Shown: in pieces, positions 1 to 64,000 of the stretch
How positions within the stretch are numbered: the stretch's first letter is position 1
Layout of the letters: each line of letters opens with the position of its first letter
Assembly (NCBI GenBank): GCA_964618315.1
Contig: CAZTWQ010000002.1
Location: forward strand, 22,980-86,979
Reading direction: 5' to 3'
DNA: 64,000 bases
Source of the DNA: an uncultured Methanosarcinales archaeon
GTDB taxonomy: Archaea; Nanobdellota; Nanobdellia; Woesearchaeales; JACPBV01
Notes under the pieces: model-generated
The model's input: the letters and a program-made list of their open reading frames with translations, nothing else
Told to the model about the DNA's origin: nothing
Databases searched by the model: none
Program-made: the position numbers and the translations under genes

Positions 1-36
1 GGTTTTTAAATAACTCCTTTTTCTAATATTATTACA

Positions 37-1356
37 ATGATCGTAATGAAATTCGGTGGAAGTTCAGTTGGAGACGCTGACAGGATAAAAAATGTTTCTG
101 ATATAGTTAAGAGTAGATTAGACCAAAAACCAGTTGTAGTTTGTTCTGCAGTAAAAGGTGTGACGGATAAGTTAATCGATACAGCAGAAAAAGCAGCAAA
201 AGGAGAAGATGTCAGCAAAGAGCTGGAAGAAATCAAGAAAAGACATCATGATATTCTAAAGGATCTTGAGCTTGATGAAACTCTTGTAGATTCACAATTA
301 GATGAATTCTTTAAAGTAGTTGATAAGATATTTGTTATGAAAAATATGAATCCTGAGCTTTTGGATGAAGTACAAAGCTTTGGTGAAAGATGTTCTATCA
401 GATTAGTTGCTGCTTATCTTAACAAGATAGGGATAAAGGCAGAAGCTAAAGATGCTTATGATGTTGGTATGATAACAAATCCTGATTATGGAAAAGCAGA
501 ACCTTTGCCAGATGCAGAGGAAAAGATCAAAGAAGAGATCGAGAAAGTAGATGGTGTTCCTGTTGTTACAGGATTTATCGGTAAAGATTCTTCAGGTCAT
601 ATAACTACCTTAGGCAGAGGTGGCAGTGATTATACTGCAGGTATAATCGGCGCTGCATTAGGCGCTACTGTAGAGATCTGGACAGATGTTAATGGTATAA
701 TGAGTACTGATCCAAGGGTTGTTCCTGAAGCAAAGACCATACCTAATATAAGTTTTAATGAAGCTTCTGAACTGGCTTATTTTGGAGCTAGAGTATTGCA
801 TCCAAAAACAATATGGCCTGCTGTCAAGAAGAATGTTCCTGTTAAGGTATTGAATTCATTTGAACCAGATAATAAAGGAACTACCATTGTTAAAGAATCT
901 ACTAAAACTAAAGAGATAATAAAAGCAATTGCTGCTAAAAAGAACATCAATTTGATAACTTTAACTTCTAACAGGATGTTATTGGCACATGGTTTTCTTG
1001 CCAGAGTATTCTCTGTTTTTGAAGATTACAATAGGAGTGTCGATATGGTCGCAACATCTGAGGTTTCAGTATCATTAACAGTAGATAATGATAAGCATCT
1101 TGATGATATAAAAAGTGATCTTGAAGGGGTTGCTGATGTCAATATTGTCAAGGGAAAATCAATAATCTCTATTGTCGGTGACGGCATGAGCAACGTTCCC
1201 GGAATATCTGGAAGAACATTCTCTGCCTTGGGCAAGGCTAAGATAAACATAGAGATGATCTCCCAAGGAGCTTCAGAAATCAACATCAGCTTTATCGTTG
1301 ATGACAAAGATGCTGATAATGCAGTTAAGGTATTGCATAAAGAGTACTTTGGTTAA
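37..1356 (+). CDS. lysC: aspartate kinase with C-terminal ACT domains
   Basis: 439-aa ORF with N-terminal KFGGSSVG kinase loop, TTLGRGGSDYTA motif and two ACT-like repeats at the C-terminus. Confidence 0.9.
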   Translation: MIVMKFGGSSVGDADRIKNVSDIVKSRLDQKPVVVCSAVKGVTDKLIDTAEKAAKGEDVSKELEEIKKRHHDILKDLELDETLVDSQLDEFFKVVDKIFVMKNMNPELLDEVQSFGERCSIRLVAAYLNKIGIKAEAKDAYDVGMITNPDYGKAEPLPDAEEKIKEEIEKVDGVPVVTGFIGKDSSGHITTLGRGGSDYTAGIIGAALGATVEIWTDVNGIMSTDPRVVPEAKTIPNISFNEASELAYFGARVLHPKTIWPAVKKNVPVKVLNSFEPDNKGTTIVKESTKTKEIIKAIAAKKNINLITLTSNRMLLAHGFLARVFSVFEDYNRSVDMVATSEVSVSLTVDNDKHLDDIKSDLEGVADVNIVKGKSIISIVGDGMSNVPGISGRTFSALGKAKINIEMISQGASEINISFIVDDKDADNAVKVLHKEYFG

Positions 1357-1466
1357 ATCTTTTTTATTATTCTTTCTTTAGTTATATTATTTAGATAGAA
1401 ACATTTAAATATCTAGGTGACTAATTTTAATAGAAATGTATAAAAATATATATTTGTGGTGACTAA

Positions 1467-2345
1467 ATGGCTTTTGTGAGAAAGAAGAAAATAAATGGGC
1501 GATATTATTATTATGTCGTCACATCAACAAGGAATGAAGGAAAGATAAGAAAAGTAGAACGTTATGTTGGGATCAATCCCCCCACAGATAAAGACATCCA
1601 GAAATATGCTGATAAGTTTAATAGTACAAAAGGATTTTTATCATCTAAGGAATTGGATTTTGAGAAAATAAAAAAAGATTATCTCAGTAAATTAGGGGGT
1701 GGAAAAAAAGACGAACTTACTAATATAGAAGAAGAAATCCTTGTTAAGTTTACATATGATACTAATAGGATAGAGGGCTCTAGCTTAACCTATAAAGATA
1801 CCAAAATGCTTTTGCAGGAAGGTATAACACCAAAAGAGAAACCATTAATTGATGTAAAAGAGACTGAGAACCATAAGAAAGCATTCCTTTATATGAAATC
1901 AAATCTTAATAAAGATATCAGTAAAAGATTTATTCTGGAATTACATGGGATATTGAAGAAAGACATTGCAGAAGATGCAGGCATGTTCAGAAACGGCCAG
2001 GTCTTTGTTGGGGATCTTGTCCCGATAAGACCATCTATGATAGAAGCTGAAGTAAGCAACCTTATTTCGTGGTATAAGAAAAATAAAAAGATACCTCCTT
2101 TTGAGCTTGCAACCATTTTTCATTGTGTTTTTGAGAGACTACACCCTTTTTTTGATGGAAATGGGCGGGTCGGAAGATTGCTCTTAAATTTTATACTGCT
2201 TAAAAATGATTATCCTGTAATCATAGTCCAGAACAAGAATAAAAGAAGATATTATAATGCTTTAAGGAGGGCAGATAATGAAAATTATCTTTATATGATC
2301 AAATACCTCTTTTCTGAATTGATGAACCAAAAATATTGGAAATGA
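1467..2345 (+). CDS. Fic/DOC-family protein (AMPylase-type)
   Basis: 292 aa with canonical Fic motif HPFFDGNGRVGR (HxFx[DE]GNGRxxR). The basic N-terminus resembles the second Fic copy at 55767-56711. Confidence 0.85.
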   Translation: MAFVRKKKINGRYYYYVVTSTRNEGKIRKVERYVGINPPTDKDIQKYADKFNSTKGFLSSKELDFEKIKKDYLSKLGGGKKDELTNIEEEILVKFTYDTNRIEGSSLTYKDTKMLLQEGITPKEKPLIDVKETENHKKAFLYMKSNLNKDISKRFILELHGILKKDIAEDAGMFRNGQVFVGDLVPIRPSMIEAEVSNLISWYKKNKKIPPFELATIFHCVFERLHPFFDGNGRVGRLLLNFILLKNDYPVIIVQNKNKRRYYNALRRADNENYLYMIKYLFSELMNQKYWK

Positions 2346-2346
2346 A

Positions 2347-2745
2347 TTACCAAGGCCAGTCGATACACTCTTTAAATTTGAACAAAGAATAATCTGCCTT
2401 TCCGTTTATCACAAATGTCTTTACTCTGTTATCCTTCAATACTTCTTTTGCTTTTTCTAATGTTTTTCCTGTTTTTGATATACTATCCACTATTAGTATA
2501 TTTTTATTCTTCATCAATTTCAGTCTTTTATTTAATGGCTTTTTTAGTATTGGTTCTTCTCTTATAGGTTTATTTTCTTTGTTTCTGTAGTTTAGCCATA
2601 TTACTTCTACAGGTATATCTAAGAAATGTTTTAGTAAAGAAGCAGGCATTATCCCATCTTTTCCGATTGCTACTATCAAATCAAACTTCTGGAATTTTTT
2701 CGCTTTTATCTTTTCTGTTATCTGAGTCAATGTTAGTTTTTTCAT
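2347..2745 (-). CDS. small type-I phosphoribosyltransferase-family protein (purine PRTase-like)
   Basis: 132 aa with PRPP-binding loop ILIVDSISKTGKT. Confidence 0.6.
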   Translation of the reverse strand: MKKLTLTQITEKIKAKKFQKFDLIVAIGKDGIMPASLLKHFLDIPVEVIWLNYRNKENKPIREEPILKKPLNKRLKLMKNKNILIVDSISKTGKTLEKAKEVLKDNRVKTFVINGKADYSLFKFKECIDWPW

Positions 2746-2759
2746 ATGTTTATCGATTC

Positions 2760-3917
2760 CTAAGACTTCTTTTTCTTTGTTTTCTTCTTAGTTTTATTTC
2801 TACGGAAAAAGTTTGTCAATGCAACCTTCATTGCACCCAGACCTAGAAGCATTGCCAGAAACTTTACTATCCCACCAATATAGGGGGTGTTTGTAAGAAC
2901 TATGTATATCACTATACCCAAAGCCATAGGCATCACTAGATTCTTTGGTTTTTTGATTATCAGTTTTCCAATATAAAGTGATGCAAATATCTTTGACAGG
3001 TATATTGCCAGAATATATATCATAATTAATATTATAGTTATAGGCAGCCCGATTATTGTTATTGCAAATAATACTGCTGCTGCTGGAATCGCTATCAATG
3101 ACAATAGTCCAAATAAGATCGTCTGTAATGGCTTTTTTCTTATTGTGTCTGATAGTTTGTTGGATACATTTGGCATGATCAATACTATGATTATGCTTAT
3201 CAGTAATAATACAAAAGCACCAAATAATCTTAAGTCATTTTTGTTTATATCGACTAATTTGATATTTGCTACTTCTTTTGTTATTGTGCCCTCTATCTGT
3301 TCTTCTTTGAACATAATCTCATCGCTTGTGTATTTTAAGTCTCCTTTGATCAAAGCATCTTTCCCTAGCTTGATCTTGCCTGCCTTGACTTCTACATTTC
3401 CTTCGATTATACTGTTTATCTTCAGTTCACCAGCCATGATCACCATATCTCCAAAGACCTGGCTATTGATGTTTATGTTGCCACCCATAGCAATGATGTC
3501 CCCAAGAACATTTTGATTTAGATTTATGTTGCCCCCCATAATCCTGATGTCTCCATTTACACCATTATTTACATTGATATTTCCACCAGCACTCATAAGA
3601 TCGCCAGTTATTATAGAATTAATATTTATATCTCCACCACATGCATGAACCCCTTCTCCAACTGGTGCATTTATATTTATTGCTCCACCAAAAGTTGTAC
3701 TATGCTTGCTTATTGGGGAGTTTACATTAATCTCCCCCCCAAATGCCGTTAAATCACCATTTATATTTGCGTCAATTGTTATCTCATTGCCTGCTGCATA
3801 GAGGTTTTCATCTATTTGATCTTCTACCACTATCTCTCCTTGTTCTATCACTTTAAGTGCAGATACTGCAGTTAATAATATAATCAACACAAACATATAT
3901 GGTATTATTTTTCGCAT
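2760..3917 (-). CDS. membrane protein with bactofilin-like (polymer-forming) beta-helical repeats
   Basis: 385 aa. N-terminal hydrophobic signal/anchor, about nine tandem GD(I/L)xxxGGxININ-type repeats, then a multi-TM C-terminal half and a poly-Lys tail. Confidence 0.5.
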   Translation of the reverse strand: MRKIIPYMFVLIILLTAVSALKVIEQGEIVVEDQIDENLYAAGNEITIDANINGDLTAFGGEINVNSPISKHSTTFGGAININAPVGEGVHACGGDININSIITGDLMSAGGNINVNNGVNGDIRIMGGNINLNQNVLGDIIAMGGNININSQVFGDMVIMAGELKINSIIEGNVEVKAGKIKLGKDALIKGDLKYTSDEIMFKEEQIEGTITKEVANIKLVDINKNDLRLFGAFVLLLISIIIVLIMPNVSNKLSDTIRKKPLQTILFGLLSLIAIPAAAVLFAITIIGLPITIILIMIYILAIYLSKIFASLYIGKLIIKKPKNLVMPMALGIVIYIVLTNTPYIGGIVKFLAMLLGLGAMKVALTNFFRRNKTKKKTKKKKS

Positions 3918-4126
3918 TTGGTTTACCTCCGAGTAAATATAGTATAAGGTTTAAATTCTTAATACCTAACTCATCATAATTATTAACTTTAGGTTTTATG
4001 TATATAAATATTTGTGTTCTTGGATATACTGATAATATACTGTTGCTATACCATGCTAATTATACGATAATTATATATAATACATCAATATTGATGTTTG
4101 TAAACAAAAACTTAAATGGTGATAAC

Positions 4127-4321
4127 ATGACTGAAAAGAAAAAAGGTTATTGGAAACAAATTTTCCAAGAATCCCGCTGGGATTTTTTTAAAAGCTTAGT
4201 TGATAAAATAGATAAGAAGATGGAAAAGAAAGCTTTTGTACCCAAAAGTTCGAGCAGAGCTCAATCTAAAGAAAAAGGATGCTGCTGTGGAGATAGTTCA
4301 GAAGACTCATGCTGCAAATAA
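4127..4321 (+). CDS. small Cys-rich protein (C-terminal CCCG...SCC cluster)
   Basis: The ATG at 4127 is preceded by a GGTGAT Shine-Dalgarno site. The track start at 3998 adds an implausible AT-rich leader. The C-terminus is [15 protein letters not shown], and the ORF overlaps the next gene by 13 nt. Confidence 0.45.
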
Positions 4322-5265
4322 TTGTAGATAAGTTATTGTATTCTTTTTTCAATCTTGATTCAAATTCAAGATTTGTACAGTCTTTAAACTTTTTTATCTA
4401 TGATTCTGTAAAGATTTTATTATTGTTATTTGTTATGATAGCTATTATTGGATTTTTACGGACTTATATCCATCAGGATAAGATTAAAAAGTGGCTTACT
4501 AATATGAAGATGGGCTTGGGGAATCTGTCTGCCTCTTTATTTGGAGCAATTACTCCATTTTGTTCGTGTTCATCCATCCCTATATTTCTAGGGTTTTTAG
4601 AAGCAGGAGTTCCATTAGGTATAACTTTTTCTTTTTTGATAACCTCCCCATTGATCAATGAATATTTGGTTGTTTTGATGTGGGGCTTTTTTGGATGGAA
4701 GATTACATTAGCATATATTATAAGTGGAATTTTGATTGGAACAATATCCGGCATAATCCTTGGAAAGATGAAACTTGAAAAGCATCTTGTTAAGGATCTT
4801 ATTACAAAGAAAGTTAAGGTTAAAGAGGCAATATATGATAATCTGAAAAGTAGATTCTATTTTGGGATAGCTGAAGCAAGGTCTATTGTAAGGAAGATCT
4901 GGTTATGGGTGTTGGTGGGTGTTGGGATTGGTGCTGCAATACATAATTATGTTCCTCAGGAAATCATCCAAAGTATAATCAATAAAGGGGGGATATTTAC
5001 TGTGCCTATCGCAACATTATTAGGTGTTCCTATGTATGGCAGCTGTGCTGCAATTGTTCCAATAGCTGTTGTTTTATTTCAGAAAGGGATTCCATTAGGA
5101 ACTGCATTGGCTTTTATGATGGCAACTGCTGCTTTAAGTCTGCCTGAAGCCATTATACTAAGAAGGGCTATGAAGTTGAAGTTAATAGCTATATTCTTTG
5201 GAATAGTTACTTTAGCAATCATATTTACAGGGTATCTGCTTAATGCATTGCAGGTATTCTTGTGA
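4309..5265 (+). CDS. two-repeat permease (COG0701 / ArsP-like family)
   Basis: 318 aa, polytopic, with paired Cys motifs [13 protein letters not shown] and [13 protein letters not shown] typical of this permease family (from memory). Confidence 0.65.
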
Positions 5266-5366
5266 TACAACCATATGATTCTTTTGTTGTAAATGATTGA
5301 ATTTCTGATTATTTGTTGAAGTAATGTTTATAAACAGAAAGGTATTCTCAAGAATCAGGTGGTAAT

Positions 5367-5960
5367 ATGATAAAAAGCTTTTGGGAAACTACATCTGGGA
5401 AAAGAGTTTTGTTCTTATTAATGATACCTTTAGTTGTTTTACTGAATTATTTTGCTGTGAAGACTGCAATATTTCTGAAAATACCTTTTTTTCTTGATAC
5501 CTGGGCAACTGCATTAGGAGTTATGGTTGGAGGATTAGCAGTTGGTTTAGTTGGAGGTATTTTATACAATCTGATCATGATGACTGAATGGGGGGCTTCT
5601 GCGTGGGTATGGGCTTTTGCAAATATATCAGTTGCATTATTAGTATATACATTCTGGAAATTAGGATGGGTCAATATAAGAAAGCCAGGTAAGTTATTGG
5701 TATCTGCTTTGATTATTGGATTGATTGAGACAGTTGTTGTAATTGTTATATTATTTACTGCATGGGGTGGCGTAGAAACATACGAAGGTGTGCTGCCGAC
5801 TTATACTACTCTTCTTGATGCAACTGGAAGCAAAGTAATAGCTGCAATCGGTGAGAAATTTATTACAATACCTGTTGATCAGATAGTTTCTTTGTTCCTT
5901 GCTGCAATTGTAGCATCTTCAATCTCAAAAAAGTTTATCCTGACTAAGAGGAAAAACTAG
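5367..5960 (+). CDS. polytopic membrane protein (ECF-transporter S-component-like)
   Basis: 197 aa, about 5-6 TM helices, Gly-rich helix GGLAVGLVGGILYNL. Confidence 0.45.
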   Translation: MIKSFWETTSGKRVLFLLMIPLVVLLNYFAVKTAIFLKIPFFLDTWATALGVMVGGLAVGLVGGILYNLIMMTEWGASAWVWAFANISVALLVYTFWKLGWVNIRKPGKLLVSALIIGLIETVVVIVILFTAWGGVETYEGVLPTYTTLLDATGSKVIAAIGEKFITIPVDQIVSLFLAAIVASSISKKFILTKRKN

Positions 5961-5969
5961 GTGTATAAG

Positions 5970-6668
5970 ATGGCTATTGAATATACACTACAATTATTTG
6001 GTTTTGATGTAGTTGCACAGGTTTTTATCTTGGTTGCGATAATGATGATGTATCTGAGAACTAAGGAATTATCATCTTTAAGTCTTCAGAAAGGGATAAA
6101 ATATCTTAACTATGCAATGTTATCATATTTGTTGAGTTTTACATTTAGGTTTGTCAGTACAATATATGATTTCTTTTTAGATAATATGTTTGGAACATAT
6201 ACGAAAACAATCTATGGTTTAGTATTTTCATTATTTAACATCTATGGTGCATTGCTTGGTGGTTTTTTCCTTGCATATTGTCTAGTGTGGAGAAGATTTG
6301 AAAAAGACCAGATAATGAAATGTTCAATTGGCAGGGTTGTTTCTTTATATCTAATATCTTTGATGATTGTTATAGCAGATATCCATTTTATGTTGATTGG
6401 TTATTTTATCACAGCTTATTTCTTCTATATTTCTGTGTTTACCATGCTGTTATACGCAATAATAACCAGCCATAAGGTAGTTGGGGGAAAAATAACCAGC
6501 ATAAATCCATTCTTATCTCTTGTCGGATTAGGATTAGGGGTCTATGCAGTTACTTTAATTGAGAATCTTTTGGTAAATTTTTTGTTTACTGTACATTACT
6601 ATAGTTTAGCTCTCTCAGCAATATTTACCCTAACTCTTTTATATCATGTTTTAAAGATTATCAGGTGA
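5970..6668 (+). CDS. polytopic membrane protein, unknown function
   Basis: About 7 TM helices. The ATG at 5970 lies 6 nt after an AGGTG Shine-Dalgarno site. The track's GTG start at 5961 lies inside that site. Confidence 0.45.
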   Translation: MAIEYTLQLFGFDVVAQVFILVAIMMMYLRTKELSSLSLQKGIKYLNYAMLSYLLSFTFRFVSTIYDFFLDNMFGTYTKTIYGLVFSLFNIYGALLGGFFLAYCLVWRRFEKDQIMKCSIGRVVSLYLISLMIVIADIHFMLIGYFITAYFFYISVFTMLLYAIITSHKVVGGKITSINPFLSLVGLGLGVYAVTLIENLLVNFLFTVHYYSLALSAIFTLTLLYHVLKIIR

Positions 6669-6670
6669 AA

Positions 6671-7672
6671 ATGACAAAAATAGTCCTTACAAATTCATTT
6701 AGGGGTGGAACAGGCAAGTCTACTATAATCAGCAATATAGGCAGTTATCTGGCCACGCTAGGCATGAAGGTAGTGATTATTGATGGTGATATTATAAGTC
6801 CTGGTATTCATGCAATATTCGGTTTGAGCGAAGAGAGTTTTACAAAAACCCTTACTGATTTTTTATTAGGCAAAGGGGATATTGCAGATGCAGTGTATGA
6901 TATTTCAGATAATTTAGGCTTAAGTCAGAATTCCATTATGTTAGTTCCTTCTTCTATTGCCAGCGGTGAGATAGTTACGTTATTGCAGCAGACTGGAAAT
7001 GCTGATAAGATGGCAAATGGGCTTAAAAGAATCAAAGAGAAGTTTGAGCCTGATTTTATATTAATTGATACACATCCGGGTCTTAATGATCCTTTTTTAG
7101 TTGCTACTGGTTTTAGTGATATTATCCTTAATATAGTGAGACCCGACAATCAGGATTACCAGGGAGCACAAGTAAGTGCAGAAATCTCTAGAAAAATGAA
7201 TATAAAGATGTATCTGATACTTAATAAGGTTCATAAAAAGATTGGGAAAAGTAAGTTGATCAAGAATGTAGAAGATGCTTTTAATCTGCCAGTTGCAGGC
7301 GTTTTGCCTTTTTCTGATGATGTGCTTTTTTCTGAATCTCAATTTGTTTTTTCTGAAAAATACCCTAATCATAAGTTTAGTGCGGAAATACATAATATAG
7401 TCACTAAAGTGTTTAACATCAAACCAAAAGAACATTTAGAGGTTATGCATGATCTATTGCAGTATATTAAAGATGGTAAAAAATGTTCGATAGATAATAT
7501 CTCTGGTGCTAAGGATTTGCCTTGTAAGAATTCTGGTGAATATCTGGATACATTTATTGAAGATGGTTTTATCAGGGAAATCAAGGGGAATTTAAAAATA
7601 ACTAAAAAAGGATCTAAATTCCTTAAGAAGTATCAGATTATTAAAAGATTTGCAGATGATTTTAGGCTTTAG
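6671..7672 (+). CDS. MinD/ParA-family P-loop ATPase with C-terminal winged-helix-like domain
   Basis: Deviant Walker A SFRGGTGKST and IIDGD motif, plus a ~85-aa basic C-terminal domain. The ATG at 6671 follows an AGGTGA Shine-Dalgarno site. The stop of the upstream gene overlaps. Confidence 0.75.
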   Translation: MTKIVLTNSFRGGTGKSTIISNIGSYLATLGMKVVIIDGDIISPGIHAIFGLSEESFTKTLTDFLLGKGDIADAVYDISDNLGLSQNSIMLVPSSIASGEIVTLLQQTGNADKMANGLKRIKEKFEPDFILIDTHPGLNDPFLVATGFSDIILNIVRPDNQDYQGAQVSAEISRKMNIKMYLILNKVHKKIGKSKLIKNVEDAFNLPVAGVLPFSDDVLFSESQFVFSEKYPNHKFSAEIHNIVTKVFNIKPKEHLEVMHDLLQYIKDGKKCSIDNISGAKDLPCKNSGEYLDTFIEDGFIREIKGNLKITKKGSKFLKKYQIIKRFADDFRL

Positions 7673-7685
7673 GTTTTTGAGGTAT

Positions 7686-8429
7686 TCATTTCTTAGTTGA
7701 CTCTTCACTCTTATTTTGCAGTTTCTTCTTTTTTTCAGGTTCAGAAAGATAGTTTTGCCTAGTTGTTACTGGACGGCATAATTCTTTTTCAGCATCAATC
7801 CTCGCATTTCCTTCTACATTTCCACCCCTTTTGGCAACATCTTTGTTTTTAGTAAAAGTTTCTGGTTTTTCTTCTTGTGAAATCTCAGTTGTCATACGTT
7901 CACCAAGCATTGTAAAAATTAACTCTAAATCATTCATATGATCTCTCAAATTTGCTTTTGACCGTTTTGGCAGATTCTTGAATTTTTTGTACTCAGAGGG
8001 AATCATTCCGAATGTAGCTTTAGAAATCTCTGCTGTGAGGATTGCAAAATCTCTCTTTTCTTCAATACCTCTTTCTCTCCATTCATCAGTTAGATTTTGC
8101 CTTATAGCGACACCTCTTAATCTCTTATCAATCCAATCTTTAGGGTAACCTTTTGCAGAGTAAATTTCTTTCATTCTTGCTTGAGCAAGTTCAGGATTCT
8201 CTATTTCATCAATTCGTTCTTTTCCTACTTTCGCAAGCCATCTTTTGAAAGGTTCAGCATTTTTGCTTGGAATTGATTGTATAAGCCGAAAAACATCTTT
8301 GGTATTTCCTGCAAGAATGTTTCTCTTTTTACCTGTTTCAGTCAGCATTTCTACATGGGGACAATTTGTCCCTATGTAGCTTCCAAGTTCTTCCTCTCTT
8401 TTACGTAGCTTTTTCCATTTGAAGAAATA
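7686..8429 (-). pseudogene. 5'-truncated Bro-N/DinD-like (prophage antirepressor-type) gene remnant
   Basis: The 220-aa ORF matches the C-terminal two-thirds of DinD/Bro-N-type proteins (RLIQSIPSKNAEPFKRWLAKVG ... DLELIFTMLGE). The frame stays open to 8429 without a start codon, and the N-terminal Bro-N domain is missing. Confidence 0.55.
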
Positions 8430-8545
8430 CTAGCTTGGGACTGAATTTATGCTGCAAATAAGATTTAGGGTATTCTGTCTAACGTTTTATAAAAAACCAA
8501 TAACAAAAAATAATAACTAATAAAAAAGAACAAATAATAAAAATA

Positions 8546-8762
8546 ATTCAAACTGACGGCTATCCCCGACCTAAATCTCAAGCTTGCTTGAGGGGTTAGA
8601 AATTTTAATTTCTAAGCGATTGGGGTATTTGCCGTCGGTTTGAATTCTTAGAAATTTCGCACTGAAGTGCGGGGTATTACTTTAGAATGTGAAGTCATTC
8701 TAACGGATTAGAAATGCTAAGCATTTCAAATATACCCCGTGAAAATTTCTTACGAAATTTCC
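8546..8762. ncRNA. hairpin-dense structured non-coding region (candidate ncRNA or decayed element)
   Basis: A 15-bp closing helix (8546-8560 / 8631-8645) encloses UAUCCCC/GGGGUAU plus two hairpins. A second GGGGUAU/AUACCCC-closed module has three more hairpins. The region is more GC-rich than its A-rich flanks, and a TATA-like TTTTATAAAAAA box lies at 8485-8496. Confidence 0.3.
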
Positions 8763-8775
8763 AATAAAAAATAAA

Positions 8776-10062
8776 TTATTTATTCTTCACTATTTTCTTC
8801 AAGAAACTTTCACCATAGCTGCCTTCTACTCTCTTTGGTTCTACTTTCTTTTTGCTTTTCTTTTGTTTCTTATATACTTTCCAGCCTATGAATCCTGCTA
8901 TCAATATAATTCCTAGACTTACTATCTTCCATGGGTTGTTTGGTTTGTGTTTTGATACTGTAATTGGTATCTTTTCGTTATATGTCAATACATCGTCACC
9001 AACTATACTTTTTATCTCTATATCCAGGAAGTATTTTTGCAGATTTGCATCGTCGTCCAACTTAAATTCTAATGTTCCTTGTCCTTCTTCTCCAGGTTCT
9101 AATATTGGGGCTATAAAGTCTGAGCTTTTTTCAAAGCTAATTGGCTGTTCTGTCTTTCCATAGACTTTGATCCTTACAGATTCGCCTTTTTCTTCCCCTA
9201 TGTTCTTTATAGTGATTCTTAGCCTTATATCTTTGTCACCTGCTTTTAATACTGATTGTGACAATTCTGCATTTGTTATGTTGTATATGGGGACTGCTTT
9301 GATGGCTATCTTTAATGGAATCTCTATCTCTTTGAATTCATAATCATCTTCTTCCTCATCTGGCTTGTATTTATAGGTTGTTTTTATTCCTGCTGTGTGT
9401 TCTTTTGGTATGACTGTTTTATCTACATCTATATAGAAAGTTGCTTTTGAAGTAGAGTCTGCTTCAATATTGCCCAGTAACGAAGATCCGGAATAACTTT
9501 CTGATAATGTGACCCCCCTTGGCAAGTTTACAAGTTCTGCTTTTACTCCTTGTGCTTTCCCATCTCCTAGATTTTGTATTGTAACTTCAAGTTTTACGTT
9601 TTCATCATCTGGTTTTATCCTTAATGGGTCTGATTCAATATCCCCTACAGCAAGATCAACATCTTTGAAGTCTTTGTCTGTTACTTCTATTGACAGATCT
9701 CTTTTTAATGAAGCTGTAGTTCCTTTTGTAATCCTTGCTTCTATTATGTGGGAACCCTTAAATGCTACATCATCTACTAAGAATCTGAATTGTACTATAT
9801 GGGACCCTCTTGAAGGTATTATCCCTATTGTTTTTTTATTTGGTTCACCTGATGTAAGTTTTAAGCCATCTTTAGGTGTAATTTCTATGACCAGATCTTT
9901 TTCTGCCTCATTACTTGGGTTGTCTACCTTGAACCAAATGTTAACTGCTTTTCCTGCTTCTGCAGGTCTTGGGTCATAGTCGTTTACACTAATATCAAGT
10001 GCACTTACTGCTGTGCTGAATAATAAAAGCACCATCATTAATAACATTATTTTATTCTTCAT
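8776..10062 (-). CDS. secreted/anchored S-layer-like (COG1361/CARDB-type) protein
   Basis: 428 aa with N-terminal signal peptide, beta-rich repeats, and a C-terminal TM plus Lys-rich tail. It overlaps the upstream RND gene by 4 nt. Confidence 0.55.
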   Translation of the reverse strand: MKNKIMLLMMVLLLFSTAVSALDISVNDYDPRPAEAGKAVNIWFKVDNPSNEAEKDLVIEITPKDGLKLTSGEPNKKTIGIIPSRGSHIVQFRFLVDDVAFKGSHIIEARITKGTTASLKRDLSIEVTDKDFKDVDLAVGDIESDPLRIKPDDENVKLEVTIQNLGDGKAQGVKAELVNLPRGVTLSESYSGSSLLGNIEADSTSKATFYIDVDKTVIPKEHTAGIKTTYKYKPDEEEDDYEFKEIEIPLKIAIKAVPIYNITNAELSQSVLKAGDKDIRLRITIKNIGEEKGESVRIKVYGKTEQPISFEKSSDFIAPILEPGEEGQGTLEFKLDDDANLQKYFLDIEIKSIVGDDVLTYNEKIPITVSKHKPNNPWKIVSLGIILIAGFIGWKVYKKQKKSKKKVEPKRVEGSYGESFLKKIVKNK

Positions 10063-12428
10063 TTTATCTTTCCTCCAAAAATATATTTTTTTAGGCTTGC
10101 AAAAGTCTTATTCTTGCGCTGCCTTTTATTTTTATTCTTTTGTTGTATTCTATATTGTATTGTTAGTATGGCTGGTACTATCAAGATACAGGCAAAGAAT
10201 GTTGCCATTATACCTACACCTAGTGTCCATCCTAATCGTTTTGTATTTACTAAAGCTGCAAATGATAATGCCATAAATCCTACAACTGTGGTCAGTGTTG
10301 TAATTGCCACTGCTTTTCCTGTACCCATCATCGCTTCAGGGATTGCTTTTTCTATAGAGCCGTACTCTTTTATATTGTGTTTTATGCTATGGATTATATG
10401 TATACTGAAGTCAATGCCCATCCCCATCAGCATAGATAACATGCCTGTTGTAAGAACAGTAAATGGTAGATTGATGAAACCCATTATCCCTACTGTCCAC
10501 ATCATCGCAAAGATTATTGGGAAAAATGCCAGAAATCCTGCAACTATTGATGTGTAGAATATCGCTGCAAGGATGATGACCAGTATAAAACCGATTAACG
10601 TTGTTTTCATCGTATCCCCTAATAAAGATTCGTCTAGTTCTATCATCTCTGCCTCCCCCCCTTGAGGAACGATCTTTATCTCTTTAGGCCAGGGTATACT
10701 GCTTATCTCTCTTAACATTTCATCGTATTCGTTTCTTCCTAGAATTGAGAATTCAACTTTGTACGTTGTAATACTAAAATCTTTGCTGAATTTGTTTCTT
10801 ATCTGAGGGTTTTTGTTAATTATACTTTTTAGGGTTACAAAATCATGAGGCACTTTTCCTTTGTTTACCGCTTTTATCTCCATTGTTGGTGAGTCAATAT
10901 CATCTACCCATTTTAATTCTTTAAGGATATTATCCAGAGTTCCCATTGGTCTTAAAACTCTAGGATCTCTTAAATCTTTTATTGAGTTAGAATCATACAT
11001 GCTTTCTTTGTCCAGCATAAAAAGCACATTTTGAGAACCCAGACCTGTAAAATGATAATCCATCGAGAATAAAGAATCTACAACATCATCTTCTTCTGGA
11101 AGCCAGTTTTCCCCTTCAGTATCCATATAGACTAATCCAAATCCGCCTGATAGAATAACTGTTGCGATTACTACTATGCCTATTATGAACCACGGTCTTT
11201 TTACCTGTAATAAAGCTAGTTTACTTAGGAATATATCCATAACACTTTTTTTTGTGTCTTCTGTTTTCCCCCTTATCTTGAAGACAACTTCATCCAGTTT
11301 TGAATAGATAAATTTTCTTTGTAAGATCATCAAAGGGGGCAATACCATGAATGTTGTGATGAATGCATAAAGTATTCCTATAGACAGAACTTTTCCTTGT
11401 GTTAATGCCATTGGTGAGCTTCCAAGAAGCATTGCAAGAAACCCTGCAATTGTAGTTGCAACAGATGCTACTAATGCAGAGCCTACACCTACAACTGTTT
11501 TTTCAACTGGATTTTCTTCTCCTTGTTTTATTTTTTCATGATAAGAATGAGTTAAGTGGATGGCATAGTCAACAGACATGCCGACCATCATCGCACCTAC
11601 AGACGCAATTATCATTGTTATTTTTATGTCTAAAAGATAAAGTGTTCCTGCTAACCATGTCAGTGTCAATATTACAGGTATTGTGCTAAAGAATGCTATC
11701 TTATAGGATCTGAAATATATCCATAAGATGATGAAAACAGCTATTATCGCCAGACCTATCGTATTCATATTATCGCTGATGAGAAACCACATGATTCTGT
11801 TTATCAAGATTGGCATCCCTGTTAGTGTTGCTTTTACACCAATAGGAAATGGTGATTGATCTACTTTTTGTCTTGTGTTATCTTCTATCCTTTCTAATGC
11901 TCCCGGTTTTCTCTCAACATTTATAGATACTGCAATCAAGGCATTGCTTAGGTCTTTGCTTAACATGCCTTTTAATGGTCCTGCTTTTATCTCTTCTGGC
12001 AGGTTATTTATCATCTCTTTTGATTCTTCGAGAGTTTCTGGGAGTTTTCCATATGATTGCAAGAATCCATATGCAAGACTCATCGTTGAATAGACATGCG
12101 TTTCTGCTTCAAGACTTTTTTGTAAAGAAACCATCGCTTTTAGGACATCTGGATGTCTTATGTCCTGAATTCTGTTTAGATCATTTACTTCATTGTCTAT
12201 AGAGACTAAGATATATAATAAATCTGTAGAGCCAAATTCATTTGATACTAATTTTTTCAATTGAAGTGTATCTGAATCTTCATTGTATAATACATCAAAA
12301 GAAGAATCTGTTTCAACCCTTAATGCATAATATCCTAGAAATAATGTTATTGTCAATATTATTAGGACTATTGGAATGGGGTGTTTTTTTTGAAGTGTTG
12401 CTAACTGCTTTAGTTTCTTTTCTATCAT
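10059..12428 (-). CDS. RND-superfamily exporter (COG1033 / MMPL-type)
   Basis: 789 aa with two 6-TM bundles, each preceded by a large soluble loop. Pairing with a COG1361 protein is typical. Confidence 0.8.
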   Translation of the reverse strand: MIEKKLKQLATLQKKHPIPIVLIILTITLFLGYYALRVETDSSFDVLYNEDSDTLQLKKLVSNEFGSTDLLYILVSIDNEVNDLNRIQDIRHPDVLKAMVSLQKSLEAETHVYSTMSLAYGFLQSYGKLPETLEESKEMINNLPEEIKAGPLKGMLSKDLSNALIAVSINVERKPGALERIEDNTRQKVDQSPFPIGVKATLTGMPILINRIMWFLISDNMNTIGLAIIAVFIILWIYFRSYKIAFFSTIPVILTLTWLAGTLYLLDIKITMIIASVGAMMVGMSVDYAIHLTHSYHEKIKQGEENPVEKTVVGVGSALVASVATTIAGFLAMLLGSSPMALTQGKVLSIGILYAFITTFMVLPPLMILQRKFIYSKLDEVVFKIRGKTEDTKKSVMDIFLSKLALLQVKRPWFIIGIVVIATVILSGGFGLVYMDTEGENWLPEEDDVVDSLFSMDYHFTGLGSQNVLFMLDKESMYDSNSIKDLRDPRVLRPMGTLDNILKELKWVDDIDSPTMEIKAVNKGKVPHDFVTLKSIINKNPQIRNKFSKDFSITTYKVEFSILGRNEYDEMLREISSIPWPKEIKIVPQGGEAEMIELDESLLGDTMKTTLIGFILVIILAAIFYTSIVAGFLAFFPIIFAMMWTVGIMGFINLPFTVLTTGMLSMLMGMGIDFSIHIIHSIKHNIKEYGSIEKAIPEAMMGTGKAVAITTLTTVVGFMALSFAALVNTKRLGWTLGVGIMATFFACILIVPAILTIQYRIQQKNKNKRQRKNKTFASLKKYIFGGKIK

Positions 12429-12535
12429 TTTAAATCTAAGAACCCCTTTTTATGTGTGAGAATACTTTTGGATTTATAAAGATGATGAAAATCATCACTT
12501 AGTAGAAAAATCCTAATATTATCATCATAGGCAGG

Positions 12536-13018
12536 TTAGGCTAAATTCCTAATTTTCTTATAACTTAGTTTTGCAACAACTGCCCATAATATATTGCTAA
12601 ATAACAAAGCGATTATAACTCCTTGAACAACCTTTACTGGCATATGCACTAAGTAAACATCTGTAAGGTATAGCCAGGGTAATTGAATCAGGTAAGATGT
12701 TAAGACAGCTAGAATAATATTCCACTTTAATCTTATCAGCACCCCAAACACAGTCCCTAAGATGATATTTCCTATCATGATATAAGGATTGTTTAATGCA
12801 AATGAGGTGTATATCGAACCCACAGCCCCAGATATAAAACCTCCTGCAGGACCATATATGATTGCCGCCAGGAATATTAAGTATTGGAAGAAATGAACCC
12901 TAACTCCAAATATATTCACATGAAATAATCCTAAGATATTAGGGAATACTGCTAAGAAAGCAAGTAATGTGATGTTTTTCAATGTTAATTGAAAGTTGAA
13001 AATATTTTTGTATTGCAT
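12536..13018 (-). CDS. small polytopic membrane protein (ECF S-component-like)
   Basis: 160 aa, about 5 TM helices, GPAGGFISGAVGS motif. Confidence 0.4.
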   Translation of the reverse strand: MQYKNIFNFQLTLKNITLLAFLAVFPNILGLFHVNIFGVRVHFFQYLIFLAAIIYGPAGGFISGAVGSIYTSFALNNPYIMIGNIILGTVFGVLIRLKWNIILAVLTSYLIQLPWLYLTDVYLVHMPVKVVQGVIIALLFSNILWAVVAKLSYKKIRNLA

Positions 13019-13064
13019 TATAAAAAAGTTGATTAAACTAGTATAAATAGTTTGGGTTTAATAT

Positions 13065-13227
13065 GGTTTAGTAGAAAATATCGGTTGCCATCAATTTATG
13101 AGCTTCTTAAATAGATACATCTAACTGACAAGGGGGAAGTCCCTTACGGGGAATGTCAGTTATCTATGCCAACATCAAGAAGCGAATCCGATGGCAACCC
13201 GACCAACGGGAGATTTTCTACTAAGCC
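13065..13227. repeat. ~163-nt rod-like palindromic element, copy 1
   Basis: Nested complementary arms: GGTTTAGTAGAAAAT/ATTTTCTACTAAGCC, TTGCCATC/GATGGCAA, ATAGATA/TATCTAT, CTGACA/TGTCAG. The core is about 85% identical to 63252-63415. Flanks are GTTTAATAT and GTTTAATTT. Confidence 0.7.
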
Positions 13228-13273
13228 GTTTAATTTTTTATTTAATACTTTTAATGACTATTAGAAAACTAAA

Positions 13274-14545
13274 TCACTCCATGGTTTCTATTCTGATAAC
13301 TACTGTCTTTTCTTTCGTAACTTCTAAAGCATTTATCTCTTTTACTGCCTTTACTAAGTTTTCTTCAACTGATTCATGGGTCGTGACTATAACAGGCACT
13401 ATATTCTGATTGATCTCTTTTTGTTCTACAGCTGCGATGCTAATCTTGTTGTCACCTAAGATTTTTGATATCTTAGCAAGTACACCTGCTTTATCCTCAA
13501 CAGTATACCTAAGATAGTATCTTGACTTAATCTTGTTCTTGTCCTTTACTTTTACATCTTCAAAATAGGACACGTCTTGTTTTCCTTTTGCTATATCTAT
13601 CACATCGCCTAGAACTACTGTTGCTGTCGGCAGCTGACCAGCTCCTTTTCCATATAGCATTGATTTTGTAGTGTTCTCAGCTACAAGATAGATAGCATTA
13701 AGCTCATCTTTAACAGAAGCCAGTTCATGATTTATAGGTATCATCGTTGGATGGACTCGTAATTCAATCTCATCATCTGTTTTTTTGGCTATTGCCAGAA
13801 GTTTTATCTTATAACCTATATCTTTTGCATATTTTAGATCGTTTTTGTTTATCTTTGTGATGCCATTTGTAAATATATCATCTTCTATCTCTGCATTAAA
13901 TGCTAATCTTGATAGTATCACTAGTTTTTGTGCAGCATCCTTCCCTTCAACATCAAATGCAGGGTCTGCTTCTGCAAAGCCAAGATCTTGTGCTGTCTTT
14001 AATGCATCTTTGTATTCCTGACCTTCTTCCATCTTTGTCAATATGAAATTAGTCGTTCCATTCAGTATACCATATATCTCTTTTATATTGTCTGCTGCAT
14101 AACTTTCTTTTATAGTCTTTATTATAGGTATACATCCGCCGACTGCAGCTTCAAATGCAATGTTTACATCATTGTTTTTTGCAGCTTCAAATATCTCTTT
14201 GCCATGTTTTGCAATAACTGCTTTGTTTGCAGTAACAACATGTTTTTTGTTCTTTAAAGCACTTAGAATTATATCTTTTGCAGGAGTATAACCCCCTATA
14301 AGCTCTATTATCAAGTTGATGTCTGGGTCGTTGATCAATTCGTTGTAATCTTTTGTCAATTGATCGTCTTTTAATCCAAGATCTTTCGCATTACCTAGAT
14401 TACAATCACAGACCTTTTTTAAGTTAATCTTAATACCTGTTCTTTTCTCTATAGTATCCTTGTTATTATTTAGTATCTTAACTACTCCACCGCCTATTGT
14501 TCCGATTCCCACTAATCCAATATTTATTTCTGGCATCTTAATCAT
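13274..14545 (-). CDS. hom: homoserine dehydrogenase with C-terminal ACT domain
   Basis: 423 aa with GLVGIGTIGGGV Rossmann loop and LNGTTNFILT motif. Confidence 0.9.
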   Translation of the reverse strand: MIKMPEINIGLVGIGTIGGGVVKILNNNKDTIEKRTGIKINLKKVCDCNLGNAKDLGLKDDQLTKDYNELINDPDINLIIELIGGYTPAKDIILSALKNKKHVVTANKAVIAKHGKEIFEAAKNNDVNIAFEAAVGGCIPIIKTIKESYAADNIKEIYGILNGTTNFILTKMEEGQEYKDALKTAQDLGFAEADPAFDVEGKDAAQKLVILSRLAFNAEIEDDIFTNGITKINKNDLKYAKDIGYKIKLLAIAKKTDDEIELRVHPTMIPINHELASVKDELNAIYLVAENTTKSMLYGKGAGQLPTATVVLGDVIDIAKGKQDVSYFEDVKVKDKNKIKSRYYLRYTVEDKAGVLAKISKILGDNKISIAAVEQKEINQNIVPVIVTTHESVEENLVKAVKEINALEVTKEKTVVIRIETME

Positions 14546-14554
14546 CTGTATTTT

Positions 14555-14575
14555 ATGTTTGTTTATAAATCTTAT
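14555..14575 (-). promoter_or_regulatory. hom promoter box (TATA plus conserved flank)
   Basis: On the minus strand ATAAGATTTATAAACAAACAT lies about 10-30 nt upstream of the hom ATG. It matches the asd promoter box at 25537-25557 at 20 of 21 positions. Confidence 0.5.
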
Positions 14576-14813
14576 CCTTAGTTCTTATATTTGATTATTT
14601 TTTAGGTTTTTATTATATCTAGTTTTTATTAGTTATTTTTATCAGTACTTTTAATTGATTTTGTTTATTGGTTAAAAAATAATTAATCCTTGTTTTATTG
14701 AAATTCTTTGATTTTTGATACCTCTTTTTTATCCTTGTTATCGAGGTGTTCTGCCTATCTTCAAGTAGTTACAGAAAAAAGGTTTAAATATAAGTTGTTA
14801 TTTCCGGTAGTTT

Positions 14814-15725
14814 ATGGGAATTTTAGCTAGGGTTACAGGTGCAATTGGTGCAGCTATACATCATAGTGGAGCATCTAATGGAGCAGCAAAGACTATAGAT
14901 GATTTTGCTGTTACTGATGATTTTGATTCTGATTTGGCTGCATTGAATGAATTTGTGTGTTCTGCTGTTTCTGTACTTTATCCCACTACTACATTTCATA
15001 GTTATAGGGGAACTCTTGAAGAATTTCAAACAGATAGTGGTTACAGTTCTTTTGTGGATAATATGACTCATAATCTTTGTATGATGAATCCAAAAAATAG
15101 GTATGAGACAAAGGCTGTTAAATCTGATGCAGGAAAACCAGCAGCAGCTGCAAATGAGGCAAAAGAAGCAGAAGCTGGAGTTACAATCGCAACAACAAAA
15201 GAAGAAGTTCCAAATACAAATGACCAATATAGATTTGTTAATGCTATTGGTGCGTTTGTAGCTCATTATCAAACAGAATCAAGAAATTTATTAGGTGGTG
15301 TATTAGATTTTGCTTATACTATGGCAGCAACAGAAGGAGTTAAGAGTCATACCCTTACTAGTCCGAATGGGAGAGGATTACCTCCAGGTTATAATCCTGA
15401 GAGGATAGGTGGGGTAGAAACTAGGGGCCATTATTCTGGTGATTTTGAGAGGGGGGCCAATTTAATTGTAAACATAGCAGGTGATGATCTTGGTACTCAT
15501 ATTGCTAATTTAATCAATAATGTAATTATTGAAAATGCAAAGGTTAATGTTAGATATACCAATGATCATGAGGTAGCTGATTTTGAGTATTTTAATGATG
15601 ATAAAGCAGAAGCAGTTAGATTAGCAGAACATATTGGCATGGTTGATCAAGTTAATGGCGTATTTAATCAGATTCAAGCACCTTATATGAAAAAGAAGCA
15701 AGCTCCAGCACAACCCCAACCATAA
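14814..15725 (+). CDS. hypothetical protein (Lys-poor, atypical composition)
   Basis: 303-aa ORF with a TATA-like GGTTTAAATATAAG about 30 nt upstream. No family recognised. Confidence 0.55.
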   Translation: MGILARVTGAIGAAIHHSGASNGAAKTIDDFAVTDDFDSDLAALNEFVCSAVSVLYPTTTFHSYRGTLEEFQTDSGYSSFVDNMTHNLCMMNPKNRYETKAVKSDAGKPAAAANEAKEAEAGVTIATTKEEVPNTNDQYRFVNAIGAFVAHYQTESRNLLGGVLDFAYTMAATEGVKSHTLTSPNGRGLPPGYNPERIGGVETRGHYSGDFERGANLIVNIAGDDLGTHIANLINNVIIENAKVNVRYTNDHEVADFEYFNDDKAEAVRLAEHIGMVDQVNGVFNQIQAPYMKKKQAPAQPQP

Positions 15726-15953
15726 AAAAAACTTCTTAGTTTTTACTACCAACATTAGACAAATACCTCGTCGTTAAATCAGTAAACTATATAAACAGGT
15801 AATTAATAATCCAGAATAATTACGTGTTTTGTTTTAGATAAGGCGATTGAAACGGTAAATCAACTCTTAAACAAAAGTGAATCTTATTTCTTAGATTATC
15901 TTATGGAATGTAGTTTTGAGAATAAAAGAATTATAAATGGAGGATGATTGAGA

Positions 15954-17042
15954 ATGGCAGATAAACCAGCAGCAAAACCAGTATATATAGGTGAAGATGG
16001 ACTAACAAACTATAGATTTTCATTTGGACCATGGAATATCCATGAAGGTGCAGATCCATTTGGACCAACAGTCAGACCAACAGTTGAGTTTGCAGATAAA
16101 GTTGCACTTTATAGGGATTTAGGTTATGAAGCGATACAGTTTCACGATGATGATGTTGTGCCTAACGTTAGTGACCGCTCGCATAGGTCAGTTATGCGAA
16201 GGGCAGGGGAAGTTAGAAAACTGATTGATGGCGAAGGATTACAACCAGAATTTGTCGCCCCTAGATTATGGGAAGATGCTAGAACTATTGATGGAGCATA
16301 TACTTCTAATAGTGCAACTGATCGTCAATACGCTAGGATTAGATCAAGAGTTGCTATCGATATAGCTGATAGGCTCGGAACAGACCTGATAGTGCTTTGG
16401 TTAGCAAGAGAAGGAACCTATACTCGAGCAGCAAAAGATCCTAAACGTTCAACAGATTATTTAGTAGGGGCAATCAATGATATGTTAGGGCATAATCCTA
16501 ATATTAGAATTGCAATTGAGCCAAAGCCCAATGAGCCGGCGGGTCAAGCATATATACCTACAATAGGGCATGCTGTAGCTTTGGCTTATATGACTGATGA
16601 TCCTAGTAGGGTAGGCGTAAATCTGGAGAGTGCTCATGTGATATTGGCTAACTTAGACCCTTCAGATGAAATGGGATTTGCAATGGCAGCTAATAAGCTT
16701 TTGACAGTTCACTTAAACGACCAGGAAGGGCCTCAATTTGACCAAGACCTATCATTCGGATCAGCAAATCTACTAAGGGCTTTTCACCAAGTAAGAGTTC
16801 TTGAACAAAATGGTTATGGTAGAAATGGGGAAATTGTAGGCTTAGATGTTAAGGCAATGCGAACTCAAAGGGCAGATGTTGCAACAAAGCATTTAAAGTA
16901 TAGCAGAGAGACGTTTGAAACTCTGCTTCAAAAGGTTAGAACCCTAGATGAAGGTGCTGTGGCTCATCTTACAGAAGCAAGGGATTATGAAGAATTAAAC
17001 CGTTTAATAAAGAACCACATTATGGGTGTAGACACAAGATAA
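15954..17042 (+). CDS. xylose-isomerase-like TIM-barrel enzyme, class I (short, actinobacterial-type) architecture
   Basis: FSFGPWNI...DPFG, FHDDDVVP, LWLAREG, IEPKPNEP, HLNDQ...FDQDL motifs parallel class-I xylose isomerase. The ATG at 15954 lies 8 nt after GGAGGATGA. The track's TTG start at 15948 sits between that site and the ATG. Confidence 0.7.
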   Translation: MADKPAAKPVYIGEDGLTNYRFSFGPWNIHEGADPFGPTVRPTVEFADKVALYRDLGYEAIQFHDDDVVPNVSDRSHRSVMRRAGEVRKLIDGEGLQPEFVAPRLWEDARTIDGAYTSNSATDRQYARIRSRVAIDIADRLGTDLIVLWLAREGTYTRAAKDPKRSTDYLVGAINDMLGHNPNIRIAIEPKPNEPAGQAYIPTIGHAVALAYMTDDPSRVGVNLESAHVILANLDPSDEMGFAMAANKLLTVHLNDQEGPQFDQDLSFGSANLLRAFHQVRVLEQNGYGRNGEIVGLDVKAMRTQRADVATKHLKYSRETFETLLQKVRTLDEGAVAHLTEARDYEELNRLIKNHIMGVDTR

Positions 17043-17096
17043 ATCTTTTTTATTTTTTTATAATTAATAAAAGAAATATTAACGAGGGGATGTAGA

Positions 17097-18530
17097 ATGG
17101 CAGAACAAATGGCACCAGTTGCACAGAAAGCAATAGATATGTATGAAAGAAAAGATTTTTGTACTGGAATTGCAGGGGCAGTACCTTATGAACCAGGCAC
17201 AATATTAACACCTAAATTAAAGGGTGGAAATCAAATTATTTTCAGGGATTATGATTCAAATGAAGATATAATCTACAAAAAGAGTGATGGAACTATCGTT
17301 CAATCAACTATGGGTGCAACAGTCAATCCTTCATTAGCATATTGGCATGCAATGAGGGGTACTGGTCAAGACCCATTTGGAGCTCCGACAATGGTTAGGG
17401 AATGGGCTCAACCAACAGATGAAATGGAAGCTGCAGAATGGACAATGGTAGCAACATTTCAGATTTGTAAAAGACTAGGGCTTGATTATTGTTTTCACGA
17501 TGAAGATATTGCACCCAGAGGTGCATCTTTAACAGAATATAGAAGTAACCTTGACCATATGGCTGAATTTGCTTATGGTTTACAACAACATACTGGTGTT
17601 GGACTTAGATGGAATACATCTAATATGTTTAGTGATCCCAGATTTGCACATGGAGCAGCCACTAACCCAGATGCTACAGTACTTGCACATGCAGGAGCAC
17701 AAGTAAAAAAAATGATTGAAGTAGGAAAGTACTTGGGTGCTAAAAATTATGTATTCTGGGGCGGTAGAGAAGGATATGAAACTTTATTAAACACAGATAT
17801 GGGAAGAGAACAAGCACATTTAGCTAGATTTTTGCATATGGCAGTAGATTACGCAAAAGAAATTGGATTTGATGCACAATTCTTAATAGAACCAAAAGCA
17901 AAAGAGCCAACAAAACACCAATATGATTTTGATGCAGCAACAGTTATAGGATTTTTAACACAGCATGGCCTTAGGGATCATTTTAAACTTAATGTCGAAG
18001 CTAATCATGCAACTTTAGCTACTCATACATTTGAACATGATTTAACTGTTTCTTCTATGAATGGTATGTTGGGGAGTATTGATGCAAATAGGGGAGATAC
18101 ATTACTTGGATGGGATACAGATCAATTTCCATTAGATGTCTATTCAAATGTTATGGCTATGATGGTTGTTCTAGGTCAGGGTGGTCTTGAAAATGGTGGC
18201 TTTCATTTTGATGCAAAGCTAAGAAGAGGATCTACAGATTTAGAAGATATATTTATTGCTCATACTGGAGCAATGGATGCTCTTGCTAGGGGGGCTAGGG
18301 TAGCTGCAAAAATGAGTAGGGATGGGGCGTTATCTGATTTTGTAGCAGAAAGATATGCTTCATTTGATGATGGTATAGGTAAAGCATTTGAAAATGGCGA
18401 GGTTAGTCTAAGAGAACTCGAAGCATTTGCTTTAGCACATGAACCTGAACCAATTAGTGGTAAGCAAGAATTGCTAGAAAATGTAGTTAATCAATACATT
18501 CAAATGGGTACCCATGAATTAGCTCAATAA
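17097..18530 (+). CDS. xylA: xylose isomerase, class II
   Basis: 477 aa with FCFHDEDIAP, VFWGGREGY, LIEPKAKEPTKHQYDFD, NVEANHATLA and GSIDANRGD..LGWDTDQFP motifs. Confidence 0.9.
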   Translation: MAEQMAPVAQKAIDMYERKDFCTGIAGAVPYEPGTILTPKLKGGNQIIFRDYDSNEDIIYKKSDGTIVQSTMGATVNPSLAYWHAMRGTGQDPFGAPTMVREWAQPTDEMEAAEWTMVATFQICKRLGLDYCFHDEDIAPRGASLTEYRSNLDHMAEFAYGLQQHTGVGLRWNTSNMFSDPRFAHGAATNPDATVLAHAGAQVKKMIEVGKYLGAKNYVFWGGREGYETLLNTDMGREQAHLARFLHMAVDYAKEIGFDAQFLIEPKAKEPTKHQYDFDAATVIGFLTQHGLRDHFKLNVEANHATLATHTFEHDLTVSSMNGMLGSIDANRGDTLLGWDTDQFPLDVYSNVMAMMVVLGQGGLENGGFHFDAKLRRGSTDLEDIFIAHTGAMDALARGARVAAKMSRDGALSDFVAERYASFDDGIGKAFENGEVSLRELEAFALAHEPEPISGKQELLENVVNQYIQMGTHELAQ

Positions 18531-18610
18531 TTTTATTTTTTATTTTATTTTTAAATTTTAAATCAAAAAAAGAGGCTTGACTTGATATAGTAATATCATA
18601 GGTAATTATA

Positions 18611-19768
18611 ATGGCAGCAATAGACGGAATGTTAACAAGATCAAAGCTTGAAGATGAACTAGAAGGAGAACGTCGTTATTCATTTGATTATAAAGACGGC
18701 GCTTCTGTATGGTTGACTGAATTTGGAGCAAGAGCTATAGGCTTGTTCCATTCTTCTGATTCTAATACTATGAATGGTGTTTGGACTCCACCAAACACTA
18801 AAGAAGTTACTCAAAGAATAAGAAGTGCAGGCAGTTATACTGAAGATATCTTGGGTGGAGAAAGAGGGTGGTTTGGGAATGAAGCAGGGTTTCATGATTG
18901 GGATAATTGGAAGGTCCAGACCTCCATGGATCCTGGAAGATTTGAGACTATAAATCATATGATCGATGCTTTTTTATTTCGTAATTCAGGAACATTAGAA
19001 GATTTTCAGACAAATGATAGATATAAATTTGAAGTTGATAGAACTTTCTCAAAGCTTGAAGACCCTTTTTCTGCAACTGATGTAACTTATGTCGGTTTTG
19101 GTCTGCGTTATTCAATTGCTATAACATCTACAGATCTTAGTAGAATCAATAATCCAAAAGTAAATCCCTGGTCTTTGATGACTACTTATTCAGGAACTAA
19201 AGATTATCCAGGAACAGTTATAGCGATAACAAATCCAGGTGCTAAATCAATAACTTATGAAGATGATAAACAGGGTTTGCCTATGGGAGAAAGAGTAAGG
19301 ATAGAAGATGCTGCTGTTTATTTTAGGACTGATAATGTTGGATGTCATCAGATCGCTGTTAAGCCTGAAGACCTAAGATATGTAGATGATCATGCTGTAC
19401 TGATGAAGGTCAACCAAGTTCCAGACGGTTCTGGATTATATGAATTGACAGTCAAAAGAGTTCCAGACACACCATTAGACAGGAATCTTCCTGCAACATG
19501 GCAAGACATCCATGACATACCCCATTATAATCCTGAAGGTGAAAGGGGAACATTGCAGGCATATAATGGACCTGCACCAAGTGATGCAACTCAAAGATTT
19601 ACAGAGATGGAATTTATGCTGGCTCCTTTAGTGCGTACTAGGGGTGGCTATGAAAGAACAGTCCATCTTGAAGTGATACAATATAGGGGAGAATTCGATA
19701 AGATAGTTGGACTAGTGCAAAGGATTGGGCAGATGAGCAATGTACCTTATCTTTTTGCTAGTGAATAA
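18611..19768 (+). CDS. hypothetical protein within the sugar operon
   Basis: 385 aa, same strand, 80-nt gap from xylA. No family recognised. Confidence 0.55.
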   Translation: MAAIDGMLTRSKLEDELEGERRYSFDYKDGASVWLTEFGARAIGLFHSSDSNTMNGVWTPPNTKEVTQRIRSAGSYTEDILGGERGWFGNEAGFHDWDNWKVQTSMDPGRFETINHMIDAFLFRNSGTLEDFQTNDRYKFEVDRTFSKLEDPFSATDVTYVGFGLRYSIAITSTDLSRINNPKVNPWSLMTTYSGTKDYPGTVIAITNPGAKSITYEDDKQGLPMGERVRIEDAAVYFRTDNVGCHQIAVKPEDLRYVDDHAVLMKVNQVPDGSGLYELTVKRVPDTPLDRNLPATWQDIHDIPHYNPEGERGTLQAYNGPAPSDATQRFTEMEFMLAPLVRTRGGYERTVHLEVIQYRGEFDKIVGLVQRIGQMSNVPYLFASE

Positions 19769-19801
19769 ATATTAAAGAAAAATTTTGGAGGATGATATAA
19801 A

Positions 19802-21010
19802 ATGGCACAACCAAATATAATGTATGATCAGAGAAACACACCAGACAGTCAATTTACAGCTAATAGGGGTGCAGTTAGTGTAGCTATAGAAACTTGTCAG
19901 GAAGGAATTTCAAAAGGGGCTAGAATTCTTACGGTAAATGATAGTGAAGGTGGACTCCAGTATGAAGTGCAGTTGTCACATGGTATGAATATTGGTCCAG
20001 ATTCTTCTTATAAGGGTAAGAGTATATTTTGGGATGCGCCAAATCCTTTAAGAGTTTATTCAGAGGCAGAGATGGACACGGAATTACAAAGAGCAAAAAC
20101 TCATAAAAAAGATGGTGCTGTAATTGGTGGTCTAGGTGGTTGGCTTGATACTTTTAATGCTGGGTTAATATTGTGTGGTCTGGATTGTTGCGGTTCTCCT
20201 GGAGAGGACCCTGTTACTGGAGAATCTTTAACTCTACACTCAAGAATTGGACTTCTTCCAGCTGAAAATGTTACTGTAAGATATCAACAAATTGGTGAAG
20301 CTAGATACCAAGTTGTAATTGAGGGGGATGTTACTCAATATATGGGGGATGTTCCTAGTTACAAACTACATAGAAGGATAACAACAGACGTTGGTGGAAA
20401 TGAAATAGGGGTTGAGGATACAGTTGAAAACCTTACTGATGTTACATTACCACTCGATGCACTATACCATATACAACTTGGTGGAGCTGCACTGGAGAAA
20501 GGTTCTGTATTTAGTACTCCTGCTATTGCGCACCTAGATAGAGATGATGATGCTAAAGCTGGAAGAGCGAATATAAACTCAATGCCTGGAATTGGAGATA
20601 CTAAATATGAACGAGAAAAATTATGGTTCCATATCTTTCCAGAAATTGAAAAGGTAACGTCATTACTTAGAAATCCTGATGCTAGTTTTGGCGTTTATAC
20701 AAGACATGACCAAAGAGAGTTACCCCAATTTTCACAATGGCAACAAAATGGTGGTTGGCAGTTTAAGATCGAAGACCCTGAAAACTATAAAGAAGTGTGG
20801 TATGTGAATGCTCCTGAGCCAGGATTTACCAGATGTCCAAATAGGTCTGTTGAGAGAGAAGAAGGAAGACTTCAATATCTTGGACCAAGAGAGAGAAGAA
20901 CTGTGCACGTTGTAGTTGGAGCATTGGATCAGCAATCGCAAATAATGTCAATTGAAGACATCATTAAACAGCATAAATCTGTTCCAAGAGATGAATTTAT
21001 AGCTGCGTAA
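19802..21010 (+). CDS. hypothetical protein (possibly mutarotase/DUF4432-like fold; weak)
   Basis: 402 aa with a GGAGG Shine-Dalgarno site. The N-terminal pattern GGLQYEVQLSHGMNIGPDSSYKGKSIFW resembles aldose-epimerase-like DUF4432 proteins, from memory only. Confidence 0.5.
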   Translation: MAQPNIMYDQRNTPDSQFTANRGAVSVAIETCQEGISKGARILTVNDSEGGLQYEVQLSHGMNIGPDSSYKGKSIFWDAPNPLRVYSEAEMDTELQRAKTHKKDGAVIGGLGGWLDTFNAGLILCGLDCCGSPGEDPVTGESLTLHSRIGLLPAENVTVRYQQIGEARYQVVIEGDVTQYMGDVPSYKLHRRITTDVGGNEIGVEDTVENLTDVTLPLDALYHIQLGGAALEKGSVFSTPAIAHLDRDDDAKAGRANINSMPGIGDTKYEREKLWFHIFPEIEKVTSLLRNPDASFGVYTRHDQRELPQFSQWQQNGGWQFKIEDPENYKEVWYVNAPEPGFTRCPNRSVEREEGRLQYLGPRERRTVHVVVGALDQQSQIMSIEDIIKQHKSVPRDEFIAA

Positions 21011-21045
21011 TCATAAATTATAATTTAGGGGGGAATGATTGTAAA

Positions 21046-22680
21046 ATGGCAGAACAAAGAAGATTATCTTTAGGATTAGATTCAAGCACACAAGGCATAA
21101 AAGCTGTTGTTATTGATGTGGATTCTGGGCAGACAGTCTATGAAAATGCCCTTAGTTATGATGAAGATCCCAGATTAGCAAAATATAATGTTGATGGAAG
21201 TATATTCATGCCTTCAAAACTAGGTCTTGCTGAGCAAGATCCAAGAATGTTTGTCGCTTCTTTAGATGCTATTTTTGAAGATATGGGTAGAAGTGAAGAA
21301 TTTGATATGGGTGAAATAAGGGTTATAAATGATTCTGGACAGCAGCATGGTCATGTTTATTTGAATGGGCAATCTAGACAAAAGTTTGCTCAGCTTCAGA
21401 CAGGAGACTCTGCAAGCAGCAACTTAACTACTATCTTAGATGGATGTTTTTCATATCCTGGTGCGCCAATCTGGAAAACAGACAATACTCAAGCTGAGGC
21501 AGATTATCTTAGGCAGGCAGCTGGTGGTAAAGAACAAATGATTCGTCTTACTGGTTCTGATTCTCCATTAAGGTTTACAGCAGCACAAATGATGATGATT
21601 GGAAGATATATGCCAGAAACCATTGCAGATACAGAAACTGTTCAGCTTATCAGTAGTTTTATTCCTGCAATACTTGCTGCAAATACAAGATCTCCTTTGG
21701 ATATTGGGAATGGTGCTGGAACTTCTATTATGGATTATGCGCAGAGAACAAATTCTCAGGTAATGATTGAAGCAGCTGCAAGATATTGTAGAATAGAATC
21801 TTGGGATTTTGCATCAAAGCTTCCTGGTTTAACAGCACCTAATTCTATTGTTGGAATGGCCTCTAAATATCTCCAGCAAAAGTATGGGTTTAGGGCTGAT
21901 TGTATGGTTACTGCTGGATCAGGTGATAATCCTCAACTAAAGGTAATGACTGAAGATGACTTATTAACATTAGGTACGAGTGGAGTTTATATTATTTCTA
22001 CTGATGGCAATACATTTGACATGACAGGGGTTGGAAATGCTATGTATGACGGTCTTGGAAGGCCTTTGTTGTTTAGATGTAGAAGTAACTGTGCTACTGG
22101 TATGGATAGGATCAGGGCAGTTAATGGTTTAGGGCCAAAGGATTACGCTACAGCAGATGATGCAATTGAACAAGAACCTTTTGGAAAATATATCTATATC
22201 TGGCATCCTGATGGAGCAGAAACATTACCTATTTCTCCTATGCTTGAAGAACCTTATGTTGAAGGTTTTGGTTCATCAGGCGGATTAGGACCTGAATATG
22301 CAGGAGTAGTTGATTCTGTAATCGGAGCAATTCGTGCATATTCTGGATCTGATGAATCAGATTCTAAAAAGCCTCTTCTTTTATCTGGAGGTCCATCTAA
22401 TAGTAGGCAAATAAAGTTGAGGGCAAGTGGTATTTTTGGTGGGAGGCCAGTAATCTCAATGGGTGATGTTGGAGCTGCACTTGGTGCAGCTGTTGCAGGT
22501 GCTGATGCTTATTTAAATAGATTAGCAGAAGAACATGATATTGAATTGCTTTGTGGGAATGTATTGCCTAGAAGTGAACCAGTTATAGCTGGTCCAGAAA
22601 TTGTTGCAGCATATAATGGGAAAGGTATGTTTTTAGATAGATTAACAGCAGCTTATGATAAAGTAATTGCTGGAAAATAA
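21046..22680 (+). CDS. FGGY-family carbohydrate kinase, xylulokinase-like (eukaryote-type long form)
   Basis: 544 aa with LGLDSSTQGIKAVVID N-terminal motif, SGQQHGHVY, and LTGSDSPLRFTAAQ. Confidence 0.8.
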   Translation: MAEQRRLSLGLDSSTQGIKAVVIDVDSGQTVYENALSYDEDPRLAKYNVDGSIFMPSKLGLAEQDPRMFVASLDAIFEDMGRSEEFDMGEIRVINDSGQQHGHVYLNGQSRQKFAQLQTGDSASSNLTTILDGCFSYPGAPIWKTDNTQAEADYLRQAAGGKEQMIRLTGSDSPLRFTAAQMMMIGRYMPETIADTETVQLISSFIPAILAANTRSPLDIGNGAGTSIMDYAQRTNSQVMIEAAARYCRIESWDFASKLPGLTAPNSIVGMASKYLQQKYGFRADCMVTAGSGDNPQLKVMTEDDLLTLGTSGVYIISTDGNTFDMTGVGNAMYDGLGRPLLFRCRSNCATGMDRIRAVNGLGPKDYATADDAIEQEPFGKYIYIWHPDGAETLPISPMLEEPYVEGFGSSGGLGPEYAGVVDSVIGAIRAYSGSDESDSKKPLLLSGGPSNSRQIKLRASGIFGGRPVISMGDVGAALGAAVAGADAYLNRLAEEHDIELLCGNVLPRSEPVIAGPEIVAAYNGKGMFLDRLTAAYDKVIAGK

Positions 22681-22706
22681 TCTTTATTAAATGGAGGTAA
22701 ATTAAA

Positions 22707-23921
22707 ATGACAGGAAACAAAACAACATTTATGTATGCAGGACATATATGTCTTGATATACTTCCAGGTATTCCAGTTCAACAGTCATTAGACTTAGAAA
22801 AAATAGCAAGTCCTGGAGCACTTGTTCAGGTTATTGAACCAATAATCGGTACTGGTGGGCCTGTTTCTAACTCTGGAATTGCAGCTCATATAATTGGGGG
22901 GCAGATAGGGTATACTGCATTACTTAATGGTAAGATTGGTGACGATGATCTTGGGAAGGTTCTCCAAGCAAAAATAGCAGAAAGAGGATTGGATCCAGGA
23001 GCCATGACTGTGGATGGAACAACTAAAACTTCTTATACTGTAGTAATTGGCTTTGACGATACTAATGGGGGTACAAGAGATAGAGTATTTTTTCATGGCC
23101 CTTTAGCAAATGATACATTTGGATTTGAAGATGTTGCATGGGATAGTGCTGGGGAAGCAGATGGAATTCATTTAGGATACCCTCCATTGATGAGGCTGCT
23201 TTATTCTGATGGTGGAGCTACTCTTAGTAAAATTATGAGGTATGCAAAAGAATTAGGTTTAACAACAAGTCTTGATATGGCAGCTTGTGATCCAAATTCT
23301 GATGCTGGAAAAGCTGATTGGGATTCAATTCTTCGAATGTCTTTACCTAGTGTTGATATGTTTACACCTAGTATAGGTGAGACATTGTATATGACTGATA
23401 GGGCGTTGTTTGATGAACTTGATGAAACAAAAACAGATCTTGTTGATCGTGTAGATGGTAATCAAATTTCTTCTGTTTCTGAAAAATTAAGTGGATATGG
23501 GAATGAAATTCCAATTATTGTTCTTAAAATGGGGCATAGGGGAGTATATATGGTAACAGGTAGTAGAGAAAGCCTTGAAAGAATGGGGAGATTTAAACCT
23601 GAAGATCTTGATGCGTGGGCTAATAGAGAATTGTGGCATACTAGTTATCATGCAGAATTCCCGATGGCAACCGGAGCAGGAGATACAACAATTGCAGGTA
23701 TGCATGTTGCAATGCATATGGGATTATCACCTGAAAGTGTTTTAGAAAGAGGCACACTTTATGGTTGGCAATGTGTTGGTGCTCCTGATGCTCTTGGTGG
23801 TCTAAAACCTTGGAGTGAGTCAACGACAGCAGGATTAACAAAAAATCCTCTTGAAGTTAAAGGGAAAGGGTGGAAAGAAGTTGGAGGGGGATTGTATGCT
23901 GGCCCGAGAAACAAAGGTTAA
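22707..23921 (+). CDS. PfkB/ribokinase-family sugar kinase
   Basis: 404 aa with C-terminal GAGDTTIAG signature of PfkB kinases. Confidence 0.75.
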   Translation: MTGNKTTFMYAGHICLDILPGIPVQQSLDLEKIASPGALVQVIEPIIGTGGPVSNSGIAAHIIGGQIGYTALLNGKIGDDDLGKVLQAKIAERGLDPGAMTVDGTTKTSYTVVIGFDDTNGGTRDRVFFHGPLANDTFGFEDVAWDSAGEADGIHLGYPPLMRLLYSDGGATLSKIMRYAKELGLTTSLDMAACDPNSDAGKADWDSILRMSLPSVDMFTPSIGETLYMTDRALFDELDETKTDLVDRVDGNQISSVSEKLSGYGNEIPIIVLKMGHRGVYMVTGSRESLERMGRFKPEDLDAWANRELWHTSYHAEFPMATGAGDTTIAGMHVAMHMGLSPESVLERGTLYGWQCVGAPDALGGLKPWSESTTAGLTKNPLEVKGKGWKEVGGGLYAGPRNKG

Positions 23922-24059
23922 TTCATTTATTTCCTCAATTTTATATAATTTATATATTTAACCTACACATTTTTAAATAGAACTGTATTTTAGTAGATTA
24001 ATTCTTAGTTATTAGCATAGTTAATAATTAGTTGAAATGATGTTATTGGGTTGAATAAT

Positions 24060-25472
24060 ATGGCTGGAACAATTTTAAGTGTAACAAAAAGTGGAAGCAA
24101 TACCCCTACTGAGAGTCTTCCTGAAGAAATTCGTAATAGAGAAACTCACCAGGTAGATATAGGAGCATCATATTATGCTGGTTCATTAACAATTCCAAGC
24201 CTTAATCAGGCATTTAGCGTATTTGATCCTGCACCTATACTAGAAGAAGAGATTGGATTAGTAGGCGATTCTGGAAAAGGGGGAACAAGTAAAGTTTTTA
24301 GAGGTAGTTATGGTGATAGGCAGGTATGTGCTATAAAAGTCATGGATTGGCGAGCACTTTTAGGGCGTTCACCTGATTATATTGAAGATTATCTGCGTAA
24401 ATTTGGTGGAGAGGGCAGAGATGTTCAAACTATGTTTCGTAGGTGCAGTGATGATCCTAGATTAGCAAGGATAATTCAAGTACATAAATATGGGTCTTAT
24501 ATCATACCTCATATTATTATGGAATTTGTTGATGGCACTGACCTTGATAACATTGTTTTAGATAGGACTATCAGTACAAATTTAACTCCTGGACTTAGCA
24601 GAAGTGATGTAGTGAATAATATCTATCCAAGAGCCCCTGTTTCAACCATGGATGAAGTTCATCAATTGCTTAGGTCTTATATTCAATCTTCAGAAGGATT
24701 AGAACTTCTTCATGAACAGAGTATTATCCATAGAGATATTAAACCAGCAAATATATTAGTCGATAGAAGTGGCAATATTAGGATAACTGATCTAGGTCTT
24801 GTGAAATCCCTGGATACAGAAAGAGTAAGAACAAAAGGTACTATTATAGGAACTCCTGTTTTTATGTCTCCTGAACAGATAAATATGGCTCATAATAGCA
24901 GAGAATTGACTGTGCAAAGTGATACTTATTCATTTGGGGGTACAATGTTTTATACCCTTACAGGGCAATATGCACATTCTTTTTCTGATGCAGATACTTC
25001 AACAACTAAGGCAATGTGCATTGTAGGTAATGTAGCTGGAATTAAAGGATTTGATATATTAAGTGATGAACTTGGAGCAAGATTAGAATATTCATTTGGT
25101 CCTATAAAAGATTGGTGTTTAGAATATGACCCAGTTGATAGGCCTACTACAAAAGCAAGGACTTATGCTATTATTGGAGCTGCTGTAGAATTGGGTGTGG
25201 AACCAGAACATATTAGATCATATTCATATGTAGAGCAGGACGATGTTTCTGAATTAGTAGCAGATGTATATTCTTGGACTGATTCCAGAAGAAAAGAATT
25301 GGTAGTATCAGGCCTTAAGCATGCAGGGCATACAGATGTTATGGATGCATATGAAACAGCTCTTAATCAAACTGCATATTCTGAAGTTGATACAAGCAAG
25401 CTAAAACTTTCTGAAAGATTAACATTAGCTGCTAATGCAGTTATAAATATAATGTCTGGTAGCAATCAATGA
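24060..25472 (+). CDS. Hanks-type Ser/Thr protein kinase with uncharacterised C-terminal domain
   Basis: GKGGTSKVF Gly loop, CAIKVM, HRDIKPANIL, TDLG, and SPE motifs. The first ATG is at 24060; the track starts at a TTG at 24051. Confidence 0.85.
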   Translation: MAGTILSVTKSGSNTPTESLPEEIRNRETHQVDIGASYYAGSLTIPSLNQAFSVFDPAPILEEEIGLVGDSGKGGTSKVFRGSYGDRQVCAIKVMDWRALLGRSPDYIEDYLRKFGGEGRDVQTMFRRCSDDPRLARIIQVHKYGSYIIPHIIMEFVDGTDLDNIVLDRTISTNLTPGLSRSDVVNNIYPRAPVSTMDEVHQLLRSYIQSSEGLELLHEQSIIHRDIKPANILVDRSGNIRITDLGLVKSLDTERVRTKGTIIGTPVFMSPEQINMAHNSRELTVQSDTYSFGGTMFYTLTGQYAHSFSDADTSTTKAMCIVGNVAGIKGFDILSDELGARLEYSFGPIKDWCLEYDPVDRPTTKARTYAIIGAAVELGVEPEHIRSYSYVEQDDVSELVADVYSWTDSRRKELVVSGLKHAGHTDVMDAYETALNQTAYSEVDTSKLKLSERLTLAANAVINIMSGSNQ

Positions 25473-25536
25473 TTCCCCTCATAACATAAAGTTTTAGAAG
25501 AATTACTTCCTAAAACCATTATGTTCCTATCATAAC

Positions 25537-25557
25537 ATAAGGTTTATAAACAAACAT
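25537..25557 (+). promoter_or_regulatory. asd promoter box
   Basis: ATAAGGTTTATAAACAAACAT. It forms an inverted repeat with 14555-14575, and an AGGTGA Shine-Dalgarno site lies before the asd ATG. Confidence 0.5.
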
Positions 25558-25597
25558 TTTGTTCTCTGAGTAGGTTAACTATAATAGGTGATATAAT

Positions 25598-26674
25598 ATG
25601 GATAAATTAAAAGTAGGAATATTAGGTGCAACTGGAATGGTTGGACAAAGGTTTATATCTTTGTTAGATGATCATCCTTGGTTTAATGTAGTAGCAGTAG
25701 CTGCTTCTCCAAGATCAGCAGGAAAGAAATATTCAGAAGCTGTAGAAGGAAGATGGGTATCTAAAAAAGATATCCCTTCAGATGTTAAGGATCTTGTAGT
25801 TTCAGATGTTGCAAATATAGATGACATGAAAGGAAAAGTTGATTTTGTGTTTTCAGCTATAGAAGCTTCCAAAGAAGAGATTAGAGAATTTGAGAATAAA
25901 TACGCAGAGAATGATATTCCTGTTGTGTCAAACAACTCAGCTCATAGGTGGACAAAAGATGTTCCTATGGTAGTTCCAGAGATCAACCCTCAGCATATTG
26001 AGATGATCGACATACAAAGAAAGAACCATGGATGGAACAAGGGTTTTGTAGTTGTAAAACCAAATTGCTCATTGCAGAGCTACCTGCCAGCTATTGCTCC
26101 ATTAATGAAATTTAATCCTAAGAAAATTATTGTAACTACAATGCAGGCTATTTCAGGAGCAGGAAAAACATTTGAAACATATCCAGAAATCTTAGATAAT
26201 GTTGTACCTAATATTGGCGGAGAAGAAGAAAAAACTGAAAAAGAACCATTAAAGATATTGGGAAAGATTGAGGATGGAGAGATCAAGAATTTTGAAGGTA
26301 TAGATATTAGTTCAACTACAACAAGAGTTCCTGTTACAGACGGACATATGGCAACTGTATATGTTGAATTTGAGAACAAACCAACAAAGGAAGATATCTT
26401 AGAGATATGGAAAAACCACAAAGCAGAACCTCAGGAATTAGGTTTGCCAAGTGCTCCAAATCCATTATTAATATATCACGAAGATGAGTTTAGACCTCAG
26501 ACTAAACTAGACAGAGATGCTGGAAAAGGAATGGCAATAAGCATCGGAAGACTTCGTGATTGTAATGTGTTTGACTATAGGTTTGTTGCTTTAAGTCATA
26601 ATACAATTAGAGGTGCAGCTGGTGGTGCCGTTCTTGTAGCTGAATTGTTGAAAGCTAAAGGTTATTTGGGTTGA
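25598..26674 (+). CDS. asd: aspartate-semialdehyde dehydrogenase
   Basis: 358 aa with GATGMVGQR loop, KPNCS active-site Cys, and SHNTIRGAAG. Confidence 0.9.
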   Translation: MDKLKVGILGATGMVGQRFISLLDDHPWFNVVAVAASPRSAGKKYSEAVEGRWVSKKDIPSDVKDLVVSDVANIDDMKGKVDFVFSAIEASKEEIREFENKYAENDIPVVSNNSAHRWTKDVPMVVPEINPQHIEMIDIQRKNHGWNKGFVVVKPNCSLQSYLPAIAPLMKFNPKKIIVTTMQAISGAGKTFETYPEILDNVVPNIGGEEEKTEKEPLKILGKIEDGEIKNFEGIDISSTTTRVPVTDGHMATVYVEFENKPTKEDILEIWKNHKAEPQELGLPSAPNPLLIYHEDEFRPQTKLDRDAGKGMAISIGRLRDCNVFDYRFVALSHNTIRGAAGGAVLVAELLKAKGYLG

Positions 26675-27073
26675 TTATTTCCCTAGATAAATAACTTCTT
26701 TTTCTTTTTTAAAATGAGGGTCTCCTGTTACTAATTGTAACTTATGGGCTTTTGCACTTTCATAAATCAAAGAATCACCTAAGCCCCATTTTTTCTTATG
26801 ATTTGTTTTAGCAGCATTTAAAGCTGTTTCAGCTTCAATAGGTATTAAGAAACACCTTGACATCATTAAAGATACAATTTTATCTGCGTGTTTTTCGTTT
26901 GTTTCTGATAAATATTTCTTGTATACTTCTGATAGATTAATTACACTAATAAATAACATTTGATCGCTATCTATGTAATTAGCTATTTGTTTACCTATTT
27001 TTGATCCATTAGCAAATTCTATCCAACACCAAGAATCAAGCAAAACGGTCAATTTCTTCCCTCTTGAATTCAC
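26675..27073 (-). CDS. vapC: PIN-domain toxin (VapC-like)
   Basis: 132 aa with acidic PIN residues (LLDS, SEV, GDS, TGD). It overlaps the upstream small ORF and abuts the asd stop codon. Confidence 0.65.
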   Translation of the reverse strand: MNSRGKKLTVLLDSWCWIEFANGSKIGKQIANYIDSDQMLFISVINLSEVYKKYLSETNEKHADKIVSLMMSRCFLIPIEAETALNAAKTNHKKKWGLGDSLIYESAKAHKLQLVTGDPHFKKEKEVIYLGK

Positions 27074-27230
27074 TCACTGTTGGAAATTTTCCAAAATAAG
27101 ACTTTTTTGGTTTTTTTATTTTACTTATTAATTTTTGAATAGTGTCGTCGTATGTTGGGGTGTCTAATTCTTCTTTTACCATCTTTAATAAGGAATATGT
27201 ATCATCCTTTAGTGCAATTGTTGTTGACAT
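27036..27230 (-). CDS. small antitoxin-like protein (VapB-type partner)
   Basis: 64 aa, immediately upstream of and overlapping the PIN gene. Confidence 0.45.
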   Translation of the reverse strand: MSTTIALKDDTYSLLKMVKEELDTPTYDDTIQKLISKIKKPKKSYFGKFPTVSEFKREEIDRFA

Positions 27231-27383
27231 TTATATCACCATATATTATAGTGCTATATGTTATATTTAAATGTTTTGGTTTTTTGTTTAGAAACATTTT
27301 AGAAAAATAAAATTTTTAATCCTTTAAGTTTCTCGTTTCACTCGAACCGTAAAGTTTAAAAACACGATAATAACATTCTAACT

Positions 27384-27749
27384 ATGGCAACCTATAAGAA
27401 AATTGGAACTAAGACAGTAATCGGTTTAGTTGAACCAGTTATTTTGTATAGCAAGACTCAAGGCAACAAGACCATAATGGCTAAGATAGATACAGGAGCT
27501 TCAAAAAGCTCAATAGATGTCAACCTTGCTTCACAATTAAGATTAGGACCCATAATCAAGTCAAAGCTAGTCAAGTCAGCTTCAGGAAATAAACTAAGAC
27601 CAGTTATAGAATCTGTTGTAGAGTTGGCTGGTAAGAAGATGAAAGAAGAGTTTACTTTAGCAGATAGATGGCATATGAAATATAGAGTATTGATTGGCCA
27701 GAATGTGTTAAAACATGGTTATTTGATAGATCCATCATTGAAAAAATGA
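27384..27749 (+). CDS. retropepsin-like aspartic protease (RimB / DUF785-type)
   Basis: 121 aa with the KIDTGAS active-site motif. It overlaps rimK by 4 nt. Confidence 0.65.
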   Translation: MATYKKIGTKTVIGLVEPVILYSKTQGNKTIMAKIDTGASKSSIDVNLASQLRLGPIIKSKLVKSASGNKLRPVIESVVELAGKKMKEEFTLADRWHMKYRVLIGQNVLKHGYLIDPSLKK

Positions 27750-28819
27750 AGGCAGCTATAATATCCCTGGGCTCAACCAGTTCAAAATGGACTGCTGAGG
27801 CAATGGAAAAGTATTTTGATAGTGTAGATCTTATAGACCTAAAAGGTATTGAGGTTAATCTTTCTTCTGGTAAGTCAATTGTTTTGTATGATGGAAAACC
27901 ATTGAATGATTATGATTGTATCCTTGCAAAAGGCAGTTTCAGATATGCTCAGACTTTAAGAGCCGTAACTGGAGCATTGTATCCTACTACTTATATGCCG
28001 ATAAAGGCTGGTGCTTTTACAGCAGGGCATGATAAATTATTGACCCATTTATTTCTACAGCAGTCTAAGATTCCGATGCCTACTACATATTTAACTTCTT
28101 CACCAACAGCTGCTAAGAAGATATTAAAAAAAGTAAATTATCCTATCATATTTAAATTTCCTTCTGGAACAGGCGGCAAAGGAGTTATGTATGCAGAGAG
28201 TTATGCTGCAGCTTCGTCTTTGATGGATGCTTTAGAATCATTAAGACAGCCTTTCTTGATCCAGGAATATATAGAGACTAGTGGTGAAGATATCCGAGCA
28301 ATAGTTGTTGGCGGTAAATTAGTTGCTGCAATGAAAAGAAAAGCAGTAGTTGGTGAGAAACGAGCTAATATCCATGCAGGTGGAGAAGGAGAAGCTTTCC
28401 TGCCTGATGCCCATATGAAGAAGATGGCTATTGAGGCTGCAAAAGCGATTGGGGCTGAGATTTGCGCTGTCGACATATTAGAAAGCATAAAAGGGCCAGT
28501 AGTTATAGAACTTAACTTAAGCCCTGGTTTGCAGGGAATAACTAAAGCAACGGGTGTTGATGTTGCAGATAAAATGGCAAAATACCTTTATCAAAGAACT
28601 AAAGAGTATACTGAGAAAGGCACCAAGAAAAATACAGTAGAAGTCATGAAAGAATTGAATATCGATAAATCCAATGAACAGCAGATTGTTACTAATCTTG
28701 ATTTTAGGGGAGAAAGAATACTGCTCCCTAAACTAGTCACTGATATGTGCAAGTTCAGTGATAAGAATGAGTGTATTGTTAAGGTCAAGAAAGGTAAGAT
28801 AGAGATTGAAAAGATTTGA
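27746..28819 (+). CDS. rimK: RimK-family ATP-grasp ligase
   Basis: 357 aa with ATP-grasp motifs (FKFPSGTGGKGV, QEYIE, AVDILES..GPVVIELN). Confidence 0.8.
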   Translation: MKAAIISLGSTSSKWTAEAMEKYFDSVDLIDLKGIEVNLSSGKSIVLYDGKPLNDYDCILAKGSFRYAQTLRAVTGALYPTTYMPIKAGAFTAGHDKLLTHLFLQQSKIPMPTTYLTSSPTAAKKILKKVNYPIIFKFPSGTGGKGVMYAESYAAASSLMDALESLRQPFLIQEYIETSGEDIRAIVVGGKLVAAMKRKAVVGEKRANIHAGGEGEAFLPDAHMKKMAIEAAKAIGAEICAVDILESIKGPVVIELNLSPGLQGITKATGVDVADKMAKYLYQRTKEYTEKGTKKNTVEVMKELNIDKSNEQQIVTNLDFRGERILLPKLVTDMCKFSDKNECIVKVKKGKIEIEKI

Positions 28820-28853
28820 TGTTTTTTCTTGAGAGATTTAGTTGATCATTTGA

Positions 28854-29210
28854 TTATCTCGTCAATTCTACATTAGTATATGCTTCCCATGTTGTACCTG
28901 GTGATTGATCAAGATAATAACCTATAGGCGAATTACAAACTTGCTCACCCATAAATAGCCCCAGATGTAATTCAATATCATCGCTTTGTCCAAATCCATG
29001 TTTTACATAATCTGTTAGATATAATAATCTTGGTCTTAGAAGCTCTGGTGCATCTTCAGGTATTTCTGCTACTTTTCCATGTATAATAAAGTTACATACC
29101 TTTGATGGTTTTGTATCTCTACGGATTAAAAGAACATCTGTTCCAGTCGGAAGATGCGCTAATTCATCAATACTTCCAACTTTATTCAATTTAAGATGCG
29201 CAGCATGCAT
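28854..29210 (-). CDS. hypothetical protein (atypical composition)
   Basis: 118-aa ORF, Lys-poor, no family recognised. Confidence 0.4.
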   Translation of the reverse strand: MHAAHLKLNKVGSIDELAHLPTGTDVLLIRRDTKPSKVCNFIIHGKVAEIPEDAPELLRPRLLYLTDYVKHGFGQSDDIELHLGLFMGEQVCNSPIGYYLDQSPGTTWEAYTNVELTR

Positions 29211-29426
29211 ATAAATTAGGGGTGTAAGATAAGCTATAAGCTTTTCTGTTGTACTTTATTATTTGGGATTATGTTAGTTAATAATAAGAAATATTAATAA
29301 AATAATGAGAATTAAAAAATAAATCCAATAAAAGAAAAAATCAATAAAAATTAAATTTAATAAAAACAATACCAATAAAATAAATAATATAAAGAAAAAA
29401 TCAATAAAATAAGAAATAAAAATAAT

Positions 29427-30689
29427 CTAAAACAAAAATTCTTCTTTCAATATCATTGTCTGAGATCTTTTAGGTCCTGTAGATAGGATAGAGATAGGAA
29501 TTCCTGTAAGTTCTTCTAATCTCTTTGCATATTTCTTTGCATTTTCAGGAAGATCTTCAAAGTTAGTTATACCTGAGATATCACAGCACCATCCATCCAT
29601 CTCTTCATAGACTGGTTTTGCTTTTTCTAATCTTTCCAGATCAGTAGGGTAGTTCTCTGTCTTTTCTCCATCAATCTCATAATGGGTACATAGCTTGATC
29701 TTTTTCAGGTCTGAGAAACAGTCTAGTTTTGTGACAGCCATAGAACTTAAGCCATTGATCCTTACAGAATATCTTGTTATGACTGAATCAAACCAGCCTG
29801 TTCTTCTTGCTCTCCCTGTTGTGGTCCCATATTCTGCCCCTCTTTTTCTTAATGCCTTTCCAGTACAATATTCATCTCCGCTATTTGCATTATTTATATC
29901 TTCTTCTGTTAGTTCATCATCTTTATTTTCATTCATTGTCTGTTCATCAGTCCCTTGTTCTGTTGTGAATGGACCTCTCCCTACTCTTGTAGTATATGCT
30001 TTTATTATACCTATAACATTAGTTATCTTTGTAGGTCCTATACCTAATCCAGTACAAGCACCACCTGATGTTGGGTTAGATGATGTTACAAATGGATAAG
30101 TTCCATGATCTATATCTAATAAAGTACCTTGTGCACCCTCTACCAATACATTTTTGTCAGACTCTATAGCTTCATTGACTATAACATATGTATCTTTAAC
30201 AATTGGTTTTAGCCTTTTCGCTGCCTCATTATCCTGTTTGATAAAATCAGACATCCTTAGGCCTGTTCTTTCTATCTTAGCCATGTAACAAGGACCTATT
30301 CCTCTTCCAGTTGTCCCCACTTTACCGCCTGTTTTTTTGTCAAGCTCAACTTGTTCTTCTGTAATAACATGTGCTGATGAACTTAGTAATAGATTCTTCT
30401 CAGTTATCGAGTATCCTCTTTTTTCAAGATCTTCAATCTCCTCAATAATCTTTGGAGGATAGATAACCATGCCATTTCCACATAGGTTTAATTTTTCTTT
30501 ATGAACAATCCCAGAAGGAATTAAATTAAATTTGAATGTTTCATCTCCAACTACAACTGTATGACCTGCATTATTTCCGCCAGTTGCTCTTGCAACAATA
30601 TCAGCTTTTTCTGTCAAGAAATCAACAACTTTTCCTTTGCCCTCATCGCCCCATTGACCACCCACAATTACTATAACTTTGCCCATCAT
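29427..30689 (-). CDS. purA: adenylosuccinate synthase
   Basis: GGQWGDEGKGK P-loop and GTTGRGIGPCY motif. The ATG at 30689 follows a GAGGTG Shine-Dalgarno site. The track's TTG start at 30701 lies at that site. Confidence 0.9.
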   Translation of the reverse strand: MMGKVIVIVGGQWGDEGKGKVVDFLTEKADIVARATGGNNAGHTVVVGDETFKFNLIPSGIVHKEKLNLCGNGMVIYPPKIIEEIEDLEKRGYSITEKNLLLSSSAHVITEEQVELDKKTGGKVGTTGRGIGPCYMAKIERTGLRMSDFIKQDNEAAKRLKPIVKDTYVIVNEAIESDKNVLVEGAQGTLLDIDHGTYPFVTSSNPTSGGACTGLGIGPTKITNVIGIIKAYTTRVGRGPFTTEQGTDEQTMNENKDDELTEEDINNANSGDEYCTGKALRKRGAEYGTTTGRARRTGWFDSVITRYSVRINGLSSMAVTKLDCFSDLKKIKLCTHYEIDGEKTENYPTDLERLEKAKPVYEEMDGWCCDISGITNFEDLPENAKKYAKRLEELTGIPISILSTGPKRSQTMILKEEFLF

Positions 30690-31070
30690 TAAACACCTCA
30701 ATAAAAAAGAAATATATATAATATATAAAATCTTCTATTTTATAATAGTCGTGAAAAGTAGGCATTATTGATTTTAAACAAGTTCAATTCTACCCAGTTC
30801 CCCCTGTGTTAAAGTTCTCATCTTCATCATCTGGATCTGCTTTTGTCAGGAAATACAACACAGTATTGACTATCCATAGTGCTATCTTTTTTATAGGTGA
30901 TATGATCAGGTTTGTTGGTTTTCTTATTGTTCTTATCATTTTACTACATTCAATTTAGTCTGTTTACTACTTAATCCTATTTAGATTCTATATTAATTAT
31001 TTAAACATTATCTCCCCCTTAGGGGGTTGAGATAGAAAGATTTTTATATTAGTTTAAGTTATTAAAGTAT

Positions 31071-32240
31071 ATGGAAAATAAATTACTAGAAGAAATAGGC
31101 TTAACAAAAGGTGAGATATCTGTTTACTTTGCGTTATTAGAACTAGGGAGCTGCACAGTAGGACCTATAGTAGACAAGGCTAAAGTCAGCTCTTCCAAAG
31201 TATATAATATCCTTGAGAGGCTTACCCATAAAGGACTCGTTAGTTTTGTCATAAAAGAAAATACAAAATATTTTGAGGCCTCCCCCCCAGAACAGATCCT
31301 GGATTATCTTAAAGAACGAGAAGAGAGTATAAGTGAACAAAAAAGAAAGATCAAAGACATCCTCCCTGAACTTGAGCTTAAAAGGAAACTGTCAAAGTAT
31401 AAGAATGAAGCTACTGTGTTTAAAGGATTAAAAGGGGCAAAAACTGCTTTTGATGATGTTCTTAAATCCCTAAAAAAAGGAGAAGAATATCATGTATTGG
31501 GCTTTACCGATGTTTCTGGTTCGCTTCTTGCATTTCTCAAGAACTTTCACAGGCAAAGATCAAAAAAAGGCATCAAAGTAAAACTATTATTTTCAGAACA
31601 AGGAAAAGAATATGCTGAAACAATAAAAAGCATCCCCTCTACAGAGATAAAATTTGCTCCAAGCCAATTATTAAGTTCTTCTTTTGTATTGATGTACAAT
31701 GATAAAGTCTTGATTACAGTTGCTACTAAAGACAATCTGACCTTATTTAAGATAGAGAACAAAGAAGTAGCTGATTCATTTAGATCACAGTTTAAGTTAA
31801 TCTGGAACCAAGATACTATTGTTAATAAGGGGTTTAAAGCAATGAGTGATGCTTTGTATAATATTATCAATACAGTTGATCCTAAAAAAGGTTATTCTGC
31901 TTTAAATGCTTGTTGGGGTACTGAGCCATACAGGCAGAAATACATTGATTTTTTTAAGAAATACCATAAAGAGAGAATGAGATTAAAGGTTAATGCAAAG
32001 TTACTATTTAATCCTGGAATTCGATATATCCTTGAAGATAATAAAAGCAATTATGAAAAATATCTCCAATACAAAGTAATGCCTTATAAACCAGAATCTC
32101 CTGTTGAGGTTTTTACTACAGAAGATAAAGCTATACTCATTATACAAGAAAAAGAACCAATAGTTATAACAATCAATAATAAAGAAGTTTCAAAATCTTT
32201 TAAGACTAACTTTGAGGCATTGTGGAGCATATCTAAGTAA
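31071..32240 (+). CDS. TrmB-family transcriptional regulator with large C-terminal domain
   Basis: N-terminal wHTH LGLTKGEISVYFALLELGSCTVGPIVDKAKVSSSKVYNILERLTHKGLV. It ends 12 bp before the argF operator module. Confidence 0.7.
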   Translation: MENKLLEEIGLTKGEISVYFALLELGSCTVGPIVDKAKVSSSKVYNILERLTHKGLVSFVIKENTKYFEASPPEQILDYLKEREESISEQKRKIKDILPELELKRKLSKYKNEATVFKGLKGAKTAFDDVLKSLKKGEEYHVLGFTDVSGSLLAFLKNFHRQRSKKGIKVKLLFSEQGKEYAETIKSIPSTEIKFAPSQLLSSSFVLMYNDKVLITVATKDNLTLFKIENKEVADSFRSQFKLIWNQDTIVNKGFKAMSDALYNIINTVDPKKGYSALNACWGTEPYRQKYIDFFKKYHKERMRLKVNAKLLFNPGIRYILEDNKSNYEKYLQYKVMPYKPESPVEVFTTEDKAILIIQEKEPIVITINNKEVSKSFKTNFEALWSISK

Positions 32241-32252
32241 TATTATCATGAT

Positions 32253-32310
32253 GTCCAATATTAGACATTTATGTTTATATTGTTTTATTTAAGTCAATAA
32301 CTTTATAAAT
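32253..32310 (+). promoter_or_regulatory. arg promoter/operator module 1 (upstream of argF)
   Basis: GTCCAATATTAGAC-ATTTAT-GTTTATATTGTT...GTCAATAACTTTATAAAT. It has the same architecture as the modules at 35241 and 46400. Confidence 0.6.
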
Positions 32311-32377
32311 GGATTGTATTGAATAGGTAGATATTAAGCCTGTAATTTAACAAGCTTTGATTTAACAGAGAGAAAAA

Positions 32378-33235
32378 ATGAACTTACTAGCATTAAATGA
32401 TTTGTCTGGAAAGGAAATAATAGATCTAATAGATGATGCTCTTTTAATCAAAGAAGATCCTGATAAATATTTTAATGTGTTGAAAGGAAAGACAATGGCT
32501 ATGCTATTTGAGAAAACTTCAACAAGAACCAGGATTAGTTTTGAAGTGGGTATGGCACAATTAGGGGGGCATGCTTTGTTTCTCGATTGGAAAAGTACTC
32601 AGTTAGGCAAAGCAAATCTTAAAGATGAGATCCAATGTATAGGAAGATACGTTGATCTAATCATGGCTCGTGTATATGATCATAAAGATATAGAAACTAT
32701 GGCTAAATATGGCGGAAAGCCAGTCATCAATGCTTTGAGTGACCTTTACCATCCATGTCAGATATTGGCAGACCTTATGACAATAAAGGAAAAGTTAGGA
32801 AAACTTAAAGGCATGAAATTAGCTTATGTTGGCGATGGAAATAATGTTTGTAATTCATTGATAATTGGATGTAAAAAAGTTGGTATGACAATTAATGTCG
32901 CTTGTCCAAAAGGTTATGAACCTACGGAAAAACCAGACATGTTGACCACTGATATTGAGAAAGCTGTTAAGGGTGTTGATGTTATATATACAGATACATG
33001 GGTATCCATGGGACAGGAAGCTGAGAAGAAAAAAAGATTAAAAGTATTTCCACCATATCAAGTAAACAATAAGATCTTAGGAAAAGCATTATTCATGCAT
33101 TGCCTGCCTGCATACAGGGGTTATGAAGTTACAGATGATGTTATTGATTCAAAACAAAGCATTGTTTTTGATCAAGCTGAAAATAGGCTGCATGCTCAAA
33201 AAGCAGTTATATTGAAACTGATGGGTAAAATTTAA
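32378..33235 (+). CDS. argF: ornithine carbamoyltransferase
   Basis: STRTR, HPCQ, DTWVSMG, and HCLPA motifs. Confidence 0.9.
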   Translation: MNLLALNDLSGKEIIDLIDDALLIKEDPDKYFNVLKGKTMAMLFEKTSTRTRISFEVGMAQLGGHALFLDWKSTQLGKANLKDEIQCIGRYVDLIMARVYDHKDIETMAKYGGKPVINALSDLYHPCQILADLMTIKEKLGKLKGMKLAYVGDGNNVCNSLIIGCKKVGMTINVACPKGYEPTEKPDMLTTDIEKAVKGVDVIYTDTWVSMGQEAEKKKRLKVFPPYQVNNKILGKALFMHCLPAYRGYEVTDDVIDSKQSIVFDQAENRLHAQKAVILKLMGKI

Positions 33236-33253
33236 TTTTAAGGGGTGTATCAG

Positions 33254-34414
33254 ATGAAATTACTACAAAAGAATGTTTGTTCAGTATATGGAATCAAGGC
33301 TTTGGGTAAGCATATCGGTGTAAAAAAAGGAAAAAAAGATTTTGCTATCATATATTCTAAGAAACTTTGCAGTGCAGCAGCTGTTTACAGCCAGAATAAG
33401 ATAAAAGCGCCTGCGATAGAAATTACAAAAGACCACCTTAAAAATGGCAAGGCCCAGGCTATTGTCGTCATTTCTGGAAATGCAAATGTGGCTACTGGAA
33501 AGACTGGGCTTAATGATGCTGATAAGATCTGTAAATTAGTTGCAGAAGAGATTAATGTAAAGCCAAAAGACGTTCTTATCGCAAGTACAGGCATAATAGG
33601 CAAGAGGCTTCCGATGGATATCATAACAAGAGGTATAGTGGGTTCTAAAAAACAACTTCAGAAAGTAAATATGGTTGCAGAATCTTTGCTTACTACAGAT
33701 ACTGTAAAAAAAGAGATCGCTTTACAGGTTGATGGTTTTAAGATCGGAGCCATAGCTAAAGGTTCTGGGATGATACATCCTAATATGGCTACAATGCTTT
33801 GTTTTATCACAACAGATGCAGATATATCTTCTGATAACATTAAAAAATATCTAACTGAGGCTGTTGATGATAGTTTTAACATGCTTTCAGTTGACATGGA
33901 TACATCTACATCAGATATGGTGATGATAATGAGCACCAACAAGAAGAAAGTAAAGAAGACCCATTTTAAAGAAGCACTAAATCATGTCTGCCATGATATG
34001 GCTAAACGTATAGCTGCTGATGGAGAAGGGGCTACTAAGATGTTAGAAGTCACTGTAAAAGGTGCAACTACAAAAGAGTCTGCTAAGAAGATAGCTAAGA
34101 ACATAATTTCTTCTAACCTTGTCAAGTGCGCTATGTTTGGAAATGATCCAAATTGGGGCAGGATAATTGCAGCTGTTGGCAATTCAGATGTTGTCTTTAA
34201 GGAAGATAAGATTAGTATATTTCTTCAGAATGAAGCCATAGTCAAAGGCGGCAAAGAAGTTCCTAATTTTGATGGACATAAGATATCCAATCTGTTAAAA
34301 GGCAAAGAAGTCAGCATAGTCGTAAATCTAAATCAGGGAAAGGAGAAAGCGACTGCTTATGGATGTGACATGGGTTATAATTATATTCATATAAATGCAC
34401 AATATGGTCATTAA
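33254..34414 (+). CDS. argJ: bifunctional ornithine acetyltransferase / N-acetylglutamate synthase
   Basis: ATMLCFITTDA autoprocessing site. The ATG at 33254 follows AAGGGGTG. The track's GTG start at 33245 lies in the Shine-Dalgarno site. Confidence 0.9.
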   Translation: MKLLQKNVCSVYGIKALGKHIGVKKGKKDFAIIYSKKLCSAAAVYSQNKIKAPAIEITKDHLKNGKAQAIVVISGNANVATGKTGLNDADKICKLVAEEINVKPKDVLIASTGIIGKRLPMDIITRGIVGSKKQLQKVNMVAESLLTTDTVKKEIALQVDGFKIGAIAKGSGMIHPNMATMLCFITTDADISSDNIKKYLTEAVDDSFNMLSVDMDTSTSDMVMIMSTNKKKVKKTHFKEALNHVCHDMAKRIAADGEGATKMLEVTVKGATTKESAKKIAKNIISSNLVKCAMFGNDPNWGRIIAAVGNSDVVFKEDKISIFLQNEAIVKGGKEVPNFDGHKISNLLKGKEVSIVVNLNQGKEKATAYGCDMGYNYIHINAQYGH

Positions 34415-34416
34415 AA

Positions 34417-35241
34417 ATGGATAAGATATACAAGAAAGCGGAAGTGTTGATCGAAGCATTGCCCTATATCCAGGAATATTCTGGAAAGATTTTTGTTATA
34501 AAGTATGGCGGTAATGTGATGGTTGATGATGATACAAAAAAATCCATCATAGGTGATATAGCTTTGCTTCGTCATGTTGGGATCTTGCCTATAATTGTCC
34601 ATGGTGGCGGACCTGATATAAACAAGGAAGCTCAAAAAGAGCATATCATTCCTAAATTTATCAAAGGTTTAAGGTATACAGATGAAAAAACAATGAAGAT
34701 TGTCAAAAGAGTTACTGGTGATATAAGCAAAGAGATCATAGATATGCTTAAAGATGAGAAATGCAAGGCAATTAATGTAACTTCTGGATTGATAAAGTCT
34801 AAAGTTCGTAGTAAAGAATTAGGATTAGTCGGAGATGTTGTAAGCATAAATGAAAAGAAAATATTGGCTAAACTAAAGAAAGGAATTATTCCAATCATAA
34901 GTCCATTGGGTTATGATGGTAAAAACTTTAACAATATAAATGCAGATACTGTCGCAACTAAAATAGCAGAATCTGTTAAGGCAGAAAAACTGACTATATT
35001 GACCAATGTTGAAGGTGTTTATGAAGAAGGTAACCTTATCAGCCACCTAAGTATAGATGATGTCAAGAAAGGAATTAAGAAAGGCATAATCAGCCGTGGA
35101 ATGATACCTAAGGTTAAGGCTTGTGTCCATGCTATCAACAAAGGAGTTAAAAAAGTTCATCTTATAGATGGATTGCATAAACATGGTTTGTTATTAGAGA
35201 TATTTACTGATACTGGTATTGGTACTGAGATTGTTAAATAG
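34417..35241 (+). CDS. argB: acetylglutamate kinase
   Basis: VIKYGGN and HGGGP motifs, 274 aa. Confidence 0.9.
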   Translation: MDKIYKKAEVLIEALPYIQEYSGKIFVIKYGGNVMVDDDTKKSIIGDIALLRHVGILPIIVHGGGPDINKEAQKEHIIPKFIKGLRYTDEKTMKIVKRVTGDISKEIIDMLKDEKCKAINVTSGLIKSKVRSKELGLVGDVVSINEKKILAKLKKGIIPIISPLGYDGKNFNNINADTVATKIAESVKAEKLTILTNVEGVYEEGNLISHLSIDDVKKGIKKGIISRGMIPKVKACVHAINKGVKKVHLIDGLHKHGLLLEIFTDTGIGTEIVK

Positions 35242-35298
35242 TCTAGTATTGGACATTAATGTCTAATCTGTCTATTTCTAGTCAATAACTTTATAAAT
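35241..35298 (+). promoter_or_regulatory. arg promoter/operator module 2 (upstream of argD)
   Basis: GTCTAGTATTGGAC-ATTAAT-GTCTAATCTGTC...GTCAATAACTTTATAAAT. The 14-bp box is the exact reverse complement of the box in module 3. Confidence 0.6.
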
Positions 35299-35358
35299 TA
35301 AAGTGTTTAACTTATCAGTTAGTAGGTTATAATTTTGTATATTGTTTAACTTGATAAA

Positions 35359-36516
35359 ATGGATTCAAAAAAAATAAAAGAAAATGAGAAAAAACATGTA
35401 ATGCAGACTTATGGTAGGTTTGACATCATAGTTGATCATGGTAAAGGCTGCTATGTCTATTCAAAAGAAGGAAAAGAATATCTTGATTTTCTTGGAGGGA
35501 TAGCTTGTTGTTCAGTTGGACATTCTAATAAGAAAGTTACTGATGCAATCTCAGATCAGGCTGGCAAATTACTTAATGTTACAAATTATTACTATACAGA
35601 ACCACAAGTTGAACTAGCTAAGAAGTTAAGCGAACTATCTGGACTAAAGAAATGTTTTTTTGCTAACTCAGGTACAGAAGCAAATGAAGCTGCAATTAAG
35701 TTAGCTAAGAAAATAACAGGCAAAAAGAAATTTATTGCTTTTAATCATTGTTTTCATGGCAGGACTACTGGAAGTTTATCAGCTACATGGAAAGAGAAAT
35801 ACAAGAAACCTTTTGCTCCATTAGTACCCGAGGTTAAATTTGTTCCTTATGATGATATTGATGCTTTGGAAAAAGAGATCAATAGTGATATCGCAGGGGT
35901 TATTATCGAACCTATCCAGGGCGAAGCAGGTATAATTGTTCCATCTGATTGTTATCTAAAAAAAGTTAAAGAACTTTGTTCTAAAAATAAAGTTTTGATG
36001 ATAGTTGATGAAGTTCAATCAGGAAATGGGAGGACGGGAAAGTATTTCGCTTATCAGCATTCTGGTATAAAACCAGATATTGTAACAACAGCTAAAGGAT
36101 TAGCTAATGGTGTTCCAATCGGAGTTTGTATATCTGACTATGATTTTGATAAAGGGGATCATGCTTCAACATTTGGTGGCAATAATTTAGCCTGTGCAGC
36201 TGCAAATGCAACAGTTGATTTCATTATTGATAATAATCTGATGGAGAATGCTGTTGATGTTGGAGAATATTTCATGTCAGAATTGAATAAGTTAAAGTCA
36301 AAACATCCAGTTATTAAAGAAGTTCGTGGCAAGGGATTGATGATAGCTGTTGAACTAAATAAAGATGAAGGCAAGAAGATTGTTGACAACTGTTTAGATG
36401 ATGGTATGTTAATAAATAATGCTGCTGAGAATATATTAAGGTTTTTGCCACCTTTGACTGTTACAAAGAAAGAAATTGATAAAGCGATTAGTATTTTGGA
36501 TAAGGTGTTATCATGA
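35359..36516 (+). CDS. argD: acetylornithine aminotransferase
   Basis: Class-III aminotransferase with GTEANEAA, DEVQSG, and the PLP Lys in TTAKGLANG. Confidence 0.9.
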   Translation: MDSKKIKENEKKHVMQTYGRFDIIVDHGKGCYVYSKEGKEYLDFLGGIACCSVGHSNKKVTDAISDQAGKLLNVTNYYYTEPQVELAKKLSELSGLKKCFFANSGTEANEAAIKLAKKITGKKKFIAFNHCFHGRTTGSLSATWKEKYKKPFAPLVPEVKFVPYDDIDALEKEINSDIAGVIIEPIQGEAGIIVPSDCYLKKVKELCSKNKVLMIVDEVQSGNGRTGKYFAYQHSGIKPDIVTTAKGLANGVPIGVCISDYDFDKGDHASTFGGNNLACAAANATVDFIIDNNLMENAVDVGEYFMSELNKLKSKHPVIKEVRGKGLMIAVELNKDEGKKIVDNCLDDGMLINNAAENILRFLPPLTVTKKEIDKAISILDKVLS

Positions 36517-37493
36517 AATCAGTTGGAATAATCGGAGCATCAGGATATACTGGATATGAATTGATTAAGTTACTTAAAGGGCACTCTAAAGTTTCTCTTA
36601 AAGTTCTGAACAGCAAAAGCTATGATGGTAAGAAAGTTTCAGAGCTTTATCCTGATTATTCTGGTGAAGAAGAATTTACTAATTATTCTATTGATGAGAT
36701 CAATAAGATGAAATTAGACTGTGTTTTTTTATGCATCCCACATACAACTGCTTTTGATATCGTTCCTAAACTGAAGTGCAAAAAGATAATAGACCTATCA
36801 GCTGACTACAGGTTTAAGAAAACATCTGATTACGAATCTGTTTATGATGTCAAGCATTTAGATGAATCTGGAAATAAGAAAGCAGTCTATGGGCTTCCTG
36901 AATTATTTAAAGAGAAAATCTCAAAAGCAAAGATAGTAGCTAACCCTGGTTGTTATCCCACTGTATGCTTACTAAGCGCCTTTCCGATTCAGAAATTGGC
37001 CAAAAATATCATCTTGGACTGTAAGACAGGATGGAGTGGTGCTGGGAAGAAATCTAAGTTTGCTAAAGACCATTCGACCATAAAAGAAAACATTATCGCT
37101 TATAATTTAGTTAGTCATCGACATAAACCTGAGATGGAACAGTTTTTGAAAGCAAAGATTAGTTTTACACCACATGTCATCGATGCTTTTCAGGGAATGA
37201 TGTGTACTGCTCATGTTATTTTAAAAAAACCAATAAAAAAAGAAGAGATTATTAAATTATTTGAAGACCAATACAAAGATGAATCATTTGTAAAGATAGT
37301 AAAGGATAAAATACCAGAAATAAAAGATGTTGCAGGAACAAACTATTGCCATATAGGCGGTTTTGAAATTGATGATAATAATCAATTAGTAATTGTTTCA
37401 GTGATTGATAATTTGTTAAAGGGTGCATCTGGACAAGCTGTTCAGAATATGAATTTGATGTTTAAGTTTGATGAAACGGAGGGTTTAAAATGA
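36513..37493 (+). CDS. argC: N-acetyl-gamma-glutamyl-phosphate reductase
   Basis: GASGYTG loop and NPGCYPT active-site Cys. It overlaps argD by 4 nt. Confidence 0.85.
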
Positions 37494-38710
37494 AAGAAAA
37501 AGTTATATTAGCATACTCAGGTGGTTTAGATACATCTATAATATTAAAATGGTTGATAGACAAAGGCTATGATGTAGTCTGTTATATAGCAGACGTAGGC
37601 CAAGACGATGATTTTAAGGCTGCTGAAAAAAAGGCTATTGATCTGGGTGCTTCTAAAGTCTATATTGAGGATCTGAAAAAAGAATTTATCACTGATTTTG
37701 TCTATCCTGCTTTAAAGGGTAATGCTATCTATGAAGGTAAGTACCTGTTAGGTACTGCTTTAGCTCGTCCTTTAATTGCCAAAAACCATATTGAGATTGC
37801 TAAGAAAGAGAAGACAAATATCGTTGCTCATGGCGCTACTGGAAAAGGAAATGACCAAGTGAGGTTTGAGATGACATATTACACATTGATGCCTAATGTA
37901 AAGATAATTTCACCATGGAAAGATCCATCATTCTTAGATGAATTTAAAGGTAGAAGTGATATGATAGATTATGCTAAGAAAAAAGGAATACCTATTCCAG
38001 TAAGTAAGAAAGCCCCATATAGTTCTGACCCTAATATCATGCATATAAGCTATGAAGCAGGTGTATTAGAAGATCCCATGTATACACTGCCCGAAGAAGC
38101 TTTTCAGATGACAAAATCACCTAAAGAGGCTCCTGATAAAGAAACTTCTATCATGATCGAATTCAAAAAAGGAATTCCAGTTAAGGTTGAGAATAAAAAT
38201 GCAAATGTTGTTGAGACAGAACCACTTAAACTGTATTCTTATCTTAACAAGATTGCAGGTGAGAATGGCATAGGCCGTATAGATCTTGTTGAAGACAGAT
38301 TTGTAGGCATGAAAAGCCGTGGAGTGTATGAAACTCCAGCTGGAACTATACTTCGTGCTGCCCATCTTGATATAGAAGGTATGACAATGGATAGGGAAGT
38401 TATGGTTATCCGGGATAGTTTAATCCCTAAGTTTTCACAGTTGATTTATTTCGGATTCTGGTATGCTCCTGAGATGGAACTGCTTATGAGCTTAATAGAC
38501 AAATCCCAGGAGAATGTCAACGGAAAAGTCTATCTGAAACTGTATAAAGGGAATGTAAATGTTGTAGGCAGAGAAAGCTCCAGTTCGCTTTATGATGAGA
38601 AGATAGCATCAATGGATGAACTAGGCGGATATGACCAGACAGATGCCATAGGCTTTATCAAATTGAATGCTCTTAGGTTAAAAGCCTGGGCAAAAAGGAA
38701 GAAGATCTAA
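37490..38710 (+). CDS. argG: argininosuccinate synthase
   Basis: AYSGGLDTS and [13 protein letters not shown] motifs. Confidence 0.95.
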
Positions 38711-38712
38711 AG

Positions 38713-39162
38713 ATGAAAGCATTAGTCGCTTATTATTCAAGAACAGGAAATTCTAAAAAAATAGCCTTAGAGATAGCTAAGAAGCTAAATGCTGACATAG
38801 ATGAGATCAAAGACAAGAAGAAAAAAGGGATATTTGGTATGGTATGGTCATGCAGGCAGGCTATCAAAAGAAAATCCTCTTTGATTGATTATTCTAAGGA
38901 TGCTTCTGATTATGATCTTGTAGTTCTTGGAGGACCTGTATGGGCATTTAACCTTCTTCCACAACTCAGAAAATACCTTGAAGAGAATAAGATCAAAAAG
39001 CTGGGTTTTTTCCTGACTTATGGGGGCAATCCTGGAAAAAGCTTTGAACAGGCTGATAATCTGAAAAAGACAATAGCTACAGCAGGTTTTATAGATAAAG
39101 ATATTAGGGCTGGAAAGTATAAAGATAATTTGAATAAGTTTGTTAAAGAATTGAGTTTTTGA
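38713..39162 (+). CDS. flavodoxin-like protein
   Basis: MKALVAYYSRTGNSKK N-terminus, 149 aa, 2 nt after argG. Confidence 0.55.
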   Translation: MKALVAYYSRTGNSKKIALEIAKKLNADIDEIKDKKKKGIFGMVWSCRQAIKRKSSLIDYSKDASDYDLVVLGGPVWAFNLLPQLRKYLEENKIKKLGFFLTYGGNPGKSFEQADNLKKTIATAGFIDKDIRAGKYKDNLNKFVKELSF

Positions 39163-39172
39163 TATTCTTATA
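39055..39172 (+). repeat. 118-bp direct repeat, copy A (3' end of flavodoxin-like gene plus 10 nt)
   Basis: Base-for-base identical to 39881-39998, checked by hand. Confidence 0.95.
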
Positions 39173-39272
39173 ATTCAAACTGACAGTTGGATGTTTGATT
39201 GAGTTGATAAATTTCTGGATAAGGCCAAAAAACAAAAGAAATTTAAATAAATTACCATTCTTGAATAGTAGA

Positions 39273-39836
39273 ATGTCCTATGCACTTTATGATGAAACCC
39301 AAGCAGCTTTAAAAGCTATGAATCTACCCTTTCGTGGACCAATAGGACTCCGACAAAGGTGTGATAGTATACCAGGTAGTGTTTTAGTGGCTGCACTTGT
39401 AGATGAATATCTTGGTCCTTTTGTAAAGTCTGTTGGAGACTTAGTAATTGCAGAGGGACATTCATCATCTGCAGGACATGGAATCACCACATATGGAGGT
39501 AGTGGATCAGTTCAGATCGTTCTTAGTGATCTATATCATGGATATGTTTTTAGACAAGCAATTCAAGCGCATAAAGGTAGACGTGAACGGGCTGTTGGTG
39601 ATTTAGCTAATAGTAGTTTCGAAACCAATCCAGCTCAAATAATTAGAAGATATGGTCTTGATGCTAGTGGTAATGATCAGTTTAATAATCCATTTGGTGA
39701 TACATTTTATACAGTAGACTCAATCAAGGCAGCAATAAATCTGGCTGTTGAAAGACGTATAGCTGAGCTGGTAGCAGAAGACGATAAAGAACATCTGGGT
39801 GGTTTAGATCCTAATAAATACCTACTCCAAACTTAA
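39273..39836 (+). CDS. hypothetical protein (atypical composition) in the 708-bp insert
   Basis: 187 aa from the ATG at 39273, with a TATA-like AAATTTAAATAAATT about 25 nt upstream. The track's TTG start at 39195 adds a Lys-rich leader unlike the rest of the protein. Confidence 0.5.
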   Translation: MSYALYDETQAALKAMNLPFRGPIGLRQRCDSIPGSVLVAALVDEYLGPFVKSVGDLVIAEGHSSSAGHGITTYGGSGSVQIVLSDLYHGYVFRQAIQAHKGRRERAVGDLANSSFETNPAQIIRRYGLDASGNDQFNNPFGDTFYTVDSIKAAINLAVERRIAELVAEDDKEHLGGLDPNKYLLQT

Positions 39837-39880
39837 TAGCTCAATATTTAATCTATTGATCAAATAAATTCTATGATTAA

Positions 39881-39998
39881 GATAATCTGAAAAAGACAAT
39901 AGCTACAGCAGGTTTTATAGATAAAGATATTAGGGCTGGAAAGTATAAAGATAATTTGAATAAGTTTGTTAAAGAATTGAGTTTTTGATATTCTTATA
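39881..39998 (+). repeat. 118-bp direct repeat, copy B (orphan 3' gene fragment)
   Basis: Identical to 39055-39172. It encodes the last 35 codons of the flavodoxin-like gene with no upstream gene body. Confidence 0.95.
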
Positions 39999-40025
39999 TA
40001 ATAGAATAAAGAAATAATATTTAAT

Positions 40026-41288
40026 CTAAATTCCAAACGTTTGCTTAAATTGGTTAACCATAGTATTAGGCACAAGATAACCTGAAACATCAGTATGAGT
40101 TTCTGCAAAGCAACCATATATCAATCCATAGGTCTCTTTTGCTTCCCTAACTAATTTGCTTACATCTTTTGTGTCTTTTGGTTCTGGTGTAAGCTGCATA
40201 ACTCTTGTTCTTTCTGCTGTAGGTATTAACCAATCCTGATAAACATCACAATAAAGTTCTGGGTGGGGTGATTTATTTGTTCCTTCTTTTTCATCCCTAA
40301 CATTAAGATCTCTTTGAACATTTTCAGAAGTTGGCATGCCATGGGCATTATCATATAAAGAATTAAAATGAACAATCCATGCAGGCCAGACAACTTCCCT
40401 AGCGTATGCTGCCAGATCATAATCTCCAGCTTGTTTTGGTCCATCTGCTCCAACAGCTACATGACCTATATCCATATGCGCATAAACTTGGCAAGGGCTA
40501 TTAGTTTGTATAATCCTATGCATCCTGTTCATCTGGTCTATCCCTACTGGAGCCATCCCATCATGCTGGTACATAAGTTCAGTTGTACTGGAAATACCAT
40601 AATCATTTCTGTTCAATGCAATTGCAGTCTGAATGTTTAATGCTTCTGCTTCTGTTATATTTACTGAACTATCCACCTTATCAGGTAATTTCCATCCAAA
40701 GTGACCTGCCCATTGATTGATTGAATATGTAGTCATATGCCTTTCAGGAAAGGCAGTTAAAACCCTATGGCCTCCAACAGTTCTTCCTCCAACTGCATCT
40801 GCACACCTAATCAAATTTCTATATGCCCTAGTTGCTTTTGTTTGTTGCAACACATCAAATTCAAGATGCCCTGTTTTATCTAATGCAAGCATCCTTGTAT
40901 AAAGAAATTGACCTGTTCCAGTACCCTGTATCTTAAGGTCATATTTTTGAGCTAATCTTTTGATAAGATCCACTCTCTCCTGAAGCCATCCTGGAAATTC
41001 ACCTTGAAAATCAAGACCATTAAAGATTCCTGGCTTTTCGGGATTTTCAAATATATCTTCAGCCAACTCAACTTGAAGTATGTCTGCATCTAATTGGGGT
41101 AGAAAAAGATTAGCTTCAATCTCATCTAAAGATAACCTATCGGGCCTTATAAATCCTTTATCATCAGACTGCCTGTTTATACCATATGCATAAGTGTTTA
41201 ATCCTGGAACTATAATAGGTCCTTGCTGCATCTCTGGGTCTTCCTCTTTATGGAAGGTTATGCATTGTTCTAGAGTTGGTTTTGACAT
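40026..41288 (-). CDS. hypothetical protein, possibly TIM-barrel sugar isomerase/epimerase-like (weak)
   Basis: 420 aa, Lys-poor. His/Asp-containing strands (AHMDIGHV, WIVHFNS) resemble metal-dependent sugar isomerases; this is unverified. Confidence 0.45.
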   Translation of the reverse strand: MSKPTLEQCITFHKEEDPEMQQGPIIVPGLNTYAYGINRQSDDKGFIRPDRLSLDEIEANLFLPQLDADILQVELAEDIFENPEKPGIFNGLDFQGEFPGWLQERVDLIKRLAQKYDLKIQGTGTGQFLYTRMLALDKTGHLEFDVLQQTKATRAYRNLIRCADAVGGRTVGGHRVLTAFPERHMTTYSINQWAGHFGWKLPDKVDSSVNITEAEALNIQTAIALNRNDYGISSTTELMYQHDGMAPVGIDQMNRMHRIIQTNSPCQVYAHMDIGHVAVGADGPKQAGDYDLAAYAREVVWPAWIVHFNSLYDNAHGMPTSENVQRDLNVRDEKEGTNKSPHPELYCDVYQDWLIPTAERTRVMQLTPEPKDTKDVSKLVREAKETYGLIYGCFAETHTDVSGYLVPNTMVNQFKQTFGI

Positions 41289-41334
41289 TTTTTATCCTGC
41301 ATATATTTTTAATAAAAAAGTAAAAATAAAAAAA

Positions 41335-42126
41335 CTAACCTAAAATTGATTTCATACTAATCAATAACTCTTCAAGTTTAGGCGTACCAGAAACAGGAAA
41401 AGTAACTGTTCTTGAACCAGAATCAGTAGTTGTTAAATGTAATCTAGAGTCATACATTCGGCGTTTTCTTGATGCTACTACTTTCTCTGCTACGTTTCTT
41501 GTTGTTGCTGCTTCAGCTACTTTTTTTGCTGCTGCTTCTTCATCTTCTGGTGTTGTATCCTTATAATAAGATTGGTTAGGAAAAATCCCTAATGCTCTGT
41601 CAACAAGTGCGTCTACCATATACTCGTTTGATAATCCTAATTCTCTTACTCCAGCTAATCTTTTTAATTTACTTAGTGCCTCTCCTGCTACAGTATCAGT
41701 AACTGAGCTTGAAAAACTAACTGTAACATAATGGTGATCACTAGCATCCCTCACACTTACAGTAGTACCTGGTAATGCATAGACACCCACTCTACTTACA
41801 CCATTGGTTGATTCTAATCGCTTACCCCCTGCTTGTGAATCTTCATAAGACACATTTAAACCAACCTTATCTCCAACTCCAGCTAGATATTGTTCAAACC
41901 TTGCATTCATAGCATCCCTAACTCCATCATTCATCCAGACTTGTATCATTGGTGCAGGATCAGTTGGTTTTTTTGAATCTTGTTGTGCTGGTTCAGCACC
42001 ATTATAATTCTGTCGATGCCAATCTGCAAAAATCTGATCACGTTCTGCCCTAAATGCCCATACCTCAGGACCTTTATTGTTATATACTATCTGTGCTGCT
42101 GGCGCACTTTGAGTTTCTTGTACCAT
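41335..42126 (-). CDS. hypothetical protein (atypical composition)
   Basis: 263 aa from the ATG at 42126, which is preceded by GGAGGGG. The track's TTG start at 42141 lies at the Shine-Dalgarno site. Confidence 0.5.
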   Translation of the reverse strand: MVQETQSAPAAQIVYNNKGPEVWAFRAERDQIFADWHRQNYNGAEPAQQDSKKPTDPAPMIQVWMNDGVRDAMNARFEQYLAGVGDKVGLNVSYEDSQAGGKRLESTNGVSRVGVYALPGTTVSVRDASDHHYVTVSFSSSVTDTVAGEALSKLKRLAGVRELGLSNEYMVDALVDRALGIFPNQSYYKDTTPEDEEAAAKKVAEAATTRNVAEKVVASRKRRMYDSRLHLTTTDSGSRTVTFPVSGTPKLEELLISMKSILG

Positions 42127-42270
42127 TATTATCCCCTCCAAAAATATTAATATTTAATGAAATTAAATGATGGTATTTAAATCTTTCTATCGTCTCTATT
42201 TTAAAGTAGTTAATGGTGGAAAGGTTTATAAATATAAATGAAACTGTAATGAAAAATAAGGGGATAAAAA

Positions 42271-43476
42271 ATGCCATCAGTAGTCATAGAAGGAGCAGGG
42301 AATGCAGGAAGAGCAGTACATGCACCTAGATTTCTTGAAGCAGGTTATAAGGTTACATTAGTAGATGTCAATCCAGGTCTTGTAGGTCATCTTAAAAAAG
42401 AAGGAAAGTATACTGTTGAGGTAGTTGGAGATGGTGCAAAAACATATGATGTAAGTGGTTTTGAGATGCTTCACGGCAATGAAGATAGGGATGCAGTTGT
42501 AGCAAGGATTAGAGATGCTGATCTTGCGATAACTGCAGTAGGTGAAAGAGCACTTCCTTTTATATATCCTGTTTTTGCAGAAGCATTAGGACAAAGAGGC
42601 AGACCATTGAGTGTTATTCTTGCAGAGAACATGGGTCAGCCTGAAACTGTATTTAGACAAGGAATTAATGATATTAATCCAGCAGCAGCTTCTGAAGACA
42701 TGTTATATCTTACAGGTGCGTGTATCGGCACTATGATGCCATTACCTGTTAAAGGGGAATTCTCAGTTGTCAGAAGAGAAGCATATGATAAGGTAATCAT
42801 AGCAAATCAAGCTTTTCCAGATGGCTTTCCACAAGTGCCTAACCTGGAAGGAGTTCACAATTTTCCAGCACACCTAAGTGAAAAATTATTAGTTCATAAT
42901 GGGGGGCATTCTGCATTGGCTTATTTTGCACACCAATATGGTATTGATTATATCTGGGAGGCTGCAGCCAGATCAGATCTTATGGGATATGCAAGAGCTG
43001 TTATGGACTTAGCAGGAGAAGTTCTTGTCAGGGAACATCCTGATGATTTTGATGAAGCCTATATGCAAGCCCACACCGCTGATCTAGAAGCGAGATTTGG
43101 AAATCAAAGATTAGGCGATACAGTTTACAGAGTCGGAAAAGACCTATTGAGAAAATTAGGACCTACAGATAGACTCGCCCCCACAGTCAGATTAGCACAA
43201 AAATATGGACTTGATCCTGATCCAGTTTTAAGGGCAATTGGTGTTGGAATATTCTTTTATGATGCAGTAGACGAAGATGGAAAGCCTCATGCAGGAGATG
43301 CCGCTGTAAGGGATATATTCATGAATGAGGGACACATGGATGATGGTGATGGACATAGTGGTGTAAGAAATGTATTGACAGCTGTCTGTAATTTTGACCC
43401 TCAAGTAGATAGTGCCATTATAGATAGAACATATCAACTTGCTGAGGAGTTTAATCAGAGTGTACATTCTAAGTAA
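42271..43476 (+). CDS. mannitol-dehydrogenase-family enzyme, mannitol-1-phosphate 5-dehydrogenase-like
   Basis: N-terminal IEGAGNAGRAV...VTLVDVN parallels MtlD's HFGAGNIGRGF. LVHNGGHSALAY parallels the MtlD central motif. 401 aa. Confidence 0.55.
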   Translation: MPSVVIEGAGNAGRAVHAPRFLEAGYKVTLVDVNPGLVGHLKKEGKYTVEVVGDGAKTYDVSGFEMLHGNEDRDAVVARIRDADLAITAVGERALPFIYPVFAEALGQRGRPLSVILAENMGQPETVFRQGINDINPAAASEDMLYLTGACIGTMMPLPVKGEFSVVRREAYDKVIIANQAFPDGFPQVPNLEGVHNFPAHLSEKLLVHNGGHSALAYFAHQYGIDYIWEAAARSDLMGYARAVMDLAGEVLVREHPDDFDEAYMQAHTADLEARFGNQRLGDTVYRVGKDLLRKLGPTDRLAPTVRLAQKYGLDPDPVLRAIGVGIFFYDAVDEDGKPHAGDAAVRDIFMNEGHMDDGDGHSGVRNVLTAVCNFDPQVDSAIIDRTYQLAEEFNQSVHSK

Positions 43477-43601
43477 TTTCTCTCTTTTTCCAGTAACCAC
43501 AAATTCTTATATATCATAAATTTGTTTATTAACTTCTTAACAATAACCACAAACTTTTATATACTCAACATCCATTTCTAAGTTAATTAGGGGGTAATAA
43601 T

Positions 43602-44675
43602 TTGATATCACATAGAAAATACATGGAATTAGCTTTAAAATTAGCTGAAAGGGGCAAAGGTAGTGCTTCACCTAATCCTGTAGTCGGTTCTTTGATAGTT
43701 AAGAGGGGCAGGGTTGTTGGCAGAGGCTGGCATAAAAAATGCGGTGATGATCATGCTGAAGCATGTGCTTTAAAAGAAGCTGGAGGCAAAGCTAAAGGCA
43801 GTATACTTTACGTCACTTTAGAACCATGTTCACATTGGGGTAGAACACCTCCTTGTACTAAGAAGATTGTAGAAGCAGGTGTTAGGGAAGTTGTCATTGG
43901 TATGAAAGATCCTAATCCAATAGTTAATGGTTATGAGCAACTAAGATTTATGGGGATAAAGACAAGGATAGGCATATTAGAAGAAGAATGTAAGAAATTA
44001 AATGAACCATATTCCAAGTGGATAAGAACAAAAAAACCTTTTGTGATTGTTAAAGCAGCTATGTCTTTAGATGGCAAGATTGCTACTAAAATAGGGGATA
44101 GCAAATATATCACAGGCAGAGAAGCCAGAAAATTAGTGCATGAGATGAGAGCAGAACTTGATGCAGTTATGGTCGGTATAAATACTGTTATGAAAGACGA
44201 TCCTCAATTGACAGTAAGACTTGCAAAGGGAAGAAATCCCATGAAGATTGTTGTCGATACTAAATTAAGAATACCTTTAAATTCCAAGATCATTAAAAAT
44301 GAACCTGAGAAATTGATTATAGCCACATCTAACAAAGCCAGTAAGAAAAAAGTAAAAGCATTACAGCAAAAAGGCCTTAATGTTATCCTTACAGAGCTTA
44401 AGGATGGTAAGATTGACCTGAAAAAGCTTATGAAAGAGCTTGGAAAATCTGAGATAACTTCTATTATGATAGAAGGCGGAGCAGAACTCAATGCAGAAGC
44501 ACTACGTTCAGGTATAGTTGATAAGATATTATTCTTTATCTCACCTAAGATGATTGGCAAAGGGATAGGCGCTGTAGGCGACCTGGGTATAAATAAGGTT
44601 GACAAATCAATGAATCTTAAGAGTATTGATTATAAGAAAGTTGGAAGAGATATTCTTATAGAAGGATATTTGTAA
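43602..44675 (+). CDS. ribD: bifunctional riboflavin deaminase/reductase
   Basis: HAEACAL...PCSHWGRTPPC zinc deaminase motifs plus a C-terminal reductase domain. The TTG start follows AGGGGGT. Confidence 0.9.
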   Translation: MISHRKYMELALKLAERGKGSASPNPVVGSLIVKRGRVVGRGWHKKCGDDHAEACALKEAGGKAKGSILYVTLEPCSHWGRTPPCTKKIVEAGVREVVIGMKDPNPIVNGYEQLRFMGIKTRIGILEEECKKLNEPYSKWIRTKKPFVIVKAAMSLDGKIATKIGDSKYITGREARKLVHEMRAELDAVMVGINTVMKDDPQLTVRLAKGRNPMKIVVDTKLRIPLNSKIIKNEPEKLIIATSNKASKKKVKALQQKGLNVILTELKDGKIDLKKLMKELGKSEITSIMIEGGAELNAEALRSGIVDKILFFISPKMIGKGIGAVGDLGINKVDKSMNLKSIDYKKVGRDILIEGYL

Positions 44676-44739
44676 GTTACTCATATTAGAGTAAGATTAA
44701 ACCATAATTTTTTAAATAATACCTTTTTCTTTAAATATT

Positions 44740-45345
44740 ATGTTTGGTAAGATAGAATACGCAATAAAACAATTACAAAGAGGAGACTTTATTATTCTTG
44801 TAGATGATGAAAACAGGGAAAATGAAGGCGATCTAGTCATAGCTGCAGAAAAAGCAACACCTTCAAAGCTTAATTATTTTATTAAATATGCTGGTGGTTT
44901 GATGTGCGTTCCTATGTCTGGTTCTAGATTAGATAAATTAGAAATTCCCATGATGGTTAAAGATAGTACAGACAGATTAAATACACCGTTTACTGTTTCT
45001 GTCGATGCTAAAGACAATACATCTACTGGAATGAGTGTCAATGATAGATTAGAAACTTTAAAAGTATTGCTTGATGACTCAAGTAAATCAGGTGATTTGT
45101 CAAGACCAGGTCATATGTTCCCTTTACGATCTTCTGACAATGGTGTTTTTGATAGGGAAGGTCATACTGAAGCGTCTGTTGATCTATGTAGATTAGCAGG
45201 TTTAAAGGAAATTGCTGTTATCGCAGAGATAATGAATGAAGATGGTTCAATGGCAAAGCTGCCTAATCTTGAAAAGTTTGCTAAAGAACGAAAACTTGAG
45301 ATCTATACTATAAAAGATCTGATTGAATATAGAAAGAGTAATTAA
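44740..45345 (+). CDS. ribB: 3,4-dihydroxy-2-butanone-4-phosphate synthase
   Basis: DDENRENEGDLV and GHTEAS motifs. Confidence 0.9.
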   Translation: MFGKIEYAIKQLQRGDFIILVDDENRENEGDLVIAAEKATPSKLNYFIKYAGGLMCVPMSGSRLDKLEIPMMVKDSTDRLNTPFTVSVDAKDNTSTGMSVNDRLETLKVLLDDSSKSGDLSRPGHMFPLRSSDNGVFDREGHTEASVDLCRLAGLKEIAVIAEIMNEDGSMAKLPNLEKFAKERKLEIYTIKDLIEYRKSN

Positions 45346-46370
45346 GTTGGGAAATGCCTGCTATATCTTTCAAATAATCTCCCCCATAAATCAAATTTTT
45401 CTTCTGTTGTTCTATTTGTCCTAAATGGGTTACCAGAAGAGATACCTTCTCTTAGAGGTCTTACCAATTGAACCATTGCTTTAGTTCCTCTTTCTGTTAG
45501 GGATAAACTAACAAGATCATAAGGGGTAAGTTTAGTGATAACTTCATCACTTTCTAATCTTCCAAGGGTCTTATATAAGTGTGATCTATCTGTTCTTAAC
45601 CTACCATTTAATTGACTAACAGTCATAAAAACATTGTCACCCCTAAGGAGACTTACTACTTGTTCAGAAGTTCCGCTAAGACCGCTTACTTCTGGATTTG
45701 TTAATCTATAAAGCTTTCCAGATTTAATTTCAGGCATTTCACCATCAGCAGATACAAGACCTTGTTCAATAAGCCTGGCGCATAGTTTATATGCTTGGCT
45801 AGGATTTAATTCAACAATACCCCTATCACTTTTTGTACTAGCACTTAACTGAGAATAGGTTTGAGTGCCCCCTTCATGTAAATGCTCCAATGCTTCTGCT
45901 CGACTTAAAGTTGAATTGCCTTGGCCTGTTGCAGAACCAAATGTTGCTGATAGGCATATGTCTAATTCATCTGCCTTTTCTAGAAGGAAATATAATGGTC
46001 CTACCATCCCCCTATATTCTTCGTTAGCATACCACCCATTTACAGATTCTTTGCCCCTAGTGGGATGTTTTTGTGTAGTTGTTCCTTGATCAATAAATGC
46101 AATTGATCCTTGCCCTCTTCTTGCAAAACTGGTACTCATCTCATGGATTGTTCCCTTCTTAAAATATTGCCCAGCAAAAGGGTATCTTTCTCTTAACTCA
46201 TTAGCTAAACTACCTTCAGAAACAGGCCATGAACTTGATCTATTATACATTTCAAATACTAAAGCCCTTCTTTCATCTGCTAAGCTCCATATAGTACTAC
46301 ATAATCGAGCATATCCATTATTTTGCGCCATCTGCCATTGGAAACTTATTCTTTTTTTAAATCTTACCAT
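45342..46370 (-). CDS. hypothetical protein with repeated winged-helix-like segments (atypical composition)
   Basis: 342 aa with several wHTH-like stretches (e.g. AYKLCARLIEQGLVS, LYKTLGRLESDEVITK). Its stop codon overlaps the ribB stop. Confidence 0.45.
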   Translation of the reverse strand: MVRFKKRISFQWQMAQNNGYARLCSTIWSLADERRALVFEMYNRSSSWPVSEGSLANELRERYPFAGQYFKKGTIHEMSTSFARRGQGSIAFIDQGTTTQKHPTRGKESVNGWYANEEYRGMVGPLYFLLEKADELDICLSATFGSATGQGNSTLSRAEALEHLHEGGTQTYSQLSASTKSDRGIVELNPSQAYKLCARLIEQGLVSADGEMPEIKSGKLYRLTNPEVSGLSGTSEQVVSLLRGDNVFMTVSQLNGRLRTDRSHLYKTLGRLESDEVITKLTPYDLVSLSLTERGTKAMVQLVRPLREGISSGNPFRTNRTTEEKFDLWGRLFERYSRHFPT

Positions 46371-46399
46371 TATGAGTACTAAATAGTAGTTAGATTATT

Positions 46400-46457
46400 G
46401 TCCAATACTAGACATTAATGTCTAATCTGTCTATTTCTGGTCGATAGCTTTATAAAT
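46400..46457 (+). promoter_or_regulatory. arg promoter/operator module 3 (upstream of argH)
   Basis: GTCCAATACTAGAC-ATTAAT-GTCTAATCTGTC...GTCGATAGCTTTATAAAT. It contains the perfect 16-bp palindrome TAGACATTAATGTCTA at 46409-46424. Confidence 0.6.
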
Positions 46458-46489
46458 AAGCAATAGTAATAATCCAATAGGTAAGTAAA

Positions 46490-47650
46490 ATGACTAAGAT
46501 ATGGCAAGGTAATGTAAACAAGAAGATTGAGAAGTTTACAGTAGGTAATGACTTTATAATAGATCAGAAACTATTGAAATATGATTGTATCGCTTCTATC
46601 GCACATTCAAAGATGTTAAAGAAAATTAAGATATTAACAGAGCAAGAACAAAAAAAGCTTGAAGATGAACTGAATAATATAATTGAATTAAATGATAAAT
46701 GCAAATTTACAATAAAATCAGAAGATGAAGACTGTCATACTGCTATCGAAAATCACCTTACAAAGAAATTAGGCGATCTAGGAAAAAAGATACATACTGC
46801 AAGGTCAAGGAATGACCAGGTAGTTGCTGCAATGAAACTTTATGAGAAAGATGAACTTAACGATGTTTCTAAATTAGTCAAGGACCTAATTAATGCCCTG
46901 AAAAAGATACCAGATGTTATTATGCCTGGCTATACTCATATGCAGAAGGCCATGCCTAGTTCTACTAAGCTATGGGCAGAAGGTTTTATCGAGACTTTAG
47001 AAGATGACCTTGTATTACTGTCTAGTGCTTTAGGCATTATAGATAAGAATCCATTAGGGAGTGCTGCTGGTTATGGTGTTCCATTAGATATAGACAAAAA
47101 TATTACCAAAAAAGAATTAGGATTTAAGGCTAATTATTCTTCTGTCACTTCAGTCCAGATCTCACGAGGCAAGCATGAAGCCATAATCCTGAATGCTTTG
47201 GTCAATGTGATGTATACTTTGAATAAGATAGCATCTGACATGATATTATTCTCTATGCCTGAATTTGGTTATTTTTCATTGCCTGCTGAATTCACAACAG
47301 GTAGCTCTATAATGCCTCAGAAAAAGAATCCAGATGTCTTAGAGTTAGTCAGGGGCAAGTATTCAATCGTCTTAGGCTATGAATTTCAATTGAAAAGTTT
47401 GATTGCTAATCTCATATCTGGCTATAATCGTGATCTGCAGCTGACAAAAGAGCCCTTGATGAAAGGGTTTGATACTGTTAAAGAATGTGTTGAGATAATG
47501 ACTTTGGTGGTTAATGGTCTAAAAATTAATACCAAAAAATGTACCAAAGCCATGACCTCTGAACTGTATGCTACTGAAGAAGTTTATAAATTAGTCAAAA
47601 AAGGAAAATCATTCAGGGAAGCTTATAAAGAAATAAAAAAGGCATTGTAA
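46490..47650 (+). CDS. argH: argininosuccinate lyase (short form)
   Basis: Fumarate-lyase signature GSSIMPQKKNPD and TARSRNDQ. At 386 aa it is shorter than typical ArgH. Confidence 0.85.
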   Translation: MTKIWQGNVNKKIEKFTVGNDFIIDQKLLKYDCIASIAHSKMLKKIKILTEQEQKKLEDELNNIIELNDKCKFTIKSEDEDCHTAIENHLTKKLGDLGKKIHTARSRNDQVVAAMKLYEKDELNDVSKLVKDLINALKKIPDVIMPGYTHMQKAMPSSTKLWAEGFIETLEDDLVLLSSALGIIDKNPLGSAAGYGVPLDIDKNITKKELGFKANYSSVTSVQISRGKHEAIILNALVNVMYTLNKIASDMILFSMPEFGYFSLPAEFTTGSSIMPQKKNPDVLELVRGKYSIVLGYEFQLKSLIANLISGYNRDLQLTKEPLMKGFDTVKECVEIMTLVVNGLKINTKKCTKAMTSELYATEEVYKLVKKGKSFREAYKEIKKAL

Positions 47651-47657
47651 TTCTAAG

Positions 47658-48185
47658 ATGAACAAGCTAAAGATCACTAAGATAGACAAGGAGTTGTATA
47701 ATTTTAAGGGATTTGACCACATAGGGTGCCATAAATCAGGATGTGACGATGCTTGTTGTATACATGGTGCTGATTTTGACAAAGAATCTTATGACCTTGT
47801 ATTTAAGTATAAAGACCTTATAGAAAAAGAGACAGGAATCAAAGTTAAAGACTGCTTTACAGGAGAATGGTATGATGATCCTGAATTTCTAGGCGGGAAT
47901 GCGACTGAAAGCAAGGTTTTAAGTTCTGGTTTTTGTGCTTTTCATACACCTAATGGGGAAGGTTGTATTTTGTATAAGCTAGTAAATGAAAAAGGATTAC
48001 CTAGAAGATTGATACCAACTATCTGCAGGTTATATCCATTGACATGGGGAAATCAAGAATTATTTATCGCTGAAGACCTCTACTCTAAATGCAATTGCAC
48101 CCATAAGAATTGTTCTTCTAAGAATATATTAGAGACACAGAAAGAAGAAGTTGAAGATATATTTGATATAGAATTAGATCAGTAA
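47658..48185 (+). CDS. Cys-rich protein (YkgJ/UPF0153-like zinc/iron-chelating domain)
   Basis: 175 aa with GCHKSGCDDACCIHG and further Cys clusters. It starts 7 nt after argH. Confidence 0.4.
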   Translation: MNKLKITKIDKELYNFKGFDHIGCHKSGCDDACCIHGADFDKESYDLVFKYKDLIEKETGIKVKDCFTGEWYDDPEFLGGNATESKVLSSGFCAFHTPNGEGCILYKLVNEKGLPRRLIPTICRLYPLTWGNQELFIAEDLYSKCNCTHKNCSSKNILETQKEEVEDIFDIELDQ

Positions 48186-49426
48186 GACTCTCCAGTAAAA
48201 CTTACTGGAGGATATGGCAAAACTTCAAGCTTTCGCCTTCCTAATTCAGTCATAAATGCAGTTTCTTGTTCTTGTGCAAGTGTTGGATTCTCAACTATTG
48301 GTCTTTCACCATTTACTCTAACTAATTTACGTGGTACATAAATTGTTGGCTTGTTTTCATTACCAAATATCCCTGTATCTACAAAATCTATCGATTCTTG
48401 AACATGATTTCCTGATTCAAATCCTGCTCCTAAGTTATATGAATGTGGAACTCCTGAGTCTCTTAATATTTCAACAACTCTTCTCAGTTCTGGCATACCT
48501 ATGCTTCTTTTCATTTTTCTCATAGATTCTTGTGAAAATGTTTCTGCTCCAACATCGACATCATCGATTATGCCTTTTAGCTCTGCTATATCAGAACCTA
48601 CTCTTAGTATGTCTTCTGGATGTGCAAAAACAAATATTTTAGCACCTGGACGATGCATCTCTCTGACTTCTCTTGCAAATCCCAAGAAATTATTGAAGTC
48701 ACCCCCCATCCCCCTGTTGTTTCCTATAAAAACATCAAAATCAACAACATCATTATAATCATCATCACCTAATATGCCTCGATATACCTGATGTTGATTT
48801 TTAAGATCATCAAGTGTTCTTTCTACTATTCTCCCCTGACCATCAACAAATAGACAACCAGGACATCTCTCTCCACACCCCTTAGTTGCAGAATATGTTA
48901 CTACATTATATCCTGTCTTTAATACGTATGGGGATATTATAGGAACATGACCTAAAACATTAACAAGACTTCTTGCATCTTGTTTTCTTTCCTGACTTGT
49001 TTTTAGTTTTCCTAATATAGCCAGAACTTCATCCAGTGAACTAAATTCTGTTGTTTCATAAGGATGCCCCTCAAACTTAACATCACCAATTTCATCTATA
49101 GCTCTATCAATCAATACCTCTGCCAATGATAATTTTCTGTGTTCAGAATCAACATATTTTGGATGGTCTGGCGTTAGTCTCTCAACATATCCTCTATGAA
49201 ATTGTCTATAACCAAAAATACCCCCACCACCTAATGCATGATAAACTCTAATCCCTTCATCTATACCATGATTCAGGTATTTCAATGATCCATTCCTATA
49301 GAAATTACCCCAGATCATACCTCCAGTACCTACTTCAATACGATAGTTTAATGGACCATGATAATTATCATGTACTCTGACTTTTCTGAGTGTGATCGAA
49401 AAATCATCAAATTTAATTGTTGCCAT
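48179..49426 (-). CDS. radical-SAM-like protein with ~180-aa N-terminal extension (atypical composition)
   Basis: 415 aa with CGERCPGC (CX3CX2C followed by LF) at about residue 185. It overlaps the stop region of the convergent core gene by 7 nt. Confidence 0.45.
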   Translation of the reverse strand: MATIKFDDFSITLRKVRVHDNYHGPLNYRIEVGTGGMIWGNFYRNGSLKYLNHGIDEGIRVYHALGGGGIFGYRQFHRGYVERLTPDHPKYVDSEHRKLSLAEVLIDRAIDEIGDVKFEGHPYETTEFSSLDEVLAILGKLKTSQERKQDARSLVNVLGHVPIISPYVLKTGYNVVTYSATKGCGERCPGCLFVDGQGRIVERTLDDLKNQHQVYRGILGDDDYNDVVDFDVFIGNNRGMGGDFNNFLGFAREVREMHRPGAKIFVFAHPEDILRVGSDIAELKGIIDDVDVGAETFSQESMRKMKRSIGMPELRRVVEILRDSGVPHSYNLGAGFESGNHVQESIDFVDTGIFGNENKPTIYVPRKLVRVNGERPIVENPTLAQEQETAFMTELGRRKLEVLPYPPVSFTGESY

Positions 49427-49526
49427 TTCAATCTTTGTAGTTGAGTTTCCACTTAAAAATATATGTTTTTGATACAGTCATATCTCAACCAAAAGATTTA
49501 TAATATTCTATAGTTCTTTTCTACTT

Positions 49527-51182
49527 ATGGACTTTAAAGAAGAGATAATCAAAGTTTTAGAAAAAGAAACTAATGTTAAAGAAATTAATCTAGAAGTCCC
49601 CCCTGATCCTGCTATGGGTGATTTTGCTTTTCCGTGTTTTTCTTTAGCTAAAGTGTTTAAGAAAAGCCCTATTGAGATTGCAGCAGATCTAGGTAAGAAG
49701 ATTAAATTAAGCAATGTTATTGAGAAGATAGAGATAAAAGGACCTTATCTGAATTTCTTTGTACATAAAGGCAGTTTATCTTCAAATGTCTTGAAGGAAA
49801 TAATCAAAAATAAAAATTATGGTTCTTTAAGTTTAGGAAAAGGAAAGAAAATATTAGTTGAACATACATCTATCAATCCAAACGCTTCCCCTCATGTTGG
49901 CAGGGCAAGAAATGCCCTTATCGGCGATTCTATAGTACGTATCCTAAAGTTCCAGGATTATAAAGTCGAAACACATTATTTTGTAAACGATATAGGAAAG
50001 CAGATTGCTATGCTCATAATGGGCGCAAAAAGAAAGAAGAAGATTACATTTAATGATCTGCTTAAGATCTATGTCGATATCAATGAAAAAGCAAAGAAAG
50101 ACCCTAAGATCGAAGAAGAGGTATTCTCTTTACTTAATAAGCTCGAAAATGGAGATTCTGATGTTAAGAAACAGTTTAAAGATATAGTAGATATATGTGT
50201 TAAAGGGCAGACAAAGATCTTTTCTGAACTTAATATCAATTATGACAAATTTGATTATGAGTCTGACTATCTATGGTCTAAGAAAACAGATGAGATATTG
50301 GCTAAATTAGACAAAACAGGCAAGTTATTTGTTGATGATGATGGAAGAAAAGTTTTGAACCAGGAAGAGTTCAACCTCCCTATGAAAAGCCCTGTTTTTG
50401 TGCTTACAAGAGGAGATGGAACTTCGCTTTATCCTTTACGTGATCTGGCCTATCATATTGATAAGAAAAAAGATGAGAATATTATATTATTAGGTGAAGA
50501 CCAGAAATTATATCATCAACAGATTACAGCTGCATTAAGTTTGCTTAGCTTCAAGCCACCCCGTGCTGTTCATTATTCTTTTGTTTTATTACAAGAAGGC
50601 AAGATGTCAACAAGGAAAGGCACTGTAGTCCTCTTGGAAGATTTCATGAAAGAAGCTTTAGAGAAGGCAAAAAAAGAAATCTCTAAAAGACATGGTTCAG
50701 TAAAAGAAGAAAATGCCAAAAAAATTGCATATGGTGCGATAAAATATGCAATATTAAAAGTAAGCTCTGATAAGAACGTAACGTTTAATCTAGAGTCTGC
50801 TTTAAGTTTCGAAGGCGACACAGGACCTTATCTTCAATATGCTTATGCCAGGATCAGCTCTATACTTGCTAAAGATAAAGTTAAATCAGACTCTAAAGTT
50901 GATTTTAGTTTATTGGAAGCTCCTGAAGAGATCCAACTGATCAAGAAATTAGGTGATTTCCCTATTGTTGTTAAAAACGTAACTAATAATCTAAAACCCC
51001 ACTTGATATCTAACTATATCTATGAATTGAGTTCTTTGTTTTCTGCATTTTATAATAACTGTCCTGTCTTAAAAGCAGAAGAAAAGGTCAAGAAAGCAAG
51101 GTTAGTTCTTATTGAATGCGTTAAAATAGTTCTTAAGAATGGATTATCTCTTTTGGGTATAGAAGTTCTTGAGAAGATGTGA
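49527..51182 (+). CDS. argS: arginyl-tRNA synthetase
   Basis: 551 aa with the class-I HIGH-region SINPNASPHVGRARN and the KMSTRKG motif. Confidence 0.9.
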   Translation: MDFKEEIIKVLEKETNVKEINLEVPPDPAMGDFAFPCFSLAKVFKKSPIEIAADLGKKIKLSNVIEKIEIKGPYLNFFVHKGSLSSNVLKEIIKNKNYGSLSLGKGKKILVEHTSINPNASPHVGRARNALIGDSIVRILKFQDYKVETHYFVNDIGKQIAMLIMGAKRKKKITFNDLLKIYVDINEKAKKDPKIEEEVFSLLNKLENGDSDVKKQFKDIVDICVKGQTKIFSELNINYDKFDYESDYLWSKKTDEILAKLDKTGKLFVDDDGRKVLNQEEFNLPMKSPVFVLTRGDGTSLYPLRDLAYHIDKKKDENIILLGEDQKLYHQQITAALSLLSFKPPRAVHYSFVLLQEGKMSTRKGTVVLLEDFMKEALEKAKKEISKRHGSVKEENAKKIAYGAIKYAILKVSSDKNVTFNLESALSFEGDTGPYLQYAYARISSILAKDKVKSDSKVDFSLLEAPEEIQLIKKLGDFPIVVKNVTNNLKPHLISNYIYELSSLFSAFYNNCPVLKAEEKVKKARLVLIECVKIVLKNGLSLLGIEVLEKM

Positions 51183-51195
51183 AAAAGAAAGAAAA

Positions 51196-52986
51196 TTATT
51201 TTCCATTTAGATTTAATCTATAGACTGGGACTCCACTTTTGCCTGTTGATTGGGTTTTTACAAATCTTGATTTTGCCATATCCTCTTCTGAAACACCAGG
51301 TAATTGATAAACAAGAATATTTCTTAGTTTTCTTTTTCCAGCTGCCCTTATTGCAGGCGGCAATATTTCAGCAAGTACCTTCGAATTAAGATTTGCAAAA
51401 TCATAAGCATGAGTGTGTCTGACCAATACAGAGTTTCTTGCATAAGATCGATCTACATTACCCCCCCTCATAAAAAGTGGGTCTGGGTCGATATCGTAAA
51501 AACCAACAATTTCCTGATTATCATCTGAAATAACTGTATATATATGCCCTTTAGCTAATGATACTTGCAGAATATCTGCACTTTTAGATACTGCATTAAT
51601 TGCTAATATCTCTTGTTCTACAGCTGCTAATAATAATGTAGGTAGATCAGCAAACGTAGCCCTCCTTACTGAGAGATCTTTTGTTTTTCCAGGGTGGGGT
51701 AAATCAGGGTTTGCATATTGGATAAATGGTATGGTCTCTCTATCATCATTATGTCTAAAGAAAGAATAGGGGTTAGGGCATGCTTCTGCATCACTTCTAT
51801 GGAAAATACGCTCGTGATCAAATGAATCTGATATTCTTGCCCTTAGTTCATTTAATGCAGTAATTTTCTCAAATAAGCCTGTAGATATATATCTTCCATA
51901 ATGATCCATCAAACTTGTGTATGCTTCCATTGTAGAATCAGTATAATCCATCCATGCTTTTCTAAATGGAGAACCCTCACTAGGGTCTTTTAATTTAGTA
52001 CCTTCAGCTGCTCGAAGTAATGTAGCAAATGTATCTGTTGAGGAGTATTCACCTTCTCTAAGTGGATTGTCAGCCAATTGACCAAAAGGAGTATTTGCTC
52101 TTTTACACATAGCACTCATTATTGTTTGTGCTTCAGTTATACTCTCCCCCATATCAGTTTTTGCTCCCTCTATATCAACCATGATTTCCATAGCTAGCTC
52201 TTCATATTCCCTCATCAAAGTATATGCTTCTTCAGCTCCACCTATCAATCTAGTGGATCTTGTAGTGATGTCTGCAATTATTTCAAGGTCTTTAGGTGTT
52301 AGGTTAAATTTATCAGACTGTTCTTGTACAAATGAGATTCTATCCTCACTAAATTCCCTTAAATTAGATAAATATTCATCAAATTTGGATTTATCATCCT
52401 GATCGATTGCTGTTGATACCAGAATTTCAAGCAAGAAGTAATGTGCACGCATAGCAACAGCCATTGAAGGACCTGTCGATTCCATCTCAAAATGCATATC
52501 TCCTTCAGCTGCAATTCTTTCTAATGAATCTGTTAGTGTATTGCAATGTTCTGCAGCATAATCTAATGTTCTTGAACTAGCAGTAAAACTATGGTACATA
52601 TCTAAATAAGGATCAGGTGTATGTGCTAATGTATCTTCAGTGAGATGTCTAGTAAGCAGTTCTGCAGCATCAGTTATCTCGAGTTCAAATGCTTCCTGGA
52701 GGTGTTCATCATGCAATATGTCAGTATCTATACTATCTCTTTGTTTTGTTGGAACATAGTATCCTGTTCCATCATTACCAGCATATACAAGAACTCCTTT
52801 TGTTTTGGATGTTATTGGTATTTTACTCAACAATTTTTGTGTTGGGTCACTACCTTCTAAACAATGAAGCCCATATAATCTGGATTCTGTGCTTACTCTT
52901 GGATCGAATAATAATGTAGTTTCATCAGGGTTAGCCCCCTTACTACCAGTATTACGTCCACCATTTCTTCTTTTATTTTTACCCAT
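51196..52986 (-). CDS. large hypothetical protein with GNAT-like C-terminal region (atypical composition)
   Basis: 596 aa from the ATG at 52986, with a basic Gly/Arg-rich N-terminus. The C-terminal ~170 aa start with VRRATFADLPTLLLAAVEQE, a GNAT-like beta1-alpha1 pattern (weak). Confidence 0.5.
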   Translation of the reverse strand: MGKNKRRNGGRNTGSKGANPDETTLLFDPRVSTESRLYGLHCLEGSDPTQKLLSKIPITSKTKGVLVYAGNDGTGYYVPTKQRDSIDTDILHDEHLQEAFELEITDAAELLTRHLTEDTLAHTPDPYLDMYHSFTASSRTLDYAAEHCNTLTDSLERIAAEGDMHFEMESTGPSMAVAMRAHYFLLEILVSTAIDQDDKSKFDEYLSNLREFSEDRISFVQEQSDKFNLTPKDLEIIADITTRSTRLIGGAEEAYTLMREYEELAMEIMVDIEGAKTDMGESITEAQTIMSAMCKRANTPFGQLADNPLREGEYSSTDTFATLLRAAEGTKLKDPSEGSPFRKAWMDYTDSTMEAYTSLMDHYGRYISTGLFEKITALNELRARISDSFDHERIFHRSDAEACPNPYSFFRHNDDRETIPFIQYANPDLPHPGKTKDLSVRRATFADLPTLLLAAVEQEILAINAVSKSADILQVSLAKGHIYTVISDDNQEIVGFYDIDPDPLFMRGGNVDRSYARNSVLVRHTHAYDFANLNSKVLAEILPPAIRAAGKRKLRNILVYQLPGVSEEDMAKSRFVKTQSTGKSGVPVYRLNLNGK

Positions 52987-53188
52987 AATTAATAAAAACA
53001 ACGATTTCTTTTTAAAGTTTTCCCTAAAGAGTAGTTAAATAATTAAGGTATTGGGATCTTTACAAACATTTAAACATTTTCATATTGACGATAAATTTGT
53101 GATAAGCTGGTGACAAAAAAGTCAGTTTTAATAAAACAAAAGTTTTTTATATGCATATCTCTAATTTAGATAAAAAGAGTGTAAAATA

Positions 53189-54415
53189 ATGCTATTATTA
53201 AGAGAACAGATTATCATTTTAGGTATTATGTTAGTTTTGTCTGCATTCTTTTCTGGTTCTGAAACTGCTATAATGGGTATTGGCAGGTTAAAAGCTATCC
53301 ATCTTCTTGAGAAAAAGAAAAAAGGTGCCAAAACCCTGATGAAGTTAAAGGATGAGGTCCATAGAACTTTAACAACCATATTGATAGGAAATAATGTTGT
53401 CAATGTTGGTGCTTCTGTCCTTGCTACATCCATAGCTTTTGAACTTTTCAGTAATTATGCTCTAAGCGCCACAACAGGAATAATGACCTTATTGATATTG
53501 GTATTTGGAGAGATAACTCCTAAATCATTAGCTACAATCCATATGGAAAAGTTTGCTTTGATAGCTGCAAAGCCAATATACTGGTTGAGTATATTGTTAT
53601 TCCCGATAATCTGGTTTTTTGATGTCTTTACTCGATTACTAACACGAAATGTTGAAGAAAAGCCTTTGATAACAGAAGATGAGATCAAGACTATTGTCAG
53701 AGCAGGAGAAGAAGTAGGTGCTATTGAAGAAGAAGAACATAAGATGATACAGAGAGTGTTTAAGTTTGACGATATCAATGTCAGTGAAGTGATGACACCA
53801 AGACCCGATATGATTTCAATAAACCAAAATGCTTCTTTAAAAGATCTAAAGAAAATAGTCAATAAGCATGCTTTCTCAAAAATACCTGTATACGATAAGA
53901 CTAAAGACCATATTGTAGGTGTTGTATTTACTAAAGATCTACTTAAACAAAAAGATCTAAACAAAAAAGTTAATAATATCATTCTAAAGATTCATTTTGT
54001 TCCTGAAACACAAAAATTAGATACATTATTAGGGCAGTTAAAAAAGAGGAAAGAATCAATAGCCATAGTGGTAGATGAGCATGGGACCGTTGCAGGGTTA
54101 GTCACAATTGATGATCTTTTGGAGGAAATCGTCGGAGAAATAGTTACAGAAAAAGATAAAGTAAGCCCTTCTATAAAGAAAACAGGCAAGAAAACATGGA
54201 TTGTTGAAGGCAAAACAGATATCCAGGAAGTTAATTCTAAGCTAAAGAGTAAGTTTAAGGAAGAAGAGGATTTTGAGACTATTGGTGGTTATGTTCTGGA
54301 TAAGCTGGAAAGGATACCTAAAGAAGGGGATAAACTATCTGTTGGCAAGTATACTTTTTCTGTCATTAAGTTATCAGGTAAAAGGATAAAAGAGATAAAG
54401 ATAGAGAAGAAATAA
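53189..54415 (+). CDS. CNNM/CorC-family transporter (DUF21 + CBS pair + CorC_HlyC)
   Basis: 408 aa with an N-terminal 4-TM DUF21, two CBS repeats, and a C-terminal CorC domain. Confidence 0.85.
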   Translation: MLLLREQIIILGIMLVLSAFFSGSETAIMGIGRLKAIHLLEKKKKGAKTLMKLKDEVHRTLTTILIGNNVVNVGASVLATSIAFELFSNYALSATTGIMTLLILVFGEITPKSLATIHMEKFALIAAKPIYWLSILLFPIIWFFDVFTRLLTRNVEEKPLITEDEIKTIVRAGEEVGAIEEEEHKMIQRVFKFDDINVSEVMTPRPDMISINQNASLKDLKKIVNKHAFSKIPVYDKTKDHIVGVVFTKDLLKQKDLNKKVNNIILKIHFVPETQKLDTLLGQLKKRKESIAIVVDEHGTVAGLVTIDDLLEEIVGEIVTEKDKVSPSIKKTGKKTWIVEGKTDIQEVNSKLKSKFKEEEDFETIGGYVLDKLERIPKEGDKLSVGKYTFSVIKLSGKRIKEIKIEKK

Positions 54416-54454
54416 ATTTATATATATCAATTAGTTCTTTATTTTTGTGAGATT

Positions 54455-54880
54455 ATGGTCGATATATACTTAGCAGCTACAGATTCACTTGATATAGTTG
54501 GTTCTGAAGATGATGGATCACATATTGATCTGATAGGAAGTTGTTTAGAACAGGCTATATTGAGTATGATAGGTGCTAAAAGGTTTGCTGATTGCGATAC
54601 AGGCAGAACTTATTCATATTCCAGACGTGTTTCTGGTTCTCTTGATGGAAGAGACGTAACTGTCATTCTTGCACTTTTTCGAGAGGGTGAGAAAGCACAT
54701 GTTGATGTTTTTACAGATCTAGAAGAACTTGCTTTACCTGATTGTCCTGATGATCTAGGTCTTGATAATGCAATTAGTACAGGATATGGAATATATTTGG
54801 ATTTTGTTAATCAATTAGAAGCTAAGAGAAGAACTCAGGATAATCTTGATACATACTTCCCTCATGCCCATGGTTATTAG
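54455..54880 (+). CDS. hypothetical acidic protein (atypical composition)
   Basis: 141-aa ORF, no family recognised. Confidence 0.4.
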   Translation: MVDIYLAATDSLDIVGSEDDGSHIDLIGSCLEQAILSMIGAKRFADCDTGRTYSYSRRVSGSLDGRDVTVILALFREGEKAHVDVFTDLEELALPDCPDDLGLDNAISTGYGIYLDFVNQLEAKRRTQDNLDTYFPHAHGY

Positions 54881-54958
54881 AACTTTTACAAAGTAATATT
54901 TCTATAATAACTAATATCAACAGTTAAATTTAAAACCCTTTTAGTAATTCTCTCTAAT

Positions 54959-55714
54959 ATGCCTAAACAAGATAAATTAATAATCCTTGACCTGGATGGT
55001 ACTGTCTGGGATGTTGGTGGTTTTAATATTGAAGCCTCTAAAGCTGTTTTTGATGGACACAATCGTGAAGGAGACATCAGAAATGCTAATTCCCATGGAA
55101 GCACCATGTATCTAGTCAATAAGGCATTGATGAGACTTGTAGTTGATGCACCAACTTATGGGCATATAACTGGTGCAATGGGGAGATGGATAAACAGAGG
55201 CAAAGAATTACTAGATGATGACCCCAATTCATTAGAGCCTTTCAGACTTTATTCAGGTGTTACGGATTTACTAAGTTTACTTGATAAAACTGCTCATCTA
55301 GGTATAGTATCAGGTAATCATCGTGACTTAGCTCAACCCATCCTAGAGTATTTTAGTCTAGAAGACATTTTTACACCTGAATCACAAATATATCAGGATG
55401 GTTTTATAGGCAATGGCAGGATAAGTTCAATAGCAGCACGTGCTAGCGGCATAATTATCTGCATGATGAGACAAAGACAAAAAGGCATCAAATTCAATGA
55501 AGTATTTTATGTAGGCGATGCACCAACAGACATTGAATCAGCTAATAAGGCAGACAATGTAGTATCCGAGCTTTCAGGAATCAGAGTTAGGGGAGTTGCC
55601 GTTGCCCATACCCACACGATGAATCAACTTTTAGCTCAAAACCCAGCTTATTGTTTTGAAAACCTCAAGGATCATGAACATGTCGCTAATCAAATACTTT
55701 ATGGAACTCAGTAG
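54959..55714 (+). CDS. HAD-superfamily hydrolase/phosphatase
   Basis: Motif I LILDLDGTVWD and motif IV YVGDAPTDIESA. Confidence 0.7.
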   Translation: MPKQDKLIILDLDGTVWDVGGFNIEASKAVFDGHNREGDIRNANSHGSTMYLVNKALMRLVVDAPTYGHITGAMGRWINRGKELLDDDPNSLEPFRLYSGVTDLLSLLDKTAHLGIVSGNHRDLAQPILEYFSLEDIFTPESQIYQDGFIGNGRISSIAARASGIIICMMRQRQKGIKFNEVFYVGDAPTDIESANKADNVVSELSGIRVRGVAVAHTHTMNQLLAQNPAYCFENLKDHEHVANQILYGTQ

Positions 55715-55741
55715 ATCACAAATACCCTTTCTTAAGATTAG

Positions 55742-55770
55742 GTGACCACAATAAATATAAGTGTGGTCAC
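55742..55770. terminator. 9-bp-stem hairpin between convergent HAD and Fic genes
   Basis: GTGACCACA-(11 nt)-TGTGGTCAC. It overlaps the Fic stop codon and is built from the same TGTGACCACA box found in the Fic promoter. Confidence 0.4.
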
Positions 55771-56711
55771 ATATTTTTTAGTTGTTTTTTTAGTGTTTTA
55801 TATTCTTTTAGGATTAGGTCTATCATTGGTCTTAAATTTCCTTCATGTTCGTACATTTGAAGTGCTTGATAATACTCCTGCCTATTCTTTAGTTCAATAT
55901 TCATAGGGGGCAGCCCATTTTTTAACAAAATATTATTAAGCAGTAATCTTCCTACCCTACCATTGCCATCTTGAAATGGGTGAATATTTTCGAATTGATT
56001 GTGAACTACAACTGCAAGCAGCAAAGGGGGGTATTTCTTCTTATTTTCATCATACCATTTGATTAATTCTTTCAATAAACTAGTTACTGATTGAGATGGC
56101 GCACCCCTATGGATAATATTTCCAAATTTATCCCTTATCCCTACTTCAACTCCTTTTGGCCTGATTTTTCCTGCAAAATCTTTTGAGTTTTTAAAGCAGA
56201 ATCTATGTAAGTCTCTTATTAATCTTAATGATATATGTACTTTTGTCTCCCTTATATAGTCTACTGCTCCTGCTACACCATAAGTTTCTGAGATCTCCCA
56301 TTTTGAGGTATCTTGGGGCCATTCATCATTTTCAATTATATTTTCTACTTCATGAAACGTTACAGTTGAACCTTCTATAGCATTAGTATCATAAGTAAAT
56401 CTTTCTGTAAAATGTAGCCAATCCCTTTTAGATAAATGGTTTATCCTTATTGTTTCTTTTATGTTAAGTTTTTCTAATTCTTTTATCTCTTTAGTTGATA
56501 ATATATAGTTTAAAGGATTTCTTATTGTCTTGTAGCTCTTTATTTGTTCTTTGATCATTTCTTCGGCTCTTTTTTTAAGTTTCTCTAGCTCTTTTTTAGA
56601 TAAGTTAGACCCCAGATACCTCCTGATCTTTCTTGTTTTATCTTTCTCTCTAAAAGAATATGTAAGATAATATAGTATTTTCTTGCCTTTTTTTCTTATT
56701 TCTATAAACAT
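55767..56711 (-). CDS. Fic/DOC-family protein, second paralogue
   Basis: HPFQDGNGRVGR motif. The start is taken at Met26 of the track ORF (MFIEIRKKGKK...) by analogy with the first Fic N-terminus. Confidence 0.8.
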   Translation of the reverse strand: MFIEIRKKGKKILYYLTYSFREKDKTRKIRRYLGSNLSKKELEKLKKRAEEMIKEQIKSYKTIRNPLNYILSTKEIKELEKLNIKETIRINHLSKRDWLHFTERFTYDTNAIEGSTVTFHEVENIIENDEWPQDTSKWEISETYGVAGAVDYIRETKVHISLRLIRDLHRFCFKNSKDFAGKIRPKGVEVGIRDKFGNIIHRGAPSQSVTSLLKELIKWYDENKKKYPPLLLAVVVHNQFENIHPFQDGNGRVGRLLLNNILLKNGLPPMNIELKNRQEYYQALQMYEHEGNLRPMIDLILKEYKTLKKQLKNM

Positions 56712-56723
56712 ACTAATATATAG

Positions 56724-56765
56724 TGTGACCACATATTTAAACTTTTCTATTTTATGTGACCACAT
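56724..56765 (-). promoter_or_regulatory. two direct TGTGACCACAT boxes bracketing the Fic TATA box
   Basis: 11-bp repeats at 56724-56734 and 56755-56765, 31 bp apart, with a TTTAAATAT TATA-like element between them on the minus strand. Confidence 0.4.
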
Positions 56766-56815
56766 AATATCATATAACCAATACATTTAAAAAAACAAAA
56801 TAATTCTTAAATACT

Positions 56816-57610
56816 ATGAAAATAATAAAGATTCCTTCATCTCAAGGGGGTCTAGGAAAAGCAGATGGTTCAGAGCTAGCCCCAGATAAGATTATTGAGC
56901 AGACTAAAGAATTATTCATGTCTGAAGATAAAGTTCTGCCTGTCTTTGATGTTGATTCAGTTGATGTCATAAGTTCAAATATAGAAGAGACAAATAAGAA
57001 CATATTCAACAAAGCAAAAGAGGCACTATCAAATAATACAAAGCCATTGTTTTTAGGCGGTGACCATTCTGTAACATTTCCTATTGTCAAAGCCTTTTCA
57101 GAAACTTATCCTTCTAACCCAGGAATCATAATATTTGATGCACATCCTGATTGTGAAAATGATTTTACACCACCTACGCAGGAAGACCTGGTCAATGGGC
57201 TGGTCAATCAGAATATTATAAAAAAAGAGAATATTATCTTAGTAGGTATCAGAAATTGGGATAAGAATGAGATTGAGTTCCTTTCTAAGAATAATATAAA
57301 GTATTTCTCCATGAAAGAGATCATGGCTAATGGTATACATGATGTTTCTGATTCTTTTATGAGCGTCGCAAAAGATTTTTCTGACCTTTACATAAGCATT
57401 GACATAGATGTGCTTGACCCTGCATTTGCTCCAGGTACTGGTTATATCGAACCAGGGGGACTAAGTACAAGAGAATTGCTATTTTTCTTACAAAGGCTGA
57501 AAAGACTGAAGAATCTTCGTGCCTATGATCTTGTTGAGATAAATCCTGCTAAAGATATCAATGATATGACTTCTAAAGTAGGGGCTAAGATATTGGTTGA
57601 GTTGTGTTAG
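56816..57610 (+). CDS. arginase/agmatinase-family ureohydrolase
   Basis: GGDHSVT, DAHPD, and SIDIDVLDPAFAPGTG Mn-binding motifs. Confidence 0.85.
   Translation: MKIIKIPSSQGGLGKADGSELAPDKIIEQTKELFMSEDKVLPVFDVDSVDVISSNIEETNKNIFNKAKEALSNNTKPLFLGGDHSVTFPIVKAFSETYPSNPGIIIFDAHPDCENDFTPPTQEDLVNGLVNQNIIKKENIILVGIRNWDKNEIEFLSKNNIKYFSMKEIMANGIHDVSDSFMSVAKDFSDLYISIDIDVLDPAFAPGTGYIEPGGLSTRELLFFLQRLKRLKNLRAYDLVEINPAKDINDMTSKVGAKILVELC
57560..57610 (+). repeat. ureohydrolase 3' end, copy A of a diverged direct repeat
   Basis: The last 14 codons plus stop are re-found at 58336-58380. Confidence 0.8.
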
Positions 57611-57651
57611 ATTACAAAATTATTTAAATAAAAGCAAATATTTATATATTA

Positions 57652-57984
57652 ATGAATGATAATGAATATATAATAAAATATTTAAGGAAATATAAAAAAG
57701 AAGATATCTTAATAGATAAACACGCTGAATTAAGGGCTAAACAAAGGGACCTCGATTTAGAAGAAGTATATTATAATTTGTTAAACCCTTCCAAAAGATT
57801 ATCATTCACAAATAAACTTGAAGAAGAAAGCGATGGTTTAGAAAAATTTAAATGTTATTTTGGCTATAGTAAAACACAATGTCAAATTTACATAATAAAA
57901 TTTAGTGACAAATTAATCATCAAAACAATAATAAAATTAAATAAAAGATGGCAGAAAAGGGCTGAAAAATATGGAAAAATTTAA
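57652..57984 (+). CDS. DUF4258-like small protein (putative toxin)
   Basis: 110 aa with the HAELRAKQRDL pattern typical of DUF4258 (from memory). It overlaps the next ORF. Confidence 0.4.
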   Translation: MNDNEYIIKYLRKYKKEDILIDKHAELRAKQRDLDLEEVYYNLLNPSKRLSFTNKLEEESDGLEKFKCYFGYSKTQCQIYIIKFSDKLIIKTIIKLNKRWQKRAEKYGKI

Positions 57985-58327
57985 TATAGATTATGATAAC
58001 GAATCAGATGATTTGTTTCTTTATGCTAAAGAGAAAAGTAAGGGTTCAGTTGAAATTGGAGACTTAATATTGGATTTTGATAGGGGTGGAAAATTAGTGG
58101 GTATAGAGATGTTGAATGCAACTAATTTTTTATGTGATTGTGTGGCAGATAAAGATAAAATTTCTAAAGAATTCTTATCTAAGCTAGTGAAATGTGAAAT
58201 CGAAGTTAAACAAAAAAATAATTTCTTATTTATAAAAGTTAATTTAATCGGTAAGGATGTGATTGTTCCTTGTCCAATAAATGCTCCAATTGTTACTGAA
58301 ACAAGCCCTGCATTGGCTTATACTTAG
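57971..58327 (+). CDS. DUF2283-like small protein (putative antitoxin partner)
   Basis: 118 aa with YDNESDDLFLY...GKLVGIEML, the pattern of DUF2283. Confidence 0.45.
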   Translation: MEKFNIDYDNESDDLFLYAKEKSKGSVEIGDLILDFDRGGKLVGIEMLNATNFLCDCVADKDKISKEFLSKLVKCEIEVKQKNNFLFIKVNLIGKDVIVPCPINAPIVTETSPALAYT

Positions 58328-58330
58328 AGA

Positions 58331-58380
58331 AATGTATGACTTCTAAAGTAGGAGCTAAAATATTAGTTGAGTTATGTTGA
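58331..58380 (+). repeat. orphan copy B of the ureohydrolase 3' end
   Basis: It still reads MTSKVGAKILVELC-stop. It differs from copy A by four third-position G-to-A changes and a TAG-to-TGA stop change. Confidence 0.8.
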
Positions 58381-58426
58381 TAAAAACATAAATCTTTTAT
58401 AAAAGATATATTTCTTATTTAATGAA

Positions 58427-59779
58427 ATGTCAAGAATAATGTTCAAAAGCACAAACAAACAAGCACCATTAGTCAGTTTTAAACAAGCTTTGCTTAAGGG
58501 TCAGGCTCCTGATTATGGATTATATATGCCTACTTCCATTCCAAGATTAAGCAAAGAAGAGATTAATTCTTTTAAGAATAAGGAATATCATGAGATCGCT
58601 TTTGATGTTGCTAAAAAATTTCTACAAGAAGAGATAAGCGATGAGGAATTAAGAAGCTTATGTAAAGATGCTTATAATTTTGATGTCCCTTTGGAAAAGA
58701 TTGATGGTAATTTATACATAATGAGGTTAGACAGAGGACCTACAGCTTCTTTTAAAGATTTTGCAGCTAGGTTGATGGGAAGGCTGATGCATTATTTTGC
58801 TAAGCAGGAAGATCAGAGATTAACTGTCTTAGTTGCAACTTCAGGTGACACTGGCGGCGCAGTAGCAGATGCTTTTTACGGATTAGATAATGTCAATGTT
58901 ATTGTTTTGTTTCCAGAAAAAGAGATTTCAGAAAGACAAAGAAAACAAATGACAACATTAGGCAAGAATGTCAAGGCATATGCAGTCAAAGGAAAGTTTG
59001 ATGATTGTCAGGCCATAGTAAAAAGGGCTTTTAATGATCCTGAATTAAATAATCTAAATCTTACATCTGCAAACTCAATCAACTTCGGAAGGCTATTGCC
59101 CCAGATTGTCTATTATATATATGCTTATTCAAGATTAGGTTCTGATAAGATTACATTTGCAGTACCCTCTGGTAATTTTGGAGATCTGATGGGTGGTATC
59201 TTAGGGAGAGAGATGGGGATGCCTTTTGATAAATTTATCGTAGCTGTTAATGAGAATGATGAATTTCCTAACTTTTTAGAAAAAGGGGAGTATAAAGCAG
59301 TTGTTCCATCTAAAGAATGCAGTTCAAATGCTATGAATGTAGGACATCCTTCGAATTTAGCCAGATTAATAAACCTTTATGGTGGTTGGTTAAAAGATGA
59401 AAGAGATTCTTCTGGTAAAGTTATCAAAAAAGGTGTTTTGAAAGAAAGACCTAATATGGATAATTTAAGAAATGATTTTATCGGTTTTTCAATCAGTGAC
59501 CATGAAGTAGATGAAACAATAAAAGAAACTCAGGATAAATATAATACAATAATAGAACCACATGGAGCTGTTGGACTAGCTGCTGTCAAGAAAGCTGCAT
59601 TGCCTGGATTAATAGTTTCTCTGGAAACAGCTGATCCTGCAAAGTTTCCTGATAAGATAAATGAATTATTAGATGTAGATCCTAAAGTTCCAGATTCATT
59701 ATCTAGTTTAGATGGCAAAGAAGAAAGTTTTGAAGTTATTGAAGATAGTTATGAAGAATTTAAAAGTAAGATAGTATAA
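58427..59779 (+). CDS. thrC: threonine synthase
   Basis: PLP-Lys motif GPTASFKDFAAR and SGDTGGA loop, 450 aa. Confidence 0.85.
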   Translation: MSRIMFKSTNKQAPLVSFKQALLKGQAPDYGLYMPTSIPRLSKEEINSFKNKEYHEIAFDVAKKFLQEEISDEELRSLCKDAYNFDVPLEKIDGNLYIMRLDRGPTASFKDFAARLMGRLMHYFAKQEDQRLTVLVATSGDTGGAVADAFYGLDNVNVIVLFPEKEISERQRKQMTTLGKNVKAYAVKGKFDDCQAIVKRAFNDPELNNLNLTSANSINFGRLLPQIVYYIYAYSRLGSDKITFAVPSGNFGDLMGGILGREMGMPFDKFIVAVNENDEFPNFLEKGEYKAVVPSKECSSNAMNVGHPSNLARLINLYGGWLKDERDSSGKVIKKGVLKERPNMDNLRNDFIGFSISDHEVDETIKETQDKYNTIIEPHGAVGLAAVKKAALPGLIVSLETADPAKFPDKINELLDVDPKVPDSLSSLDGKEESFEVIEDSYEEFKSKIV

Positions 59780-59823
59780 GTTTCTAAAAACATTTATAAA
59801 TAATACAAAAAACACTCTAGCCA

Positions 59824-61032
59824 ATGAAATACATAATATTCCTAATAGATGGTTCAGCAGATCATCCTATCGAAGAACTAGACAATAAAACACCTTTGCA
59901 AGTAGCTGATAAGCCTAATATTGACAGTTTAGCTAAGAAAGGAAGATGTGGATTGTTCAAGACTATACCTGATAATTTTAGCAAAGGTTCTGCTGTAGCT
60001 AATCTCTCTGTTCTTGGTTATGACCCATTAATATGCTTCCAGGGTAGAGGTGTACTTGAAGCAGCTGCAATGGGTATTTCGTTAGATGATAATGATATTG
60101 CTTTTAGATGCAACACACTTTGTATTTCTGAAAATAAAATAAAGAGTCATTCTGCAGGGCATATAACTAATGAAGAATCTCATGAATTGATCAGAGCTTT
60201 GAATCAGCAGCTAGGAAATGCTAAGATAAAATTTTATCCAGGTGTCAGCTATAGACACTTATTAGTTTTAAAAGAAGATTATAGTTCTGAAGTTGAGTGT
60301 ATGCCCCCACATGACAACCCTGATGGGAAAGTTGTTGATCTATTGGTTAAGGCAAAATCTCCAGAAGGCGAGAAAACTGCAGCTTTGCTGAATAAGCTTA
60401 TATTTGACTCTAAACCAATCTTAGAGAAACACCCTGTCAATATTGAAAGGGTCAAAAAAGATAAAAATCCTGCAAATATGATCTGGCCCTGGTCACCTGG
60501 CAGAAAGCCACTTATGAAAAGTTTCAAAGAACTATATGGAATTAAAGGGGCTGTGATATCTGCAGTTGATCTAATCAAAGGCTTAGGTATTTATGCAGGT
60601 CTTGATGTGATTAATGTTAAGGGTGCAACTGGATTGTATGATACTAATTATGAAGGTAAGGCAGATGCTTGTATTAAATCTTTAGAAGACCATGATTTTG
60701 TATATGTTCATGTTGAAGCTGCTGATGAAGCAGGACATGAAGGTGATCTAAAGTTGAAGATAAGATGTATTGAAGACTTTGATAAACGATTACTTGGAAG
60801 AGTGTTAGAGAAACTAGGTTCTGTTAAAGACGAAGTCAGGATAGGGATATTACCTGACCACCCAACACCTGTTAAGATAAGGGCACATGTTTCTGATCCA
60901 GTTCCTTTCTTGATATATGACCCTAATGTTTCTGGAGATTCCGTTTCAGAGTTTGATGAAGCAAGCTGTAAAGATGGTTCTTTTGGATTGCTTGAGAAAG
61001 ATGGATTTATCAGAGAATTGTTTAAGAAGTGA
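59824..61032 (+). CDS. apgM: cofactor-independent phosphoglycerate mutase, archaeal type
   Basis: IFLIDGSADHP and VHVEAADEAGHEGD motifs, 402 aa. Confidence 0.85.
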   Translation: MKYIIFLIDGSADHPIEELDNKTPLQVADKPNIDSLAKKGRCGLFKTIPDNFSKGSAVANLSVLGYDPLICFQGRGVLEAAAMGISLDDNDIAFRCNTLCISENKIKSHSAGHITNEESHELIRALNQQLGNAKIKFYPGVSYRHLLVLKEDYSSEVECMPPHDNPDGKVVDLLVKAKSPEGEKTAALLNKLIFDSKPILEKHPVNIERVKKDKNPANMIWPWSPGRKPLMKSFKELYGIKGAVISAVDLIKGLGIYAGLDVINVKGATGLYDTNYEGKADACIKSLEDHDFVYVHVEAADEAGHEGDLKLKIRCIEDFDKRLLGRVLEKLGSVKDEVRIGILPDHPTPVKIRAHVSDPVPFLIYDPNVSGDSVSEFDEASCKDGSFGLLEKDGFIRELFKK

Positions 61033-61205
61033 TTAAGTTCATTTTCTAAAAAATAAGATTATACAAAAGAAAAAATTTATTTTTTTAAGTATATTGACTA
61101 TAATTTTTCTAGACTTTCAAAACCTTTATAAACTTAAAAATACTACCCAAATACAATAGCTTTTGAGTAAAAACATAAATAACAAATATCAGTGAGGGGA
61201 TAAAC

Positions 61206-61487
61206 ATGGCAGAAGACAATGCAATTTTTATTGGCGGGAAGCCGTTTATGAACTATGTGACTGCTGTTGTAATGCAGTTTACGACAAAGAACGCACCAGA
61301 AGTGATTGTAAAAGCAAGAGGGAAGTTTATTTCTAGAGCAGTGGATGTTGCAGAAGTAGCTTCAAAAAGATTTTTGACTGGGCAAGTTGCAGTTAAGAAC
61401 ATAAATATAAATTCTGAAGAGTTTCAGAACAAAGAAGGCAGAGATGTCAGGGTTTCTACAATGGAGATCCTTATAGGAAAACTTTAG
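61206..61487 (+). CDS. albA: Alba DNA/RNA-binding chromatin protein
   Basis: 93 aa with IFIGGKPFMNYV...VKARGKFISRAVDVAE, typical of Alba. Confidence 0.9.
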   Translation: MAEDNAIFIGGKPFMNYVTAVVMQFTTKNAPEVIVKARGKFISRAVDVAEVASKRFLTGQVAVKNININSEEFQNKEGRDVRVSTMEILIGKL

Positions 61488-61594
61488 TTTTTCTTTATTA
61501 TTTTTCTTTTTTATTAAACAAGTTTCTAAACTTTAAAGCGAAGCTTTAAATTTACTTAAGTTTTATATAGTAGTTTTGAATATGGTTGTTTATT

Positions 61595-61683
61595 GGGCCT
61601 ATAGCATAGCCTGGATAGTGCAATTGGCTTCGGATAGAAATAGAAGCTACCAGTTGACCGGGGTTCGAATCCTCGTAGGCCCA
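61595..61683 (+). tRNA. tRNA-Arg (anticodon UCG) with 15-nt intron after position 37
   Basis: Hand-folded cloverleaf. Acceptor GGGCCTA/TAGGCCC; D arm GCAT..GTGC; anticodon stem ATTGG/CCAGT with loop CT-TCG-G. Intron at 61634-61648; T arm CGGGG-TTCGAAT-CCTCG. A TATA-like GTTTTATATAG lies about 28 nt upstream. Confidence 0.8.
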
Positions 61684-62133
61684 GTTTATTCTCTTTCAAA
61701 GAAATGATTCATACTTAAGTTTAACAGCAGTTCCATAAGTTTGTAACAAGATTATTGCAACTAGAACTTTTATTAGGCAATAATGTTCTATTTCCAAAAT
61801 ATTTAACTAATTGTGGTGGGTAATACAATAAAAACAACAACTTGTGGTGGTAAGATTTCTGGAACAAAAAAAAGATTTATTGAATTTATCAAAAAAGAAT
61901 ATTTCAAAGAACACGAAGAATACCCATAATTCTAGATTCATTATCTTTTCTACAGCATTCTTACAATAATTATTTCCTAGATAAAAAGATAAGTTTATTT
62001 CAACTTTTGAAAAAGACCAATAAACTGGATATATCAGTTTTCTTTGGAAATGACTATGATTTGTTATCCCAAACAGTGTCCAAAAGATAATAGTCCTGTA
62101 TGTTTATAAGCTAATAAATATTCTTCTTTATTT

Positions 62134-62514
62134 ATGACAGAAGAACCAGAATCAGAAGGTTGGGAATCTGTTCCATGGCACCCTCCAAGATTTGTAAATG
62201 GGAGAGTTACAGATGATATTTGCATAGTACATATCCTATACATGATGTCTATGGTACCCCATCATAGAACTGGATCTCTCGTTAAGGGGGATGATAGAGA
62301 CCTAGACAGCACCCTAGTTGAACATAGAGATAGGTTGATTCAAGAACATGGTATTGATATGGGTCTATATGTCGAATTAGGAACAAAATTCATGTATACC
62401 TATAAGGATCAACAAGAGAAGTTTGAAGCAGGCATGAAATTATATGATATATTAACTCCCCTATACACTGGACTTCATGAATCAGGATTATCCCATACCC
62501 AAATATTCGGATAA
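62134..62514 (+). CDS. hypothetical acidic protein (atypical composition)
   Basis: 126-aa ORF about 450 bp downstream of the tRNA. No family recognised. Confidence 0.4.
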   Translation: MTEEPESEGWESVPWHPPRFVNGRVTDDICIVHILYMMSMVPHHRTGSLVKGDDRDLDSTLVEHRDRLIQEHGIDMGLYVELGTKFMYTYKDQQEKFEAGMKLYDILTPLYTGLHESGLSHTQIFG

Positions 62515-62535
62515 TCAGTTTTGGAACTTATTCCA

Positions 62536-63192
62536 TCATTTCTTCTTATCTTTTTTTACTGGTTTTACTTCTTCTGTTTCTTCAACTGATTCTTTTTTTG
62601 TTCTAAATGGTATTGTCAATACATGAAGTATCCTTAGAACAAACTCAAGTAATATTATGAATCCTAAGTAATAAATCATGGTCTTCCACATTGCTGGAAA
62701 TCCTTTTATCGTTGCTATTGATGCTTCTAATGAAAAATATCCTATATCCAGCAAGAATACACCTAATAATGCAAATGGCAGCATCTTAGCCAGATCTTTT
62801 GATAAATCTTCATTATAATATGCAGTTATCCTGATCGATGAAACTAATGCTATCGCTATAAGCAAAAGAGAACTTACATCTGATTTTGAGAGTGTTGATA
62901 ATACTAATGTGAGTATCAAAAACCAAAAAAACGTGAATAATGGAAATACTAACAGATATTCTACCATATAAAATATTACATCGACAATATTCTTGATAGT
63001 TCCCAGCAATGACTGGCTGTATTTTTGTAGGTTTAAACTAAAGATATCTCTTTTAGCTATAAATCTGTAGAACTTAAATATGAATATTGAGTATATGACA
63101 ATTCCTGCTATGAACAATATCAAAGGCTTTACTGCAGTCTGAGCTTCTGCTAATGATAGATCAAGAAAAGTTATACCACTGGCATTTATCAA
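62536..63192 (-). CDS. polytopic membrane protein with Lys/Glu-rich tail
   Basis: 218 aa, about 6 TM helices. The TTG start lies 5 nt after a strong GAGGTGAT Shine-Dalgarno site. Confidence 0.5.
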   Translation of the reverse strand: MINASGITFLDLSLAEAQTAVKPLILFIAGIVIYSIFIFKFYRFIAKRDIFSLNLQKYSQSLLGTIKNIVDVIFYMVEYLLVFPLFTFFWFLILTLVLSTLSKSDVSSLLLIAIALVSSIRITAYYNEDLSKDLAKMLPFALLGVFLLDIGYFSLEASIATIKGFPAMWKTMIYYLGFIILLEFVLRILHVLTIPFRTKKESVEETEEVKPVKKDKKK

Positions 63193-63251
63193 TCAAATCA
63201 CCTCTTTTATCTATTTATTAAGATTATAGTATAAAAAGTTTACTGATGATT

Positions 63252-63415
63252 GGGCTGCGTTGAAAATATGAATTGCCATCAATTCGTGGGCTTGATAGAT
63301 AATCACTTCAAACTGACAAGGGGGATGCCTCTTACGGGGAACGTCAGTTATCTATACTAACTTCAAGAAGCGAACCCGATGGCAACCCGAACGTAGTGAG
63401 ATTTTCAACGCAGCC
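63252..63415. repeat. ~164-nt rod-like palindromic element, copy 2
   Basis: The outer stem GGCTGCGTTGAAAAT/ATTTTCAACGCAGCC differs from copy 1 but is still complementary. The inner TTGCCATC/GATGGCAA, TATCTAT and CTGACA/TGTCAG arms are conserved. It is flanked by a CTGATGATT direct repeat. Confidence 0.7.
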
Positions 63416-63579
63416 TGATGATTAGTTTATAATACTCGTTTGTTAGAATAATAACATTAAATTAATATAATAACATTGCGTTATATAGTATATGGAATCA
63501 GACTTAGAGGATATTGCTAAATTCTTAGGTGTGATGGAAGAAATAGTAGATAAAAATATGGAGTTATGTGATAAGTAAA

Positions 63580-63993
63580 TTAGATATTATCAATAAAGAA
63601 ATCCTGGTTCTCTTTTACTCTATAATCTGGAAATGTATGCCAAAACCTTTCTACATTTTTTTCTTTGAATTCAAGCACTTTATGAGCATACACTCCGCCC
63701 CCCAAATCTTCTTTATAGTTTGTTCCTGACTTAAATGAAGCCAGAACTAATTCATCCCCATTTATATAGCCAGGATCCAAATTTATGGTTCTATTTTCGT
63801 CTTTTAAAAACTCTTTCTCTATTTCAGTTATTTTATTTTTAATCTCAATTAAATCTTTCTTTTCTATATCTTTAACAAATATCAAGAATCTTTTTACCAA
63901 CCCCTTTCCCATCTCTTTTTCATAAAAACTAGTAAACTGGTCAAAGTCATATTCATCACTTTCTGCTTTTATCTCGCCATACTCTTTTATCAA
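63580..63993 (-). CDS. DUF4416-like protein (may extend beyond window)
   Basis: YDFDQFTSFYEKEMG...INLDPGY pattern. The ORF reaches the window edge. Confidence 0.45.
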   Translation of the reverse strand: MIKEYGEIKAESDEYDFDQFTSFYEKEMGKGLVKRFLIFVKDIEKKDLIEIKNKITEIEKEFLKDENRTINLDPGYINGDELVLASFKSGTNYKEDLGGGVYAHKVLEFKEKNVERFWHTFPDYRVKENQDFFIDNI

Positions 63994-64000
63994 TATATCT

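Follow-up and report, generated by a model that had tools for sequence, protein, structure and literature searches.

A perfect 118-bp duplication of a flavodoxin-like gene 3′ end brackets a single-gene cassette in a marine Woesearchaeota archaeon

Introduction

Among described systems, those that most resemble the locus reported here are elements such as e14 and phage 21, inserted at icd/icdC of Escherichia coli, and the islands found at the 3′ ends of tRNA genes. In these, the target gene remains whole at one end of the insert, an orphan fragment of it is found at the other, and the flanking direct repeats represent the att identity block. The e14 prophage, for example, is flanked by icd and icdC, a pattern of functional gene plus orphan 3′ end (PMC13626634). 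The same layout occurs in an uncultured marine Woesearchaeota (DPANN) archaeon, where flanking direct repeats are accompanied by a counterpart of the empty attB site in one contig (L010, with a residual chance of misassembly). However, e14, phage 21 and tRNA islands are 10–100 kb in length and encode their own integrase, whereas the inserts described here are only 708 or 674 bp long, lack a recombinase, and occur in a DPANN host; the single gene of the 708-bp insert, termed X, has no match in profile searches of Pfam, NCBIfam, PHROGs, PADLOC or PDB.

A second comparison is offered by the cis-mobilizable elements (CIMEs) of Firmicutes, which are defined by direct repeats that include a gene 3′ end and by an absence of integration genes (PMC5704250). 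Like the present locus, CIMEs retain attL and attR and possess no integration or transfer genes. By definition they are also decay products of ICEs or IMEs that are moved by the integrase of a related element; neither a partner nor an integrase was seen in the scanned ORFs of the 64-kb stretch of DNA analysed here (“the window”), no Pfam match to a recombinase is recorded for the contig of a sister strain, and the present unit is smaller by one to two orders of magnitude.

The topology is also familiar from the suicide-plasmid “pop-in/pop-out” (insertion-duplication) procedure used in archaea and bacteria, where a circle that joins the chromosome through a single crossover leaves its region of homology on both sides of the insert, and recombination between the duplicates removes the insert again. 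That procedure is engineered, and we know of no description of a natural, population-level equivalent involving an 826-bp unit.

Integron cassettes are likewise single-gene mobile units that are inserted singly, but they are usually promoterless and rely on an imperfectly palindromic attC together with IntI and attI. The cassette described here has its own TATA box, lacks an attC-like site, attI and inverted repeats at its ends, and is flanked by a duplicated end of a host gene; no integrase was found in the scanned ORFs. With phage morons and toxin–antitoxin islets it shares its character as a self-contained promoter–gene–terminator unit lying between genes that are adjacent in relatives, and the second case presented below resembles toxin–antitoxin islets in carrying a DUF4258/DUF2283 pair. 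Unlike morons, however, the unit is bracketed by duplicated host gene ends, and a phage context was not found for it. Finally, transposons, insertion sequences and MITEs offer a poor fit, as terminal inverted repeats (TIRs) are lacking and the duplication comprises 118 bp of host gene sequence as opposed to a short stretch of 2–15 bp; the original prediction, which judged 118 bp to be well beyond the length of any transposition target duplication, was sound on this point.

Anatomy of the duplicated gene end

Features of the two loci are collected in Table 1, and the upstream flank, 118-nt repeat, cassette and downstream flank are referred to as U, R, C and D, respectively. The two copies of R match base for base (blastn E=1.5e-55) and constitute the sole perfect long direct repeat in the window. 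Copy 1 contains the last 35 sense codons of the flavodoxin-like gene (105 nt), the stop codon and 10 nt beyond, and a T5 tract within it, GAGTTTTTGA, is likely to be an archaeal terminator. Copy 2 is made an orphan by a TAA codon lying in frame immediately 5′ of it, and X probably takes its terminator from this copy. The gene that follows, at 40026–41288 on the minus strand, ends 27 nt beyond copy 2, and an imperfect palindrome has its centre at the right edge of that copy, between the convergent genes. The palindrome, which is intact in the empty site, may be just a bidirectional terminator.

Neither TIRs of the cassette nor inverted repeats within R were found, and no integrase or transposase domain was detected in the approximately 55 window ORFs scanned against Pfam, including all ORFs near the cassette. 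The original prediction had described a perfect 118-bp duplication; an intact upstream gene with an orphan 3′ fragment; a 708-bp spacer with a TATA-like box and one Lys-poor ORF of 187 aa; and an absence of integrase, transposase and TIRs. All of these hold, as does its placement of the stop codon and 10 further nt in copy 1, although the coding part of that copy is 105 nt rather than the 106 nt originally given.

Table 1. Features of the flavodoxin-like locus and of the second, older case (window coordinates)
Feature	Position	Strand	Description
Flavodoxin-like gene	38713..39162	+	149 aa, intact; Pfam Flavodoxin_5 E=2.5e-10, also Flavodoxin_4 and Flavodoxin_3
Repeat copy 1 (attL-like)	39055..39172	+	118/118 identity to 39881–39998
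Cassette	39173..39880	+	708 bp between copies; exact in L001, L003, L005, L006 and L100
TATA-like box TTTAAATA	39243..39250	+	read from the sequence; putative function
ORF X	39273..39836	+	187 aa, Lys-poor: 3.2% K, 5.9% R (Arg > Lys)
Repeat copy 2 (attR-like), orphan flavodoxin 3′ end	39881..39998	+	35-aa orphan, 100% identical
Imperfect palindrome ATTCTTATA / TAATAGAAT	39990..40007	.	18 nt, 72% complementary
Arginase/agmatinase-family gene, 3′ end duplicated	56816..57610	+	Pfam Arginase E=4.7e-65
Second-case copy 1	57560..57656	+	last 14–15 codons, stop codon and AT-rich spacer to next start codon
Second-case cargo	57652..58327	+	two overlapping ORFs, 110 aa and 118 aa; GC 23% and 29%
Second-case copy 2, orphan encoding MTSKVGAKILVELC and stop	58331..58426	+	14-aa orphan, 100% protein identity

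The cassette gene

A spacing of 22 nt separates the TATA-like box from the ATG of X, implying that the X mRNA would be leaderless or nearly so, and motifs of the same type occur 5′ of other genes in the window (e.g., GGTTTAAATA before 14814). X itself is nearly an ORFan. A protein search with the 187-aa ORF returned homologues in only one cluster (P0002, 55–58% identity) among 5.8e9 proteins, and the sole extra match in a profile search of 1.84e9 representatives was a weak stretch of ~45 residues in one 808-aa protein. The latter proved uninformative, as BLASTP reduces it to a repeated 22–25-aa motif in Golvesin_C repeats, and an AF2 model of X (pLDDT 33) was equally uninformative. Searches of GenBank phages, PLSDB plasmids and IMG/VR gave no match for X or R, and both were absent from the metagenome and GTDB collections scanned, which evidently do not contain this organism. 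Contigs of less than 2 kb carrying X do exist. Both the expression of X and any function of its product are presumptive.

Occupied and empty alleles

The U-R-C-R-D structure was recovered base for base in at least five independent assemblies: ERZ23491197 (an 87-kb scaffold), JGI 3300028177, JGI 3300037807, ERZ27245991 and ERZ27250210, with the contigs of the last two being MEGAHIT k141 products. Since a k of 141 exceeds 118, the workings of the assembler imply that both junctions were spanned by real 141-mers, and the recurrence of one structure across these assemblies, k141 contigs included, excludes an assembly artefact. R is not always resolved, as seen from breaks inside it in L099 and L101, which derive from sibling samples; breaks or N gaps within R also occur in L002/L008 and L004.

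An empty site, U-R-D, is present in L010 (JGI 3300037805), a sibling sample of two of the occupied ones. In this contig, the flavodoxin-like gene is followed by a single repeat and then directly by the downstream gene, and the cassette is missing. The right flank is identical over 6108 nt, and the left flank agrees at 1442 of 1444 nt, with both mismatches at the contig tip. Subtraction of U-R-D from U-R-C-R-D leaves exactly R+C, or 826 bp, so that the alleles differ as expected of a Campbell insertion into a precise empty site. The original prediction had anticipated such a site and it is present in L010, subject to the reservation that this contig alone would be open to loop-skipping misassembly if its assembly used a k below 118. 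Another contig, L098 (k141), stops exactly at 39881, the first base of copy 2, which would be the expected end of a unitig if U-R-D and C-R-D k-mers coexist. On this evidence, the cassette is present in some natural genomes and missing from other, near-identical ones.

Zero divergence between the copies had been taken as a sign of a very recent or actively maintained event. The event does postdate the split from the sister strain; within the population, however, the identity of the copies carries little information on age, because the sampled genomes are themselves ~99.96–100% identical over 12 kb.

The ancestral locus and a sister strain

The flavodoxin-like gene starts 2 nt after the argG stop codon and encodes an identical protein on 18 contigs. 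The same 2-nt spacing is found in the empty-site contig, and it has the look of an old, tight junction. In Woesearchaeota relatives, the backbone of the region consists of argJ-B-D-C-G, ribD-ribB, argH and argS; argG lies ~30 nt from ribD in L025, and neither L025 nor L016 shows cassette homology between argG and ribD. As argG stands beside ribD in these closer relatives, the flavodoxin-like gene and X represent insertions, as do three further Lys-poor genes, and X is thus accessory. Flavodoxin homologues at ~60% identity were of no help as a guide to the ancestral locus, since they occur in unrelated contexts, including those of CPR bacteria.

A sister strain is more instructive. Its ArgG and flavodoxin proteins are 98% and 94% identical, respectively, to those encoded in the window, whereas its homologue of X (X′), on a 10,401-bp contig of JGI 3300072015, is only 55–58% identical and is located between argG and flavodoxin, i.e., on the opposite side of the same flavodoxin gene. 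Together, this disparity in identity and the switch of side indicate that, at this locus, X-type genes turn over much faster than the backbone. The possibility that X is simply a syntenic neighbour of the flavodoxin gene in relatives, raised against the original prediction at the time it was made, is therefore half realized: X′ is indeed a neighbour, but on the other side and at low identity.

A second, older case

A systematic search of the window for further orphan gene ends disclosed just one case besides the flavodoxin locus. It lies at 57560–58426, 18 kb from the first, with an insert of 674 bp behind an arginase/agmatinase-family gene, and judging from its sequence it represents an older example of the same architecture. 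The copies are 78.8% identical over 99 nt, rising to 91% in a core at 57565–57608, and the second copy lies directly upstream of a threonine synthase gene (58427–59779). All four differences in sense codons are third-position changes of G to A and all are synonymous, while the stop codon changes from TAG to TGA. For four random substitutions, the probability of all being synonymous is ~0.003, and purely synonymous differences would be expected had the orphan and the functional 3′ end come from two diverged functional alleles. In this respect, the older case recalls icd/icdC. Codons ending in G number 5/7 in one copy versus 1/7 in the other (P ~0.05), a comparison that does not distinguish which of the two is the resident copy.

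The cargo of the second case resembles a toxin–antitoxin pair by its predicted domains. DUF2283 was matched with E=6.6e-10 and 39.4 bits, which passes the cut-off of 23 bits; the DUF4258 match (E=0.004) reached 17.8 bits and thus falls under the Pfam cut-off of 25 bits, and PADLOC gave no match. In Woesearchaeota relatives, a search of the 13-kb loci turned up no additional orphan gene ends, and the process is therefore not demonstrably general. Two other sets of repeats were considered as additional cases and set aside, those of L065 being IS-related and those of L021 involving no gene end.

Origin of the cassette

The explanation that we favour, and to which we would give an even chance, is that a circle of ~826 bp integrates and excises by a Campbell-type single crossover, probably by way of host homologous recombination; the cassette would then be a small, non-autonomous insertion in the chromosome. 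A circular or circularised DNA of this size would carry X, its own promoter and a 118-bp copy of the flavodoxin 3′ end, and a single recombination of the circle with the chromosomal flavodoxin 3′ end would integrate it. Flavodoxin would thereby stay intact, with X placed behind it and the orphan 3′ fragment doubling as the terminator region of X. Recombination between the perfect copies would subsequently delete the cassette, restoring the empty site and regenerating the circle, and such pop-in and pop-out would explain the presence of both alleles in natural populations. The machinery of host homologous recombination (RadA pathway), acting on 118 bp of homology, would be the most likely catalyst, given that neither a recombinase gene nor a recombinase-type core sequence is present. 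With identical copies, the positions of crossovers along R leave no visible trace.

The original prediction had spoken of Campbell-type or site-specific integration of a small circular molecule, and it is consistent with the anatomy of the locus, the empty site, the end of L098 and the second case; the circular intermediate and the enzyme are parts of the scheme that we infer, as is the direction, gain or loss, in which the polymorphism runs. Neither a circular form nor a C-R-C junction was observed, and two difficulties should be mentioned. The origin of the first circle requires an illegitimate joining event, and the X homologue beside the sister-strain flavodoxin gene permits scenarios of rearrangement in situ.

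Among the alternatives, it is conceivable, if unlikely, that a tyrosine or serine integrase, with its gene at another place in the genome or on a virus or plasmid, uses the repeats as attL and attR, and that the cassette is a CIME-like decayed remnant or a miniature satellite element mobilized in trans. Direct repeats that include a gene 3′ end, combined with a lack of integration genes, correspond to the definition of a cis-mobilizable element (PMC5704250); e14 displays the same pairing of a functional gene with an orphan 3′ end (PMC13626634); the right-hand boundary of R falls at the midpoint of an imperfect palindrome; and the view of the genome extends over 64 kb only. On the other hand, the Pfam-scanned ORFs of the window contain no integrase, the sister-strain contig has no recorded recombinase match in Pfam, R is devoid of an inverted-repeat core, and X and R go unmatched in the phage, plasmid and IMG/VR collections. 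Moreover, a larger element would have had to shrink to 708 bp while the repeats accumulated no divergence at all.

Rearrangement in situ is decidedly improbable. According to this scenario, the ancestral order was argG-X-flavodoxin, and flavodoxin was copied upstream of X, after which the old copy was deleted except for its last 118 bp. The sister strain, with X′ between argG and flavodoxin, lends the idea some appeal, since the two gene orders come close to being permutations of one another. Nonetheless, at least two precise events without divergence would be required, and the contrast between X/X′ and the far more similar ArgG and flavodoxin proteins is a poor fit to simple vertical descent. 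The old-looking junction of argG and flavodoxin, shared by the empty-site contig, also speaks against it, and the second case, in which copies differ only synonymously, is left unexplained.

Break-repair insertion, which we regard as very improbable, would involve nicks on opposite strands ~118 nt apart, with the overhangs filled in around a captured fragment to yield a long target-site duplication. Such a mechanism would generate copies that are identical at birth, would need no enzyme encoded by the element, and would be compatible with an insertion point at a palindrome between convergent genes. However, we know of no established route to long fill-in duplications in archaea, no end-joining signature or filler sequence was seen at the junctions, and the second case, where the copies differ in the manner of diverged functional alleles, is again unexplained.

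It is scarcely credible that X is a new kind of recombinase, which would make the 826-bp unit an autonomous integrative element of minimal size. X is admittedly the only gene carried, and both known genes of the X family adjoin the same flavodoxin gene. Yet the searches revealed no resemblance of X to recombinases or to any other family, a successful mobile enzyme would hardly be expected to form only two clusters among 5.8e9 proteins, the cargo of the second case is a toxin–antitoxin-like pair instead, and the structure model offers no guidance. Lastly, an expanded or collapsed repeat, the artefact feared in the original prediction and hinted at by assemblies that are broken or N-gapped inside R, is effectively refuted by the recovery of the same structure by different assemblers and projects, among them k141 contigs in which R is shorter than k.

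Implications for gene flux in DPANN archaea

DPANN archaea have small genomes with a very fluid content of accessory genes, and to our knowledge the route by which single genes enter and leave these genomes has not been described. The locus captures one such gene-flux event at base resolution, with occupied and empty alleles in natural genomes that are nearly identical, and it is complemented by a divergent allele of this cargo in a sister strain and by an older scar of the same type 18 kb away. If sub-kilobase circles do pop in and out by host recombination, gene flux would proceed without any mobile-element enzyme, and surveys of the mobilome that are based on integrases or transposases would miss it. 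A simple rule, the search for orphan copies of gene 3′ ends, could be applied to any genome collection.

A broader proposal, which we consider doubtful, is that single accessory genes enter and leave Woesearchaeota genomes on minicircle cassettes that need no recombinase, each using a copy of a chromosomal gene's 3′ end as an “address label” for integration and excision by host homologous recombination. Were this so, the Lys-poor ORFans scattered among Lys-rich backbone genes would be the accumulated product of such traffic, and the 118-bp case would be one caught before its scar decayed.

Two further readings were set aside. The idea that the class B genes had arrived recently from a GC-rich donor was rejected because their synonymous codon preferences match those of class A. 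Finally, a 21-nt inverted match flanking an 11-kb Lys-poor island (14555 / 25537), initially a candidate TIR, is instead a promoter motif common to hom and asd.

A perfect repeat around a single small gene

The flavodoxin-like gene, whose start follows the stop codon of argG by 2 nt, has its 3' end duplicated base for base as a 118-nt direct repeat (blastn E=1.5e-55), the sole perfect long direct repeat within the 64-kb window, and the two copies bracket a 708-bp cassette carrying one small gene, ORF X. The original prediction described this duplication correctly, together with the TATA-like box and the Lys-poor ORF inside it, except that the coding part of copy 1 is 105 nt rather than 106 nt. 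Copy 2 is untranslatable because the in-frame codon preceding it is TAA. ORF X is probably transcribed from its own TATA box, with the duplicated flavodoxin T-tract as terminator. As the original prediction stated, the cassette has no terminal inverted repeats; no inverted repeats occur inside the 118-nt repeat either.

Features of the window discussed in the text
Feature	Coordinates	Size or composition	Remarks
Flavodoxin-like gene	38713-39162	149 aa	Pfam Flavodoxin_5/4/3
Repeat copy 1	39055-39172	118 nt	Last 35 sense codons and stop codon of flavodoxin-like gene, 10 nt further
TATA-like box	39243-39250	TTTAAATA	22 nt between box and ATG of X
ORF X	39273-39836	187 aa, 3.2% Lys, 5.9% Arg	Single ORF in the 708 bp separating the repeat copies
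Repeat copy 2	39881-39998	118 nt	Orphan; end of convergent gene 27 nt further on
Second case, copy 1	57560-57656		Last codons and stop of arginase-family gene, spacer as far as next start codon
Second case, copy 2	58331-58426		Orphan directly upstream of threonine synthase gene
Class B genes	14814-25472, 28854-29210, 39273-43476, 45342-46370, 48179-49426, 51196-53001, 54455-55714, 62134-62514		Lys-poor
Element with predicted structure	13039-13232 (-), 63227-63420 (-)	~165 nt	In leader regions of two genes of membrane or transporter-like type
Palindromic repeat	32250-32310, 35238-35298, 46397-46457	61 nt	Upstream of ornithine carbamoyltransferase, argD and argH genes
hom/asd promoter motif	14555-14575, 25537-25557		hom on minus strand, asd on plus strand; opposite orientation
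tRNA	61595-61683 (+)	89 nt	Rfam, 49.9 bits
Fic/DOC-domain paralogues	1467-2345 (+), 55767-56786 (-)		54 kb apart

Occupied and empty sites

An assembly artefact, which the original prediction had named as a possible refutation, can be excluded for practical purposes, since the identical occupied structure was recovered in independent assemblies of several projects: an 87-kb ENA scaffold (L001), JGI 3300028177 (L003), JGI 3300037807 (L100), and two MEGAHIT k141 contigs (L005 and L006). Because a k of 141 exceeds 118, the last two should require real k-mers covering the whole repeat plus its flanks. In four other contigs (L002, L004, L099, and L101), the repeat is broken or holds Ns, as expected of a repeat.

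The empty site envisaged in the original prediction was found in L010 (JGI 3300037805), a contig whose sample is a sibling of those that yielded the occupied L100 and L101. Here the flavodoxin gene ends in one repeat copy followed directly by the downstream gene, so that exactly one repeat plus the cassette, 826 bp, is missing; the right flank matches the window at all of 6108 nt and the left at 1442/1444 nt, the two mismatches lying at the tip of the contig. In addition, a 9.4-kb MEGAHIT k141 contig (L098, ERZ27246012) stops precisely where copy 2 begins, at 39881; a de Bruijn unitig would end at that base if, in the reads, the repeat and the downstream gene were preceded in some cases by upstream DNA and in others by the cassette. 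Either contig alone is open to doubt, but jointly they make a natural occupied/empty polymorphism likely.

The cargo gene and a sister strain

ORF X is nearly an ORFan by sequence comparison: among 5.8e9 proteins, its homologues comprise only its own cluster and P0002, a 206-aa protein with 55-58% identity. When 1.84e9 representatives were searched exhaustively with a profile, the sole addition was a short, weakly matching stretch of one 808-aa protein, which BLASTP reduced to a 22-25-aa motif recurring in the Golvesin_C repeats of that protein. Nothing similar was found in sequence libraries, PDB sequences, or phage, plasmid, and IMG/VR collections, and the structure model was unusable (pLDDT 33). 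Long invariant blocks common to X and P0002, including a C-terminal DPNKYLLQT, argue that X is a real protein.

The gene for P0002 is carried by a 10.4-kb contig of JGI 3300072015, a sample in which the window-type genome occurs as well, in the order argC-argG-X'-flavodoxin, where X' is P0002. The sister ArgG shares 98% identity (395/402) with that of the window, with a C-terminus of KRKN* versus KRKKI*, and the flavodoxin is 94% identical. An X homologue thus does adjoin the flavodoxin gene in a relative, which is half of a refutation set out in the original prediction, the other half being the lack of any duplication there; but very divergent alleles flank that gene on opposite sides in two nearly conspecific genomes. 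This pattern does not fit vertical descent of one locus. It agrees with X-family genes having been placed beside the flavodoxin gene repeatedly and independently.

Mechanism and known systems

The original prediction invoked Campbell-type or site-specific integration, and the occupied and empty topologies do fit a single crossover, although the circle is putative. Such a circle, carrying the repeat and cassette, would recombine once with the chromosome to fill the empty site, and recombination between the two repeats would empty it again. The putative catalyst, host homologous recombination acting on the 118-bp homology, is favored because Pfam detected no domain of an integrase, a transposase, or any further recombinase in the ~55 window ORFs scanned, in line with the earlier claim, and the repeat lacks an inverted core of recombinase type. 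Taken as a whole, the Campbell model has about an even chance of being correct.

Its main rival, a trans-acting site-specific integrase working on a CIME-like element, is unlikely. The cassette's topology is shared by elements that insert at the 3' end of a gene and bring a substitute end with them (e14, phage 21, and tRNA islands), by CIMEs, their integrase-less derivatives, and by the laboratory pop-in/pop-out procedure. From these closest known counterparts it differs in having no integrase, in being 1-2 orders of magnitude smaller, in carrying a single ORFan gene (in the second case, what resembles a toxin-antitoxin pair), and in residing in a DPANN archaeon. The 708-bp unit is neither an integron cassette nor a transposon. 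Less weight still is given to rearrangement in situ of an X-flavodoxin order like that of the sister strain, to break-repair with a long fill-in duplication, and to X itself being a novel recombinase. An artefact is likewise of low weight.

The identity of the repeat copies was originally taken to indicate a very recent or actively maintained event. Zero divergence does show that the event postdates the separation from the sister strain, but is not itself evidence of active maintenance, since the whole population is ~99.96-100% identical over 12 kb. With a circular intermediate that is putative, the cassette offers a clean, testable example of single accessory gene movement in DPANN genomes.

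A second duplicated gene end

The original prediction had suggested a search for other duplicated gene 3' ends, and sensitive self-comparison of the window revealed one, an older case (78.8% identity over 99 nt), at the end of an arginase-family gene; a protein-level scan found no further orphan ends in the window and none in the relatives' loci. Its cargo is two overlapping, very AT-rich small ORFs, which resemble a toxin-antitoxin pair by their domains (DUF2283, E=6.6e-10; a weak DUF4258 match). The orphan still encodes MTSKVGAKILVELC* perfectly, the peptide being 100% conserved: all four sense-codon differences are third-position G to A changes, and the stop is TGA instead of TAG. Were the four substitutions random, P would be about 0.003 for every one to be synonymous, and the orphan has therefore not decayed neutrally in place. 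Much like icd/icdC around prophage e14, the copies resemble 3' ends from two functional alleles that have diverged and been joined by recombination. This second case is fixed, being present in 24/24 contigs read.

A gene bracketed by a repeat and a duplicated gene 3' end were also seen, each in a bacterium. A CPR contig (L011, JBDREO010000010.1) with a flavodoxin 58% identical to the window's carries a perfect 78-nt direct repeat (12722-12799 and 13041-13118) surrounding a small minus-strand GIY-YIG gene (12746-12985), which may be a comparable insertion. In a Bacteroidales MAG contig (L054, JAAYKX010000054.1), an orphan 13-aa fragment at 5626-5664 is identical to the C-terminus of the gene just upstream (4251-5591).

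Genomic setting and other elements

ArgG is 85-86% identical to that of Woesearchaeota MAGs from the Yap Trench (L016 and L025), and this, together with Woesearchaeota relatives of the flavodoxin gene, TATA-type promoters, and an Alba gene, identifies the window as DNA of a DPANN archaeon. Both relatives share the backbone argJ-argB-argD-argC-argG, ribD-ribB, argH, and argS. The argG-ribD gap is ~30 nt in L025 and 4.9 kb in the window, where X, the flavodoxin gene, and another three genes fill it; other small inserts occupy the same joints in relatives, such as the pair of small genes that follows argG in L016.

Gene composition is bimodal, with Lys-rich backbone genes (class A, K 8-17%) alternating with Lys-poor genes (class B, K 3-5%, R>K, high GC1, very low GC3) that are mostly ORFans without family assignment and include X. 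None of five class B genes (X, 40026-43476, 45342-46370, 48179-49426) was present in the relatives' loci. Synonymous codon preferences are the same in both classes, so class B genes are not new arrivals from a donor of differing composition. Contigs L017 and L018 also contain Lys-poor genes of this kind.

Several other elements were observed in the window. The two copies of a ~165-nt element (77-83% identical) have a predicted nested structure of 43 pairs, 4 with compensatory double changes, and no Rfam match even at E<=1, making this a candidate riboswitch-like RNA. The 61-nt repeat contains a palindrome (TAGACATTAATGTCTA) as well as a TATA box (CTTTATAAAT), and its position is conserved in L016 (173-242/9750-9819) and L025 (525-600/10555-10630); it probably serves an arginine regulon as operator/promoter. 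A promoter motif, ATAAG(A/G)TTTATAAACAAACAT, is common to hom and asd, between which lies an 11-kb island whose eight Lys-poor genes code for sugar kinases, TIM barrels of xylose-isomerase-like type, a Ser/Thr kinase, and DUF4432. The tRNA detected by Rfam was not reported by ARAGORN and may be an intron-containing archaeal tRNA. Finally, the two Fic/DOC-domain paralogues are similar at their N- and C-termini.

Follow-up and report, generated by a model that had tools for sequence, protein, structure and literature searches.

Related systems

The e14 element of E. coli K-12 is a 15-kb prophage that has its own integrase and is able to excise. In the account of its insertion site given in PMC13626634 (citing Hill et al. 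1989), the 3' end of icd occurs twice at e14, as it does at phage 21, and the insert supplies the replacement tail. The original tail of this icd/icdC pair is described there as a pseudogene, orphaned beyond the insert, and the two copies as differing mostly silently or conservatively (PMC13626634). The locus analyzed here lies in a 64-kb window (the whole stretch of DNA that was analyzed) from a member of the Woesearchaeota and resembles icd/e14 in that the 3' end of ure, an arginase/agmatinase-family gene, is present twice, ure runs into the insert and an orphan copy lies beyond it. It differs in that the insert is 0.72 kb long and consists of a two-gene toxin–antitoxin (TA)-like module only, in which no recombinase was found, and in that the host is a DPANN archaeon.

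In Rhs, CDI and T6SS loci, displaced 3' ends code for toxin domains that differ from one another, a diversity that is the point of these systems. At these effector-immunity loci the resident gene loses its 3' end to an incoming module that brings a conserved upstream anchor, and the old 3' end is orphaned downstream; orphaned 3' regions of T6SS and Rhs loci have been attributed to homology-facilitated illegitimate recombination (PMC5361080). The horizontally acquired module of a toxin plus its protector and the displaced 3' end downstream are common to these systems and to the present locus (PMC5361080), which differs in that the TA pair forms a separate operon and in that one and the same peptide of a metabolic enzyme is encoded by either tail, so that the displacement has no functional effect.

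DUF4258 is classed among the BECR-fold TA toxins, its target being unknown (PMC11980606; bioRxiv 10.64898/2026.08.28.747851). The inserted pair is similar to type II TA systems of DUF4258 with DUF2283/YuzE-like partners in having two small overlapping ORFs, in being a conserved pair and in occurring in variable regions of many genomes, whereas the window toxin scores below the Pfam cut-off and the order is toxin first, in contrast to the antitoxin-toxin order given for DUF4258 (PMC11980606). The locus is also reminiscent of hotspots of horizontal transfer between core genes, as the spacer between ure and the threonine synthase gene thrC is empty in some relatives and occupied by unrelated cargo in others. 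Exchange at such hotspots by double homologous recombination is normally scarless; the ure-thrC case differs in having retained a duplicated gene tail.

Structure of the duplicated ure tail

The locus comprises the following features:

56816..57610, + strand: ure, arginase/agmatinase-family gene, 264 aa (Pfam Arginase, E = 4.7e-65), 3' end duplicated
57566..57610, + strand: tail copy 1, the final 14 codons of ure plus TAG, in frame
57611..57651, + strand: spacer of 41 nt separating the ure stop codon from the toxin ORF
57652..57984, + strand: toxin-like ORF, 110 aa, DUF4258-like (divergent)
57971..58327, + strand: DUF2283 (YuzE-like) ORF, 118 aa, presumed antitoxin
58328..58335, + strand: 8-nt junction AGAAATGT that separates the stop codon of the DUF2283 ORF from the orphan copy
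58336..58380, + strand: tail copy 2 (orphan), the 14 codons again, followed by TGA, without an upstream ure body
58381..58426, + strand: spacer of 46 nt upstream of thrC
58427..59779, + strand: thrC, threonine synthase (Pfam Thr_synth_N and PALP), conserved synteny downstream of ure

The product of ure scores under the NCBIfam cut-offs for agmatinase, arginase and hutG, and its homologues carry Woesearchaeota/Nanoarchaeota annotation. A preliminary description of the sequence had reported the two 45-nt copies at 57566-57610 and 58336-58380, with four third-position G-to-A changes, a TAG-to-TGA change and an insert of about 0.72 kb between them, all of which was borne out. Translation yields MTSKVGAKILVELC followed by a stop from both copies. 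All six base differences are silent, four of them being third-position changes from G in the in-gene copy to A in the orphan (tail positions 18, 24, 30 and 39), the other two converting the stop codon TAG to TGA (positions 44-45). The 5' end of the repeat is perfectly identical over 17 nt (ATGACTTCTAAAGTAGG), the gap between the copies measures 725 nt and the period is 770 nt.

The repeat is well above chance, as local alignments of the flanks score 70-78 compared with maxima of 27-29 after shuffling. A blastn self-alignment (E = 4e-13) matched 57560-57656 with 58331-58426, and the weak similarity of tail copy 1 to the orphan starts at 57560. The portion past the stop codon is of marginal significance by itself (P about 0.005-0.04), and an nhmmer profile of the relatives' ure-thrC spacers detected neither of the two spacer copies; the extension of the repeat through the spacer is therefore suggestive only. 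The 41-nt spacer behind ure may nevertheless be a diverged copy of the ure-thrC spacer, since it belongs to the same length class as the 39-41 nt of the empty sites described below; it resembles ure-thrC spacers at marginal significance (P about 0.005-0.07). At its right end it is similar to the DNA upstream of toxin homologues at other loci. The 46-nt spacer in front of thrC would be orthologous to the empty-site spacers, judging by its position, its length and an alignment made by eye that has no statistical support. Neither a terminator-like structure nor an Rfam family was found in the region.

Upstream of the orphan, the similarity stops 3 nt past the stop codon of the DUF2283 gene, and no further ure sequence is present. 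Since the orphan does not belong to any longer pseudogene, the explanation that the preliminary description had named as refuting its reading, a paralogous pseudogene extending further upstream, does not apply. The 'AATG-T' of the junction (58331-58335) matches 'AATGAT' of ure with a 1-nt gap, which may represent microhomology at an illegitimate join. The right junction, 3 nt past the antitoxin stop, is unusually tidy for an illegitimate join.

The toxin–antitoxin-like module

The insert contains the two TA ORFs only, which are co-oriented and overlap by 14 nt. Their TA-like character, proposed in the preliminary description, is upheld by the match of the second ORF, which ends in ..GCTTATACTTAGAGAAATGT, to Pfam DUF2283 (E = 6.6e-10, 39.4 bits, cut-off 23), and the first ORF appears to be a divergent DUF4258 protein (E = 0.004, 17.8 bits, below the 25-bit gathering cut-off). 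A DUF4258 match was obtained for 17 of its 19 homologues, the best at 3.5e-5. As a DUF4258-like protein it would have a BECR/RelE-ParE or colicin-like fold, a predicted RNase fold; its AlphaFold2 model has a pLDDT of 87. In fold searches the highest probabilities went to TA toxins, 7vd7_A (0.96, TM 0.55/0.62) and BrnT 3u97 (0.92), though at E about 0.1, and no match reached E < 0.001; a PDB sequence search with the toxin profile gave no match, nor did NCBIfam and PADLOC. The DUF4258-like and DUF2283 proteins presumably function as toxin and antitoxin.

The pairing is kept at five other loci (L091, L094, L095, L097 and L120), in four of them with the 14-nt overlap and in L095 as separate ORFs; at L121 a toxin homologue occurs without a DUF2283 partner. 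The module is mobile, since the pair is found in unrelated Woesearchaeota contexts, including beside a DDE transposase, a truncated integrase and ParE. Neither direct repeats nor a ure tail were observed at the homologous modules of the five other loci, apart from 162-nt repeats at L091, which were rejected as an insertion scar because they are two intact paralogous small genes that differ in 10 of 47 residues. At 26.3%, the GC content of the cassette is lower than that of any other 676-nt segment in the 64-kb window (mean 34.4%, sd 2.9). It is more AT-rich than a donor tail with G-ending codons would suggest.

Divergence and polarity of the two copies

If one copy had decayed neutrally or with an AT bias, differences that are exclusively silent would be expected with P about 0.0006-0.006, in a test that was run post hoc, once the pattern had been spotted. 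The MTSKVGAKILVELC peptide is kept among orthologues with synonymous variation. As silent-only divergence is unlikely under neutral decay of an orphan, both tails seem to have been shaped within working genes, which supports what the preliminary description had proposed; its further proposal, the import of one copy from a related genome, is the best reading of the same silent-only divergence. The four silent differences in 14 sense codons amount, by a rough count, to about one third of the synonymous sites. Homologous recombination at such divergence should be inefficient.

The orphan is probably the displaced resident tail, since it keeps the empty-site arrangement with 46 nt to thrC. It has the codons preferred by the genome at all four variable sites (GGA, AAA, TTA and TTA), where the in-gene copy has minor codons (GGG, AAG, TTG and TTG), and tail copy 1 is probably the one supplied by the donor. 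Exact-protein look-ups, 90% clusters and a metagenome scan revealed neither a donor genome nor a strain of the same species with an empty site, so that the polarity is read from position and codon usage only. Only the one clonal arrangement came up in the look-ups, whether made with ure, a 99-aa fragment of it, the antitoxin or thrC; the 90% clusters contained almost no variants, the metagenome scan with ure yielded only relatives at 79% identity or less, and the contigs of the same species are all clonal. The codon and G3 profile along ure showed no clear crossover breakpoint.

The ure-thrC spacer in relatives

The empty site is the ancestral arrangement, and it is directly visible in three relatives (L017, L105 and L106), in which thrC starts 39-41 nt past the ure stop. 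In five others (L011, L012, L013, L014 and L015) the spacer contains unrelated cargo, which makes it a hotspot. The relatives' cargo consists of small membrane proteins, a HAD hydrolase, an ORF of 124 aa that is receiver-domain-like by eye, a gene that is DUF378-like by eye, or a non-coding stretch. The insertion points of this other cargo vary within the spacer, and none of the relatives that carry it has an orphan tail. A duplicated spacer that appeared to flank the L013 cargo was not significant (P = 0.13) and was dropped. Since none of the relatives with other cargo has an orphan tail and homologous TA modules lack flanking repeats, the event is singular and its mechanism cannot be generalized.

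Origin of the duplication

Most likely the structure was left as a scar in the genome of this DPANN archaeon, a member of the Woesearchaeota, by a fairly ordinary kind of event, namely a recombination that imported a TA-like pair from a related genome. In the reading we prefer, to which we assign a probability of about 0.5, the module arrived together with a donor ure 3' end through recombination anchored in ure and displaced the resident tail. The ancestral order would have been ure, a spacer of ~40 nt and thrC, with the uninterrupted resident gene consisting of the ure body and the A-allele tail, e.g. ...GATATCAATGATATGACTTCTAAAGTAGGAGCTAAAATATTAG. The donor segment, from a related Woesearchaeon, would have comprised a ure 3' end, probably the spacer downstream of it and the two-gene TA-like module. 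[quoted passage not shown] As a result, ure would now terminate in the donor tail (57566-57610), and the resident tail (58336-58380) would have been moved 770 nt downstream, where it would persist as a non-functional orphan attached to the thrC promoter spacer. In agreement with 3'-end displacement, the new module is followed at once by the orphan, which begins 3-8 nt past the stop codon of the antitoxin and leads into thrC through the spacer that we read as ancestral. If the six silent differences represent divergence of functional orthologues before the insertion and not later decay, the event is recent.

Site-specific integration of the type known from e14 and phage 21 at icd would produce a similar structure, but it is unlikely. 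Here the att site would mimic the ure 3' end, with its core in the first ~17 identical bases, and the present insert would be what a deletion left of a larger element, or else a tiny cassette that has no integrase of its own and was mobilised in trans. The direct repeats do overlap the target 3' end and the reading frame is restored, as in an integrative element; the geometry is exactly that of attL and attR at a gene 3' end with a silently diverged tail supplied by the element, a precedent for which is the icd locus as portrayed in PMC13626634. Further support comes from the 17 identical nucleotides with which the repeat begins and from L094, where the homologous TA module adjoins a truncated Phage_integrase gene. 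However, scans of the insert, of the flanking 6 kb on each side and of 30 other window ORFs revealed neither an integrase nor a transposase (in all, the direct Pfam scan covered 37 window ORFs, the window having 59 ORFs with 100 aa or more). Moreover, the cassette is trimmed to a promoter and two ORFs, with no other element genes, the modules at five other loci are without flanking repeats or a ure tail, neither the toxin family nor the cassette or the tail pattern was found in the viral contig collection, and the variable insertion points of the other cargo do not fit a fixed core.

Two other kinds of elements were considered and rejected. An integron gene cassette lacks support because the cassette is single, no integrase was found in the scans and no attC-like hairpin was recognized among AT-rich imperfect inverted repeats that do not exceed the noise level. 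The terminal inverted repeats of an IS or a MITE were not found, and the repeat is not a target-site duplication, since it is 45 nt or more long and diverged.

Rather improbable is the duplication of the tail, with or without the spacer, in situ at the time of insertion, e.g. by template switching or staggered-break repair, followed by divergence within this lineage in which the orphan drifted to A/T. At all four differing sense codons the gene has G where the orphan has A, which is what mutation biased towards AT would produce in a genome with 34% GC, and the 100% identical repeats of the 39-kb case described below look like a fresh local duplication. Yet the P value of silent-only differences is 0.002-0.006 if the duplication arose in situ and the orphan drifted freely, and about 0.001-0.006 even when only G/C-to-A/T changes are allowed. 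The change of TAG to TGA requires an A-to-G substitution against the bias, which would have preserved a stop codon of no further consequence, and the population is clonal, with no decay of the orphan to be seen.

That the orphan has been retained for a function, either as the upstream regulatory region of thrC or as a translated upstream ORF of 14 codons, such that only insertions duplicating the tail were tolerated, is scarcely credible. It starts with ATG, ends in a stop codon 46 nt upstream of thrC and leaves thrC with a spacing like that of the empty sites; the same sequence, however, is the plain end of ure in the empty-site relatives, those with other cargo retain thrC without a copy of the tail, and an Rfam match or notable structure was not found. 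A regulatory constraint would also not yield changes that are silent codon by codon. The weakest explanation, a two-strain chimera assembled at the shared tail, takes its plausibility from the metagenomic source of the sequences and from one SPAdes scaffold with an N-gap inside the 39-kb repeat but is effectively refuted, because a collapsed repeat cannot generate copies that differ and because the whole structure, including its junctions, recurs at 100% identity in contigs that stem from at least five samples and three pipelines with different assemblers, among them MEGAHIT with k=141, which exceeds either repeat length.

A second duplicated gene tail in the window

The other duplicated gene tail in the window, the 39-kb case, has the following parts:

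39055..39172, + strand: repeat copy 1, the final 108 nt of a flavodoxin-like gene (38713-39162) plus 10 nt
39273..39836, + strand: inserted ORF, 187 aa, no family match
39881..39998, + strand: repeat copy 2, orphan flavodoxin tail, 100% identical to copy 1

The repeats are 118 nt each, 708 nt apart and have a period of 826 nt; both copies are present in the k=141 contigs L102 and L103. The sole homologue of the 187-aa ORF (55% identity), in the only relative found (a JGI contig of 10,401 bp, sample 3300072015), is located between argG and the flavodoxin gene, hence on the other side of the latter, which suggests a local rearrangement. From the complete identity of the repeats it follows that the event was recent or took place within the genome.

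The preliminary description had equated this case with the ure case and postulated one recurrent insertion mechanism. The repeat exists and the geometry is similar, but a single mechanism was not established, since the 39-kb repeats are identical and apparently stem from a local rearrangement, and TA modules elsewhere are without duplicated tails. Nor did further gene-tail duplications turn up in a scan of about 984 kb made up of the window and related Woesearchaeota loci, where the other direct repeats were shared promoter/operator sequences, starts of tandem paralogues or intergenic elements. It is highly doubtful that both cases in the window are products of integrase-less 'tail-mimic cassettes' of DPANN archaea, ~0.8 kb in size, that would carry the 3' end of their target and perhaps also the downstream promoter spacer, so that host recombination would restore both the target gene and the downstream promoter. 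Such cassettes would be a recurrent way of adding genes at gene ends in very compact genomes.

Significance

As a single case, the duplicated ure tail adds an example and does not establish a new principle. It is a clean record, open to dating, of genes passing between related members of the DPANN archaea, a group in which very little is known of how genetic material is exchanged. The silently diverged tail points to a congeneric genome as the source of the incoming DNA and to homology with a housekeeping gene as its way in, and the spacer between ure and thrC is marked as a small hotspot with different cargo across the Woesearchaeota. If more such scars were found genome-wide, the relatedness of donors and the ends of recombination tracts would become measurable in uncultured archaea.

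Duplication of the ure 3' end

The 3' end of the arginase/agmatinase-family gene, here called ure, recurs as an orphan downstream of the gene, and two small ORFs lie between the copies.

Features of the duplicated region (window positions)
56816-57610, ure, arginase family (Pfam Arginase, E = 4.7e-65)
57566-57610, tail copy 1, the last 14 codons of ure plus stop
57652-57984, first cassette ORF, toxin-like, weak match to DUF4258 (17.8 bits versus a cut-off of 25)
57971-58327, second cassette ORF, DUF2283 (E = 6.6e-10)
58336-58380, tail copy 2, the orphan recurrence of the 14 codons plus stop

Sequence comparison and translation confirmed the preliminary description of the two copies, which differ by six bases, namely four third-position G-to-A changes and two that convert TAG to TGA, such that the peptide translated from either copy is MTSKVGAKILVELC*. 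Among the short-range direct repeats of the window, the ure-tail repeat (family D3) ranks second by strength. Local alignment of the flanks yielded scores of 70-78 versus shuffled maxima of 27-29, and in a blastn self-comparison (E = 4e-13) the match widened to 57560-57656 versus 58331-58426. Tested by itself, the similarity past the stop codons is marginal (P ~0.005-0.04), and neither spacer copy was detected by a profile made from the spacers of relatives; in view of these results the spacer is taken as a possible component of the duplication. The similarity of the orphan starts 3 nt past the DUF2283 stop codon and does not extend further upstream, which speaks against a longer ureohydrolase pseudogene, the alternative named in the preliminary description.

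Genomic setting

The homologues of ure are annotated as Woesearchaeota/Nanoarchaeota, an Alba gene is found in the neighbourhood of the locus, and the GC content is ~34%. The population is clonal, with almost no variants within 90% protein clusters. At 61595-61683, Rfam detects a tRNA (89 nt, 49.9 bits) that ARAGORN does not report, as might be expected for an archaeal tRNA with an intron.

Fic-domain genes at 1467-2345 (+) and 55767-56786 (-) match the PADLOC candidate defence families SoFic/PDC-S04, with E-values down to 3e-45. The latter gene is divergent from the adjoining ure, which thus lies between a Fic gene and a toxin-antitoxin (TA) module; this Fic gene (55767-56786) was found beside ure in none of the relatives. 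The short divergent Fic-ure region contains two perfect copies of TGTGACCACATA, 31 nt apart (56724-56735 and 56755-56766), which may be an operator. Elsewhere in the window, a 58-nt intergenic repeat (32253-32310 and 35241-35298, 78-82% identical) that ends in GTCAATAACTTTATAAAT is located upstream of two gene clusters with paralogous aminotransferase genes and looks like a common promoter or regulatory region.

The toxin-antitoxin-like module

The two cassette ORFs overlap by 14 nt, and their GC content of 26.3% makes the cassette the most AT-rich 676-nt stretch in the entire window. DUF4258 is matched by 17 of the 19 members of the first ORF's family. When the first ORF was modelled with AlphaFold2 (pLDDT 87), the fold matches of highest probability were the TA toxins 7vd7_A (probability 0.96) and BrnT (0.92), with weak E-values of ~0.1. 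DUF4258 has been grouped with BECR-fold toxins, either RelE/ParE or colicin-like, whose target is unknown (PMC11980606; bioRxiv 10.64898/2026.08.28.747851).

The first ORF and its DUF2283 partner form a conserved module. Homologues with 59-79% identity occur in unrelated contexts in other Woesearchaeota-like contigs, among them a TA island that has a DDE transposase (L091), a site beside a truncated integrase and ParE (L094), and a site downstream of an amidohydrolase (L097). A comparison of the flanks of these homologous modules revealed no duplicated upstream-gene tail. The 162-nt repeats of L091 (3786-3946 and 5737-5897, 85% identical) were rejected as an insertion scar, as they are two intact paralogous genes of 58-60 aa that differ in 10 of 47 residues; between them lie the TA module homologue and a nucleotidyltransferase gene. 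In another contig (L121, 202-534) a toxin homologue with 75% identity is followed by an unrelated gene instead of a DUF2283 partner, indicating either a solitary toxin or partner swapping.

The ure-thrC spacer

In the closest relatives available (ure protein identity 67-79%), ure is followed by thrC, the threonine synthase gene. Three of them (L017, L105, L106) have an empty site, with 39-41 nt from the ure stop to the thrC start. In five others the spacer is occupied by inserts (0.2-0.8 kb) that are unrelated and differ from one relative to the next: L011 has two small membrane ORFs, L012 ~220 nt of non-coding sequence, L013 a 124-aa ORF, L014 a HAD hydrolase and L015 a membrane ORF on the reverse strand. 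The ure-thrC spacer is a small hotspot; none of the five relatives with cargo contains an orphan ure tail. In the window, the orphan is 46 nt from thrC and the spacer between them aligns, by eye, with the empty-site spacers, such that the block of tail copy 2, spacer and thrC looks like the ancestral contiguous arrangement. This position favours the orphan as the resident tail, and codon usage points the same way: at all four variable sites the orphan uses the genome-preferred codon and the in-gene copy a minor one. The evidence is modest.

Two further repeats were observed in relatives. In the AT-rich genome of L011, a perfect 31-nt GC-rich repeat, GACATTCCCCGTAAGGGACATCCCCCTTGTC (3901-3931 and 5860-5890), surrounds a reverse-strand gene of 546 aa. 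In L064, a more distant Woesearchaeon, ure is bracketed by a 125-nt intergenic direct repeat (5794-5917 and 6803-6926, 82% identical); the repeat contains a GC-rich hairpin, CTCCTCC...GGGGGAGG, and has no Rfam match.

Origin of the duplication

The geometry of the ure-tail duplication is that of 3'-end displacement, as in icd/icdC at prophage e14 (PMC13626634) and in the orphaned 3' regions of Rhs and T6SS loci, which have been attributed to homology-facilitated illegitimate recombination (PMC5361080). In the most plausible model, to which we assign a probability of about 0.5, the cassette was imported: incoming DNA would have been anchored in ure homology and its right-hand end joined illegitimately, where 'AATG-T' may represent microhomology. 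Import is favoured by the results arguing against a site-specific integrase. A scan of the insert, its 6-kb flanks and 30 further ORFs of the window found no recombinase, and neither terminal inverted repeats nor an attC-like hairpin were detected; neither the cassette nor the tail pattern was found in viral contigs, module copies elsewhere lack attachment-like repeats, and the other cargo of the ure-thrC spot is inserted at varying positions. Integration by a trans-acting integrase, or a larger element since decayed, is unlikely.

Duplication in situ followed by drift is less probable still, since silent-only changes would rarely result from a constrained gene copy and a free orphan (P ~0.002-0.006). 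If one copy had decayed neutrally, the probability of six silent differences would be ~0.00005-0.0006; with G/C-to-A/T changes only, it would be ~0.001-0.006 for four to five silent changes. As the test was run only after the pattern had been noticed, these values provide strong support, short of proof. The TAG-to-TGA change runs against the AT bias and retains the stop, and the tail peptide is conserved in orthologues that vary synonymously, stop codons included. Taken together, the differences are best read as divergence of two functional orthologues that would predate the joining of the copies. The silent-only statistics thus support the earlier proposal that both copies were shaped in functional genes and one was probably imported. 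Neither an empty-site sister nor a donor genome was found by exact-protein look-ups, in 90% clusters or in a metagenome scan with ure. The lack of orphan decay fits a recent joining event; that the orphan is itself functional is very improbable.

An assembly artefact can be dismissed, because ure through thrC (2,964 nt) is 100% identical among contigs of four samples, with a fifth agreeing across its covered part and a sixth (600 nt) matching exactly, in SPAdes, JGI and MEGAHIT k=141 assemblies, and because differing tail copies cannot be a collapsed repeat. By exact-protein look-ups, the ure-cassette-thrC arrangement was located on over 20 contigs, which derive from many samples.

The flavodoxin gene tail and the probable recombination scar

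A second gene-tail duplication lies at 38713-39998, where a 118-nt repeat, also found in k=141 contigs, comprises the terminal 108 nt of a flavodoxin-like gene and the 10 nt that follow, and brackets a 187-aa ORF without a family match. The ORF has one homologue among 5.8 billion proteins (P0153, 55% identity), which a relative's contig carries between argG and the flavodoxin gene, hence on the opposite, upstream side; the two lineages thus have permuted gene orders. Both the perfect identity of the repeats and the altered order of genes indicate that the event was a recent local rearrangement or took place within the population; they do not suggest that the segment came from a diverged relative. 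The geometry matches that at ure, as had been proposed, but one recurrent insertion mechanism for both is not established. Self-alignment of the window and related loci (~984 kb) revealed no further orphan gene tails. The ure-tail duplication, located at a small hotspot, is most likely a recombination scar of a known kind, to which it adds a new case from DPANN archaea.
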